DNA of 23,227 nucleotides, taken from IMG/VR virus record IMGVR_UViG_2565956617_000009, one strand, 5' to 3'. How positions within the stretch are numbered: position 1 is the first letter of the stretch; each line of letters starts with the position of its first letter. Source of the stretch: a virus. Taxonomy: Duplodnaviria; Heunggongvirae; Uroviricota; Caudoviricetes. The position numbers were made by a program, and so were the translations under genes. Under the pieces are notes generated by a model. The model saw nothing but the letters and a program-made list of their open reading frames with translations, did not search any database and was not told the origin of the DNA. Shown here one piece after another: positions 1 through 23,227 of the stretch.

Positions 1-711
1 CGTTGCCGCAAGCGTTTCAGAATCGCTGTTGGTGGCGCTACTGAGCTGAGCAAGCCCTTTTCGCGCTGTGGTGGCGTCCTGTGCAGTGTATTTCCCGTTA
101 GCAAGGTCATAGGCGGTCTTTACTGCTTTTGGCGTTGCGGCCAGTGTTTCAGACGTGCTGTTGGTCGCATTGCTTAACTGAGTAAAACCTTTTGCGGTCA
201 GCGAGGCGTCCGGGTGACGTCGTGACTGTTCATGCTCTGCAATTTTGTCATCAACGTAATCCTGCGTCGCCATCACCGTTGTGGTGTCAATGGTCAGCTC
301 CACTGAGGCCACACTGCTGACGATGATGACCATGCGGCAGGTCTGCGAACGCCCTGAGCCTTCGGCAAGAGCTGGCTTATAGCTTTCGGCCATGTTCGCC
401 ACGGCAATTAACGTTCCCGCATCATCGTACAGGCCAAGCTCCCGCATCCAGAAACCGCCCACCTCCGGCGGAATAACCAGCTCTGCGATAATATAATTAC
501 TGTTTCGTTTGTCCTGGCTGATTTTGTTCAGCGCATGTCGCCAGACTTCATGGATAAGCCCGGTCTGTCCGGCATCCGGGACAGGCAATTTACCACCGCC
601 ATCCCCGACGGCCATCGTGGTAATGTTGACCTTCCGCCCTCCCGGCGCGGTTGCCGCTGCCAGCTTTGCTGCACCGGCAGTGGTGATAACGGTTCTGAAT
701 TTTGTGCTCAT
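1..711 (-). CDS. H: Tail fiber protein gpH, N-terminal portion (gene continues beyond window start)
   Basis: Reverse-complement of 709..711 is ATG and the next codons read S-T-K-F, matching the conserved MSTKF N-terminus of P2-family tail fibers as I recall it. No stop is reached before position 1. Sits directly downstream of gpI as in P2. Not in the ORF track because it is open at the window edge. Confidence 0.75.
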   Translation of the reverse strand, partial: MSTKFRTVITTAGAAKLAAATAPGGRKVNITTMAVGDGGGKLPVPDAGQTGLIHEVWRHALNKISQDKRNSNYIIAELVIPPEVGGFWMRELGLYDDAGTLIAVANMAESYKPALAEGSGRSQTCRMVIIVSSVASVELTIDTTTVMATQDYVDDKIAEHEQSRRHPDASLTAKGFTQLSNATNSTSETLAATPKAVKTAYDLANGKYTAQDATTARKGLAQLSSATNSDSETLAAT

Positions 712-721
712 TATTCCTCAC

Positions 722-1252
722 TTATCCGGGGTAAACCGTAATTACATCGCCGTCATAAGCCACACTACCGGCGAACAGGTAGCCGGGAATGTCCCGGGTA
801 ATGTTCAGGCCAATAAGGTGGCGGCTTGCAGGTTTGGCATCAGCAATCAGCCGTTCCATTTCCTGATACATTGCCTCTGTGATGCCGCTTTCCAGTACAC
901 CAATATCAAGCCGGAAGGTGCCCGGCGGGTCACTGGTTTCCCACCACTCCGTCACGTTGATGAGATAGCCCAGCGGCTCCACCACACGCCGGATTGCACC
1001 TATAGTGCCTTTATGACAGTGGATGAAATAGGCATCGCGAATAACGGCGCGTTTGGTCGCTTCCGGCCACTTTTCATCCCATCTGTCGACCGAAAACGCC
1101 CACGCCAGCCACGGCAGCAGATTTGCCGGGCAGGTGTCCGGGTTCCACAGTTCACGAATACTGACCGGCGTTTTTTCAATTTCCGCACAGGCTTTTGCGG
1201 CGGCGACTTCAAGCGGTGATGAGCCGGTCGGCAGCAGTCGCGAATCACTCAT
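722..1252 (-). CDS. I: Baseplate assembly protein gpI
   Basis: 176-aa ORF, same length as P2 gpI, in the V-W-J-I synteny block. Stop TAA checked at 722..724. Confidence 0.9.
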   Translation of the reverse strand: MSDSRLLPTGSSPLEVAAAKACAEIEKTPVSIRELWNPDTCPANLLPWLAWAFSVDRWDEKWPEATKRAVIRDAYFIHCHKGTIGAIRRVVEPLGYLINVTEWWETSDPPGTFRLDIGVLESGITEAMYQEMERLIADAKPASRHLIGLNITRDIPGYLFAGSVAYDGDVITVYPG

Positions 1253-2153
1253 CCGAGCCTCCGGTCACGACGCGGTATTCGGTACAGAAAGACGCCTGCG
1301 TACTGTTGAGCACGATGTCAGCCAGTGGTGCAGCCAGTTCGACACGCTGCACGCCTTCCACATGCAAAGCGGCATAAATGGCAGACAGACGGATGTCGCG
1401 CCCCAGCCGGTGCTGTGCCGTGATGTACGCTTCCAGTTTTTTCACGGCGGCAGCGCGTATGGGTTCGCTTTCGGGACCAGGGTAAAGGTAAAGCGTGGCG
1501 TTTATCTGGTATTCAACGATGGCGGCAGACTGCACGGTCACGCGGTCGGCCACCGGCCTGACGTCCTCGCCATTCAGGGCGTTACGCACCACCGCCAGCA
1601 GGTCTTCGGATGCGACACCGTTATTCTCACGTGACAGCACAGAGATGGTGACGCAGGCCGGAGACGGACTGGTGACAGAGATATCCGCGACACGCCCGTC
1701 AGCACTGCGACCATGATACTGATAGGCACCCACCGACCCGGCGACGCTTAAACCTTCAAACGCCTGCTGAATACGCAGACGATAATCCGTGTCAGATTCC
1801 ATCACTGCCGGTGTCGGCGGGATGGTCGAATCATCTGCCGGGGTGATAATCAGGCGCGTGGTGTTGTAATTGGCACCAATCACATCAAGGTCATTACCGG
1901 CGGCACAGGCCAGCATCACCGCCCGTGCGGCCTCATTCACACGCTGACGCCAGATAAGCTCACGATAAGCATTTTCCTCCAGCAGTTTGACGAGAGGCTC
2001 AGATTCCAGCGTCAGGGTACGGGCGACCGCCTCCTGCTGGTCTTCCGGGTAAAGGGAAATCAGTGTCGCCTTGCGTTCAGCGAGAATGGTTTCAAAGTCC
2101 AGCTCCTCGACCACATCCGGTGCGGGTAGCTGGTTCAGGTCGATAATCGGCAT
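1245..2153 (-). CDS. J: Baseplate assembly protein gpJ
   Basis: 302-aa ORF, same length as P2 gpJ. Overlaps I by 8 nt as is typical for this operon. Confidence 0.9.
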   Translation of the reverse strand: MPIIDLNQLPAPDVVEELDFETILAERKATLISLYPEDQQEAVARTLTLESEPLVKLLEENAYRELIWRQRVNEAARAVMLACAAGNDLDVIGANYNTTRLIITPADDSTIPPTPAVMESDTDYRLRIQQAFEGLSVAGSVGAYQYHGRSADGRVADISVTSPSPACVTISVLSRENNGVASEDLLAVVRNALNGEDVRPVADRVTVQSAAIVEYQINATLYLYPGPESEPIRAAAVKKLEAYITAQHRLGRDIRLSAIYAALHVEGVQRVELAAPLADIVLNSTQASFCTEYRVVTGGSDE

Positions 2154-2157
2154 GGTT

Positions 2158-2505
2158 TCAACTCACAGGGATGGTTAACGAAAGTGGCTGGCCGGTGTCG
2201 TTGTGCTGACCGGTTAACGTGACCGTCATTCGCCCGTCAAAACTGCGCGCCGTGGTGACGGATGACAGGGTTACGCGGGGTTCCCATTTCAGCACCGCCA
2301 TGTAACAGGCGACCTTAATCTGCAACTCAAGCGCGGGGGTCTGCGGCTGGTCAATCATTGATGCCAGCAACGAGCCGTAATCACGACGCATCACCCGTGA
2401 GCCGACCGGTGTGCGCAGGATATCGCCGATACTCTGGCTGATATGCTCAAGGTCAGTGACAGTCAGGCCATCACTGCGATTCATCCCTAGATAACGCGCT
2501 GTCAT
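2158..2505 (-). CDS. W: Baseplate wedge protein gpW
   Basis: 115-aa ORF, same length as P2 gpW, between V and J. Confidence 0.9.
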   Translation of the reverse strand: MTARYLGMNRSDGLTVTDLEHISQSIGDILRTPVGSRVMRRDYGSLLASMIDQPQTPALELQIKVACYMAVLKWEPRVTLSSVTTARSFDGRMTVTLTGQHNDTGQPLSLTIPVS

Positions 2506-3137
2506 AGAGGACTCCCGGTTTTGCCGCCGCTGTCGCCGGGGTGTTTATGGGTATGCAGTACCTTCCCGTTTGATGAAAGTTCACCGCCGGTGTGTTCAAT
2601 GTTGCCGCGCATCGTCCCGCCCTTCTGCACTTCCAGCGTGCCGGTAATCAGCTTGTTGGTGCAGACCACCTCCGGTGTGTCCAGGGTGACGCGGGTTGAT
2701 GCTTTCACCATGACCACCGGCACCGTGGCAGTAACAGAATCAGAAGCCGTCACGCTGGCCGTTTTAATTCCGCTTACCGTGAGTGCACTGGTTTCAGGTT
2801 CATACTCAATCACCGCCCCGTCAGGGAAACGGATATGCAGGGCATCCGCCGACACCGACGGCGCGGGGTTATCGCCGGAATAAATCCCCGGCAGAACGAA
2901 CGCAGTGTCGAGTTCACCGCCCACGGCCAGAATCAGCACCTGTTCCCCCACGGAAGGTGCCCACCATGTGCGCGAACGCCCGGCGCGATGGGTCAGCCAC
3001 TGAAGCCAGTCGGTGCACATGCCGCCGGTCTGCACACGGCAGCGACCGGCGTTAAGGTCGGTTTCGACGACAAGGCCGGTACGAATCATGTTGCGCAGTG
3101 CGCGCGCGAGTTCCTGAATATTTGCGAGAGTGTTCAT
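2502..3137 (-). CDS. V: Baseplate spike/hub protein gpV
   Basis: ORF 2502..3173; start trimmed to the internal ATG (rc of 3135..3137, MNTLANIQ...) to give 211 aa, the P2 gpV length. Overlaps W by 4 nt. Confidence 0.88.
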   Translation of the reverse strand: MNTLANIQELARALRNMIRTGLVVETDLNAGRCRVQTGGMCTDWLQWLTHRAGRSRTWWAPSVGEQVLILAVGGELDTAFVLPGIYSGDNPAPSVSADALHIRFPDGAVIEYEPETSALTVSGIKTASVTASDSVTATVPVVMVKASTRVTLDTPEVVCTNKLITGTLEVQKGGTMRGNIEHTGGELSSNGKVLHTHKHPGDSGGKTGSPL

Positions 3138-3214
3138 GACGGGAAGGATGCCGCCGGACGATACCAGCAGCAATCATGGAGGACTCTGTCAGCCGTGACA
3201 CAACATAATAAATA

Positions 3215-3970
3215 TTAGTTGTAGCACTTCTCTATAATCTTCATACACTCCTCATGAGCTAAATCATGGCTGTCAAATTCTTTATTAAAAAAGAAGAAAA
3301 ACGCCTTCTTAACCTGAGGCATTTCAATAAAAATAAATTCATCAACCTTATGAAAGAAATGAAAACTCTTGTTTGATGTTTCAAAAACCATCAAAGAATT
3401 ATGTTTTTTATCCTTCCATTTCGACATCAGATTGCGTCGCGATTTTCTTATAATCCTGAAGACATCCTCCGGTGTCGTATCGACATTCCCCCAAAACATT
3501 GCAACCGGGAAGTTTGCAAGGAAAGGGATATAATCCCCCCCTTTATACCTGAGAAAGCGGGTCCGTAAATCCATTAATTGCAACTTAAAGCCCATGTATT
3601 GCAACCACCATATGATGCAATCATATTCATAATCTGTTAACTCATCGCCCCTCTTTTCCGTAAGAAATTTCTTCAGGTTATACTCAAACGCTCCCAGCAA
3701 ATCAGAATTGCACACTCTGCATGCTGGTACAGTGGCTTTGATGTAATGAGTTGACTGATTATTCTTTTTATTAATTAAAAGTTTTTCAGCATTTGACTCA
3801 AAGGCCCACTGAGGAATAATGTGCTCACGAGTAATATCGTCAGAACTCCCGCATAACACACATACATCAGCATTATGGTCAGCAATAATACAATCCATAA
3901 CTTTCTTTTGAGAATGCTTTACTCTTTTTCTCAAAATGGAAAATTTTTTATCCACAAACACCCATCTCAT
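3215..3970 (-). CDS. AT-rich accessory ORF (251 aa) with an HNH-type endonuclease motif, in the S-V slot (P2 orf30 position)
   Basis: Translation contains CVLCG...EHIIPQW...N...CRVCN, a CxxC...(D/E)H...N...CxxC arrangement typical of HNH nucleases. The DNA is visibly AT-rich compared with the flanking tail genes. Start ATG overlaps the S stop codon; same strand as the late operon. Confidence 0.6.
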   Translation of the reverse strand: MRWVFVDKKFSILRKRVKHSQKKVMDCIIADHNADVCVLCGSSDDITREHIIPQWAFESNAEKLLINKKNNQSTHYIKATVPACRVCNSDLLGAFEYNLKKFLTEKRGDELTDYEYDCIIWWLQYMGFKLQLMDLRTRFLRYKGGDYIPFLANFPVAMFWGNVDTTPEDVFRIIRKSRRNLMSKWKDKKHNSLMVFETSNKSFHFFHKVDEFIFIEMPQVKKAFFFFFNKEFDSHDLAHEECMKIIEKCYN

Positions 3971-4425
3971 ATAACATCTTTCGATAGAATCACTAATAAC
4001 TCCTTTTCTATCAATTGTATAGATTCCTTGTCAAAACCTAATAACTCACGAACAGGATATTCCACCACAGCACTATTACGCCCCGGCTTATCCCTAAGCC
4101 CTAATTGATGTACTCTCGCAATTCGTTGTACTCCGCTGGCAAACTCCACCACAGCCGCACTCTCGCTACCTGTTGCTTTCATAAATCGGTTTGTGCGTAA
4201 TTTCGCAAACATTTCCCGCTTTATCCGGCCTTTCTTATTTCGCACTGGCTGGTTTTTTCTCGGTATATACGGCGTACCATCCGGGGCTTTTTGTAATTTA
4301 ATTCGCTGCTGCTGGCGCTGGCGCAGTTTCTTCGCAATATCTACCGCCAGTCGCCGACGCCCTGACGGTGACAGCGATTCAATAAGTCCGGTCAGCCGGT
4401 CTTCAAAACGCTTAAACTCATTCAT
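3967..4425 (-). CDS. S: Tail completion protein gpS
   Basis: 152-aa ORF, close to P2 gpS (about 150 aa), immediately downstream of R. Confidence 0.85.
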   Translation of the reverse strand: MNEFKRFEDRLTGLIESLSPSGRRRLAVDIAKKLRQRQQQRIKLQKAPDGTPYIPRKNQPVRNKKGRIKREMFAKLRTNRFMKATGSESAAVVEFASGVQRIARVHQLGLRDKPGRNSAVVEYPVRELLGFDKESIQLIEKELLVILSKDVI

Positions 4426-4885
4426 CCCACTTGCTCACCAGTTCGCCATTGATATAAAGCTCCACCGGGCGGGTGACCGGCTCCGGCGGCGGAGGTTCCG
4501 GGATATTCTTCACATGCAGTGCGCCGTCCACCTCACTGACCAGCGTGCGCTCGGTCAGCATCAGGCTGATGCTGATATCAAAGCTGCTGTCATTGTTGAT
4601 GTCCGCATAAAACGTGAAGCCCTTTTTCTGGCCTTCGTCGGTGGTCATGATGTCGGGCTGATTTTCCCGCAGCCACGCCAGCACCGGCACGATGAGCAGG
4701 TCAAAATCACCGGTAAAGTCGGTCACAATCACATTGAGCGTGTAACGCTTTTCGAATGACAGCGACGTCGCCAGTGTGGAGGCAATACTCCCGTTATCCA
4801 CGAATATCCGCAGCATCTCGGGGCTGGTTTTCAGCACCGTGACGGCATCAGTCAGTGCCCTGCGCAGGCTGTCGGGTTTGAGCAT
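4418..4885 (-). CDS. R: Tail completion protein gpR
   Basis: 155-aa ORF, same length as P2 gpR, following the lysis cassette. Confidence 0.9.
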   Translation of the reverse strand: MLKPDSLRRALTDAVTVLKTSPEMLRIFVDNGSIASTLATSLSFEKRYTLNVIVTDFTGDFDLLIVPVLAWLRENQPDIMTTDEGQKKGFTFYADINNDSSFDISISLMLTERTLVSEVDGALHVKNIPEPPPPEPVTRPVELYINGELVSKWDE

Positions 4886-5138
4886 CGTTTTCGTCCTGAC
4901 AGTGTTTAATCATTTTTACCTGGCTGGCACAGCGTGCCAGCGCGTTCTCAAGCTGCCGGATATCGGCACTTAAATCGCCGTTCGTCTCCGGGTCACTGCC
5001 CGGCATCGGGCAAAGACTCACTTTCGGGCAGGCGTTGGCGACAATCACTGGCGTCAGTGCAGGCGGGGCGCTGGTGCAACCGGCGCACAGCATCAGGCAG
5101 GTCAGCACCGTACCAGCGGCGAAAATCTTCGTTTTCAT
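4848..5138 (-). CDS. lysC: LysC, outer-membrane lipoprotein spanin (Rz1-like), embedded out of frame in lysB
   Basis: Internal ATG at rc 5136..5138 gives MKTKIFAAGTVLTCLMLCAGC..., a signal peptide with lipobox LCAGC, and a 96-aa product. Lies in a different frame inside the lysB 3' half and runs into the R start, as in P2. Confidence 0.75.
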   Translation of the reverse strand: MKTKIFAAGTVLTCLMLCAGCTSAPPALTPVIVANACPKVSLCPMPGSDPETNGDLSADIRQLENALARCASQVKMIKHCQDENDAQTRQPAQGTD

Positions 5139-5418
5139 TGAGTAATCTCGTGATGGTTTTCTCGCGCTGTGCTTCACGCTTCGCGGCGTTCTCCAGTTCC
5201 TGACGCAGAGCCACCTGCGCCAGCTCGTTTTTGTCTGCCCTGGTGAGCGCAACATGAAGCTGATTTTTCAGCATGGTGATAGTCGTCTGCTGTTCACTGG
5301 CGACGTTGTTCGCCCTGTCCAGCGAGGCGCGCAGGCTGGCATTTTTATGTTTCACCAGAAACAGACCGGCCACCGCCAGTGATAACAACACAACCAGCAC
5401 AGTCATCAGCTTTGACAT
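4993..5418 (-). CDS. lysB: LysB, inner-membrane spanin (Rz-like)
   Basis: 141-aa ORF with an N-terminal hydrophobic segment followed by a charged, coiled-coil-like region; same length and position as P2 LysB. Confidence 0.8.
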   Translation of the reverse strand: MSKLMTVLVVLLSLAVAGLFLVKHKNASLRASLDRANNVASEQQTTITMLKNQLHVALTRADKNELAQVALRQELENAAKREAQREKTITRLLNENEDFRRWYGADLPDAVRRLHQRPACTDASDCRQRLPESESLPDAGQ

Positions 5419-5831
5419 GGTTCCCGCCCCTCAAGACGCTGACGGCAGGCCGTACATATCAGCCGGAAGAACAGCGACGCCACGAGATAAATCAGCGCGG
5501 TAAAAATCCACCCGGCAGCGACCAGCGAGATAAACGTCGCCACCATCACCACCAGAGCCGCTGCCCGCCTGCGCCACGGCACCGGCTGCAAAAACAGCGA
5601 CGTGACAATCTTCACGGCCAGCGATTCCGGTGGCAGCTCCCGCCCGTAGCGTTCCAGCACATACTCCGTGGCATACACGCCGACACCACCGGCAACCACA
5701 CAAATAACCGTCGCCAGAATCGCCCAGGTGGCGACAAAACTGACGGCCACGCTCTGCGGATAAATCAGGGACAGTGCCAGCATCAGCGCCAGCGACACGT
5801 TCAGCATCAGTGAAAGGGATAATTTCTTCAT
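5406..5831 (-). CDS. lysA: LysA, membrane protein of the lysis cassette
   Basis: 141-aa ORF with several hydrophobic segments, between K and lysB as in P2. Confidence 0.8.
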   Translation of the reverse strand: MKKLSLSLMLNVSLALMLALSLIYPQSVAVSFVATWAILATVICVVAGGVGVYATEYVLERYGRELPPESLAVKIVTSLFLQPVPWRRRAAALVVMVATFISLVAAGWIFTALIYLVASLFFRLICTACRQRLEGREPCQS

Positions 5832-5845
5832 GGTGTTTACTCCGT

Positions 5846-6343
5846 TTAAGCCGGTACGCCGCCAGCGGTACGCCAGACGGTGACCAGTTTTTCCAGTGAA
5901 TGCTCACGCTGACCGTAACCGGCACCCGGCAGGGACGCCCAGATATTGCGACAGCGTGAAATGGCGCGCTCAATGCGTCCCGCCCGGATGTCATCCAGTG
6001 CACCGCGTTCGCGGATCAACTGAATGGCGAGCCTGTCCTGTGACAACGGACTGAAATCCGGCAGGGCAAGCTGTTTGCGGTAATGCGGCCAGAACAGGTA
6101 AAGCTGCTGATAGCGACCGGAGGCCGTGGATTTTTCACCGCGACGGTTAAACACCTTCGCCGGTCGGCCATGTGCGAACGGGTGGTCACTGTAGTCGGTG
6201 AAAATTTCCGGCTTCCCGTCCAGTCCGGTGACTATCACGTCATAGCCCCGGTTTTTCGTCAGCGGATGGTTTGCCGTCCCTTCGGACACGGCCAGCATGT
6301 CGAGAAAGGCGGCGATATTCTGATGCGTGTTAATTACCGGCAT
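5846..6343 (-). CDS. K: Endolysin gpK
   Basis: 165-aa ORF, same length as P2 gpK, immediately downstream of holin Y. Confidence 0.9.
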   Translation of the reverse strand: MPVINTHQNIAAFLDMLAVSEGTANHPLTKNRGYDVIVTGLDGKPEIFTDYSDHPFAHGRPAKVFNRRGEKSTASGRYQQLYLFWPHYRKQLALPDFSPLSQDRLAIQLIRERGALDDIRAGRIERAISRCRNIWASLPGAGYGQREHSLEKLVTVWRTAGGVPA

Positions 6344-6624
6344 TACGGTTTCCCCCTGCCCTTAAAGCGGCGCTGAATGGCAATCTCAATCACCTGATAA
6401 CCGGCGATACCCAGCATGGAGCCGATGCCGCACACCGCAGGCAGTGACAGGTCAGGAAACTGCACCAGAACAACACCGGCAACCATCGAGACAAAACCAC
6501 CGAGCAACATGCGCCCGATAAACAGACGCGGGGTGATGGGTTCACCACCGGCAAGCACCTTGCCGACAACAATCAGCACCCCAATCATGAAAAGCGACAG
6601 GACGCTTTTTTCTTCTGCTGTCAT
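6343..6624 (-). CDS. Y: Holin gpY
   Basis: 93-aa ORF with hydrophobic transmembrane stretches, same length as P2 gpY. Confidence 0.85.
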   Translation of the reverse strand: MTAEEKSVLSLFMIGVLIVVGKVLAGGEPITPRLFIGRMLLGGFVSMVAGVVLVQFPDLSLPAVCGIGSMLGIAGYQVIEIAIQRRFKGRGKP

Positions 6625-6627
6625 GCG

Positions 6628-6831
6628 TTACTCCCAAAGATTGACAGTTTCAGCCACGGGCGCGGTCTGAACGTCGGGCAGCTCGACGGCGGTGCCGTGC
6701 GGCAGCACCGCGCCCAGTTCAGCCAGTCCCGGATTTGCGGCGAGCACGGCTTCGACCACGCCCTCAGTGCGCCCGTAATACCGGACACAAATGGCGTCGA
6801 GCGTGTCGCCCTGTAGCGCAAAGGTCTTCAT
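6628..6831 (-). CDS. X: Tail protein gpX
   Basis: ORF trimmed to the ATG at rc 6829..6831 (MKTFALQGDTLDAICVRYYG...) giving 67 aa, the P2 gpX length. Start shares a TGATG overlap with the L stop. Confidence 0.8.
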   Translation of the reverse strand: MKTFALQGDTLDAICVRYYGRTEGVVEAVLAANPGLAELGAVLPHGTAVELPDVQTAPVAETVNLWE

Positions 6832-7340
6832 CAGATTTGACTCACGATGCAGCGCGGCTTGCCCTGGATGCGCGCCACCGCCCAGCGCATATCCCGCCAC
6901 AGCTCATCAATGGTGCTGTCAATGCTGTCAGCCTTCTTGTCGCCTTTCGCACTGGCATCCACGCCGCGATAACGCTCATAAAGCGACGCGGTCGCCATCG
7001 CACACACGGCGCGCTCGTAGTAAAAAACTTTGATGCTTTCACCGTCGATGTCGTCCGCAGGGACGTCCGCCAGACGCGTAAAACCGGCGGCAATTTTCTG
7101 TTCGCGGTACTCGTACAGCTCTGCATTCGTCTCCGCCATGCCTGACTTGATGGCCTCACGCAGACGGGCGGGGGCGACGGTCTGCTCAAGGCGCATACGT
7201 TCCCGGACGCGCTTCGGGGCGATATCGGGAAAAAAGAACGTGTTTTTAATCACCGGCTCGTCGCCTGCCGGTTGCGGGATGACCACCGTACCCTCACCGG
7301 ATACAGGAGCCTCCTTTCGCGGAATAATCAGCGTCATCAT
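6831..7340 (-). CDS. L: Head completion/stabilisation protein gpL
   Basis: ORF trimmed to the double-Met start (rc 7338..7340, MMTLIIPRKEAP...) giving 169 aa, the P2 gpL length. Confidence 0.85.
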   Translation of the reverse strand: MMTLIIPRKEAPVSGEGTVVIPQPAGDEPVIKNTFFFPDIAPKRVRERMRLEQTVAPARLREAIKSGMAETNAELYEYREQKIAAGFTRLADVPADDIDGESIKVFYYERAVCAMATASLYERYRGVDASAKGDKKADSIDSTIDELWRDMRWAVARIQGKPRCIVSQI

Positions 7341-7439
7341 GACTACCTCTGAAAAGTCGGGCGGTGGACGCCGGTGCAGTGTCAGGTGATTCACCGTCAC
7401 TGACCGGCGTGCCGCCCTGGCGCGGGGCGCATTCGGTTG

Positions 7440-8183
7440 TTAACTGGCTTTCTTTTTCGGGCGTCCACGTTTTGCCGGTGTCACGCTCCGGGTCTTACGC
7501 GGGGTACGGGTGGCCGCTTTTGGCTGCGGCTCCGGCTTCGGTTTCAGCTCCCGCTCCAGTCGTTCAATCTCTTTTTTGACGCCTGCCTGACAGTCGAGCT
7601 GTGTCGCACGTTGCAGGTGCGCCAGCGCACCTGCGGCATCACCAGCGTCACGCAGAAACAGACCGGTAATTTTGTGCAGCTTTGCGCGCACTTCATCAGG
7701 CATGTCTGCCGTGGCGGTCAGTTCAAGGGTTTCCGTCAGCAGGCGGGGATCCACAGACTCACCGGCAGCGTGAGCGCGCATGGCCGCGAGCGCCACCTCC
7801 TCGGTGAACATGTACGGCGGGGTGCGACGGTGTTTACCCGGCATGGTCAGACCGTACTTCAGGGCATAGCGGGCAATCTCCAGCGCACCAGCGATATCGC
7901 CGGTATCCAGACGCCACAGCATGACCGTCATCAGAATGTCATCCTGTGCGCCTTTGCCCTGCTCCAGCACGCCGTTCACCCACGGCAACCAGAACGGCAG
8001 CAGTTCGCGTTTTTTCGCGGCCTTCAGCTCTTTTGAATAAATCGCTTTCAGTGTGCGCTGGTCTGCGGCCAGCTTAACCAGCATCTGCTCATAGACAGTT
8101 GCATGTCGCAGCGGGGCGGCTTCCCGCTGCGCGGTCATCGCTGCCGAGACCCGCATCATGTGGCGCTGTGCGGGACTCGTCAT
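7440..8183 (-). CDS. M: Terminase small (endonuclease) subunit gpM
   Basis: 247-aa ORF, same length as P2 gpM, between N and L; basic C-terminal tail. Confidence 0.9.
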   Translation of the reverse strand: MTSPAQRHMMRVSAAMTAQREAAPLRHATVYEQMLVKLAADQRTLKAIYSKELKAAKKRELLPFWLPWVNGVLEQGKGAQDDILMTVMLWRLDTGDIAGALEIARYALKYGLTMPGKHRRTPPYMFTEEVALAAMRAHAAGESVDPRLLTETLELTATADMPDEVRAKLHKITGLFLRDAGDAAGALAHLQRATQLDCQAGVKKEIERLERELKPKPEPQPKAATRTPRKTRSVTPAKRGRPKKKAS

Positions 8184-8186
8184 CAG

Positions 8187-9260
8187 TTACGCTCCCGGCT
8201 CTGCGGTCGCCTTAGCCGGTGTGGAGAAGTCACCGACCTTGATTTTTTCCACCAGACAACCGGCGGCGTAGTCTTCCACCACGTAATCAATGTTCATTGA
8301 CTCGTAGTTCTCCACGCGGTCGAGTTTCGGGTTTTCCTCAATCACGCGGCGATGGCTGTCATCCATGTAGTAGATGGACAGGTTTTCCAGCTTCGTGATG
8401 AGCATCGCATCCGCCGGGAAGTACGGGACGCGTACCGCCGGCAGGTTACCGATGCGTTTCTGGCTGATGATGACGTCAGCGGCCAGCATTTCGCTGTTGT
8501 CCTGCTCCTTGTTGACGATGGGGAAATACTTGTCCGCCAGTAACTGACGACCCACAATCACCACAAGGTCAGGGTCTTCCTGATACCACGGTTCAATCAG
8601 GTTGTTGGTCGCATCCATCACCAGTGCATCAAGGCTGGCATAATCACCACCCTTACCCACGCGGATGACCTCAGAGGTGGTGTGACCTTCCTCGTCAGTG
8701 ACCTTGCTCATCACGCGCGCCGGGGCTTCATTGCGGTATTTCTGCAGCCAGCCGACCGCCACATCCTGCAGCATCGGATTACTGTTGCGGTCAGAGGTTT
8801 CGGCACGCTTCACGCCGTTAAAACCGGCCATGATGAAATCAAGGGACTGGCGTTTGATAATGGCGTTACGGATACGGAGCTGGAAATCCTGATAACGCGC
8901 CCACAGGTCAAGCGTTTTATAGCGGATATAAAAATCGAAGTTGATCTGGTCGCATTCGTACTTGTTGGACTCCAGCTTCGAGAAGTCCTTCGGCTGACGC
9001 TCGGTGCCACCGGCGGTGTCGGTGGTGCTGGCAATGGAGCCGGTGACACCGACGCCAATTTTTTCCCCTTTCATTTCGCTGACCGGCACAATATTGATGC
9101 GGGTCAGAAAGTCGGAAGACTCCTGCATGGTGTTCATCAGGGTCTGGGTGACCGACGGTTCAACGGTGAATTTTTTCGACACATCACCGGCGTCGATGCC
9201 GTTCAGTTCGGCAACACGGGACAGGTAGGCATTAAATTTAAAGCGGGTTTCCTGGCGCAT
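8187..9260 (-). CDS. N: Major capsid protein gpN
   Basis: 357-aa ORF, same length as P2 gpN, between O and M. Confidence 0.9.
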   Translation of the reverse strand: MRQETRFKFNAYLSRVAELNGIDAGDVSKKFTVEPSVTQTLMNTMQESSDFLTRINIVPVSEMKGEKIGVGVTGSIASTTDTAGGTERQPKDFSKLESNKYECDQINFDFYIRYKTLDLWARYQDFQLRIRNAIIKRQSLDFIMAGFNGVKRAETSDRNSNPMLQDVAVGWLQKYRNEAPARVMSKVTDEEGHTTSEVIRVGKGGDYASLDALVMDATNNLIEPWYQEDPDLVVIVGRQLLADKYFPIVNKEQDNSEMLAADVIISQKRIGNLPAVRVPYFPADAMLITKLENLSIYYMDDSHRRVIEENPKLDRVENYESMNIDYVVEDYAAGCLVEKIKVGDFSTPAKATAEPGA

Positions 9261-9318
9261 AGTTTTTCCTGAAATTAAGGGTTAATCGTGAAGGTTTTCC
9301 CGGACTGACTGACGCCGG

Positions 9319-10173
9319 TCAGCAGTTCGTCATCAGGGCGTCACCGCCACCACCGGTGGCCTTGCTGCGGCGCTGCTGGGTCAGACTTTCGGTGTGGTCG
9401 AGACTGTTTTTCAGGCGGGTGAATGCCTGGCTGGTTTCATCCGCCCTGTCAGTCACATCCTGCTTAAGTGCGGAAAAAGCGGTTTCCATCTCAGCGAGGC
9501 GCTGCTCAGTGGCGCTCAGTTTTTCCTGCACATGTTCAGCAACAGCGGTCACCGCTTCATGCACGTCATTCAGACGGGCATCATCGCTGGCCTGTTTGCG
9601 GCCAAAAATGGACTTCACCTTTTCGGTCAGGGCGGTGAACACGGTTTCAGGCAGGTCTTCAAATTCCAGCTCAACGGGCGTTGCCACTGAAATCAGGTTT
9701 TCAGGGCTTAATTTGAAGCGGTTCAGGGGGTTGTGTTTTGCCGTGCGGCAGAATTCCAGGTATTCCGTGCCGAGGCTTGCCGGGTCATCGGTGACGGCCA
9801 GCCCCACCAGATAACATTTGCCGGTGTTGGCAAAGTTCGGCTGAATTTCCATTGAGGTATAGACCTTCTGCGCGGCCTTGTTCATCGCGATAAGGTCATC
9901 GGTCGGGGTGATTTTCGCAAACAGCGCCCATTTGCCTTTCAGCGCCGAATCATCGTCAATCTTTTCGGCCTTCAGTTCGGCCACATCGCCATAACGTTTA
10001 AAAATACCGTCAGGCAGGATGCCGCGCAGATGTTCCAGGTTAATACGGCAACCATAGACACGCGGGTCAAAGGTTTCGGCCATTTCCTGAATATCCTGCG
10101 CACTGATGACACGCCCGTCACAGGTGTCACCCTCAACGCCGATACGAAAGAATTTTGAGACTTTTTTTGCCAT
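9319..10173 (-). CDS. O: Capsid scaffolding protein gpO
   Basis: ORF trimmed to ATG at rc 10171..10173 (MAKKVSKFFRIGVEGDT...) giving 284 aa, the P2 gpO length. Divergent from P. Confidence 0.9.
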   Translation of the reverse strand: MAKKVSKFFRIGVEGDTCDGRVISAQDIQEMAETFDPRVYGCRINLEHLRGILPDGIFKRYGDVAELKAEKIDDDSALKGKWALFAKITPTDDLIAMNKAAQKVYTSMEIQPNFANTGKCYLVGLAVTDDPASLGTEYLEFCRTAKHNPLNRFKLSPENLISVATPVELEFEDLPETVFTALTEKVKSIFGRKQASDDARLNDVHEAVTAVAEHVQEKLSATEQRLAEMETAFSALKQDVTDRADETSQAFTRLKNSLDHTESLTQQRRSKATGGGGDALMTNC

Positions 10174-10346
10174 TGTCAGGAGTCCTGAATAGTGATTAGA
10201 GGAGTCACATGTCGGCATCAGTTTCCCGACGATGCGCATCCTCCGCCATCAGTCCCGGATGGCTTATCACTGACACAACAGCACCTTAGCGAATCGCGGG
10301 GCGCGACTCAGTAGCCTTGCCGTGTATTCATCACGGCGAGGTATTC
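10174..10346. promoter_or_regulatory. Divergent O/P intergenic region, expected to carry the activator-dependent late promoters
   Basis: 173-nt gap between divergent late operons, as in P2 where P_O and P_P lie here. I found no perfect TGT-N12-ACA dyad, only a near match TGG-N12-ACA at 10260..10277, so the exact promoter positions are not resolved. Confidence 0.4.
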
Positions 10347-12119
10347 ATGACCATCACCACAGACACCACTCTTTTACACGACCCGCGTCGTCAGGCGGCG
10401 CTGCTGTACTGGCAGGGATTTTCCGTGCCGCAGATTGCCGCCATGTTGCAGATGAAGCGCCCGACGGTGCAGAGCTGGAAACAGCGCGACGGCTGGGACA
10501 GCGTTGCTCCCATCAGCCGTGTCGAAATGAGTCTGGAAGCGCGGCTGACCCAGCTCATCATCAAACCGCAGAAAACCGGCGGTGACTTCAAGGAAATTGA
10601 CCTGCTCGGACGCCAGATTGAACGACTGGCGCGGGTCAACCGTTACAGCCAGACCGGCAACGAGGCAGACCTTAATCCGAACGTTGCTAACCGCAACAAA
10701 GGCGGGCGTCGCAAACCGAAAAAGAATTTTTTCAGTGACGAGGCCATCGAAAAGCTGGAGCAGATTTTCTTTGAGCAGTCTTTCGAATATCAGTTGCGCT
10801 GGTATCGCGCCGGGCTTGAGCACCGCATCCGCGATATCCTGAAATCCCGCCAGATTGGCGCGACGTTTTATTTTTCCCGCGAGGCGCTGCTGCGCGCCCT
10901 GAAAACCGGTCATAACCAGATTTTTCTGTCGGCCAGTAAAACGCAGGCGTATGTGTTCCGCGAATACATCATCGCCTTTGCCCGTCTGGTTGACGTTGAC
11001 CTGACCGGTGACCCGATTGTCCTGGGCAATAACGGCGCAAAACTAATTTTTCTCGGCACCAACTCCAACACCGCACAGAGCCATAACGGCGACCTGTACG
11101 TCGACGAGATTTTCTGGATCCCGAATTTTCAGGTACTGCGTAAGGTGGCATCAGGTATGGCCTCACAGAGTCACCTGCGTTCGACCTATTTCTCCACCCC
11201 GTCCACGCTGGCGCACGACGCCTACCCGTTCTGGTCAGGTGAACTGTTCAACCGGGGACGCGCCAGCGCCGCCGAACGCGTGGAAATCGACGTCAGTCAT
11301 AACGCCCTTGCCGGTGGGCTTCTCTGTGCGGACGGCCAGTGGCGGCAGATTGTCACCATTGAGGACGCCCTGAAAGGTGGCTGCACGCTGTTCGACATTG
11401 AGCAGCTCAAACGTGAAAACAGCGCCGACGATTTTAAAAACCTGTTCATGTGTGAATTTGTTGACGACAAGGCGTCGGTGTTCCCGTTCGAGGAGCTGCA
11501 ACGCTGCATGGTCGACACGCTGGAAGAATGGGAAGACTATGCGCCGTTTGCCGCCAATCCGTTCGGCTCCCGCCCGGTATGGATTGGTTACGACCCGTCA
11601 CACCGTGGCGACAGCGCCGGATGCGTGGTGCTGGCACCGCCGGTGGTGGCCGGTGGCAAATTCAGAATACTTGAGCGTCACCAGTGGAAAGGCATGGACT
11701 TTGCCACCCAGGCGGAATCCATCCGCAAACTCACCGAAAAATATAACGTTGAATACATCGGGATTGATGCCACCGGCCTCGGTGTCGGCGTGTTCCAGCT
11801 CGTGCGCTCGTTCTATCCCGCCGCGCGCGATATCCGCTACACGCCGGAAATGAAAACCGCAATGGTGCTCAAGGCAAAAGACGTTATCCGCCGTGGCTGT
11901 CTGGAATATGACGTCAGCGCCACCGACATCACCAGCTCGTTTATGGCTATCCGCAAGACCATGACCAGCAGCGGACGCAGCGCCACCTATGAGGCCAGCC
12001 GCAGCGAGGAAGCCAGCCACGCCGACCTCGCCTGGGCGACCATGCACGCCCTGTTAAATGAGCCACTCACCGCCGGTATCAGCACCCCGCTGACATCCAC
12101 CATTCTGGAGTTTTACTGA
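10347..12119 (+). CDS. P: Terminase large (ATPase) subunit gpP
   Basis: ORF 10317..12119 trimmed to ATG 10347 (MTITTDTTLLHDPRRQAALLYWQGF...) giving 590 aa, the P2 gpP length. GAGG lies 6 nt upstream. Confidence 0.9.
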   Translation: MTITTDTTLLHDPRRQAALLYWQGFSVPQIAAMLQMKRPTVQSWKQRDGWDSVAPISRVEMSLEARLTQLIIKPQKTGGDFKEIDLLGRQIERLARVNRYSQTGNEADLNPNVANRNKGGRRKPKKNFFSDEAIEKLEQIFFEQSFEYQLRWYRAGLEHRIRDILKSRQIGATFYFSREALLRALKTGHNQIFLSASKTQAYVFREYIIAFARLVDVDLTGDPIVLGNNGAKLIFLGTNSNTAQSHNGDLYVDEIFWIPNFQVLRKVASGMASQSHLRSTYFSTPSTLAHDAYPFWSGELFNRGRASAAERVEIDVSHNALAGGLLCADGQWRQIVTIEDALKGGCTLFDIEQLKRENSADDFKNLFMCEFVDDKASVFPFEELQRCMVDTLEEWEDYAPFAANPFGSRPVWIGYDPSHRGDSAGCVVLAPPVVAGGKFRILERHQWKGMDFATQAESIRKLTEKYNVEYIGIDATGLGVGVFQLVRSFYPAARDIRYTPEMKTAMVLKAKDVIRRGCLEYDVSATDITSSFMAIRKTMTSSGRSATYEASRSEEASHADLAWATMHALLNEPLTAGISTPLTSTILEFY

Positions 12120-13153
12120 TGAGCAAGAAAAAAGGGAAAATACCGCAACCTGCGGCAAAAAAAATGACCGCCAGCGCCCCGAAAATGGAGGCATTCACCT
12201 TTGGTGAGCCGGTGCCGGTACTCGACCGCCGTGACATTCTGGATTACGTCGAATGCATCAGTAACGGCAGATGGTATGAGCCGCCGGTCAGCTTTACCGG
12301 TCTGGCAAAAAGTCTGCGTGCTGCCGTGCATCACAGCTCACCGATTTACGTCAAACGTAATATTCTGGCCTCGACATTTATCCCGCATCCGTGGCTTTCC
12401 CAGCAGGATTTCAGCCGCTTTGTGCTGGATTTTCTGGTGTTCGGTAATGCGTTTCTGGAAAAGCGCTACAGCACCACCGGTAAGGTCATCAGACTGGAAA
12501 CCTCACCGGCAAAATATACCCGCCGTGGTGTTGAGGAGGATGTTTACTGGTGGGTGCCGTCCTTCAACGAGCCGACACCTTTCGCGCCCGGCTCCGTGTT
12601 TCATCTGCTGGAGCCGGATATTAATCAGGAGCTGTACGGCCTGCCGGAATATCTCAGCGCCCTTAACTCTGCCTGGCTGAATGAGTCGGCCACGCTGTTC
12701 CGCCGCAAGTATTACGAAAACGGCGCTCATGCCGGATATATCATGTACGTCACTGATGCCGTGCAGGACCGCAACGATATCGAAATGCTTCGCGAAAACA
12801 TGGTGAAGTCGAAAGGCCGCAACAACTTTAAAAACCTGTTTCTCTATGCCCCACAGGGGAAAGCCGACGGCATTAAAATTATCCCGCTCAGTGAAGTGGC
12901 GACGAAGGACGATTTTTTTAATATCAAAAAAGCCAGCGCCGCTGACCTGCTGGACGCGCACCGCATCCCCTTTCAGTTGATGGGCGGCAAGCCGGAGAAC
13001 GTCGGGTCGCTGGGTGATATTGAGAAAGTGGCAAAGGTCTTTGTCCGCAATGAGCTTATCCCGTTACAGGACAGGATCCGCGAGATAAACGGCTGGCTCG
13101 GTCAGGAGGTCATCCGCTTTAAAAACTACTCACTGGACACTGACAACGACTGA
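12119..13153 (+). CDS. Q: Portal (capsid vertex) protein gpQ
   Basis: 344-aa ORF, same length as P2 gpQ. Start overlaps the P stop (TGATG). Confidence 0.9.
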   Translation: MSKKKGKIPQPAAKKMTASAPKMEAFTFGEPVPVLDRRDILDYVECISNGRWYEPPVSFTGLAKSLRAAVHHSSPIYVKRNILASTFIPHPWLSQQDFSRFVLDFLVFGNAFLEKRYSTTGKVIRLETSPAKYTRRGVEEDVYWWVPSFNEPTPFAPGSVFHLLEPDINQELYGLPEYLSALNSAWLNESATLFRRKYYENGAHAGYIMYVTDAVQDRNDIEMLRENMVKSKGRNNFKNLFLYAPQGKADGIKIIPLSEVATKDDFFNIKKASAADLLDAHRIPFQLMGGKPENVGSLGDIEKVAKVFVRNELIPLQDRIREINGWLGQEVIRFKNYSLDTDND

Positions 13154-13158
13154 ACATC

Positions 13159-13180
13159 GCCGCCTGCGGGCGGCTTTTTT
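13159..13180 (+). terminator. Rho-independent terminator after Q
   Basis: GCCGCC (13159..13164), loop TGCG, GGCGGC (13169..13174), then TTTTTT (13175..13180), 6 nt after the Q stop. Confidence 0.6.
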
Positions 13181-13322
13181 ACCCCCCGTCATCACACCCT
13201 CACACGCTCACCACCGCACAAAACAGCCCGCAGACACACCAACGCCCCGGCAGGCCGACTAAATGCCATCACGACGCACTGAGACGCTGAAAAAATAAAA
13301 TCAGCACCACCGCCAGCGCGCA

Positions 13323-13341
13323 GTGCTTTCCCCGCCTCGCC
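13323..13341. other. cos site: 19-nt cohesive-end sequence of P2-type phages
   Basis: GTGCTTTCCCCGCCTCGCC on the plus strand is the reverse complement of GGCGAGGCGGGGAAAGCAC, which I recall as the P2 cohesive end. It lies downstream of Q where cos is expected. Confidence 0.8.
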
Positions 13342-13454
13342 CGCCCGCTTTATGGGTCGTTTTTAATGCAGTTGCATTGATAGCATAAGGGCGCGCCATT
13401 ACTGGCACACCTTTTCATCATCCTAGATAAAATTCTAATGCAATAGCAGGCAAC

Positions 13455-15467
13455 TTAATGCACTTGTTGCATTGTCTCTTGAGCTTTCTCACCCTCTGGA
13501 ATTTTTATCGTATTACTATTAATTAAAGCATGAATTCGCTTATCGTTAGGCGAACGTTCAACTAGATGATCTAAGAATTCTTGCCATTGACGTTTAGCTT
13601 CAGCAAGCAGATCACCCCAAGTAAGAGTTTCAAGTCCATCCTCTTTAAGCTTTCTAACCTTTTTTAAAAATGCAGGATTTTTCTTGGCTATTTTATCAGC
13701 AACCAAATAACCAGTAGCAGTATTAAATCTTGATCCCGTAGAGCTTTCAAGATGGCCACGAAATGTGTCTACATATGTCTCAAACCTAACTAAATGATCT
13801 AAATCAATCATTAACCCTGGACGCATAAACTCAAGGATTAGCAAATGCTCACCACTCGCTAAAACCAAATCAACTCGTCCATTAAAATCTTCATCCTTAT
13901 CAAGGCCTGAATCTTTAGCTGCTTCAGCAGCCAAATCTCCGACATTTCGCTCCTTAGCGAAGGTTTCCCACTTTGGTGATATTAACCATGGGTTATTCGC
14001 AATATAATCTCGCACTGCATTTTCTAATTCACGATTTTTTATTCGTGACTCAAGTCCTATTATTGTGTCCAGCTTTGCCTTTACAGATTCAGCTGTATGC
14101 AATGCTTGTATTGTATTAGCCTCGATAAGCATAGATAGCAATTTATCGCCATCCATATCGGGTACTTCTGCAACTTGCCTGATTAACTCCTTTAACCGAC
14201 CTCCTTCCCATGCAGTAAGAACAGAATTGGCTAACTCTTTGAATTGATTTGCATTTATTTGATTAATGCTAGCCAACTTCTTAAGGGCTGTCATAATGGT
14301 TTTTTTCTCGCTTGGAGCGAGTTTTTCAATTCTTGAACTAAAGTCAGAAACTTTGTCTTCTATCAGTTTCGTTTTTTCTTCAGCCCTCCGGTCTTTCCAT
14401 ATTTTTAATAAATTGCGAATACGAGCCTTCCCCCACTCTTCAAGAGTGGCTAAATGATGATGCCCCCAATTCAACCGTTGTCGCTCAGTTGAAATAACAT
14501 CCTCATCAAATTCATCAAGGTAGTCAGCTAATACTGCACCCGTCATATATTCTGGCCCATTCTGGCTAGGTAACCCTCCTGCCAAATTAAACATAAATGG
14601 TCTTTGGGCTAATTTCCCATGAGAAAATATTGAAATACCTTGTAATTCCTCTTCCTTTATAGTTTCTTTTAAGAAGAAAACTCTCCATTTTATTTGATGG
14701 TCACCGACCATTTCTGTTCCCCATCCATCTTTATCAATCTCAGTCAATCCTTTTGGTTTTTCATCTTGTTTGTAGTCCTTAGGAAAGGACATTTCTGACT
14801 TGCTAAGAAAGTCTTCTGTAGGGATTAACTTCCCATCAATGCTCACATAAAAATCTGCTGCGGCAGCATTTACAGAGAAACGGCGAGCCATAGATGTTGC
14901 AAAAAAATCAGCTGAAATCAGGCGCTGAATTTTCAAACAAGTTAACTTAATTGTTGTACCATGTGCTTTTTTTAATTCATTGTTAGGTTCAACTCTCTCA
15001 ATCACATCGATGGTAAGTTTCGATGTATTGATATAATCATCATTTGATGAATCACGAATTTTATCAATATCTAGTACAAATGATGTTTTCTCGCCAGTAT
15101 CCTTACTAATAGTTGTTACTGTTATAACTGATGCAATACCAAAACCAGCAAATTTTCCAATTCCTTTTCTTCCCATCAGTGGACGTTTTAAATCACGGGA
15201 AAGCGTTTTTGCATTATTTTTACGCTTATCATACCCCACTGTCAGAAACTTATTCTGACATTCCTCTAGGGTCATTCCGATACCATTATCTTGAATCGTA
15301 ATTGAGAAATCGTCATGCGTAGGAAGAGTAATTTTCACCTCAGTTGCATCAGCATCCCAGGAGTTAGAAACCATTTCAGCAATAGCAGCTGTTGGACTTT
15401 GATACATTTGTATGCCCAAATGATCAATTATTCTTCCGTGGAAACTTAAAAATAAAGATTTTTCCAT
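13455..15467 (-). CDS. GHKL-superfamily (Bergerat-fold, MORC/MutL/Hsp90-like HATPase) ATPase, 670 aa, with an uncharacterised C-terminal region; candidate effector of a methyltransferase-linked system
   Basis: Motifs read from the translation: N-box EMVSNSWDA (nt 15351..15377), G1 box DNGIGM (15273..15290), G2 box GRKGIGKFAGFG (15138..15173), then GTTIKL. ATG at rc 15465..15467 lies 4 nt after the methyltransferase stop, with AGGA about 9 nt upstream. Strongly AT-rich. Confidence 0.85.
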   Translation of the reverse strand: MEKSLFLSFHGRIIDHLGIQMYQSPTAAIAEMVSNSWDADATEVKITLPTHDDFSITIQDNGIGMTLEECQNKFLTVGYDKRKNNAKTLSRDLKRPLMGRKGIGKFAGFGIASVITVTTISKDTGEKTSFVLDIDKIRDSSNDDYINTSKLTIDVIERVEPNNELKKAHGTTIKLTCLKIQRLISADFFATSMARRFSVNAAAADFYVSIDGKLIPTEDFLSKSEMSFPKDYKQDEKPKGLTEIDKDGWGTEMVGDHQIKWRVFFLKETIKEEELQGISIFSHGKLAQRPFMFNLAGGLPSQNGPEYMTGAVLADYLDEFDEDVISTERQRLNWGHHHLATLEEWGKARIRNLLKIWKDRRAEEKTKLIEDKVSDFSSRIEKLAPSEKKTIMTALKKLASINQINANQFKELANSVLTAWEGGRLKELIRQVAEVPDMDGDKLLSMLIEANTIQALHTAESVKAKLDTIIGLESRIKNRELENAVRDYIANNPWLISPKWETFAKERNVGDLAAEAAKDSGLDKDEDFNGRVDLVLASGEHLLILEFMRPGLMIDLDHLVRFETYVDTFRGHLESSTGSRFNTATGYLVADKIAKKNPAFLKKVRKLKEDGLETLTWGDLLAEAKRQWQEFLDHLVERSPNDKRIHALINSNTIKIPEGEKAQETMQQVH

Positions 15468-15471
15468 TTGC

Positions 15472-16500
15472 TTATCCTAATTCAATAAGATGTTTTTTTA
15501 TTACCTCTGCATGACGCTTGATAAATTCTGGAGGTAACGCATTACCAATCATAAGAGCTGCTCTATCTTTACCATACTTGATTGGAAAGTAATAATCCTT
15601 CGGAAAAGTTTGCAATAGAGCGGCCTCCCGCAAAGTGATCGCTCTATCTTGTACAGGATGAAGGAATCGTCCTTTAGATGGATTAGTGCAACCACTTGTT
15701 ATTGTTGGGGATACATCATCCCATTTCATGCGCCCATAAACATCCCTAAATCCATTTGGATATTTTTTATGGCACGGTAGCCAGTATTCATATGGTAAGT
15801 CAGAACGACTACCACCATCTTTTGGCACTAGCTTTATTATATTCATGACTTTTTCAGAGCGATTTTCTTTTATATTATGCAAAAAGTCATCACTATATTG
15901 AGGTAATGGTAAATCTCCAATTACATCCTTAACAGTTACTTTTTTGCTATTTTTTTTCGCTCTTGGTAAATATCCTAATCTTGAAGCCAACATTACCATA
16001 CGCCGCCGTCTCTGTGGCACTCCATAGTTAGAAGCATCTTCAATCGCAACAGAGGTTGAATCAATGAAATACCCTAACTGTTTCAATTCATCGCAAAAAA
16101 TTTTCATGCGATAATCTTTAGCTAATGCGGGCACATTTTCCAACATTACTACTTTAGGAAGAAAGTATTTAACAAATTCCAAAAACGAAAATATTAAATC
16201 ATTCCGTTCATCGGTAACCGAAGAATATTTATTCCTCGTTCTTAAGCTTGAAAAACCCTGACATGGAGGACATCCTGCAAGCAAGTCAAGTTGCCCTTGC
16301 TGGAGACCAAGTTCAATCATGATTTTTTTGGGGGACAACTCCCTTATGTCTCCCGTATACAATGATACATCAGGATGATTCTGCATATAGGTTTCAGAAA
16401 CAATAGGCTCCTTTTCGACTGCTGATATAACGTCAAAGCCAGCCATCTTAAGACCAACTGTCAGGCCACCTGCGCCGCAGAAGAGATCTATCGCTTTCAT
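15472..16500 (-). CDS. DNA (cytosine-5)-methyltransferase, 342 aa
   Basis: Canonical C5-MTase motifs: motif I FCGAGG (16465..16482), catalytic PCQ in GCPPCQGFS (Cys codon 16261..16263), motif VI ENV (16132..16140), motif VIII QRRRR, C-terminal GNALPP. AAGGA lies just upstream of the ATG at rc 16498..16500. AT-rich. Confidence 0.9.
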   Translation of the reverse strand: MKAIDLFCGAGGLTVGLKMAGFDVISAVEKEPIVSETYMQNHPDVSLYTGDIRELSPKKIMIELGLQQGQLDLLAGCPPCQGFSSLRTRNKYSSVTDERNDLIFSFLEFVKYFLPKVVMLENVPALAKDYRMKIFCDELKQLGYFIDSTSVAIEDASNYGVPQRRRRMVMLASRLGYLPRAKKNSKKVTVKDVIGDLPLPQYSDDFLHNIKENRSEKVMNIIKLVPKDGGSRSDLPYEYWLPCHKKYPNGFRDVYGRMKWDDVSPTITSGCTNPSKGRFLHPVQDRAITLREAALLQTFPKDYYFPIKYGKDRAALMIGNALPPEFIKRHAEVIKKHLIELG

Positions 16501-16551
16501 AAAATCCTTAACAAACCTAAACCAATATATAACATTGAAAAATATTGGATG

Positions 16552-16580
16552 AGTATAAATGACTCTCCATGTCGCAGCAA
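16552..16580 (-). promoter_or_regulatory. Candidate sigma70-type promoter for the methyltransferase-ATPase operon
   Basis: On the minus strand TTGCTG (-35, plus coords 16575..16580), a 17-nt spacer, then TATACT (-10, 16552..16557), about 50 nt upstream of the methyltransferase ATG in an AT-rich leader. Confidence 0.3.
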
Positions 16581-16767
16581 AAGTATATTTGTGAAAGACA
16601 GCTCAGATAGGAGCAGAGCACCAAACATATCGGATTGTCGATGCATGAACGAGGAATCACCATTTCTCTAATACATACTCTAACTCTGAAGAGTAAGTTC
16701 TTGTGTATGTTCATTTCACTTCCAGAGCCAATGCTACTCAACCTCATCAGCCCTGAAAGCAAAAGAT

Positions 16768-16992
16768 TCACGGCTGACGGGATTCTCGACCATCTGCGGA
16801 TGACGATGCAACTCTATACTGACCGATATCGTTAAGCCGCCCGTAATTATCCCGGACTATTTCGGCACACCCGACCAGCTCGTCAGGCGTCAGATTTTCG
16901 TTGACCATAATCTGCTGTAGACGGTGAACAATAGCCATCAGCTTGATATTTTTAGTGTTATGTTGCGGTATCTCGCCTGGTATTCTGTGCAT
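16768..16992 (-). CDS. Small hypothetical protein (74 aa), translationally coupled to the upstream ORF
   Basis: ATG at rc 16990..16992 overlaps the stop of the preceding ORF (TAATG). No recognisable motif. Confidence 0.4.
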   Translation of the reverse strand: MHRIPGEIPQHNTKNIKLMAIVHRLQQIMVNENLTPDELVGCAEIVRDNYGRLNDIGQYRVASSSADGRESRQP

Positions 16993-17444
16993 TATCCAAG
17001 CCACCCGTTTTGCTTTGCACGCTCAATCTGTTCATCTGAATAGCTCCACATCCCATCCGCAGCAACCACTGCCCCGCCAGACAGCCCTGTCACTGACTCA
17101 TACATAACAGCAAGACCGAGCTGATGCATAATTTCATGATTAATTCTGAATACCAGACCACGCTCACCAAGCTCTTTCCAGTTCACAATCTCATATGCGC
17201 CTGTATTAAGCAGCTCAATACTTAGCAAGACATAATCTTCCAGCCAGTCTGACAGGTCAGTAACATCTGTTATCCGGGCTTCAACCTTTCGCCCCGTATA
17301 CACACCCTGCACCCATTCATGCAAAATCAACGTGTCCCCGCGCTCATAATTACGGTCATTTTTCCGAAACTCTGCACGTTTCTTTCCTTCCAGCACAAGG
17401 TCGAAATATTTTGCGTGCAGCTTTACCTCGTGAATTTTTGCCAT
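16992..17444 (-). CDS. ASCH/DUF3850-like small protein downstream of A (P2 orf91 position), with a C-terminal extension
   Basis: Start MAKIHEVKLHAKYFDLVLEGKKRAEFRKNDRNYERGDTLILHEW resembles the ASCH-like/DUF3850 pattern as I recall it. ATG at rc 17442..17444, 19 nt upstream of the A stop. About 150 aa, longer than I would expect for this family. Confidence 0.55.
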   Translation of the reverse strand: MAKIHEVKLHAKYFDLVLEGKKRAEFRKNDRNYERGDTLILHEWVQGVYTGRKVEARITDVTDLSDWLEDYVLLSIELLNTGAYEIVNWKELGERGLVFRINHEIMHQLGLAVMYESVTGLSGGAVVAADGMWSYSDEQIERAKQNGWLG

Positions 17445-19729
17445 GATGTCCACTCCATTACTGTTGAGAATCCCGGCCACTCATCAGTGACCGGATACGT
17501 GAATTTTTTCCCGTCATAATTTACGGTCGCGCCACGCGCCAGCGCCTCAAGTTCCCATCGCTGAGGCCAGATGCCGTTCTGAGCAAGGTCAACACGGATA
17601 CGGGTAATTTGCATACGCTCCGACCGGGTCAGCCTGGCCGATGGCGCTATTTCATTCGGTTTTAACGGGCTTCCGTTTCTTTGCTGACGGTTTGGTGTTC
17701 TCAGGCCGTGTTTTAATGCGCCCCTGAGCGCCCTCACGACCTCCGGGTCATTCCATTCGATAACACCGTCATCAACCAGATTAAGCACGGCTGCGGCGTG
17801 CTCAGAAGGTGTGGGAGCCGGTAACGAAGTATCACCACCGGTGAGCTTTCCACAGTTATTGACAGGACTCCGAGGCGCGGCGATGCCGCTTTTTAAAGTC
17901 AAAGGCTCAACGACCGGCACTTTCGGCACAATGCGCCAGTCCGTCGTTCTGGTGATATGAATATGACGCGCGCCGAGATGCGGCGCGTAAATGCCGACCA
18001 CTCTCTCGACTTCTTCCTCGTACTCGTTAACGTCATCCGACGGGCTACGGGCAACCCTGACAGTCTGACAATCGCGCGGAACATTTGCCCCACCCTGCGC
18101 GCTGATATACAACGCAAAATCACCACTGTCTGCGGCGGCGCGTGCAGCCTCGACGCGCTCGTCAAACTCATCAGCAATGCTGACGCCGCGCGGCAATTTG
18201 CGTAGTTCACGGTAAGCCCCCATTGTCGGCAGACCAACCGTTTTAAATTGCGGGATGCGCCACGTTGACGCCCATGCAGTAACAGCCGCGGCAGTATCTT
18301 TCAGAGGTCTGCCGGTATCGTTATCGAGCTGACCATCCAGTGCATAGCCGTCGATGTTTTTTGAGATGTATTTCGCGATATACCCCGCAGCACCGCCCCG
18401 GTTAAGGTGTTTTGCCTGAAAACGGTTTCGCGCGGCTCCTCTTTCGTCGCCATCCTCTTTGAGCGCATAGCGACGCATGATTTCGATAATCTGGTTACGC
18501 TGGCGCGGATTACAAAAAAGCATCATATGCCAGTGCGGCGTTCCGTCGTGGTGTGGCTCGACGACACGCAAACCGTAGACCTGTAAATCATTATCCTTGA
18601 ATGCCGTGCGCATCAGGCTCCAGATACGGCAGAGATAACGCTGCGCATCCTTTGGATTAAATGCCTCATCGTTCCAGCCGTGATTTAGCTGGACGGTTTT
18701 ACTTTCGCCTTTTCTGACCTGACGTGTCGGGTGATACTTTGACGGCGCGGTCAGCGTGATAAACATCCCCACATCACCCTCTGCTGCGGCGTAACGCTCA
18801 ATACCGGCAATGGTGTTCATCAGCTCCATCCGGCGAATTTCAGGATTAGAAATACTGCCCATCACCTTACTGATAAGGTCGATGCGCTCGCCGGTTTCCC
18901 TGTTTTCAAGGTCACACGATTTAAGAAATTCCAGATTTGCCTGGCGGCGCGCACGCACATCACGAATGGCATGTTTACTGGCATAAGGAGAACGGTCTTT
19001 ATTGACCTCCCCGACAGCTATCAGTAACGCCTCATGCCAGCGCATACGCTGGCCTTTAAGCTGATGAGTCCACCACTCATCGTTAAACAGGCGGGCAATG
19101 GCAGAATATGCCTGCCTCGTGGTCATCTGTCCTTTACGGTATTTTTTCCAGTAGAGCGGGGAAATATTGAAAGCACGTGCAGCGCCAGCAACATGACCAT
19201 AGAGGTGAGCCTGCGCCTCATCCGTAAACAGCGATTCTTTTTCGCCATGTGCATCAACCCAGGCATCGCAGAGTTCCTCATACATCATGAAAAGCTGCGA
19301 TGAGATACGGGCAGCAAACTTTTTCAGCTCCTTGTCATTCATTCCCGGCAGGCGCGCATAGTGGTCACGCTCTGCCAGAAACAGTAACGACGCGTCGGTG
19401 TTCATTTCATGGCGCTGATTCACACGCTCAATGCGCGGCCATAAACGACGCTGAAAAGTGGATGTGAGGAAATAAAACCCGTGCACCGGGCTTTTATTGC
19501 GCCGGATGTAGTCATAGCGTGAAGTAAACAGCGAGCGCAAAAAGTAAGGCAGGCGGTTAATCGTGGATAAAACACCTTGCACCTGACGCATCTCGTCACG
19601 TGTAAGGGGTCTTTCGCGCCCGACAGCCTCGCGTGGCGCGTTCCATGCATAAGCACCGGTAAACGCCTTACCGGTGCCTGCAGCAAATGCTGACGGAGGG
19701 ACAAAACGCCCGGAGGCTTTAACGACCAT
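17423..19729 (-). CDS. A: Replication initiator gpA (rolling-circle HUH endonuclease)
   Basis: Near-identical over long stretches to P2 gpA as I recall it. HUH motif in GTPHWHMMLF and paired-tyrosine motif GAAGYIAKYISK. Start set to the ATG at rc 19727..19729 (MVVKASGRF...), about 768 aa; the ORF track extends to 19771. Confidence 0.9.
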   Translation of the reverse strand: MVVKASGRFVPPSAFAAGTGKAFTGAYAWNAPREAVGRERPLTRDEMRQVQGVLSTINRLPYFLRSLFTSRYDYIRRNKSPVHGFYFLTSTFQRRLWPRIERVNQRHEMNTDASLLFLAERDHYARLPGMNDKELKKFAARISSQLFMMYEELCDAWVDAHGEKESLFTDEAQAHLYGHVAGAARAFNISPLYWKKYRKGQMTTRQAYSAIARLFNDEWWTHQLKGQRMRWHEALLIAVGEVNKDRSPYASKHAIRDVRARRQANLEFLKSCDLENRETGERIDLISKVMGSISNPEIRRMELMNTIAGIERYAAAEGDVGMFITLTAPSKYHPTRQVRKGESKTVQLNHGWNDEAFNPKDAQRYLCRIWSLMRTAFKDNDLQVYGLRVVEPHHDGTPHWHMMLFCNPRQRNQIIEIMRRYALKEDGDERGAARNRFQAKHLNRGGAAGYIAKYISKNIDGYALDGQLDNDTGRPLKDTAAAVTAWASTWRIPQFKTVGLPTMGAYRELRKLPRGVSIADEFDERVEAARAAADSGDFALYISAQGGANVPRDCQTVRVARSPSDDVNEYEEEVERVVGIYAPHLGARHIHITRTTDWRIVPKVPVVEPLTLKSGIAAPRSPVNNCGKLTGGDTSLPAPTPSEHAAAVLNLVDDGVIEWNDPEVVRALRGALKHGLRTPNRQQRNGSPLKPNEIAPSARLTRSERMQITRIRVDLAQNGIWPQRWELEALARGATVNYDGKKFTYPVTDEWPGFSTVMEWTSWQKFTR

Positions 19730-19994
19730 ATGAGCCAAAAGCCTCTGAACAACGCTTGCTGAGTCGCTCAACCTGCGCGTTTAAATCAGCAAAAGACTTT
19801 GCGCTTCCGGTCAGAATATCGTGATGCATCAGGCCGGAAACGAGCTGGTTTAATTTCGGGTAATAACCAACCACCGACAGCCATTCCTGACCGGCGTTTT
19901 TACCGCTTTCCGCTCTCTTTTTCTCGTGGAGAATAAACTGAAAGCTGTCACTGGTAACGACATAACGTTCGCCAATTTCAATACAAATACTCAT
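19719..19994 (-). CDS. Early-operon small protein (P2 orf83 position)
   Basis: 91-aa ORF immediately upstream of A, overlapping its start, in the cox-B-A operon. Confidence 0.6.
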   Translation of the reverse strand: MSICIEIGERYVVTSDSFQFILHEKKRAESGKNAGQEWLSVVGYYPKLNQLVSGLMHHDILTGSAKSFADLNAQVERLSKRCSEAFGSYGR

Positions 19995-20215
19995 GCCGTT
20001 CTCCGGTAATGTTTGTTTTTTGCTTCAAAGACTGACTGACAGGAAACACAACGCGTGGCTGACGGATAAGCCGCACGACGGGCAGCAGGTATTGGCGCGT
20101 CACACTCTTCGCAAACCAGCGCAGAAGCACCGCAATGTTTTACCCTTGCCGCGTTAATCTGACGCTCCAGTAATTCAGCCTGTTGTTCCTGAATAAAATC
20201 TACGTTGTCCGGCAT
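19991..20215 (-). CDS. TraR/DksA-family C4 zinc-finger protein (P2 orf82 position)
   Basis: 74-aa ORF with CxxC...17 residues...CxxC (CEECDAPIPAARRAAYPSATRCVSCQ), typical of DksA/TraR-type zinc fingers. Confidence 0.7.
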   Translation of the reverse strand: MPDNVDFIQEQQAELLERQINAARVKHCGASALVCEECDAPIPAARRAAYPSATRCVSCQSVFEAKNKHYRRTA

Positions 20216-20520
20216 TACCAGCTCCTTTTGTCGTTAAGTTTTTTAAATTCATCAGCGTAATAGCTGGCGATTTCTGTCGTTAATTTTGTCAGTTCATCCA
20301 CGGAGGAGATTTTCTTGTGAAATACAGCGTGTTTAACAAGTAAATTGACCACATCAGACAGGAGATTTAATTCGTTCTGATAAATCGCGATAACAGATTC
20401 AGTTATTTCGCGTTTTTCTTTATCAAGACCAAGTTGAATAAGAGATAAATCGCCATTTTTCATAACGGCGATTTTTAAGGCGTTATTCAGTAATACAACT
20501 GAACGAGAACAGGACATCAA
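20215..20520 (-). CDS. Early-operon small protein (P2 orf81 position)
   Basis: 101-aa ORF, tightly packed with its neighbours in the early operon. Confidence 0.55.
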
Positions 20521-20741
20521 AGCACCTCCCCGCGAGACAATCCGATATTGTGAAATTTTTCCGACTCCTGACTGAGCAGCTCGACTATCTCCACGCGGGA
20601 TAACTCCGCCTTTGTGATGTGGCGAATCATGGCGTCAAGATGAGAAGAAAAGCGCGTCGCAGCATCGGCCTGTGCTTCGGTTCTGGCCTGTTGCAGCAGT
20701 AATGCGTATTTACCGCACTGATTTTCAGAAACTGTATGCAT
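20517..20741 (-). CDS. Early-operon small protein (P2 orf80 position)
   Basis: 74-aa ORF overlapping the next ORF by 4 nt, downstream of B. Confidence 0.55.
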
Positions 20742-20804
20742 GACTTTCTCCAGGCAAAAAGAAACCCCGCACGATTAAGTGCGTTAAAAACTCTGGTTAA
20801 TTAC

Positions 20805-21305
20805 TTAATGCAGATATTGCTCTGGTTTTACCGACGTCAGAATTGTCGGTGCATACTCAAACAGGCTGAATAATTCACGTAATGCACGGAATAAAGCATC
20901 ACGCCAGTAACATGATTCTTCATTAATTCGCCAGTATGGCTGGTTGAATTCTTTTTCAGTCAATCCGGCATGCATAAATAAAGTACGACGCTGACTGACT
21001 GTTAAAAAACTAATATATGCATACTCACTTGCGCCAACCTGACGGCGTTTTGAGAATGCCCCACGCAATTCATCAATTGCACAAACCAGCCGTTCACGTT
21101 CGACGTCGTTCATTTCTTCAAAACGCATCGTTGCGTGACGCTGTTTTAACTGCGCATGGAAGCAAACCGTTAGCCGTTCGCGTTCCATCATCTGATTATA
21201 ATAATCACATGTATCCTGCCAGCGAGGGACGGCAAGATGCTTGCCAATTATCCGGCGCATAGCTGCTGGCTGTTTTTCAACGAGATTGAGCGTCATCACT
21301 GTCAT
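20805..21305 (-). CDS. B: Replication protein gpB
   Basis: 166-aa ORF, same length as P2 gpB, at the P2 B position in the early operon. Confidence 0.85.
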   Translation of the reverse strand: MTVMTLNLVEKQPAAMRRIIGKHLAVPRWQDTCDYYNQMMERERLTVCFHAQLKQRHATMRFEEMNDVERERLVCAIDELRGAFSKRRQVGASEYAYISFLTVSQRRTLFMHAGLTEKEFNQPYWRINEESCYWRDALFRALRELFSLFEYAPTILTSVKPEQYLH

Positions 21306-21472
21306 TTCCAGACCCTCCGGCTTTTCAGAAAGGTCAGAGCCTTTTTTAACGGACTCTGTTTTTTGGTGCGGATAATGATTCCCTTGCGTCCCTTCCCGTG
21401 GGTGATGGTGAAGTCAATCGCCCTGGGGCTTTCGTTACGCAATAACTGAGCAATACAACGCGGCTCATTCAT
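21302..21472 (-). CDS. Early-operon small protein (P2 orf78 position)
   Basis: ORF 21302..21499 trimmed to the ATG at rc 21470..21472, 2 nt after the cox stop; the longer form would overlap cox by 25 nt. About 56 aa, basic. Confidence 0.45.
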   Translation of the reverse strand: MNEPRCIAQLLRNESPRAIDFTITHGKGRKGIIIRTKKQSPLKKALTFLKSRRVWK

Positions 21473-21474
21473 AA

Positions 21475-21762
21475 TCACAACCCCATCCACAAAAGCCATG
21501 CATCACGCTGTTCAACCGGTCGGTTATAAAACGCCTCACGTACAGCGCGATTAAACTCAGGAATGAAAACCCATTTTTCACCGGCACGAGCCTTCGGTTT
21601 GCAAGGATCACGCAATTCAATAATTGGTAATTTATTTGCCTTCACCATTTCACTGACGGCTGTCTTTGGCTTCCCTAATAAATCAGCAAATTTATCCACA
21701 TGAACCGCATCAAGCGGATACTGAATCACATAATTTTCAGCGTCCATATATGGTACCCTCAT
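21475..21762 (-). CDS. cox: Cox (excisionase / lytic-switch regulator)
   Basis: 95-aa ORF, first gene of the early operon, divergent from C; about the size of P2 Cox (91 aa), with matching KLPVI-like and GEKWV-like segments. Confidence 0.8.
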   Translation of the reverse strand: MRVPYMDAENYVIQYPLDAVHVDKFADLLGKPKTAVSEMVKANKLPIIELRDPCKPKARAGEKWVFIPEFNRAVREAFYNRPVEQRDAWLLWMGL

Positions 21763-21883
21763 AGGATCCAGCCCTTTCTAAACCACTCAAAACCGTTTAG
21801 ACGCTGGTTTATTCTCAAATCAATGGAACCTATATAGGTTCCAGTTTTGAGGGAATTTAGTCCCTATATAGGCACCATGTCAA
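21763..21883. promoter_or_regulatory. Immunity switch region between cox and C, with candidate operators
   Basis: 18-bp perfect palindrome GGAACCTATATAGGTTCC (21825..21842) and a second copy of the core CCTATATAGG (21863..21872) 34 bp away. The TATATA cores could double as -10 elements. Confidence 0.6.
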
Positions 21884-22177
21884 ATGAAATTAAGCGAGAA
21901 GATTAAGGCCTTGCGTGAGGCTGAAGGGCTAAGCCAATCAAAATTCTGTGAAATCATAGAGTTACCGCTAAGCACACTTAAAAAATATGAAGGAGGAAAC
22001 TTTGAACCCGGTGGCACAGCTTTGCTAAAAATCACTATGCATCCCACATTCCAAAAATATGCTCTATGGCTTATGACAGATAAAACCGCGCCGGACGCAG
22101 GACAAATCGCACCGGCTCTCGCGCACATTGGGCCAGAGTCAACAGAGTCCAACCACTCCGCGAAAAGGATTGGCTAA
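21884..22177 (+). CDS. C: Immunity repressor C
   Basis: 97-aa ORF similar to P2 C (99 aa) as I recall it: helix-turn-helix region at the N-terminus and a shared C-terminal segment GQIAPALAH. Confidence 0.85.
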   Translation: MKLSEKIKALREAEGLSQSKFCEIIELPLSTLKKYEGGNFEPGGTALLKITMHPTFQKYALWLMTDKTAPDAGQIAPALAHIGPESTESNHSAKRIG

Positions 22178-22246
22178 CTCTATATAAAGATTACATTTTC
22201 ACCATTTGCTACCAAGATGGTGAATACAGCGCCGGAGGGCTTTCTT

Positions 22247-23227
22247 ATGGCAATTAAGAAGCTCGATGATGGTCGCTATGAAGTGGACATTAGACCTCGC
22301 GGTCGCGACGGAAAACGCATCCGCAGGAAATTCGAAAGAAAAGCTGAAGCACTAGCATTTGAGCGATACACAATCGCCAATGCCAGTCAGAAAGAATGGG
22401 GAGGCCAGCGAGCAGACCGCCGGACTTTGAGTGAGTTGCTGGACATCTGGTGGAAATATCACGGGCAAAACCACGAGCATGGAACAAAAGAGTTTAATCA
22501 TCTACTCAAAACCATCAGCGGCATAGGTGATATACCAGTGAGCAGGATGAGCAAAAGGGCTTTGATGGATTATCGTTCCATGCGACTACGTGATGGTATC
22601 AGTGCCGCAACGATAAACCGTGACATGTACCGATTATCCGGCATGTTCACAAAATTAATTCAATTGGATGAATTTTCCGGGCAACACCCAATTCACGGAC
22701 TGCCGCCACTGGCGGAGGCCAACCCTGAAATGACGTTCCTGGAAAAAGCAGAAATCGAAAAACTGTTAAATGTTTTGGCTGGTGATGACTTACTTGTCGC
22801 GCTTTTATGTCTGAGCACTGGAGGAAGATGGACGGAAGTTGCCACGCTAAAACCAGCACAGATTACAAATTGCAGGGTTACCTTCCTGAAAACCAAAAAC
22901 GGTAAAAAGCGAACCGTGCCGATTTCTGAGGAACTGGAGAAAAAAGTTAAAGAGGAGGCCAGCGCCAAATTATTCAAAGTTGATTATGAGAAATTTTGCG
23001 GGATTTTACGCAGAGTGAAACCTGATATACCACCCAATCAGGCAACCCACATCCTGCGGCATACATTCGCAAGCCATTTCATGATGAATGGGGGCAATAT
23101 AATCGCACTGCAACAGATTCTGGGACATGCGAGCATTCAGCAGACGATGGCCTATGCGCACCTTGCGCCTGACTATCTGCAAAATGCCGTCGCTCTGAAT
23201 CCACTAAAAGGCGGAGTGACGTTATAA
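22247..23227 (+). CDS. int: Tyrosine integrase
   Basis: ORF 22217..23227 trimmed to ATG 22247 (MAIKKLDDGRYEVDIRP..., the P2 Int N-terminus as I recall it), with GGAGGG 8 nt upstream. C-terminal catalytic region HxLRHTFASHF...ILGH...YAH. Stop is at the window end. Confidence 0.9.
   Translation: MAIKKLDDGRYEVDIRPRGRDGKRIRRKFERKAEALAFERYTIANASQKEWGGQRADRRTLSELLDIWWKYHGQNHEHGTKEFNHLLKTISGIGDIPVSRMSKRALMDYRSMRLRDGISAATINRDMYRLSGMFTKLIQLDEFSGQHPIHGLPPLAEANPEMTFLEKAEIEKLLNVLAGDDLLVALLCLSTGGRWTEVATLKPAQITNCRVTFLKTKNGKKRTVPISEELEKKVKEEASAKLFKVDYEKFCGILRRVKPDIPPNQATHILRHTFASHFMMNGGNIIALQQILGHASIQQTMAYAHLAPDYLQNAVALNPLKGGVTL

Follow-up and report, generated by a model that had tools for sequence, protein, structure and literature searches.

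What kind of gene fills the interval between the tail genes S and V in this phage, and what might it do there? The window, by which we mean the whole stretch of 23,227 nucleotides that was analysed, is a P2-like Escherichia coli prophage with 100% identity to ECC-1470 over the stretch tested. On its minus strand the genes follow in the order R (4418..4885), S (3967..4425), an HNH-motif open reading frame (3215..3970), V (2502..3137) and W, with strong Pfam matches for the flanking genes. The original prediction of an AT-rich, HNH-motif reading frame between S and V was confirmed: the frame encodes 251 aa from an ATG at 3970, closes with TAA at 3215-3217 and has a GC content of 0.364; V has 0.599 and S has 0.46, S overall being itself lower in GC than its neighbours. 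The AT-rich tract reaches into S, where it covers the last ~21 codons (3967-4031).

The reading frame matches PHROG 10503, a group of unknown function, with an E-value of 5e-181. Compared with its counterpart in phage R18C the dN/dS is 0.165 (0.18-0.22 for S, V and R), and in comparisons with lineages other than R18C the synonymous sites are saturated. It is a real gene under purifying selection, and an accessory gene of one sublineage of P2-like phages. Its start had been described as coupled to the stop codon of S, and this coupling is real. The ATG at 3970 and the S stop codon do share the letters ATGA, and the placement behind S is kept in 50 phage contigs (see below); the start that is conserved in the family, MDKKF..., is however a GTG at 3955 in the window, which would yield a product of 246 aa. 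All homologues outside the E. coli clade begin at MDKKF..., five codons after the window ATG, and in phage R18C this start is an ATG, not a GTG. The GTG lies 11 nt past the S stop, and both candidate starts are thus at most 11 nt away from it.

The proposed arrangement CxxC...EHIIP...N...CxxCN was found in the predicted N-terminal HNH (His-Me finger) domain at residues 25-105 (3656..3898, minus strand), where it reads C37-V-L-C40, E49-H50-I-I-P53-Q-W55, N70 and C84-R-V-C87-N88. These residues are invariant among 18 aligned homologues, and 120 of the 125 cluster representatives of at least 200 aa have the complete motif. The spacing from His to Cys is 34-35 residues in 136 of 147 sequences, and across 40 diverse N-terminal domains the C, C, E, H, P, W, C, C and N positions are all invariant. 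Such a pattern, with fixed spacing across the family, reflects family conservation and not chance.

A comparison with Pfam gave a divided outcome: HNH_5 matches the N-terminal domains of 39 out of 40 relatives at E <=0.01 (best 4.3e-9), but the full-length window protein stays below the threshold (E 0.0084, 16.5 bits against a cutoff of 27.5 bits). Its excised 80-aa N-terminal segment improves to E 4.7e-4, which is still below the cutoff. The full-family profile gave no meaningful match to PDB sequences. After deliberate excision of a family-specific 24-aa insert, and with E-values that are borderline, all seven matches were HNH nucleases (the best five at E 0.002-0.007), including 4h9d (E 0.004) and three 'HNH nuclease domain' chains (E 0.002); the alignments cover both CxxC pairs, the His and the Asn. 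With hhalign, the alignment of the N-terminal profile to E. coli McrA was limited to the first CxxCG.

The AF2 model of the window protein (pLDDT 79, pTM 0.82) has two strands (46-50 and 80-84) followed by a helix (85-105), with E49-H50 closing the first strand, and this modelled strand-strand-helix layout fits the one expected for HNH; whole-model fold searches, on the other hand, retrieved no HNH structure, which we attribute to the small size of the HNH core inside a 251-aa model. Overall, the invariance across the family, the HNH_5 matches of the relatives and the exclusively HNH matches in the PDB after insert removal argue for the predicted HNH core, and the product very probably belongs to the HNH family. 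Judged by the motif, C37/C40/C84/C87 are putative zinc knuckle pairs, E49-H50 a putative catalytic dyad and N88, at the start of the helix, a putative metal ligand.

The family-specific insert lies between the putatively catalytic His and the second CxxC (residues 56-79; 3734..3805, minus strand). Its 24 residues hold the invariant N70 and Q72, the pLDDT drops below 50 at residues 61-73, and it breaks the PDB and Pfam alignments into two pieces. Behind the HNH core a remainder without recognisable motifs had been noted, and indeed no family or fold could be recognised in the last ~150 residues. In the AF2 model this C-terminal domain (residues 106-251; 3218..3655, minus strand) is predicted to comprise long helices, then a Phe-rich sheet of four strands and then a terminal helix, and W122, K129, F205 and F227 are invariant even among distant members. 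Searches of Pfam, NCBIfam and PADLOC as well as a structure search gave no match for it. Since no second catalytic signature is found in the domain, we treat it as a module that may serve either regulation and activation or the binding and choice of a target.

Where the gene sits in the late region differs from what had been assumed. V, the baseplate spike gene (2502..3137, minus strand; Phage_base_V and Phage_spike), is the first gene of the next late unit, and its ATG at 3137 is conserved with P2 and with an empty-site prophage. A TGT-N10-ACA dyad (TGTGTCACGGCTGACA; 3187..3202, minus strand) is located 65 nt upstream of this ATG, a distance that is equal in the window, in the annotated pV activator site of P2 and in the empty-site allele. 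From its sequence and position we presume that the dyad is the Ogr/activator site of the pV late promoter. It marks the right-hand limit of the cargo, and the HNH gene stops 12 nt short of it. Hence the original placement inside the late tail operon has to be revised: the gene forms the 3' end of the R-S unit (the 'O' unit of P2), which it closes before the pV dyad, and is not part of an operon interior. No terminator-like hairpins were seen on either side of the gene, and promoter and terminator scans around it in three phages gave match counts within shuffled expectation. Between the pV dyad and the V start codon there is a hairpin, GCTGCTGG-TATCGT-CCGGCGGC (window 3150-3171), that is kept as a perfect 7-bp stem in the empty-site allele; it might belong to the leader or be what is left of a terminator.

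P2 itself has between S and V, in this order, the O-operon terminator, Orf30 on the opposite strand and the pV activator site. A divergent orf30 homologue, one of the identities suggested for the gene, was rejected: BLASTP against P2 Orf30 gives an E-value of 2.8, Orf30 is encoded on the opposite strand behind a terminator, and no domain is shared (no Pfam domain was found in P2 Orf30).

In most E. coli P2-like prophages the S-V junction is empty and measures 66 bp. Other loci carry various cargo antisense to S and V: a 483-aa 'PCRF domain' protein with a weak LmuA match of 1e-5 (L010:413-1864), a 414-aa P-loop NTPase (L093:1547-2791), a 216-aa ORF downstream of the HNH gene in Klebsiella (L007:6926-7576) and, in a distant P2-like phage, a 365-aa member of a larger HNH branch (L158:5983-7080). 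A further S-V variable-site locus is L001:940-1725. Between S and V, P2-like phages have a variable site with several states, and the window HNH gene is the sole S-V cargo seen that is co-oriented with S and abuts it. In a subset of the phages with the HNH gene (L132-L135 and L007), an additional 0.9-1.1 kb separates it from V, which indicates that the swappable site is downstream of the HNH gene and that the gene itself stays with S. The main papers on P2 hotspots describe neither the S-V slot nor the HNH gene. S-V has been recognised as a moron site (PMC6823313), and the remaining P2 moron sites hold exclusion or defence genes (PMC9122126, PMC13586616); neaT sits in another moron site, not in S-V.

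In the window, the tail-completion gene S (3967..4425, minus strand; PF05069) is a mosaic allele: it is 56-57% identical to S of P2, with the first 27 residues identical. HNH-bearing phages of three genera have a distinctive S C-terminus in common, and the last ~21 S codons (3967-4031) are strictly linked to the HNH gene and co-vary with the cargo. A full-length HNH gene is present in 77 of 5426 complete E. coli genomes, and the S 3' end (~125 bp) is full length in the same number of genomes (77); any S/V match is found in 1576 genomes, mostly with the empty 66-bp junction. At the locus with the 'PCRF domain' protein the S allele is common with the window only down to ~4032.

In IMG/VR we found 50 P2-like contigs with the order R-S-HNH-V-W and an HNH identity of 43-100%. 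In all 50 the HNH gene is on the same strand as S and 0-54 nt after it, and V is within 100 nt of the HNH gene in 45. Identities of the HNH gene correlate with those of S, V, R and W (Spearman 0.70-0.79 over the 50 contigs). Strict co-divergence with the tail genes was nevertheless rejected, as the tracking is only coarse and falls to a Spearman value of 0.05-0.37 among the 33 contigs below 90% identity. Such coarse tracking suggests that the HNH gene is long-resident with some mosaic exchange. The GC content of the gene is 0.32-0.38 in the 50 contigs, against 0.51-0.59 for the rest of each locus. A recent horizontal import, as the term compositional island in the original prediction implied, was rejected: all P2-like carriers keep the low GC although synonymous divergence is saturated, the divergence of the gene roughly follows that of the tail genes, and it is also below the GC of its flanks in all 68 loci tested outside P2-like phages. 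The HNH gene keeps its low GC as a lasting trait, and this composition is no sign of recent arrival.

Beyond P2-like phages the family is widespread. An exhaustive profile search yielded 882 cluster representatives at E <1e-3, ranging from Enterobacterales to Bacteroidota and CPR bacteria, and 34 of these are full-length relatives of about 245-270 aa. For a larger branch (300-360 aa) most alignments of that search cover no more than the N-terminal ~110 residues, two of its members (P0144 and P0167) align up to about residue 230, and by eye the branch has a similar strand pattern near the C-terminus. Across phyla the complete domain layout is kept, C-terminal domain included. Out of 80 loci from species-representative genomes, the three closest are P2-like, and two of these come from records with names that suggest contamination. 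In these two, L012 (a Sporobacter termitidis MAG) and L013 (Chryseobacterium sp. 18061), we observed P2-like contigs of the enterobacterial type with R-S-HNH-V-W and 64-77% identity to the window, which are probably due to contamination or misbinning.

The other 77 loci lie outside P2 phages (in Vibrio, Shewanella, Halomonas, Acinetobacter, many Bacteroidota, Desulfobulbaceae, Gracilibacteria and others) and contain solitary genes without P2 tail genes; a conserved partner gene was searched for in these 77 loci and none was found. In 68 of the 68 loci tested the GC of the HNH gene is below that of its surroundings, with a mean difference of 0.079, and for most non-P2 relatives the upstream gap is at least 50 nt. 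Ordinary genes make up most of the neighbours, alongside a few mobile-element and defence genes. One relative is near a CBASS operon with BrnTA and integrases, one is near a Gp49/HigB-like toxin gene, and another is beside a gene for DUF4238, a validated anti-T7 gene (PMC9122126). Among 148 neighbours from 37 loci PADLOC recognised a few, with type IV REase, Mokosh, ThsA and PDC candidates. The window protein has no system match in PADLOC v2 (best PDC-M01B, E 0.022), and among its relatives only P0167 reaches 1e-5, also to PDC-M01B. The gene occurs in one of 50,697 phage records (R18C); a tblastn search of these records with the N-terminal domain was significant for R18C only, with cyanophage HNH genes at E 2.

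What, then, might the gene do? The reading we favour, which falls somewhat short of an even chance, is that it encodes a conflict or exclusion nuclease made together with the late O-operon. The product would be a zinc-stabilised HNH nuclease (His-Me finger, H-N-N type) in which C37/C40/C84/C87 hold a structural zinc, H50 with E49 acts as general base and N88 at the start of the helix binds the catalytic metal, while the C-terminal domain of ~150 residues would control activation or target choice. As the last cistron of R-S, the gene would be co-transcribed with the late O-operon, which we infer from the lack of a terminator, the position 0-54 nt after S and the stop codon 12 nt before the pV dyad. 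Synthesis would then occur late in lytic growth or upon the switch-on of late genes, and would not be constitutive in the lysogen. The nuclease may cut competing or foreign DNA, in the manner of superinfection exclusion or abortive infection. A role in conflict is suggested by the relatives, which are solitary, partner-less and low in GC, reside in variable regions and in some cases lie beside defence genes, as well as by the observation that a second branch of the superfamily has independently settled in the S-V slot (the 365-aa protein of L158).

Several observations speak against a conflict role. PADLOC v2 returns no system match, the window protein is under the HNH_5 threshold, the fold searches gave no HNH structure, and the enrichment of defence genes near relatives is modest and comes without a background comparison, most neighbours being ordinary. 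Prophage defence genes of the classical kind are active in the lysogen and usually have a promoter of their own; no convincing promoter precedes the HNH gene, and late-only expression is a poor fit for the protection of a lysogen. Moreover, the defence cargo of P2 hotspots shows a fast turnover (PMC13586616), unlike the HNH gene, which is in place down to 43% identity. It might be argued that the gene is a classical abortive-infection or defence moron expressed in the lysogen, like old, tin and fun, with a promoter in the AT-rich 3' end of S. The slot is a known moron slot (PMC6823313), the AT-rich tract does run into S, a TTGACA is present at 4027-4032 L005 and L007 have weak matches to a promoter at the corresponding position, and homologues have defence-type neighbours. 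We nonetheless consider it unlikely: the promoter matches (9/12) are no more frequent than in shuffled sequence, no usable -10 follows the TTGACA in the window, the gene is oriented and spaced like a member of an operon (in contrast to all other S-V cargo seen), and again PADLOC shows no match. The presence of an HNH core between two conserved genes, on the same strand and abutting the upstream gene, would also suit a free-standing homing endonuclease, with its target at the S-V junction, or at the 3' end of S, in P2-like genomes without the gene. It would be synthesized late in a mixed infection, for which late expression is suitable, and copied by recombinational repair along with the adjacent S codons. 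The presence/absence polymorphism (77 of 5426 E. coli genomes, with 1576 having an S/V match and mostly the empty 66-bp junction) and the strict linkage to the last ~21 S codons (77 genomes in both counts) agree with this, but Pfam shows no NUMOD, IENR1, HTH or HNH_3 at E up to 1, and the gene is present in just one of 50,697 phage records. In addition, 77 of the 80 genome relatives are solitary chromosomal genes with differing flanks in many phyla and thus not at one cognate site, the architecture including the C-terminal domain is conserved across phyla, and the gene diverges in coarse parallel with the tail genes down to 43% under purifying selection. The S allele of the common empty-site prophages is just 56% identical, which would make it a poor repair substrate. 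All in all, we rate homing as distinctly unlikely.

A function in the lytic cycle itself appears equally improbable. Such a nuclease would process DNA, either by trimming or debranching before packaging as T4 endonuclease VII does, or by degrading host or unpackaged DNA at the end; the CxxC...(D/E)H...CxxCN layout is, we presume, reminiscent of endonuclease VII. In favour are the coupling to the late structural operon in 50 out of 50 phage contigs, the long retention with purifying selection at rates like those of tail genes, and the fact that the lytic isolate R18C has kept the gene (PMC6823313). The gene is absent, though, from most P2-like phages, P2 itself and ~95% of E. coli P2-like prophages, and must therefore be dispensable; Pfam Endonuclease_7 gives no match at E up to 1, the relatives are mostly solitary non-phage genes, and the sister-branch member in the S-V slot is on the opposite strand, a poor fit for a late-operon function. 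The same sub-threshold HNH_5 score, the 24-aa insert that interrupts the core at low model confidence and the fold search without an HNH structure could alternatively be taken to mean that the protein is a non-catalytic zinc-finger protein with retained HNH-like residues, e.g. a DNA-binding regulator or an assembly factor. This is highly doubtful, as 40 diverse members all have the catalytic His, the Glu before it and the Asn that follows the second CxxC, and the complete motif is present in 120 of 125 representatives, a pattern as expected from selection on catalysis. Just as doubtful is the more specific proposal that the gene is a counter-measure of a helper phage, a late-operon nuclease directed against a P4-like satellite or a competitor. 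It would be made only upon the switch-on of P2 late genes, including the transactivation of a silent prophage by a P4-like element, and would also be triggered by late co-infection; unpackaged DNA of the satellite or competitor would be destroyed, or the hijacked cell aborted. If true, this would be the first anti-satellite or late-phase exclusion nuclease in a P2-like phage, and it would found a widespread family of single-gene HNH immunity proteins that carry a new sensor domain.

The window has further low-GC regions. A second AT-rich island (13400-17500, GC 0.37-0.39), in the A-Q ('old/tin') hotspot, contains on the minus strand a C5 cytosine DNA methylase (15472..16500; PF00145, 1e-58) and a 670-aa GHKL-ATPase protein (13455..15467; PADLOC type II REase models, 3e-53), which look like a restriction-modification pair and are adjoined by an ASCH/DUF3850 protein (16992..17480, minus strand). 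A lower-GC stretch is also seen at 20000-22600 (GC 0.42-0.48), and a 166-aa ORF at 20805..21305 (minus strand) has no Pfam match.

A large fraction of enterobacterial genomes harbours P2-like prophages, and several new immunity systems have already come from the variable sites of these phages; the HNH gene marks S-V, a less-studied variable site. Its family is large, is listed in no defence catalogue and carries a C-terminal domain without a known fold. The gene is also unlike typical hotspot cargo: it is bound to the late operon, has kept its place down to an identity of 43% and is AT-rich throughout. Should the product turn out to be an exclusion, anti-satellite or homing nuclease, it would provide a single-gene system open to testing and account for a feature that recurs in this phage group, whereas a plain dispensable nuclease would be an ordinary finding.

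With respect to known systems, the gene has been reported before: ORF16 of R18C (MN016939) is the same gene, 96% identical and in the same position and orientation, and was described as a moron between S and V of unknown function for which PSI-BLAST found no motif (PMC6823313). New relative to that report are the assignment to HNH, the wide range of the family, the constant position in the late operon and the persistently low GC. The closest comparison by domain is with HNH_5 (PF14279) nucleases such as Gmet_0936 (PDB 4h9d), which have CxxC ... (D/E)H..P ... CxxCN in common with the family, 4h9d aligning over both half-motifs; the family differs by its conserved 24-residue insert and its unique C-terminal domain of ~150 aa. 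The HNH_5 model is also used to annotate HNH partners of AAA15/21 ATPases (PMC11464382). In contrast to Septu PtuB-type HNH proteins, the gene is flanked by S and V and has no ATPase partner (none is conserved in the 77 loci), and the PtuB model in PADLOC matches neither the window protein nor its relatives.

P2 Orf30 is comparable in being a non-essential, AT-rich gene of the S-V interval, but it is encoded on the other strand, past the terminator of the O-operon, and shows no sequence similarity to the HNH gene. The free-standing HNH homing endonucleases of T-even phages (Mob, Seg-like) are likewise optional genes between conserved genes of the same strand, with linked flank polymorphism; the HNH gene lacks their DNA-binding modules, its relatives are mostly solitary chromosomal genes, and its residence is long. 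Finally, old, tin and fun of P2 and DUF4238 (PMC9122126) are, like the HNH gene, single low-GC accessory genes at fixed variable sites. Those genes are expressed in the lysogen and swapped quickly, whereas the HNH gene is wired to a late unit and stable in its place.

Follow-up and report, generated by a model that had tools for sequence, protein, structure and literature searches.

The window analysed here, a 23,227-nucleotide stretch of a Caudoviricetes virus (IMG/VR record IMGVR_UViG_2565956617_000009), is a P2-like prophage running in reverse of the P2 map, in the order P, Q, cos, a low-GC island, small ORFs and A. The conserved left flank is formed by the portal gene Q (12119..13153, plus strand), which is labelled 'phage portal protein' in E. 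coli Ec40743, where the prophage is 100% identical, and retains 96% identity in relatives up to 13356/13377. It is followed by cos (13323..13341), the 19-nt cohesive end of which, GTGCTTTCCCCGCCTCGCC, is the reverse complement of GGCGAGGCGGGGAAAGCAC and aligns with the annotated cosR of P2 at 33575-33593; the linear record of Yersinia phage P37 starts at window position 13323, i.e. at this same end. Homology to relatives stops at 13356/13377 and is regained at 16735/16738, and these breaks on both sides delimit a variable, low-GC cargo block at 13378..16734. Three minus-strand genes lie beyond the right junction. The first, on the backbone side, is a semi-conserved 74-aa ORF (16768..16992; WP_023156286 in Ec40743, PHROG 11386, unknown function) common to OU784549, vB_YpM_50 and, in part, vB_EcoM-720R8, and absent from P2 and vB_YpM_22. 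The second encodes an Orf91-like protein (16992..17444) with Pfam matches to DUF3850 (8e-18), DUF7415 (2e-11) and ASCH (1e-10), and the third is the replication gene A (17423..19729), annotated 'replication endonuclease', which constitutes the conserved right flank with 94-96% identity in relatives. As P2 homology begins only at 17224, the Orf91-like edge of the slot is mosaic.

An earlier note, made from the sequence alone, had singled out positions 13342-16767 as a low-GC island, and this interval correctly brackets the variable block. Its proposed end at the small ORFs after A also agrees with the alignments, which leave 33 nt between the block and the 74-aa ORF. The start was put in the note at about 100 nt past cos; the left edge of the block is 36 nt past the cohesive end, and the first ORF of the island ends 114 nt past it.

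The composition of the block differs markedly from that of its surroundings, with a GC content of 37.7% across 13378-16734 against 56.8% in the P2-like backbone at 4251-13322. In sliding windows, backbone values of 0.53-0.62 fall to 0.34-0.42 over approximately 13250-16750, and over the full 23 kb, GC is at its minimum in the 3357-bp segment beginning at 13351. The contrast claimed in the earlier note is therefore real, but its figure of 'about 30%' GC overstated the drop, as the 51 60-nt lines within 13441-16500 have a mean of 0.378 (range 0.23-0.52) and just 29% of them are at or below 0.33. Third codon positions alone reach 28-30% GC in the island: GC3 is 0.276 in the nuclease gene and 0.303 in the methylase gene, versus 0.66-0.71 in Q and P.

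The cargo is organised as one minus-strand operon, in which a methylase gene comes first and a nuclease gene follows 4 nt downstream. The first gene (15472..16500) encodes a 342-aa C5 cytosine DNA methyltransferase, which matches Pfam DNA_methylase PF00145 (1e-58, residues 1-336), TIGR00675 dcm (6e-44) and PADLOC MTase_II (3e-82). The catalytic motif set read in the translation is complete, comprising I (FCGAGG, residues 7-12), IV (PPCQGFS, 78-84, with the PC dipeptide at Cys80), VI (ENV, 120-122), VIII (QRR, within QRRR at 162-165) and X (GNALPP). A PDB search with the methylase returned only generic DNMT1, HaeIII and HhaI matches, and no named restriction enzyme or methylase was among the matches of large protein searches with the cargo proteins.

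The second gene (13455..15467, minus strand) encodes a 670-aa restriction endonuclease candidate, comprising a GHKL ATPase, an S5 domain, a helical arm and a PD-(D/E)xK domain. Residues 13-637 align with positions 9-647 of 659 in the NCBIfam equivalog model for BbrUII/HgiDII, NF050001 (E 6.4e-98), with the C-terminal domain inside the alignment; however, the score of 329 bits is under the curated cut-off of 550 bits, and the 20 relatives tested likewise all score below it (233-344 bits). Roughly equidistant clades are formed by the protein, the NF050001 model and the 19 further family members that were tested. On sequence comparison, the 670-aa protein is thus a homologue of BbrUII/HgiDII in a sister clade and not an equivalog, and the equidistance of the clades implies that its recognition sequence probably differs from theirs. 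PADLOC REase_II models also match it (3e-53). Structure prediction yields a GHKL+S5 ATPase of the MutL/MORC/Hsp90 kind followed by an extended helical arm and, at the C terminus, a PD-(D/E)xK fold resembling NucS, FokI and Shedu, and the protein shows structural similarity to MORC2/3. The C-terminal domain had no significant match when its sequence was searched against the PDB and is assigned by fold comparison only; among solved structures, no match to the protein extends beyond the ATPase head. The ATPase motifs are all intact. The active-site motif, the acidic residues of which are conserved, reads E506-D533-E546-x-M548, with E546-F-M548 followed by R549, and the canonical ExK lysine is absent. 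Among 547 representative clusters the nuclease domain occurs in one architecture only, full-length representatives having 615-710 aa with the domain at approximately 460-660, and the remainder being fragments.

A candidate sigma-70 promoter (TTGCTG, 17 nt, TATACT; 16552..16580, minus strand) precedes the methylase ATG by about 50 nt. The block in which it falls is also present in the copies from Cronobacter and Morganella, module homology extending to 16589-16605, and conservation in these two other prophages suggests that the candidate may drive the operon. A consensus promoter scan found 10 instances against 10.6 expected from shuffles, nothing above chance, and missed this candidate because its -35 hexamer matches at just 3/6 positions. 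A hairpin 3' of the nuclease gene (13390..13411, minus strand), the T-tract of which is degenerate here, aligns with a GCGCGCCAnnATTGGCGCGC+TTTT hairpin that follows the nuclease homologue in the prophages of Cronobacter and Morganella; it is terminator-like and may function as such. The idea of a controller (C) protein encoded by the small ORFs ahead of the methylase gene (16497-16771) was rejected, as these ORFs have neither a Pfam match nor a RefSeq annotation. An Rfam search of 13000-17600 returned zero matches even at E 0.1. Neither direct repeats, inverted-repeat or IS ends, an integrase nor a transposase were found at the island junctions, and recombination in the conserved flanks would be the remaining route of exchange.

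In P2, tin and old fill the same Orf91-cosR interval, in agreement with the earlier identification of this site as the tin/old locus. Likewise, the suggested cargo swap is borne out by alignment with P2, OU784549, vB_YpM_50, vB_EcoM-720R8 and vB_YpM_22, all of which have an unrelated interior between like flanks (94-97% identity). By blastn, P2, including its old/tin region, has no DNA match to positions 13371-17223, and the Pfam, NCBIfam and PADLOC matches of the two cargo proteins are to methylase and GHKL-type restriction enzyme models only, with no old or tin. In the other relatives the slot contains a different methylase cassette (OU784549), one small gene (vB_YpM_50), several hypothetical genes (vB_EcoM-720R8) or a Fic/VbhT gene (vB_YpM_22). 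That P2 carries old and tin, and these relatives unrelated genes, implies that the island content is swapped cargo. The P2 locus and the island share their position (portal/cos to Orf91/A), conserved flanks and AT-rich exchangeable content. By contrast, P2 old, an OLD-family ATPase-nuclease, and tin are unrelated to the present cargo, and they are transcribed away from cos while the present genes are transcribed toward it.

The slot corresponds to the published gpA-gpQ anti-phage hotspot of P2-like phages (Rousset et al. 2022, PMC9122126), in line with the earlier note, and the island, at 3.4 kb, is near the mean cargo size of 3.2 kb given in that study. Table S5A of the study contains exactly this gene string, WP_023156287+WP_023156285+WP_023156284+WP_023156286, the cassette being entered there as a row of Pfam labels. 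Hence the island is a rare cargo of a known kind, already catalogued in the P2 hotspot: among 5426 complete E. coli genomes, 2185 contain the Q-cos flank and 8 contain this cargo. Given this prior catalogue entry the finding changes little, although it adds an example, with exact junctions, of P2-like phages exchanging defence cargo beside cos. The identity of the cargo, a putative restriction-modification gene pair, had not been named previously in the note on this sequence. A literature search on phage P37 and the cargo protein accessions found nothing relevant.

Yersinia phage P37 has the gene pair in the same slot, as do P2-like prophages from Cronobacter and Morganella. A 66%-identical copy is present in a lambdoid Klebsiella prophage, and copies of approximately 50% identity occur in non-phage chromosomal contexts. 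In 8/8 readable contexts, a count from which one further contig was left out as it ends too near the gene, a C5 methylase is directly upstream on the same strand, at a spacing of a few bases or with an overlap. The two ORFs retain their full length and show strong purifying selection. Synonymous divergence (pS) is 0.64-0.77 for the gene pair and 0.60-0.63 for the portal gene.

Taken as a whole, the island is likely to be exchangeable cos-proximal (gpQ-gpA) cargo coding for a Type II-like restriction-modification system of two genes. The C5 methyltransferase, encoded upstream, would mark a short sequence in the DNA of both host and prophage. By analogy with MutL, MORC and Hsp90, the 670-aa enzyme, which is distantly related over its full length to the characterised restriction enzymes BbrUII and HgiDII, may dimerise via its GHKL ATPase heads and use the S5 and helical-arm regions to clamp DNA, while the C-terminal PD-(D/E)xK domain would cut unmethylated sites. 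The lysogen would then restrict unmodified DNA entering from phages or plasmids, with a penalty on prophage loss as a probable side effect. The model score far under the cut-off, a trait of every clade member tested, and the missing ExK lysine weigh against this explanation.

R.HgiDII and R.BbrUII are Type II enzymes with the reported site GTCGAC and C5 methyltransferase partners (NF050001), although M.BbrUII is treated as an adenine methylase in one later paper and as a C5 methylase in another. They resemble the present protein in their full-length homology, encompassing both the N-terminal GHKL and the C-terminal domain, and in the C5 methyltransferase partner; they differ in that the present protein falls well short of the score expected of an equivalog. 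GTCGAC occurs three times in the window (1085, 11100 and 11511) and never in the island, and is not avoided, a count that carries no information, since the phage would have its own DNA methylated. In the backbone, GCCGGC, GGCGCC, CAGCTG and TGGCCA are strongly avoided palindromes, a pattern not attributable to the present system. The more useful by-product of the analysis concerns the C-terminal domain of these GHKL-fused enzymes: the fold was reported as unassigned in R.HgiDII in 2008 (PMC2441816), whereas the homologous domain here models confidently as a NucS/FokI-like PD-(D/E)xK fold with an unusual active-site motif.

A rather unlikely alternative to host defence is that the pair is maintained chiefly for addiction through post-segregational killing, serving prophage stability or phage competition. 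Type II restriction-modification systems are established selfish addiction modules, and the cassette is carried by two types of temperate phage, P2-like and lambdoid. However, the tested cargo of the slot is generally anti-phage (PMC9122126). Nothing in the sequence separates addiction from defence, and the two are not exclusive, since the same biochemistry yields both effects.

Fusions of a GHKL+S5 module to a C-terminal restriction-endonuclease-fold domain are also known from the prokaryotic paraMORC3 GHKL ATPases (Iyer, Abhiman & Aravind 2008, PMC2292703) and from the GHKL-Shedu protein VcSduA of Vibrio cholerae (PMC12137116). This raises a further, distinctly improbable, reading in which the 670-aa protein is a Shedu- or paraMORC3-type ATP-gated nuclease that senses infection independently of methylation, the methylase being unrelated or accessory. 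However, VcSduA and many paraMORC3 proteins stand alone, whereas the present family adjoins a C5 methylase in every readable context. The SduA_C match scores 13.6 bits against a Pfam cut-off of 27, with a best member E-value of 0.016; no PADLOC Shedu model was matched, in contrast to the REase_II models; and NucS and AF1548 are structurally closer to the C-terminal domain than SduA is. Shedu nuclease cores are found on diverse N-terminal sensors and encoded by single genes, while the present nuclease domain keeps its single, methylase-paired architecture and is not shuffled onto other sensors. Set against the published description of paraMORC3, the architecture of the present protein agrees, while its motif departs from E-D-ExK in the ExK element.

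It is even less probable that the cassette is an inactive remnant, consisting of an orphan methylase and a decayed nuclease. The missing lysine, the degenerate terminator T-tract and the weak consensus match of the promoter would all be in keeping with decay. However, M548 is common to 60/61 family members, which implies that loss of the lysine is a family trait rather than decay, and the full-length ORFs, purifying selection and intact ATPase and methylase motifs are at odds with inactivation. Finally, the notion that the pair is ancestral P2-family backbone, its low GC arising from local constraints, can be dismissed: the pair does occupy the same slot of P2/186-like prophages in three genera, and its pS, on a par with the portal gene's, implies that this association is old, but comparison of relatives refutes it through the rarity of the cargo relative to its flank, the unrelated genes between the same flanks in P2 and at least five other relatives, the copies in lambdoid and non-phage contexts, and the GC3 of 0.28-0.30.

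With the restriction-modification reading preferred, a more specific proposal may be advanced tentatively, as it is somewhat doubtful. The nuclease might represent a class of ATP-driven, MORC-like clamp restriction enzymes without the canonical lysine (D533...E546-x-M548) and with a new specificity, in which cutting of unmethylated DNA would need GHKL dimerisation, making it a bacterial model for MORC-type reading of cytosine methylation. In the literature covered, no ATP requirement is documented for GHKL-type (BbrUII/HgiDII-like) restriction enzymes. In eukaryotes, MORC ATPases act in DNA-methylation-linked silencing. The GHKL-fused nuclease family is strictly linked to C5 methylases and, if ATP control proved true, would be a tractable bacterial counterpart of the MORC ATPases.

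Other restriction-modification cassettes are known from comparable positions. The EcoO109I system on a P4-like element (cited in PMC9122126) and the BspRI-like methylase cassette of the P2-like OU784549 are likewise complete restriction-modification cassettes and lysogenic-conversion cargo adjoining cos. They belong, however, to unrelated enzyme families, and the present nuclease is distinguished from them by its ATPase module.

The low-GC island (13378-16734), in the cos-proximal hotspot of P2-like phages, carries an operon that is conserved and under selection, pairing a C5 methylase with a GHKL-S5-helical-PD-(D/E)xK protein. The cargo consists of two minus-strand genes, separated by 4 nt and transcribed toward cos. 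The first (15472-16500) encodes a complete C5 cytosine methyltransferase of 342 aa, with every catalytic motif visible in the translation and matches to PF00145 (1e-58), TIGR00675 (6e-44) and PADLOC MTase_II (3e-82). The second (13455-15467) encodes a 670-aa nuclease candidate with an N-terminal GHKL ATPase (HATPase_c_3, 4e-25); the protein aligns end-to-end (E 6.4e-98) with the 'BbrUII/HgiDII family restriction enzyme' model, NCBIfam NF050001, its residues 13-637 covering positions 9-647 of the 659 in the model, and there are further matches to Type II REase models in PADLOC. Its family in PHROGs, phrog_6203, is labelled 'unknown function'. The NF050001 score of 329 bits lies well below the 550-bit equivalog cut-off, and the 20 other members scored, a choice spanning near and distant hits, reach 233-344 bits. 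We read these scores as reflecting a superfamily split into several clades at roughly equal distances, with that of the window sister to the characterised enzymes. As the relationship is only that of a sister clade, the GTCGAC specificity of HgiDII (PMC5867850) is not transferable. The type of M.BbrUII differs between PMC5829577 and PMC5867850, being N6-adenine in one and C5, homologous to M.HgiDII, in the other.

The AlphaFold model of the nuclease, based on a 61-sequence alignment (pLDDT 80.6), starts with a GHKL domain (residues about 1-180) and an S5-like one (about 186-330); a long stretch of helices (337-477) then leads to a C-terminal alpha/beta domain (482-650). The first two domains group with Hsp90/TRAP1, MORC2, MORC3 and SMCHD1 in Foldseek, and a PDB profile search with the protein returned MutL, MORC and Hsp90 heads only. 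The C-terminal domain structurally matches AF1548 (score 9.7), NucS (8.7, 24% identity), N.BspD6I (7.9), FokI (7.5), Hna and LlaBIII (both 7.4), and E. coli SduA and AspBHI (both 7.3), with lower scores for MspJI, NucC, HindIII and NgoMIV. The invariant E506, R531, D533, E546, H558, R561 and Y565 map to the expected core elements, and the usual lysine is replaced by Met548 in 60 of the 61 sequences, with Arg549 next to it. The C-terminal domain of R.HgiDII was assigned to no fold by Orlowski and Bujnicki in 2008 (PMC2441816); by homology, the model suggests that it is a divergent PD-(D/E)xK domain. Searching 1.84 billion representatives for this domain identified 547 clusters, essentially all of them 615-710-aa proteins of identical architecture, or fragments.

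In the function proposed for this pair, the methylase would protect host and prophage DNA at a short site, while the nuclease, by analogy with MutL, MORC and Hsp90, would dimerise via its ATPase heads and clamp DNA, allowing the C-terminal domains to cut unmodified sites. The methylase-first order and near-contiguous frames would favour protection before restriction on entering a new cell. The lysogen would thereby gain restriction of foreign DNA, with an incidental penalty for prophage loss; an addiction role is compatible with this explanation, rather than really an alternative to it. Read-through into the operon during lytic growth may be possible, because it lies on the same strand as the early genes (A and the Orf91-like gene).

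A C5 methylase is found directly upstream of the nuclease gene, on the same strand, in all eight readable contexts: the window itself, P2/186-like prophages of Cronobacter sakazakii and Morganella morganii (91% and 85% amino-acid identity), a Klebsiella lambdoid prophage (66%), Paraburkholderia (57%, with an integrase alongside and a Vsr gene after) and three genome or metagenome contigs (about 50%), on one of which the cassette adjoins genes for an AAA_15/SMC-type ATPase and an MmeI-type restriction-modification system. The isolated Yersinia phage P37 carries the cassette at 99.6% identity. In the Klebsiella pneumoniae prophage L012 (4968-7986) the pair directly follows a lambda-P-like replication gene, showing transfer of the cassette between temperate phages of unrelated families. 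The obligatory linkage to a methylase weakens the case for a Shedu/paraMORC3-type stand-alone nuclease; although the architecture is shared with these systems (PMC12137116, PMC2292703), it is fixed in this family, SduA_C scores are sub-threshold and there is no PADLOC Shedu match.

Compared across E. coli, Cronobacter and Morganella, the pair shows a pS of 0.64-0.77, indicating saturated synonymous sites, and a pN of 0.05-0.09, with a dN/dS of about 0.04-0.05 for both genes where calculable. Such purifying selection, along with the intact motifs, contradicts decay of the cassette. Its proteins have diverged less than the portal protein encoded by the same phages (61-83% identity), and its GC content is low in every host (0.36-0.40, against 0.47-0.60 in the flanks). 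Homology between the P2-like copies reaches about 100 nt upstream of the methylase, encompassing a conserved TTGCTG-17-TATACT block (16552-16580), and includes a terminator-like hairpin downstream of the nuclease gene. Both are candidate signals, judging from sequence conservation; a consensus promoter scan found nothing above chance.

The window is identical (100%) to a P2-like prophage integrated beside cpxP in E. coli Ec40743, and is oriented in reverse of the P2 map. Left of the island lie terminase P (10317-12119 as an ORF; RefSeq start 10347), portal Q (12119-13153) and the 19-nt cohesive end (13323-13341), which aligns with the annotated cosR of P2; the first base of the linear P37 genome is exactly window position 13323. 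To the right are a 74-aa ORF (16768-16992), an Orf91-like DUF3850/ASCH protein (16992-17444), whose ORF overlaps the 3' end of gene A, and replication gene A itself. The corresponding Orf91-cosR interval of P2 carries tin and old, as the earlier note had proposed.

Blastn against relatives gives 96-97% identity across Q and cos, ending at 13356 or 13377, and 93-94% identity again from 16735 or 16738 in those retaining the Orf91-like region, with no match to the interior between these breaks. Right-side homology restarts at differing points: vB_EcoM-720R8 matches only 16738-16974 (85%) and then from 17467, vB_YpM_22 from 17476 and P2 from 17224. The right edge (16735-17480) is therefore mosaic. 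The 74-aa ORF is also present in OU784549 and vB_YpM_50, and partly in vB_EcoM-720R8; the first two also have the C-terminal half (DUF7415) of the Orf91-like protein. Between the conserved flanks are old and tin in P2, a BspRI-like methylase plus two further genes in OU784549, a single small gene in vB_YpM_50, several hypothetical genes in vB_EcoM-720R8 and a Fic/VbhT gene in vB_YpM_22. Such unrelated content refutes the pair being ancestral backbone. The Q-cos flank occurs at 3133 places in 2185 of 5426 complete E. coli genomes, against eight genomes for the methylase-nuclease cargo, which supports the earlier view of swapped cargo in a variable slot. The junctions lack repeats, IS ends and recombinase genes. 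TGCATT/AATGCA motifs recur at 13365-13378 and 13437-13475: an inverted AATGCA-GT-TGCATT pair has its end precisely where the left-side homology breaks off (13377/13378), and further copies lie around the nuclease stop codon. The Cronobacter and Morganella prophages retain these motifs, which might bind terminase or a regulator, or mark a recombination breakpoint.

In 500-nt sliding windows, the structural and replication genes have a GC content of 0.53-0.62, which falls sharply to 0.34-0.42 at ~13250-16750; computed exactly, it is 0.377 over 13378-16734 and 0.568 over 4251-13322. Scanning the whole sequence, the lowest-GC 3357-bp window starts at 13351. At third codon positions, the two island genes have a GC content of 0.276 and 0.303, whereas Q and P have 0.66-0.71. 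The difference in composition is thus real and large; the 'about 30%' initially suggested for the island holds for third codon positions, but not for the bulk, as its 60-nt lines have a mean of 0.378, with 29% at or below 0.33.

Earlier work had already established the hotspot, its swapped defence cargo, GHKL-fused restriction enzymes and the presence of restriction-modification systems on P2/P4 elements. Rousset et al. 2022 described 1,650 arrangements among 18,150 loci at this hotspot, cataloguing the island locus by domain labels only, and a supplementary table contains the exact cargo arrangement (PMC9122126). The modest additions are the exact junctions, the placement of the cassette in a sister clade of BbrUII/HgiDII, the confident model-based assignment of the family C-terminal domain to PD-(D/E)xK with an atypical motif, and the recurrence of the cassette, which occupies this slot in three genera and is also found in a lambdoid prophage.

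Between baseplate gene V and the tail-completion gene, at the position of P2 orf30, is a second low-GC island (3180-3990, GC about 0.36-0.41). Its single minus-strand ORF (3215-3970, 251 aa) has a CxxC...H...CxxC-N pattern, belongs to PHROG 10503 ('unknown function'), has no PADLOC match and hits Pfam HNH_5/Endonuclease_1 only marginally (E 0.008). Among 57 related phage records, this island is shared only by R18C (two records), P37 being absent from those sharing it; the remainder match just 75 nt of gene V, which makes this a second variable slot. In the backbone (1-3000, 4251-13377 and 16735-23227), several GC-rich palindromic hexamers fall far below their Markov expectation (GCCGGC, 1 occurrence against 19.6 expected; GGCGCC, 0 against 12.8; CAGCTG, 0 against 12.2; TGGCCA, 0 against 8.1), which may reflect either restriction avoidance by the phage or a general E. 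coli bias.

Follow-up and report, generated by a model that had tools for sequence, protein, structure and literature searches.

A methyltransferase and GHKL-nuclease gene pair between genes Q and A of a P2-like prophage, a predicted HgiDII/BbrUII-like restriction-modification system

A 23,227-nt stretch of viral DNA (hereafter the window; IMG/VR record IMGVR_UViG_2565956617_000009) holds, among the genes of a P2-like prophage, a cytosine methyltransferase gene followed closely by a gene for a 670-aa protein with a GHKL ATPase domain. The question raised by this locus is what the two proteins do together, and whether they represent a type of phage defence that has not been described before. 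Judged from sequence and predicted structure, the pair belongs to a known type of restriction-modification system, similar to HgiDII and BbrUII. It is likely that the two genes are carried as cargo by the prophage and that the predicted activity of the system is cleavage of unmethylated DNA.

The gene pair and its locus

Both open reading frames were confirmed on the minus strand at the places given in the initial annotation (Table 1), and the whole methyltransferase and GHKL-nuclease cassette is 3.1 kb long. The 4-nt distance noted earlier between the genes was also correct, the exact reading being TAA-GCAA-ATG, and a Shine-Dalgarno sequence is found within the methylase gene just before its stop codon. 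This layout suggests translational coupling in which the methylase would be made first. The cassette moves among diverged P2-like phages together with a block of its own, a conserved stretch of about 95 nt ahead of the methylase start. The promoter-like sequence is located within this block, which is conserved in six P2-like cassette carriers, and the sequence farther upstream is unrelated. A consensus promoter scan gave no signal over shuffled background, the candidate TTGCTG/TATACT falling below the threshold, and a terminator scan gave no signal marking the operon ends. Two small ORFs were considered as a controller (C) protein and rejected: the 78-aa ORF at 17004..16768 has no HTH match and is part of the conserved P2 backbone, and the 84-aa ORF at 16771..16517 appears to be non-coding.

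Table 1. Positions of the cassette features in the window
Feature	Position	Strand	Basis or detail
C5 cytosine DNA methyltransferase, modification subunit, 342 aa	15472..16500	-	Pfam, PADLOC, TIGR00675, motifs
Restriction subunit ORF, 670 aa	13455..15467	-
MORC-type GHKL + S5-like ATPase module, restriction subunit aa 1-335	14463..15467	-
Long helical (coiled-coil-like) linker/clamp region, restriction subunit aa 336-477	14037..14462	-	AF2 model
PD-(D/E)xK restriction-endonuclease-fold domain, restriction subunit aa 478-650	13518..14036	-	predicted structure
Intergenic junction	15468..15478	-	sequence reading
AGGA Shine-Dalgarno	15478..15475	-	inside methylase 3' end (last codons)
Methylase stop TAA	15474..15472	-
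4-nt spacer GCAA	15471..15468	-	between methylase stop and ATG
Restriction gene ATG	15467	-	directly after GCAA
Methylase ribosome-binding site AAGGA	16509..16505	-
Candidate cassette promoter	16552..16580	-	inferred; TTGCTG 16580..16575, 17-nt spacer, TATACT 16557..16552
P2-type cos cohesive-end 19-mer	13323..13341	.	reverse complement of GGCGAGGCGGGGAAAGCAC, one occurrence

The cassette lies between the portal gene Q, which ends at 13153, and the replication gene A, and 114 bp separate its stop codon from the P2 cos site. The 19-mer that marks this site corresponds to GGCGAGGCGGGGAAAGCAC, which we take to be the 19-nt cohesive-end sequence of P2, and the linear record of Yersinia phage P37 begins exactly at window position 13323. 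Upstream of the cassette there are a 78-aa ORF, a DUF3850/ASCH gene and gene A. The end of Q, the cos 19-mer, the start of the P37 record and the upstream gene A all agree with the tin/old slot to which the cassette had been assigned, and there is support for the earlier view that two closely coupled genes form a defence cassette based on modification at the A-Q/cos hotspot of P2. The GC content of the cassette is 0.34-0.41 compared to approximately 0.55 in its flanks. Between A and Q, the same cassette (86-100% identity) was found in 10 P2-like viral contigs with diverged backbones (Q 63-99% identical), and it is also carried by the isolated phage P37. Only 8 of 5426 complete E. coli genomes have the cassette, while its flanks match in 2192.

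P2-like phages are known to have a defence hotspot at the A-Q locus, adjoining cos (Rousset et al. 2022, PMC9122126). Table S5 of that survey lists the same arrangement with the same RefSeq proteins (WP_023156285 and WP_023156284), given merely as a domain string and not among the systems tested there. The cos-adjacent locus is shared with P2 old/tin and other gpA-gpQ cargo, but the mechanisms differ, as Old combines an ATPase with a TOPRIM nuclease and Tin acts against T-even phages. A literature search on both protein accessions and phage P37 yielded nothing relevant.

Addiction is a classical property of Type II restriction-modification systems. Movement of the cassette as a unit with its own upstream block among diverged phages would fit with post-segregational killing that stabilises the prophage or the cassette as the main selected role, phage defence being a side effect. 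We consider this improbable given the hotspot position, where the cargo is repeatedly anti-phage, and addiction is in any case compatible with a function in defence and does not exclude it.

Domains and family of the two proteins

The initial annotation had described a complete C5 methyltransferase with catalytic Cys80, in agreement with a match to Pfam DNA_methylase over the full profile (1e-58, positions 1-324 of 324). The protein also matched TIGR00675 dcm (6e-44) and the PADLOC model MTase_II PDLC03378 (2.8e-82). The catalytic motif set is complete (motifs I, IV, VI, VIII, IX and X), with FCGAGG at residue 7, PPC80Q as motif IV, ENV at 121, QRR at 163, REAA at 291 and GNA at 319. Methylase matches in the PDB (DNMT1, M.HaeIII and M.HhaI) span the catalytic core only and give no recognition sequence.

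The second protein had been annotated as a GHKL ATPase of 670 residues. The ATPase module and its DNGIGM motif, which starts at residue 60, were found as described, but the C-terminal nuclease had been overlooked and the protein is not an ATPase alone. HATPase_c_3 matched at residues 25-171 (4e-25), and an E31xxxN35 motif is present. The features that define the MORC/paraMORC proteins were all found, that is, Bergerat-fold ATP-binding motifs (ExxxN, DxGxG and a G-rich lid) followed by an S5-like transducer, and the GHKL residues are invariant in all 75 homologues aligned. In structural comparison, the first 300 residues come closest to three eukaryotic proteins, MORC3, SMCHD1 and MORC2. In the region between the head and the nuclease, the AF2 model has helices at residues 337-374, 385-399, 406-421, 426-434 and 440-477 with pLDDT of about 70-90; this region was not placed in any family. 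A sequence search of the PDB with the whole protein gave GHKL N-terminal matches only (HtpG and MutL, approximately 1e-4) and no solved relative.

The nuclease domain makes up about the last 190 residues, and its assignment required structure prediction, as a Pfam search of 35 members of the window's clade gave no match in the C-terminal half at E<=1. In the predicted models, an intact PD-(D/E)xK fold is seen with confidence together with the MORC/MutL-type ATPase module. The residues of the domain are E506, D533, E546, M548 at the canonical lysine position, H558 and R561. Their conservation was followed in 75 homologues, 50 from the window's clade and 25 others, a set without the R.HgiDII and R.BbrUII sequences. 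D533 and E546 are invariant in 75/75 and E506 in 50/50 of the clade. The window's clade has E-F-M-R-P with H558/R561, whereas the other clades have the canonical E-I-K-R-P with Q, so that the loss of the lysine and the gain of H558/R561 (motif IV position) covary perfectly (50/50 versus 0/25).

Nuclease activity is not guaranteed, since the ExK lysine position is hydrophobic (M, I, V or L) in all 50 sequences of the clade. This replacement, together with the structural similarity of the head to eukaryotic MORC proteins, could mean that the protein does not cut at all, but senses methylation and, as a DNA clamp or compactor driven by ATP in the manner of MORC proteins, silences or blocks unmethylated DNA. 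We regard a nuclease-dead protein as very improbable. The acidic residues are retained without exception, the fold is modelled as intact, and linkage with both Vsr and a methylase is typical of cutting systems. The strict correlation of the lysine loss with H558/R561 looks like relocation of a catalytic residue and not decay, and R561 and H558 may have taken over the role of the missing lysine in an active nuclease.

The family of the protein was indicated by the NCBIfam model NF050001 (BbrUII/HgiDII family restriction enzyme), which matched with an E value of 6.4e-98 and 329 bits. The alignment is one stretch, protein residues 13-637 against profile positions 9-647 of 659, and thus runs end to end including the C-terminal domain. 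Ten further homologues from both clades scored 155-369 bits against the same model, and two PADLOC REase_II models matched the window protein (3e-53 and 5e-33). The PADLOC search proposed with the initial annotation matched Type II restriction enzyme and methylase models. The pair had been called undescribed, a claim that cannot be kept for a full-length homologue of the BbrUII/HgiDII restriction enzymes accompanied by an MTase_II methylase. The initial annotation had named a match of both proteins to a characterised named system as evidence against its own proposal; such a match exists at the level of the family but not at the level of the equivalog, the cut-off of which (550 bits) is not reached.

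A 2008 paper described R.HgiDII as a Type II restriction enzyme whose N-terminus is a GHKL domain (PMC2441816). Experiments have characterised its partner, M.HgiDII, as an m5C methyltransferase acting on GTCGAC, and M.BbrUII is homologous to M.HgiDII (PMC5867850). In B. breve, BbrUII and two other characterised restriction-modification systems interfere with transformation. Like these SalI isoschizomers (GTCGAC), the window pair consists of an m5C methyltransferase and a restriction enzyme that has a GHKL N-terminus and is about 650-670 aa long. It differs from them in being carried by a P2-like phage and in belonging to a sister clade below the equivalog cut-off, and because of that score the specificity of HgiDII is not transferable to the window's clade. 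There are three GTCGAC sites in the window, a count that is uninformative on specificity. Among plasmid records matched by tblastn, none was labelled BbrUII/HgiDII and every match was annotated 'ATP-binding protein'.

Methylase linkage and standalone relatives

In homologous loci derived from genomes, a C5 methyltransferase is present within 5 kb in 65 of 81, often with Vsr, and directly adjacent in 58/82. In the window's clade (at least 42% identity) the methylase is adjacent in 33/52 loci and within 5 kb in 7 more, and in the distant clade it is adjacent in 25/30. All 18 full-length viral loci have an adjacent methylase. A restriction protein more similar to that of the window tends to have a methylase that is also more similar (Spearman correlation of the identities 0.52, p 4e-5, n=57). 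Methylase linkage and co-divergence of the partners give indirect support to cleavage that would be blocked by methylation.

Prokaryotic MORC operons in which a GHKL+S5 ATPase occurs with cytosine methylases and Vsr have been predicted to function in restriction-modification (Iyer, Abhiman & Aravind 2008). In many such operons the SF-II helicase and the nuclease are proteins of their own, while the window has a single fused polypeptide and no helicase. In the same study, paraMORC3 was described as having a fused C-terminal restriction-endonuclease-fold nuclease (E-D-ExK) and as being mostly standalone; compared to this, the window protein agrees in fold and in the three acidic residues but lacks the K.

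The domain order of the window protein, GHKL+S5, a helical middle and a PD-(D/E)xK nuclease, is shared with VcSduA (paraMORC3/Shedu type I-D), which defends alone, without a methylase, and requires both its ATPase (E27) and nuclease (K557) residues. It could be suggested that the GHKL-nuclease is likewise a self-contained, ATP-controlled immune nuclease sensing a non-methyl cue, and that the methylase is a separate phage gene which guards phage DNA against other restriction systems. Two standalone homologues, L078 and L082, each about 590 aa long, pass the Pfam SduA_C cut-off and align over most of the window protein (24-25% identity over approximately 535-610 residues to these SduA_C-carrying relatives), and no C5 methylase was found around 11 close homologues for which the whole 5 kb on either side was available. 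Still, we give this explanation little credence. Unlike VcSduA, the window protein lacks the SduA_C/DUF4263 (PF14082) signature and the catalytic lysine and is coupled in an operon, over a gap of 4 nt, to a methylase. SduA_C went undetected in 35/35 members of the clade even at E<=1, and the PADLOC matches are REase_II, not SduA. The adjacency of the methylase in genomic and viral loci, the frequency of Vsr and the co-divergence of the partners likewise argue against it. The homologues without a methylase include Streptomyces and Actinacidiphila copies located beside an m5C-dependent AspBHI-like enzyme.

Predicted mode of action and relation to MORC ATPases

As a restriction-modification system, the cassette would function so that the methyltransferase places 5-methylcytosine on a specific sequence in the host and prophage DNA, and the 670-aa protein, as the restriction endonuclease, cuts incoming DNA without the methyl mark. 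We would expect cleavage to be sequence-specific and to be blocked by methylation. In the restriction subunit, the MORC-like GHKL+S5 head, probably dimerising on ATP like other GHKL enzymes, would be joined via the helical arm to the PD-(D/E)xK domain, and ATP may gate the nuclease. The gene order, the 4-nt gap and the internal Shine-Dalgarno sequence would favour that a newly entered cell is protected before restriction begins. For a lysogen the cassette would be a shield against unrelated phages and plasmids; the prophage itself may also gain stability.

PADLOC-type tools should already call the cassette as Type II restriction-modification. NCBIfam already has a name for the family, the survey of the P2 hotspot lists the arrangement, and as a defence system the cassette adds little. 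It is of interest as a natural, compact and phage-borne representative of the GHKL/MORC-nuclease restriction enzymes, for which we know of no biochemical test of the ATPase role. By full-length homology the family links HgiDII to the standalone GHKL-Shedu nucleases (VcSduA), and structurally to the eukaryotic MORC ATPases. With this position between HgiDII, VcSduA and MORC, it could serve as a tractable model in which to study the control of a DNA-acting effector by a MORC-type ATPase according to cytosine methylation.

A bolder and rather doubtful idea, to which we nevertheless give some weight, is that the window's clade consists of ATP-gated clamp nucleases rather than ordinary Type IIP enzymes, the protein loading on DNA without the cognate m5C and GHKL dimerisation pairing two FokI/NucS-like cleavage domains. 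If true, the ATP-gated clamp would connect, at the level of mechanism, classical restriction enzymes with Shedu type I-D nucleases and with eukaryotic MORCs, and from the methylase-less actinomycete copies it would follow that one engine can be rewired to respond to a different self/non-self cue. The window's clade, with an apparently rewired nuclease active site, is a large group with hundreds of homologues at approximately 50% identity.

The gene pair and its place in the prophage

The window belongs to a P2-family prophage, and the pair lies between gene A and the cos/portal region. Genes P (terminase) and Q (portal) end at 13153, and 5' of the cassette there are a small ORF, a DUF3850/ASCH gene and the replication gene A. 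The 19-mer between Q and the cassette is the P2 cohesive end, and Yersinia phage P37, which carries a 99.9% identical cassette, has a linear genome record beginning at window position 13323. Placement in the P2 tin/old slot, as proposed in the initial annotation, is therefore correct. The A-Q locus adjoining cos is a published P2 defence hotspot (PMC9122126), and Table S5 of that study holds the identical arrangement with the identical RefSeq proteins (WP_023156285 and WP_023156284), given only as a domain string and outside the tested systems.

Both minus-strand ORFs were found precisely where the initial annotation had put them, and the methyltransferase is complete, as claimed: it covers the entire Pfam DNA_methylase profile (1e-58), matches TIGR00675 (6e-44) and the PADLOC 'Type II methyltransferase' model (3e-82), and motif inspection found the full set of catalytic motifs, PPC80Q included. 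The 4-nt spacing to the 670-aa gene could be read from the sequence (TAA-GCAA-ATG), and the Shine-Dalgarno AGGA of that gene sits within the final methyltransferase codons. GC content is 34-41% in the cassette versus ~55% in the backbone.

Coordinates of the features discussed (window positions unless a locus is named)
Feature	Position	Strand	Basis or observation
C5 cytosine methyltransferase, 342 aa	16500..15472	minus	ORF and profile matches
670-aa protein	15467..13455	minus	ORF, downstream of methyltransferase
P2 cohesive-end 19-mer	13323-13341		Sequence match
Conserved ~95-nt block, window	16505-16600	minus	5' of methylase start
Same block, loci L085, L086, L088, L089, L095	~2870-2975		
PAPS-reductase-family gene, P37 (locus L083)	L083:6410-6678 (record 6410-7417)		Window equivalent 19732-20739
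251-aa ORF	3215-3970	minus	GC 0.37-0.43 versus ~0.57 in flanks
Tail-completion gene S	3967..4425		Phage_tail_S, 7e-31
Standalone relative L078	L078:4914-6695		
Standalone relative L079	L079:4866-6707		
Standalone relative L081	L081:1996-3759		
Standalone relative L082	L082:4992-6752		

A probable GHKL-nuclease restriction system and its distribution

The ATPase that the initial annotation saw as the partner is present as a HATPase_c_3 domain (Pfam, aa 25-171, 4e-25), but the protein is more than an ATPase, as it matches the NCBIfam 'BbrUII/HgiDII family restriction enzyme' from end to end (E 6.4e-98; residues 13-637 align to positions 9-647 of the 659-position profile). Together with two PADLOC 'Type II restriction enzyme' models (3e-53 and 5e-33), this indicates that a MORC-like ATPase and a nuclease of restriction-endonuclease fold are joined in one polypeptide. 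The restriction-modification-like, MORC-like reading was right, whereas the idea of an undescribed system fails on the family match, the known hotspot and the arrangement already catalogued. The pair appears to be a new representative of a known class, the GHKL-nuclease (HgiDII/BbrUII-like) Type II restriction-modification systems. Its score of 329 bits is below the 550-bit equivalog cut-off, which ten other relatives sampled from both clades also miss (155-369 bits), and thus the HgiDII recognition sequence is not transferable to it.

R.HgiDII is a Type II enzyme with GHKL at the N-terminus and a C-terminal domain whose fold had not been assigned at the time (Orlowski and Bujnicki 2008, PMC2441816). 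M.HgiDII has been characterised experimentally as an m5C methyltransferase acting on GTCGAC, with M.BbrUII as homologue (PMC5867850), and B. breve UCC2003 has three characterised restriction-modification systems that interfere with transformation, BbrUII among them. Iyer, Abhiman and Aravind (2008) described prokaryotic MORC/paraMORC ATPases as parts of restriction-modification operons that also encode cytosine methylases and Vsr, paraMORC3 having a restriction-endonuclease-fold nuclease fused on. In the supplementary Tables S1 and S6 of PMC9122126, phage and satellite hotspots hold further combinations of GHKL and methylase genes, and the P4-satellite hotspot table includes a standalone HATPase_c_3 protein (WP_089563614).

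Of the candidates scored, 1,900 proteins reached E<=1e-5, making this a large family, and among the matches listed all past the closest 16 were ~50% identical to the window protein. A survey with a single genome for each species yielded 80 loci, bacterial apart from a few archaeal ones, and with two contig look-up loci 82 were analysed. A C5 methylase was directly adjacent in 33 of the 52 loci of the window's clade (at least 42% identity) and elsewhere within 5 kb in seven, two of which (L010 and L012) have a Vsr gene between methylase and restriction gene; none was found in 12, one of them missing upstream sequence. The corresponding counts for the distant clade (24-30% identity, n=30) were 25, zero and five. 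Vsr homologues were frequent near family loci, for instance in a Paraburkholderia locus where integrase, methylase, restriction enzyme and Vsr follow in that order. Restriction and methylase identities to the window's pair were correlated (Spearman 0.52, p 4e-5, n 57). On viral contigs all 18 full-length homologues had an adjacent methylase; ten were P2-like, with the cassette 86-100% identical between diverged A and Q (Q 63-99%). Complete E. coli genomes carried the cassette in 8 of 5,426 cases, with flanks matched in 2,192.

With this linkage, it is improbable that the protein is a Shedu-like autonomous nuclease beside an unrelated phage methylase, a reading that would suit the 11 close homologues with no C5 methylase within full 5-kb flanks. 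Actinomycetes supply seven of these, of which one Streptomyces and one Actinacidiphila locus (L016 and L017) adjoin an AspBHI-like, m5C-dependent restriction enzyme. We consider it quite probable that the methylase marks self DNA and the GHKL-PD-(D/E)xK protein cuts unmarked DNA. The methylase would modify a specific sequence in the DNA of host and prophage, the restriction protein would probably dimerise through ATP-driven GHKL contacts as in MORC, MutL and topoisomerases, and its PD-(D/E)xK domain would cut DNA without the methyl mark, making cleavage presumably site-specific, methylation-sensitive and ATP-gated. The methylase-first, probably translationally coupled order would protect a new host before restriction starts. 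Addiction as the primary role is compatible with such defence, and we regard it as unlikely.

Active site and kinship with Shedu

Across 75 aligned full-length homologues (50 of the window's clade and 25 distant), D533, E546 and the GHKL residues E31, N35, D38, D60, G62, G64, K101 and K285 were invariant. The family splits cleanly by the ExK lysine: the distant members have K (E-[IFL]-K-R, mostly EIKRP), Q in motif IV and a residue other than H at 558, whereas the window's clade has M, I, V or L (EFMRP), R561 in motif IV and an invariant H558. Motifs III and IV of Shedu/NucS match those of the distant clades. Lysine loss and R561/H558 covary perfectly, which looks like a relocated catalytic basic residue rather than decay, R561/H558 being the candidate replacements. 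A nuclease-dead, MORC-like clamp could also lack the lysine, but is very unlikely in a clade retaining D533 and E546 throughout.

SduA_C (PF14082) scored above cut-off in the standalone ~590-aa relatives L078 and L082 and weakly (21-24 bits) in the K/Q clade with its linked methylase, and a profile search of 35 members of the window's clade found none even at E<=1. This gradient indicates that classical restriction enzymes of the GHKL type belong with the GHKL-Shedu nucleases to one homologous family, with and without methylase. Four standalone relatives (L078, L079, L081 and L082; ~590-610 aa, 24-25% identity) combine HATPase_c_3 and SduA_C, had no C5 methylase in the 2-5 kb flanks examined, and look like the VcSduA/paraMORC3/Shedu type I-D group. 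VcSduA, a standalone GHKL+DUF4263 protein equated with paraMORC3/Shedu type I-D, protects against T1-like phages according to a 2025 study, and this requires both its ATPase and its nuclease residues. The remaining interest is in the rewired active site of the window's clade, the possible role of the MORC-type ATPase, and the family bridge to Shedu and eukaryotic MORCs.

Cassette boundary and neighbouring genes

Six P2-like carriers share a conserved block of ~95 nt 5' of the methylase start, containing a promoter-like TTGCTG-N17-TATACT and an AAGGA ribosome-binding site. Upstream of it the carriers have unrelated sequence, and the block marks the left boundary of the cassette. It seems that the cassette travels with its own expression signals, a reading drawn from conservation, since a generic promoter scan was at background.

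In P37 a PAPS-reductase-family gene is annotated directly upstream of A; no ORF reaching 110 aa begins in the equivalent window stretch, and an E. coli prophage that is fully identical carries DUF5405 and TraR genes there instead, so the early regions of two carriers of the same cassette differ. Between the baseplate genes and gene S lies a low-GC 251-aa ORF, at the P2 'orf30' position. It had no above-threshold Pfam match (HNH_5 faint, 0.008) and none in PADLOC, and it may represent a second cargo slot of the prophage.

Follow-up and report, generated by a model that had tools for sequence, protein, structure and literature searches.

A GHKL ATPase joined to a PD-(D/E)xK-fold nuclease domain with a coupled active-site change, paired with a C5 cytosine methyltransferase in the cos-proximal hotspot of a P2-like prophage

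The combination of a GHKL ATPase and a nuclease in a single chain is an architecture already known (Iyer 2008, PMC2292703; VcSduA, PMC12137116). HgiDII has a GHKL N-terminal domain and a C-terminal domain that was left without a fold assignment (Orlowski & Bujnicki 2008, PMC2441816). The paraMORC3 family carries a GHKL+S5 module and a RecB-like domain with an E-D-ExK active site, and is found in restriction-modification contexts (Iyer, Abhiman & Aravind 2008, PMC2292703). GHKL-Shedu proteins have been classed as type I-D (Gu et al., bioRxiv 10.1101/2023.08.10.552793). For VcSduA, phage defence has been shown experimentally, and it is abolished by substitution of either the ATPase glutamate (E27A) or the nuclease lysine (K557A) (PMC12137116). 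The active site of NucS comprises D160, E174, K176, Q187, and Y191 (PMC7343888).

The window analyzed here, a 23,227-nt stretch of DNA, is a P2-like Escherichia coli prophage that is 100% identical to NZ_CP041919. Its features around the genes of interest are as follows.

10317-12119: terminase gpP
12119-13153: portal gpQ
13323..13341, minus strand: putative P2 cos cohesive-end sequence at the hotspot edge (exact 19-nt match, 0 expected by chance)
13455..15467, minus strand: GHKL-ATPase/PD-(D/E)xK-fold restriction-type protein, 670 aa (ORF translation)
15472..16500, minus strand: C5 cytosine DNA methyltransferase, 342 aa, first gene of the operon (translation, PF00145)
16992-19771: DUF3850/ASCH gene and gpA, with replication endonuclease gpA at 17423-19771

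The 19-nt sequence, which we take to be P2 cos, is separated by 114 nt from the end of the GHKL gene at its stop codon. The two genes sit beside it between gpQ and gpA, the position of the variable genes in the gpA/gpQ cos-proximal defence hotspot of P2 (Rousset 2022, PMC9122126), and other E. coli P2 prophages hold unrelated cargo there. The two-gene island has a GC content of 36-39%, compared with 55-60% in its flanks. Yersinia phage P37, whose record starts at the cos base, contains the same two genes at 99.9% identity, and an 8-kb stretch including the cargo is present in 8 of 5,426 complete E. coli genomes. A small hypothetical gene is located near the DUF3850/ASCH gene and gpA. A further candidate from the ORF finder, 16517-16771 on the minus strand, was set aside as a low-complexity frame at which the RefSeq annotation has no gene.

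A preliminary description of this DNA had proposed that the frame at 13455..15467 would encode a single-chain, ATP-driven, restriction-like effector if its C-terminal region is a nuclease. The frame is a real gene of 670 codons, annotated in NZ_CP041919 as the CDS for WP_023156284.1. A homologue search returns more than 1,900 homologues, including an identical protein (P0001, 100%) labelled 'ATP-binding protein [Escherichia coli]'. Among curated models, PADLOC REase_II matches the protein at 3e-53, and NCBIfam NF050001 (BbrUII/HgiDII) aligns along its full length (query aa 13-637 against profile positions 9-647 of 659; E 6e-98). The domains and active-site elements of the protein, all on the minus strand, are as follows.

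14868..15467: GHKL (Bergerat) ATP-binding domain, aa 1-200 (Pfam, invariant columns, AlphaFold2 secondary structure)
14463..14855: beta-rich middle (transducer) domain, aa 205-335 (AlphaFold2, Foldseek, invariant columns)
14037..14459: linker of a long helix and a helical bundle, aa 337-477 (AlphaFold2, pLDDT 50-90)
13515..14027: PD-(D/E)xK-fold nuclease domain, aa 481-651, with E482 and R486 in helix 1
13815..13880: core strands GRVDLVLASGEHLLILEFMRPG, aa 530-551, with R531, D533, and E546-F-M548-R549-P550 (translation, alignments)
13743..13802: helix after strand 3, aa 556-575, with H558, R561, and Y565 (AlphaFold2, alignment to the lysine-bearing K-type relatives described below)

The N-terminal 200 or so residues contain all the Bergerat motifs, as first proposed, and place the protein in the GHKL superfamily. 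Motif I is formed by E31-N35-D38, motif II by D60-G62-G64 (DNGIGM), and motif IV by T171, with the G-rich lid of motif III, GRKGIGKFAGFG, at aa 99-110 and an N-terminal strap strand at aa 4-9. Pfam HATPase_c_3 matches aa 25-171 at 4e-25, and each site checked (E31, N35, D38, D60, G62, G64, K101, and G104) is invariant in all relatives compared. The middle domain holds an invariant E328-R329-Q330-R331 run, in which R329 may act as the gamma-phosphate sensor. In the full-length AlphaFold2 model (pLDDT 77.7), the ~400 N-terminal residues align by Foldseek with the NTD-middle cassettes of TRAP1/Hsp90 and with those of MORC2/MORC3 (E 1e-13 to 1e-14), and thus form a GHKL plus middle (S5-like) module of the MORC/paraMORC type. 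This agrees with the earlier placement of the protein in the MORC/MutL/Hsp90 branch.

The C-terminal region, for which structure prediction and a fold search had been suggested, adopts a nuclease fold. The AlphaFold2 model of aa 440-670 (pLDDT 83, pTM 0.76) shows the alpha-beta-beta-beta-alpha-beta topology of the PD-(D/E)xK core, and almost all of the structures that it matches best are PD-(D/E)xK-fold nucleases. The fold assignment is secure because D533 lies at the start of strand 2 and E546 within strand 3. The canonical D...(D/E)xK triad is incomplete: D533 and E546 occupy their canonical places and are invariant, and Met548 occupies the Lys position, with hhalign setting M548 on the Lys of EiKRP. 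The degenerate core with a replaced Lys that had been read from the sequence is therefore borne out, as are the assignment of nt 13815..13880 to residues 530-551 and the numbering of D533. The glutamate at the strand end, by contrast, had been numbered E547 and is actually E546, so that the motif reads E546-F547-M548. Sequence methods barely detect this fold, with 13 bits for Pfam SduA_C and an E of 0.05 for NCBIfam NucS. A PDB profile search with the C-terminal domain gave no match at E<=10, and a PDB search with a single K-type sequence gave a chance match only, so that fold comparison alone was informative. The domain is assigned to the NucS/Shedu branch of PD-(D/E)xK nucleases.

Relatives were pooled from 80 genomic loci, the best 150 of 781 cluster representatives that a profile of the C-terminal region retrieved, and two homologue searches; the aligned set comprises 360 full-length proteins of two types.

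K-type (n=168): E482, D533, E546-x-K548-R-P, and Q561xxxY565; position 561 is Q in 163, R in 3, and K in 2
M-type, including the 670-aa protein (n=192): E482, D533, E546-F-(M/V/I/L/T)548-R-P, H558, and R561xxxY565; position 561 is R in 190, K in 1, and W in 1

The E-D-ExK plus QxxxY combination of the K-type is the set found in RecB/NucS/Shedu nucleases. A hydrophobic residue at 548 together with Gln561 is absent among the 360 proteins, although a single historical event may underlie the coupled substitution, so these counts are not independent. By hhalign, the M-type C-terminal domains match those of the K-type with a probability of 99.9% (E 6e-35) and those of a stand-alone GHKL-Shedu group (L082-L086) with a probability of 96.5% (E 7e-10); L082, the member of that group tested, scores above the Pfam SduA_C threshold. 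In each alignment, M548 coincides with the Lys and R561 with the Gln, Y565 pairs with the Tyr, and H558 pairs with an acidic residue. H558, R561, and Y565 are spaced i, i+3, and i+7 along a single helix and therefore share one face, which, by analogy with the corresponding face in NucS, probably points at the metal site.

A neighbour-joining tree was built on aa 1-440 alone, so that the nuclease domain has no influence on its shape. In this tree, M-type proteins form a single derived clade nested within K-type diversity, and the earliest M-type branch, P0211, retains the K-type Gln at 486. The sister group of the M-type includes the three proteins with K548+R561 and one with K548+K561. The simplest history suggested by these sequences is that Q561 changed to Arg first, with K548 becoming dispensable afterwards.

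The methyltransferase shows the motifs DLFCGAGG, GCPPCQGFS, ENV, QRRRR, and GNALPP, and matches PF00145 over its full length (1e-58), PADLOC MTase_II (3e-82), and NCBIfam dcm (6e-44). A promoter scan upstream of it found nothing convincing, with matches at or below shuffle expectation. The ATG of the GHKL gene follows 4 nt past its stop codon, with an AGGA 9 nt upstream of that ATG. Among relatives, 34 of 51 M-type loci and 24 of 29 K-type loci (58 of 80 over both) have a C5 methyltransferase no more than 300 bp away, mostly upstream and on the same strand. The pair thus shows the adjacent cognate methyltransferase that characterizes type II restriction-modification, and both the spacing at this locus and the conserved linkage support the restriction-like role first suggested for the 670-aa protein. 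In one Halomonas locus, a Vsr gene follows.

The genes at 15472-16500(-) and 13455-15467(-) probably constitute a two-gene m5C restriction-modification cargo in which a clamp-controlled nuclease cuts unmodified DNA. The methyltransferase, transcribed first, would mark host and prophage DNA, and the 670-aa partner would be the restriction component. Its GHKL and Hsp90/MORC-type middle domains may close as an ATP-dependent dimeric clamp around DNA, controlling the C-terminal NucS/Shedu-like PD-(D/E)xK nuclease so that unmodified incoming DNA is cut. By analogy with MutL, MORC, Hsp90, and VcSduA, we infer that ATP-driven GHKL dimerization gates the nuclease or positions it on DNA. Nuclease activity, ATP dependence, sequence specificity, and the clamp mechanism are, like the roles given below to R561 and H558, predictions for this protein.

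The main rival reading is that the protein is a Shedu-like stand-alone nuclease, regulated by its GHKL domain (type I-D, like VcSduA) and indifferent to methylation, with a methyltransferase that is independent or only loosely coupled. Such an enzyme would respond to a sign of infection, for example a phage protein or free DNA ends, and not to unmethylated sites. Free-standing paraMORC3 and VcSduA genes are known and confer defence, and 11 of the 51 M-type loci, chiefly from Streptomyces and relatives, lack any C5 methyltransferase within 5 kb, which indicates that the protein can occur with no protecting methylase linked to it. The neighbours examined at methyltransferase-less M-type loci include type IV enzymes. 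Against this stand the 4-nt junction with its shared ribosome-binding context, the adjacency of a methyltransferase in most loci of both clades, usually on the same strand, and the nearest curated models (PADLOC REase_II and NF050001), which are of restriction enzymes. A methylation-independent enzyme is therefore considered unlikely.

A second rival concerns the nuclease domain itself, which could be a dead fold turned into a DNA-binding or dimerization module. The protein would then act as a MORC-like ATP-driven clamp that compacts or blocks unmethylated DNA or recruits another nuclease. Met548 replaces the catalytic Lys family-wide, MORC ATPases work without cutting DNA, and inactive PD-(D/E)xK domains exist in other proteins. 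However, E482, D533, E546, R561, and Y565 are invariant over a clade that spans Proteobacteria, Actinobacteria, Chloroflexi, Bacteroidota, and Archaea. Judged from the alignment, such invariance in a many-phyla family of ~50% identity is far beyond chance, and retention of the three carboxylates and the active-site Tyr over so long a divergence, together with the new Arg, in bacterial and archaeal proteins alike, speaks for a functional catalytic site and against a relic. A basic residue occupies 561 in 191 of the 192 sequences that lack Lys548. The exception, the W561 protein P0166, has a decayed site (S531, G546, W561, and Q565) and illustrates what relaxed selection looks like. Related loci also conserve no second nuclease gene beside the pair. 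Loss of nuclease function thus appears quite improbable, and from these sequence patterns we infer that M-type proteins are active nucleases whose positive charge has shifted from strand to helix.

Within the restriction-modification reading, a specific account of this shift can be proposed. The metal-binding carboxylates E482, D533, and E546 and the active-site Tyr565 are retained, while the canonical Lys was lost (Met548), and a single evolutionary step would have brought this loss together with the gain of Arg561, at the Q of QxxxY, and of His558. Arg561, alone or aided by His558, may supply the positive charge that Lys548 gives canonical relatives, and the living K548+R561 forms would represent a possible path for relocation from Lys to Arg. 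The GHKL ATPase cycle might then swing Arg561 in and out, making the active site switchable and the protein an ATP-gated restriction enzyme. The Shedu protein of B. cereus, in which the motif-II Asp is sequestered, offers an analogue for such a switch. The full proposal, namely that in M-type proteins the catalytic basic residue has moved from Lys548 on strand 3 to Arg561 (plus His558) on the adjacent helix and that the resulting site is gated by ATP, is possible but on balance doubtful.

A modification-dependent, type IV-like enzyme, with the M-type site and GHKL clamp aimed at methylated or otherwise modified DNA, has only a very slight probability and is rejected at the window locus because co-transcription with an intact C5 methyltransferase, seen here and in most loci, would be suicidal for an m5C-dependent nuclease.

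The two-gene island is a real and mostly explicable defence cargo, and its notable feature is the coupled rewiring of the active site. Predictions of GHKL-fused restriction enzymes go back to 2008, but to our knowledge none has been dissected biochemically. What is new is the active-site constellation: a large and widespread clade works, if at all, without the canonical lysine. A limited literature search found no description of the ExM/RxxxY constellation. The strict coupling of the Q-to-R change makes the lysine-replacement reading cleanly testable. If active, M-type proteins would illustrate how a catalytic residue can relocate in nature, and the E. coli pair would provide a tractable system, set in a phage hotspot, for the role of ATP in a type II-like restriction enzyme.

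Among known systems, the BbrUII/HgiDII family resembles the 670-aa protein in its GHKL N-terminus, its m5C methyltransferase partner, and its collinearity over the full length; HgiDII itself is an enzyme that has been purified. The NF050001 score of 329 bits lies below the cut-off of 550, so the protein is not an equivalog of that family. K-type relatives score 345-382 bits and M-type relatives 278-329; an NCBIfam scan of 14 diverse relatives found no BbrUII/HgiDII members, with all scores at 156-382 bits and thus below 550. A homologue search from P0257, the best NF050001 scorer, returned no named BbrUII/HgiDII member, and the products under tblastn matches to plasmids carry generic names (ATP-binding protein, cytosine methyltransferase, sensor histidine kinase, and the like), none of them BbrUII/HgiDII. 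The collinear NF050001 match nonetheless implies that the C-terminal domain of HgiDII is probably the same PD-(D/E)xK domain.

Proteins of the paraMORC3, GHKL-Shedu, and VcSduA groups share with the 670-aa protein a GHKL domain, an Hsp90/MORC-like middle domain, and a C-terminal PD-(D/E)xK domain of the RecB/NucS/DUF4263 type. They differ in having a canonical E-D-ExK site, and many are stand-alone, whereas the 670-aa protein has ExM plus RxxxY and belongs to a methyltransferase operon. The paraMORC3 architecture is therefore present, but its E-D-ExK signature is replaced by E482-D533-E546xM548; the K-type sister proteins do possess it. The Shedu model (SduA_C/DUF4263, PF14082) is likewise not reached, its score falling below the threshold of 27 bits, and sub-threshold matches to PF14082 occur in 9 of 32 family members. 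With the ExK signature lacking and both SduA_C and NF050001 below threshold, the protein is a member of none of these named groups.

MORC, Hsp90/TRAP1, and MutL have in common with it the ATP-binding motifs, the N-terminal strap, and the GHKL plus middle module, but it lacks the CW and coiled-coil domains, the chaperone C-terminal domain, and the MutL-type metal-binding endonuclease domain that distinguish these proteins. NucS/EndoMS (PDB 2vld, 5gke) has K176 and Q187 where the 670-aa protein has M548 and R561, and is a mismatch-repair enzyme with an N-terminal DNA-binding domain and no ATPase. Restriction enzymes of the Cfr10I/NgoMIV type, which have no GHKL domain, set a precedent for catalytic-residue migration; there it is an acidic residue that has migrated, whereas in the M-type the residue concerned is basic and appears to be replaced by Arg.

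Several homologues combine residues of the two active-site types, M-type (a hydrophobic residue or threonine at 548 with R561) and K-type (K548 with Q561), numbered as in the 670-residue GHKL protein. K548 occurs with R561 in three of these proteins (P0225, P0238 and P0246) and with K561 in P0205, while P0211 has M548, R561 and Q486. When the tree is computed from only the ATPase portion of the proteins, all five fall within the M-type clade's sister group or beside it.

Other relatives have a decayed or shortened nuclease region. The M-type homologue P0166 carries a decayed site (S531, G546, W561 and Q565), and the products at two genomic loci, L046 and L052, are about 532 amino acids long, being truncated or frameshifted ahead of the nuclease core; all three are probably pseudogenes or degenerating copies. 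In two Neisseria gonorrhoeae records from the plasmid collection (H30 and H31; about 1.55 Mb), homology to the GHKL protein is confined to its residues 2-408. The homologous stretch carries no annotated gene and may represent a truncated or pseudogenised relative.

Three further features belong to the window and to a related Halomonas locus (L004).

Window 13323-13341, minus strand: P2 cohesive-end (cos) sequence, exact 19-nt match
Window 3215-3970, minus strand: 251-aa ORF inside a second low-GC patch
L004 7205-7660, minus strand: Vsr very-short-patch repair endonuclease gene

The GHKL gene's stop codon lies 114 nt from the cos site. Yersinia phage P37 also carries the two-gene cargo, with 99.9% identity, and the first base of its GenBank record is the cos base matched in the window.

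The 251-aa ORF in the second low-GC patch (GC 0.40-0.44) is flanked by P2 tail gene S (3967-4425) on one side and spike gene V (2502-3173) on the other, the site that the non-essential orf30 occupies in phage P2. Because this ORF matched nothing in Pfam or PADLOC, it may be a further accessory or defence cargo gene.

At the Halomonas locus, the methyltransferase/GHKL pair is directly followed by the Vsr gene, within a region resembling a P2/P4-type element (Ogr_Delta, Toprim). No Vsr gene is present in the window's island.

Among known systems, M.BbrUII is described inconsistently: PMC5867850 and PMC5829577 conflict on its type of methylation, one classing the enzyme as m5C-forming and a homologue of M.HgiDII, the other assigning it N6-adenine methylation. 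This conflict bears on the use of BbrUII as the named reference of the family.

Follow-up and report, generated by a model that had tools for sequence, protein, structure and literature searches.

R.HgiDII is a characterised type IIP restriction enzyme whose GHKL N-terminus was noted in 2008, its C-terminus then being left unassigned (PMC2441816). Systems of the HgiDII and BbrUII kind comprise a C5-methyltransferase and an endonuclease of approximately 650-670 amino acids with an N-terminal GHKL ATPase. The paraMORC3 proteins of Iyer, Abhiman & Aravind (2008) combine a GHKL domain, an S5 domain and a restriction-endonuclease fold and are often encoded next to a cytosine methylase; the family is mobile and patchily distributed (PMC2292703). 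VcSduA, a related GHKL-type Shedu protein (type I-D), acts alone without a methyltransferase, and mutation of the lysine in its E-x-K motif abolishes defence (PMC12137116). The gpA–gpQ hotspot, which houses old/tin in P2 itself, has been described as a reservoir of anti-phage systems (Rousset et al. 2022, PMC9122126), and the EcoO109I system is placed in the hotspot of P4 satellites (Kita et al. 1999, as cited in PMC9122126).

The window, a 23,227-nucleotide stretch of DNA from a virus of the Caudoviricetes (IMG/VR record IMGVR_UViG_2565956617_000009), carries a C5-methyltransferase gene followed by a gene for a large GHKL ATPase fused to a predicted nuclease, the two lying in a variable cassette beside a P2-type cos sequence:

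13383..16737, no strand assigned: variable cargo cassette of 3,355 bp, comprising the methyltransferase gene, the GHKL-nuclease gene and a 237-nt leader
15472..16500, minus strand: C5-cytosine DNA methyltransferase, 342 aa, ATG to TAA, WP_023156285.1
13455..15467, minus strand: partner gene, putative restriction endonuclease of 670 aa (GHKL ATPase and PD-(D/E)xK nuclease), WP_023156284.1
13323..13341, minus strand: P2-type cos sequence GGCGAGGCGGGGAAAGCAC, part of the conserved backbone and immediately downstream of the cassette

The cassette is swappable cargo, acquired horizontally by a P2-like E. coli prophage and lodged beside cos in its gpA–gpQ hotspot, as follows from its conserved flanks, its rarity relative to those flanks and its low G+C content. 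Homology to E. coli P2-like prophages that are devoid of the cassette (Yu5, GN04171) ends at 13376-13382 and restarts at 16738. Among 5,426 complete E. coli genomes the flanks were present in 2,193 and the cassette in 8, and the GC content is 0.378 in the cassette and 0.532 in the remainder of the window. Upstream of the cassette, on the minus strand, lie P2 replication gene A, a DUF3850/ASCH gene and a small hypothetical gene. Downstream, the string at 13323..13341, which we take to be the P2 cos sequence, is followed by portal gene Q on the opposite strand; the linear genome of Yersinia phage P37 (Peduovirus) starts at window position 13323. Across positions 13100-17500 the window is 100% identical to the E. 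coli Ec40743 and PM22 chromosomes and 99.6% identical to the left end of P37, which carries the cassette in the equivalent slot. The equivalent slot is likewise occupied by the cassette in a Klebsiella 186-like prophage and in a Serratia fonticola P2-like prophage, with methyltransferases that are 92% and 80% identical, respectively.

The exact arrangement appears in Table S5A of PMC9122126 (WP_023156287, WP_023156285, WP_023156284, WP_023156286); within the available parts of the text and supplementary files of that paper it was not found among the systems that had been cloned and tested. The exact proteins are already to be found in RefSeq, in the deposited sequence of a phage and in the published table of the hotspot; the cassette is an ordinary, catalogued arrangement. 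The sequence-only reading of the window had not mentioned this P2 defence hotspot, in which the cassette was already listed. EcoO109I offers a comparison, being a type II restriction-modification system with a C5-methyltransferase that is also cos-adjacent cargo of the P2/P4 family; it differs in that its endonuclease is small and classical and is accompanied by an HTH controller (Table S1 of PMC9122126), whereas the present cassette has no controller and a large ATPase-nuclease.

The methyltransferase gene is complete and all of its catalytic motifs are intact, as had been claimed from the sequence alone, where the strand (minus) was omitted. Translation of the exact coordinates revealed neither frameshifts nor internal stops, and the motif positions were checked in the same translation. 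The protein matched Pfam PF00145 (DNA_methylase) across profile positions 1-324 of 324 with an E value of 1e-58 and 199.7 bits (cutoff 22), and so strong a full-length family match excludes a chance reading frame. TIGR00675 (dcm) was matched at 151 bits, exceeding its curated cutoff of 100.65, and the PADLOC model MTase_II at 2.8e-82, while the identical RefSeq protein, WP_023156285.1, is named 'DNA cytosine methyltransferase'. The motifs and the variable region are positioned as follows:

16465..16488, minus strand: motif I DLFCGAGG, AdoMet binding (translation; columns invariant in the methyltransferase alignment)
16249..16275, minus strand: motif IV GCPPCQGFS with catalytic Cys80 (translation; P79, C80 and Q81 invariant in the alignment)
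16132..16140, minus strand: motif VI ENV (translation; invariant in the alignment)
16000..16014, minus strand: motif VIII QRRRR (translation)
15646..15975, minus strand: variable or target-recognition region, residues 176-285 (translation)
15601..15645, minus strand: motif IX RAITLREAALLQTFP (translation)
15529..15546, minus strand: motif X GNALPP (translation)

With its full set of motifs and its end-to-end Pfam match, the enzyme is probably catalytically active, in agreement with the original reading.

The product of the second gene had been read as an ATPase. This describes its N-terminus correctly, in that a GHKL ATPase domain is present, but the protein is more than an ATPase, having a PD-(D/E)xK nuclease domain fused at its C-terminus:

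14955..15395, minus strand: GHKL ATP-binding domain, residues 25-171 (E31/N35, D60-x-G-x-G64, G99-RKGIGKFAGFG110)
13518..14060, minus strand: predicted C-terminal PD-(D/E)xK nuclease-fold domain, residues 470-650
14022-14024, minus strand: nuclease residue E482
13869-13877, minus strand: nuclease residues R531-V-D533
13821-13832, minus strand: nuclease residues E546-F-M548-R549
13785-13796, minus strand: nuclease residues H558..R561

The ATPase domain was matched by Pfam HATPase_c_3 with an E value of 4e-25, its ATP-binding residues are invariant in 37 homologues, and a model of the full-length protein resembles the ATPase modules of Hsp90/TRAP1 and MORC2/3. NF050001 ('BbrUII/HgiDII family restriction enzyme') aligned with residues 13-637 at 329 bits, below its cutoff of 550 bits. 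The positive controls scored 751 bits (the 'ParaMORC3' protein of phage PhiR44_1) and 801 bits (a Halobaculum homologue); the partner is approximately 26% identical to these two members. PADLOC matched it with two REase_II models (3e-53), and phrog_6203 was matched at 707 bits. No Shedu model was among the PADLOC models matched, and Pfam SduA_C/DUF4263 (PF14082) reached 13.6 bits (E 0.078), its cutoff being 27. By these profile comparisons the partner is a full-length, sub-threshold relative of the BbrUII/HgiDII type II restriction enzymes and belongs in effect to their sister clade; because 329 bits falls short of 550, it lies outside the BbrUII/HgiDII equivalog, which is associated with the site GTCGAC.

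The paraMORC3 architecture, a GHKL domain followed by an S5-like middle domain and a C-terminal restriction-endonuclease fold, is that of the partner, which retains the two glutamates and the aspartate of the E-D-ExK signature and has methionine in place of the lysine. The PhiR44_1 homologue annotated 'ParaMORC3' lies beside a gene annotated 'Dcm' in the same P2 slot. Unlike HgiDII and BbrUII, the partner has E-F-M-R together with H558/R561 rather than E-x-K, and unlike VcSduA it is tightly linked to a co-inherited methyltransferase gene 4 nt upstream.

The departure from E-x-K is not peculiar to this protein. A total of 536 relatives were recovered at E <= 1e-30 from 1.84 billion representative proteins. 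Full-length representatives at least approximately 36% identical to the partner have the motif E-[F/L]-[M/V/T]-[R/K]-P and an invariant D-x-D-H-x-x-R on the next helix. Those of approximately 35% identity or less, the above-cutoff members included, have the canonical E-x-K-R-P and no H/R pair (IEMKRP or IDLKRP in above-cutoff members versus LEFMRP in the partner). In the alignment M548 occupies the position of the canonical catalytic lysine, and E482, R531, D533, E546, H558 and R561 are invariant in 37 homologues from many phyla. As the substitution is clade-wide and is accompanied by new invariant residues, it probably reflects a rearrangement of the active site rather than decay. Nuclease activity is nevertheless not assured, since the clade is without the E-x-K lysine that is essential in VcSduA. 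A literature search found no experiment on the cassette or on any member of this nuclease clade. It is conceivable, though on balance doubtful, that the phylum-spanning sister clade constitutes a mechanistic subclass of ATP-dependent, 5mC-gated nucleases with a relocated active site; were this so, the recognition sequence would be new, and not GTCGAC, and cleavage might not be of the classical type IIP.

The methyltransferase gene was correctly described as preceding its partner. It lies directly upstream in one transcription unit, its TAA (15472-15474) being separated by a gap of 4 nt from the ATG of the co-oriented nuclease gene (15467). The association was surveyed at 80 loci from other species that encode the partner's nuclease clade (39-57% identity to the partner), a methyltransferase of at least 45% identity being counted as orthologous and a nearby C5-methyltransferase being sought within a 5-kb flank. 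An orthologous methyltransferase was directly adjacent at 33 of the 80 loci, which span many phyla, and a different C5-methyltransferase was adjacent at 19; at a further 15 a C5-methyltransferase lay more than 300 bp away yet inside the flank. Identities to the methyltransferase and nuclease of the window co-vary across the 33 orthologous pairs (Pearson r 0.81; Spearman p 1e-7), the pattern that co-inheritance of the pair as a unit would predict. Dcm-type genes are also found beside distant relatives of the partner in Halobaculum (archaea), Campylobacter, Pseudomonas and phage PhiR44_1, which supports a restriction-modification relationship. Nucleases 45-51% identical to the partner sit with C5-methyltransferases that are just 25-41% identical to that of the window.

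No C5-methyltransferase was found within 5 kb at 13 of the 80 loci, whose nucleases are 39-48% identical to the partner. Another type of methyltransferase was near only one of these C5-less homologues (locus L064, with an Eco57I-type N6-methyltransferase), and the remainder adjoin unrelated defence genes. The lack of a linked C5-methyltransferase thus does not always make a nuclease of this type lethal. This weakens the description of the partner as 'toxic', which had been an inference of the sequence-only reading; the rearranged active site, lacking the catalytic lysine throughout the clade, makes a conventional toxic endonuclease less secure still. Nor did the proposal survive that a leading methyltransferase gene is the order expected where modification must be established ahead of its partner. 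In the 33 orthologous adjacent pairs the methyltransferase gene precedes the nuclease gene in 20, follows it on the same strand in 11 and is convergent with it in 2, so that its leading position is not a conserved requirement; the genes are likewise convergent in PhiR44_1 and on a Pseudomonas plasmid. The leading position and tight spacing seen here are compatible with early, or at least stoichiometric, synthesis of the methyltransferase.

Taken with the homology of the entire partner protein to the BbrUII/HgiDII restriction-enzyme family, these observations make it quite likely that the methyltransferase provides the modification function in a compact restriction-modification cassette of two genes. 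Against this reading stand the sub-threshold profile score of the partner and its identity of approximately 26% to above-cutoff members, the replaced lysine, the 13 loci with no C5-methyltransferase nearby, and the failure to find a consensus-strength promoter upstream or a controller protein. By the established chemistry of C5-methyltransferases, Cys80 of the PCQ motif would attack C6 of a flipped-out target cytosine, ENV and QRRRR would aid catalysis, and the region between motifs VIII and IX would read a short, probably palindromic site. The partner, with its GHKL ATPase, Hsp90/MORC-like (S5-like) middle domain and C-terminal PD-(D/E)xK nuclease, would dimerise via its ATPase heads; on binding ATP the dimer would clamp DNA and then cut it if the 5mC mark of the cassette were missing. 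In a lysogen the host chromosome and the prophage would be methylated and progeny phage DNA marked, and unmethylated DNA of incoming phages or plasmids would be restricted, excluding competitors from the lysogen. We infer on these grounds that the cassette confers methylation-sensitive cleavage and anti-phage defence. Methylation of the host chromosome, raised in the original reading, is in keeping with the prophage context, in which the chromosome of a lysogen would be methylated if the gene is expressed.

It might instead be supposed that the two genes are independent, an orphan phage methyltransferase having come to lie beside a stand-alone Shedu-like GHKL-nuclease (paraMORC3, type I-D), and this is judged improbable. 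Little more can be said for the roles that would go with it, in which the methyltransferase shields phage DNA from host restriction or acts epigenetically and the nuclease is regulated by its ATPase rather than by methylation. Spacing of 4 nt with an internal Shine-Dalgarno sequence, adjacency of the orthologous methyltransferase at 33 of 80 loci with co-divergence (r 0.81), and movement of the pair as a unit between P2-family prophages all speak against independence. So do the profile matches, since PADLOC returned REase_II alone and no Shedu, SduA_C stopped at 13.6 bits versus 27, and the nearest named family of the partner is a true restriction enzyme family.

A different mode of action within a linked pair, gated by methylation without being classical site-specific type IIP restriction, is also unlikely. 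The partner would then act as a MORC-like clamp or loop for which 5mC is merely a self mark, an idea for which DNA looping as proposed for paraMORC3-type proteins by Iyer et al. (PMC2292703) provides a precedent; the accompanying suggestion, which has a similarly small chance of being correct, is that cleavage by the rearranged nuclease site takes place at a distance from a defined sequence or without regard to one. Replacement of the E-x-K lysine by Met, Val or Thr across the clade, with gain of the invariant D-x-D-H-x-x-R, is in its favour, as is the strict conservation of the GHKL motifs, which implies that ATP turnover matters. The pairing of nucleases of 45-51% identity with methyltransferases of 25-41% identity is hard to square with a single fixed specificity. 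Against this, the characterised relatives HgiDII and BbrUII are treated as ordinary iso- or neoschizomers of SalI (GTCGAC), the orthologous methyltransferases show good conservation (59%) in their recognition region, as fits one defined site, and a helicase or translocase is absent. Were the nuclease catalytically dead, as M548 in the position of the catalytic lysine could be taken to mean, the pair would be an epigenetic, regulatory or addiction-free methylation module. This we regard as scarcely credible: E482, D533, E546, R531, H558 and R561 would not be invariant in 37 homologues if the site were dead, and a substitution that is clade-wide and attended by new invariant residues resembles rearrangement, not decay.

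The methyltransferase's recognition domain had been called unassignable by eye; assignment of a specificity by sequence comparison failed as well. Database matches to the methyltransferase carry generic names alone, and no named relative from which a specificity could be taken was found among them. Methyltransferases paired with endonucleases above the NF050001 cutoff (PhiR44_1, Halobaculum) served as stand-ins for M.HgiDII and M.BbrUII, and the methyltransferase is 36-38% identical to these overall; it is 41% identical to a Campylobacter enzyme whose paired endonuclease scores 336 bits, below the cutoff. Across residues 200-285 of the recognition region, mean identity among orthologues linked to nucleases of the same clade is 59%, compared with 51% in the N-terminal catalytic core, which suggests one conserved target across the orthologous clade. 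The same region is 36-47% identical to the paired methyltransferases of PhiR44_1, Halobaculum and Campylobacter, and 36-42% identical to the stand-ins alone. Since the overall layout of the region is common to this enzyme and the HgiDII-type methyltransferases, GTCGAC (the HgiDII/BbrUII site) or a related xTCGAx site is a weak candidate for the target, its likelihood being put at about a quarter at most; an identity of just 36-38% does not allow the GTCGAC specificity to be transferred. GTCGAC occurs three times in the window and is absent from the cassette; with 23 kb of DNA that was acquired recently, these counts are uninformative. KcmA of K. pneumoniae NTUH-K2044, for which the 5mC motif MTCGAK was newly described (PMC9684165), was considered as the same enzyme and rejected, as its cloning primers specify a protein that starts MKKVSCV and ends LVATK.

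Putative expression signals were located as follows:

16552..16580, minus strand: candidate cassette promoter TTGCTG-17 nt-TATACT with a weak -35, approximately 50 nt upstream of the methyltransferase ATG
16505..16509, minus strand: Shine-Dalgarno sequence AAGGA for the methyltransferase, by sequence reading
15475..15478, minus strand: Shine-Dalgarno sequence AGGA for the nuclease gene, inside the last codons of the methyltransferase gene
13290..13326, minus strand: terminator-like hairpin and U-run in the conserved backbone, by consensus match alone

A promoter scan of the minus strand upstream of the methyltransferase gene returned no site at threshold, and the total number of sites was no higher than in shuffled sequence. 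Approximately 120 nt around the candidate promoter are conserved in the Klebsiella cassette, and the Serratia cassette keeps TATGCT. The genes may be expressed in the lysogen from a promoter internal to the cassette. The placement of the second Shine-Dalgarno sequence makes translational coupling of the methyltransferase and nuclease genes possible, and the hairpin and U-run are likely to mark the 3' end of the operon transcript. No controller (HTH) gene was detected in the leader, where the single ORF (16517..16771, 84 aa, GTG start) has neither a family match nor a RefSeq annotation.

The cassette circulates in prophages of E. coli, Klebsiella, Serratia and Cronobacter and in a Yersinia phage. 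Lysogens would acquire one more 5mC motif and a further barrier of restriction, which bears on transformation, on the host range of phages used in therapy and on how methylomes are read. Type IV systems, e.g. McrBC, could also target a host that bears the new 5mC pattern, and this might limit where the prophage becomes established. Descriptions of the architecture date back to 2008, and a phage-borne restriction-modification system is to be expected in the P2 hotspot. A more interesting by-product of the analysis is the large GHKL-nuclease clade itself, with its non-canonical active site and apparently no characterised member. The lysine-less, H/R-bearing nuclease site may come as a surprise to specialists; it belongs to the neighbouring gene and not to the methyltransferase.

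The nuclease domain of the 670-aa partner, the GHKL ATPase and putative restriction endonuclease encoded beside the C5-methyltransferase, carries the following motif.

Window 13785-13832: E546-F-M548-R549 together with H558..R561 of the 670-aa partner.

Within the nuclease clade to which this protein belongs, the catalytic lysine of E-x-K is absent and LEFMRP is found instead, followed by a helix bearing an invariant D-x-D-H-x-x-R. E-x-K-R-P without the H/R pair is found in relatives of approximately 35% identity or less, among them true members of the BbrUII/HgiDII family of restriction enzymes (NCBIfam NF050001). The active site of the partner's clade may have been relocated.

Nucleases 44-51% identical to that of the window were accompanied by adjacent C5-methyltransferases only 25-41% identical to the window's enzyme at loci L011, L018, L021, L025, L034, L037-L039, L042, L046, L049, L054, L056, L080, L082 and L083, all from other genomes. 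The low identity of methyltransferases that lie beside nucleases this similar indicates that methyltransferase partners have evidently been exchanged within the clade, raising the question of what sets the specificity of these nucleases.

The gpA–gpQ slot is also filled by a related pair in the P2-like Escherichia phage PhiR44_1.

PhiR44_1 (PV340563; locus L003) 3968-7016, convergent: 'Dcm' and 'ParaMORC3' pair.

At 751 bits, the endonuclease of PhiR44_1 belongs to the BbrUII/HgiDII family proper, and with window-type and PhiR44_1-type pairs occupying one slot, the hotspot holds two different branches of the superfamily. Two conserved backbone genes lie just upstream of the cargo, and most P2-like prophages have the same two genes bordering the hotspot.

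Window 16992-17480, minus strand: DUF3850/ASCH and DUF7415 protein.
Window 16768-16992, minus strand: 74-aa hypothetical protein, phrog_11386.

A second low-GC patch (~0.40) was located in the tail region.

Window 3215-3970, minus strand: 251-aa ORF.

Searches of this ORF against Pfam and PADLOC returned no match, and its full-length match was phrog_10503, a family of unknown function. It is flanked by the tail genes gpS (3967-4425) and gpV (2502-3173), a site which corresponds to the orf30 cargo slot of P2.

The gpA/TraR-like interval is another variable position between the otherwise near-identical phages of the window and Yersinia phage P37.

P37 (MT239398; locus L002) 6410-7417: PAPS-reductase-family gene, between the gpA and TraR-like genes.

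At this position the window instead carries a DUF5405 gene (19719-19994).
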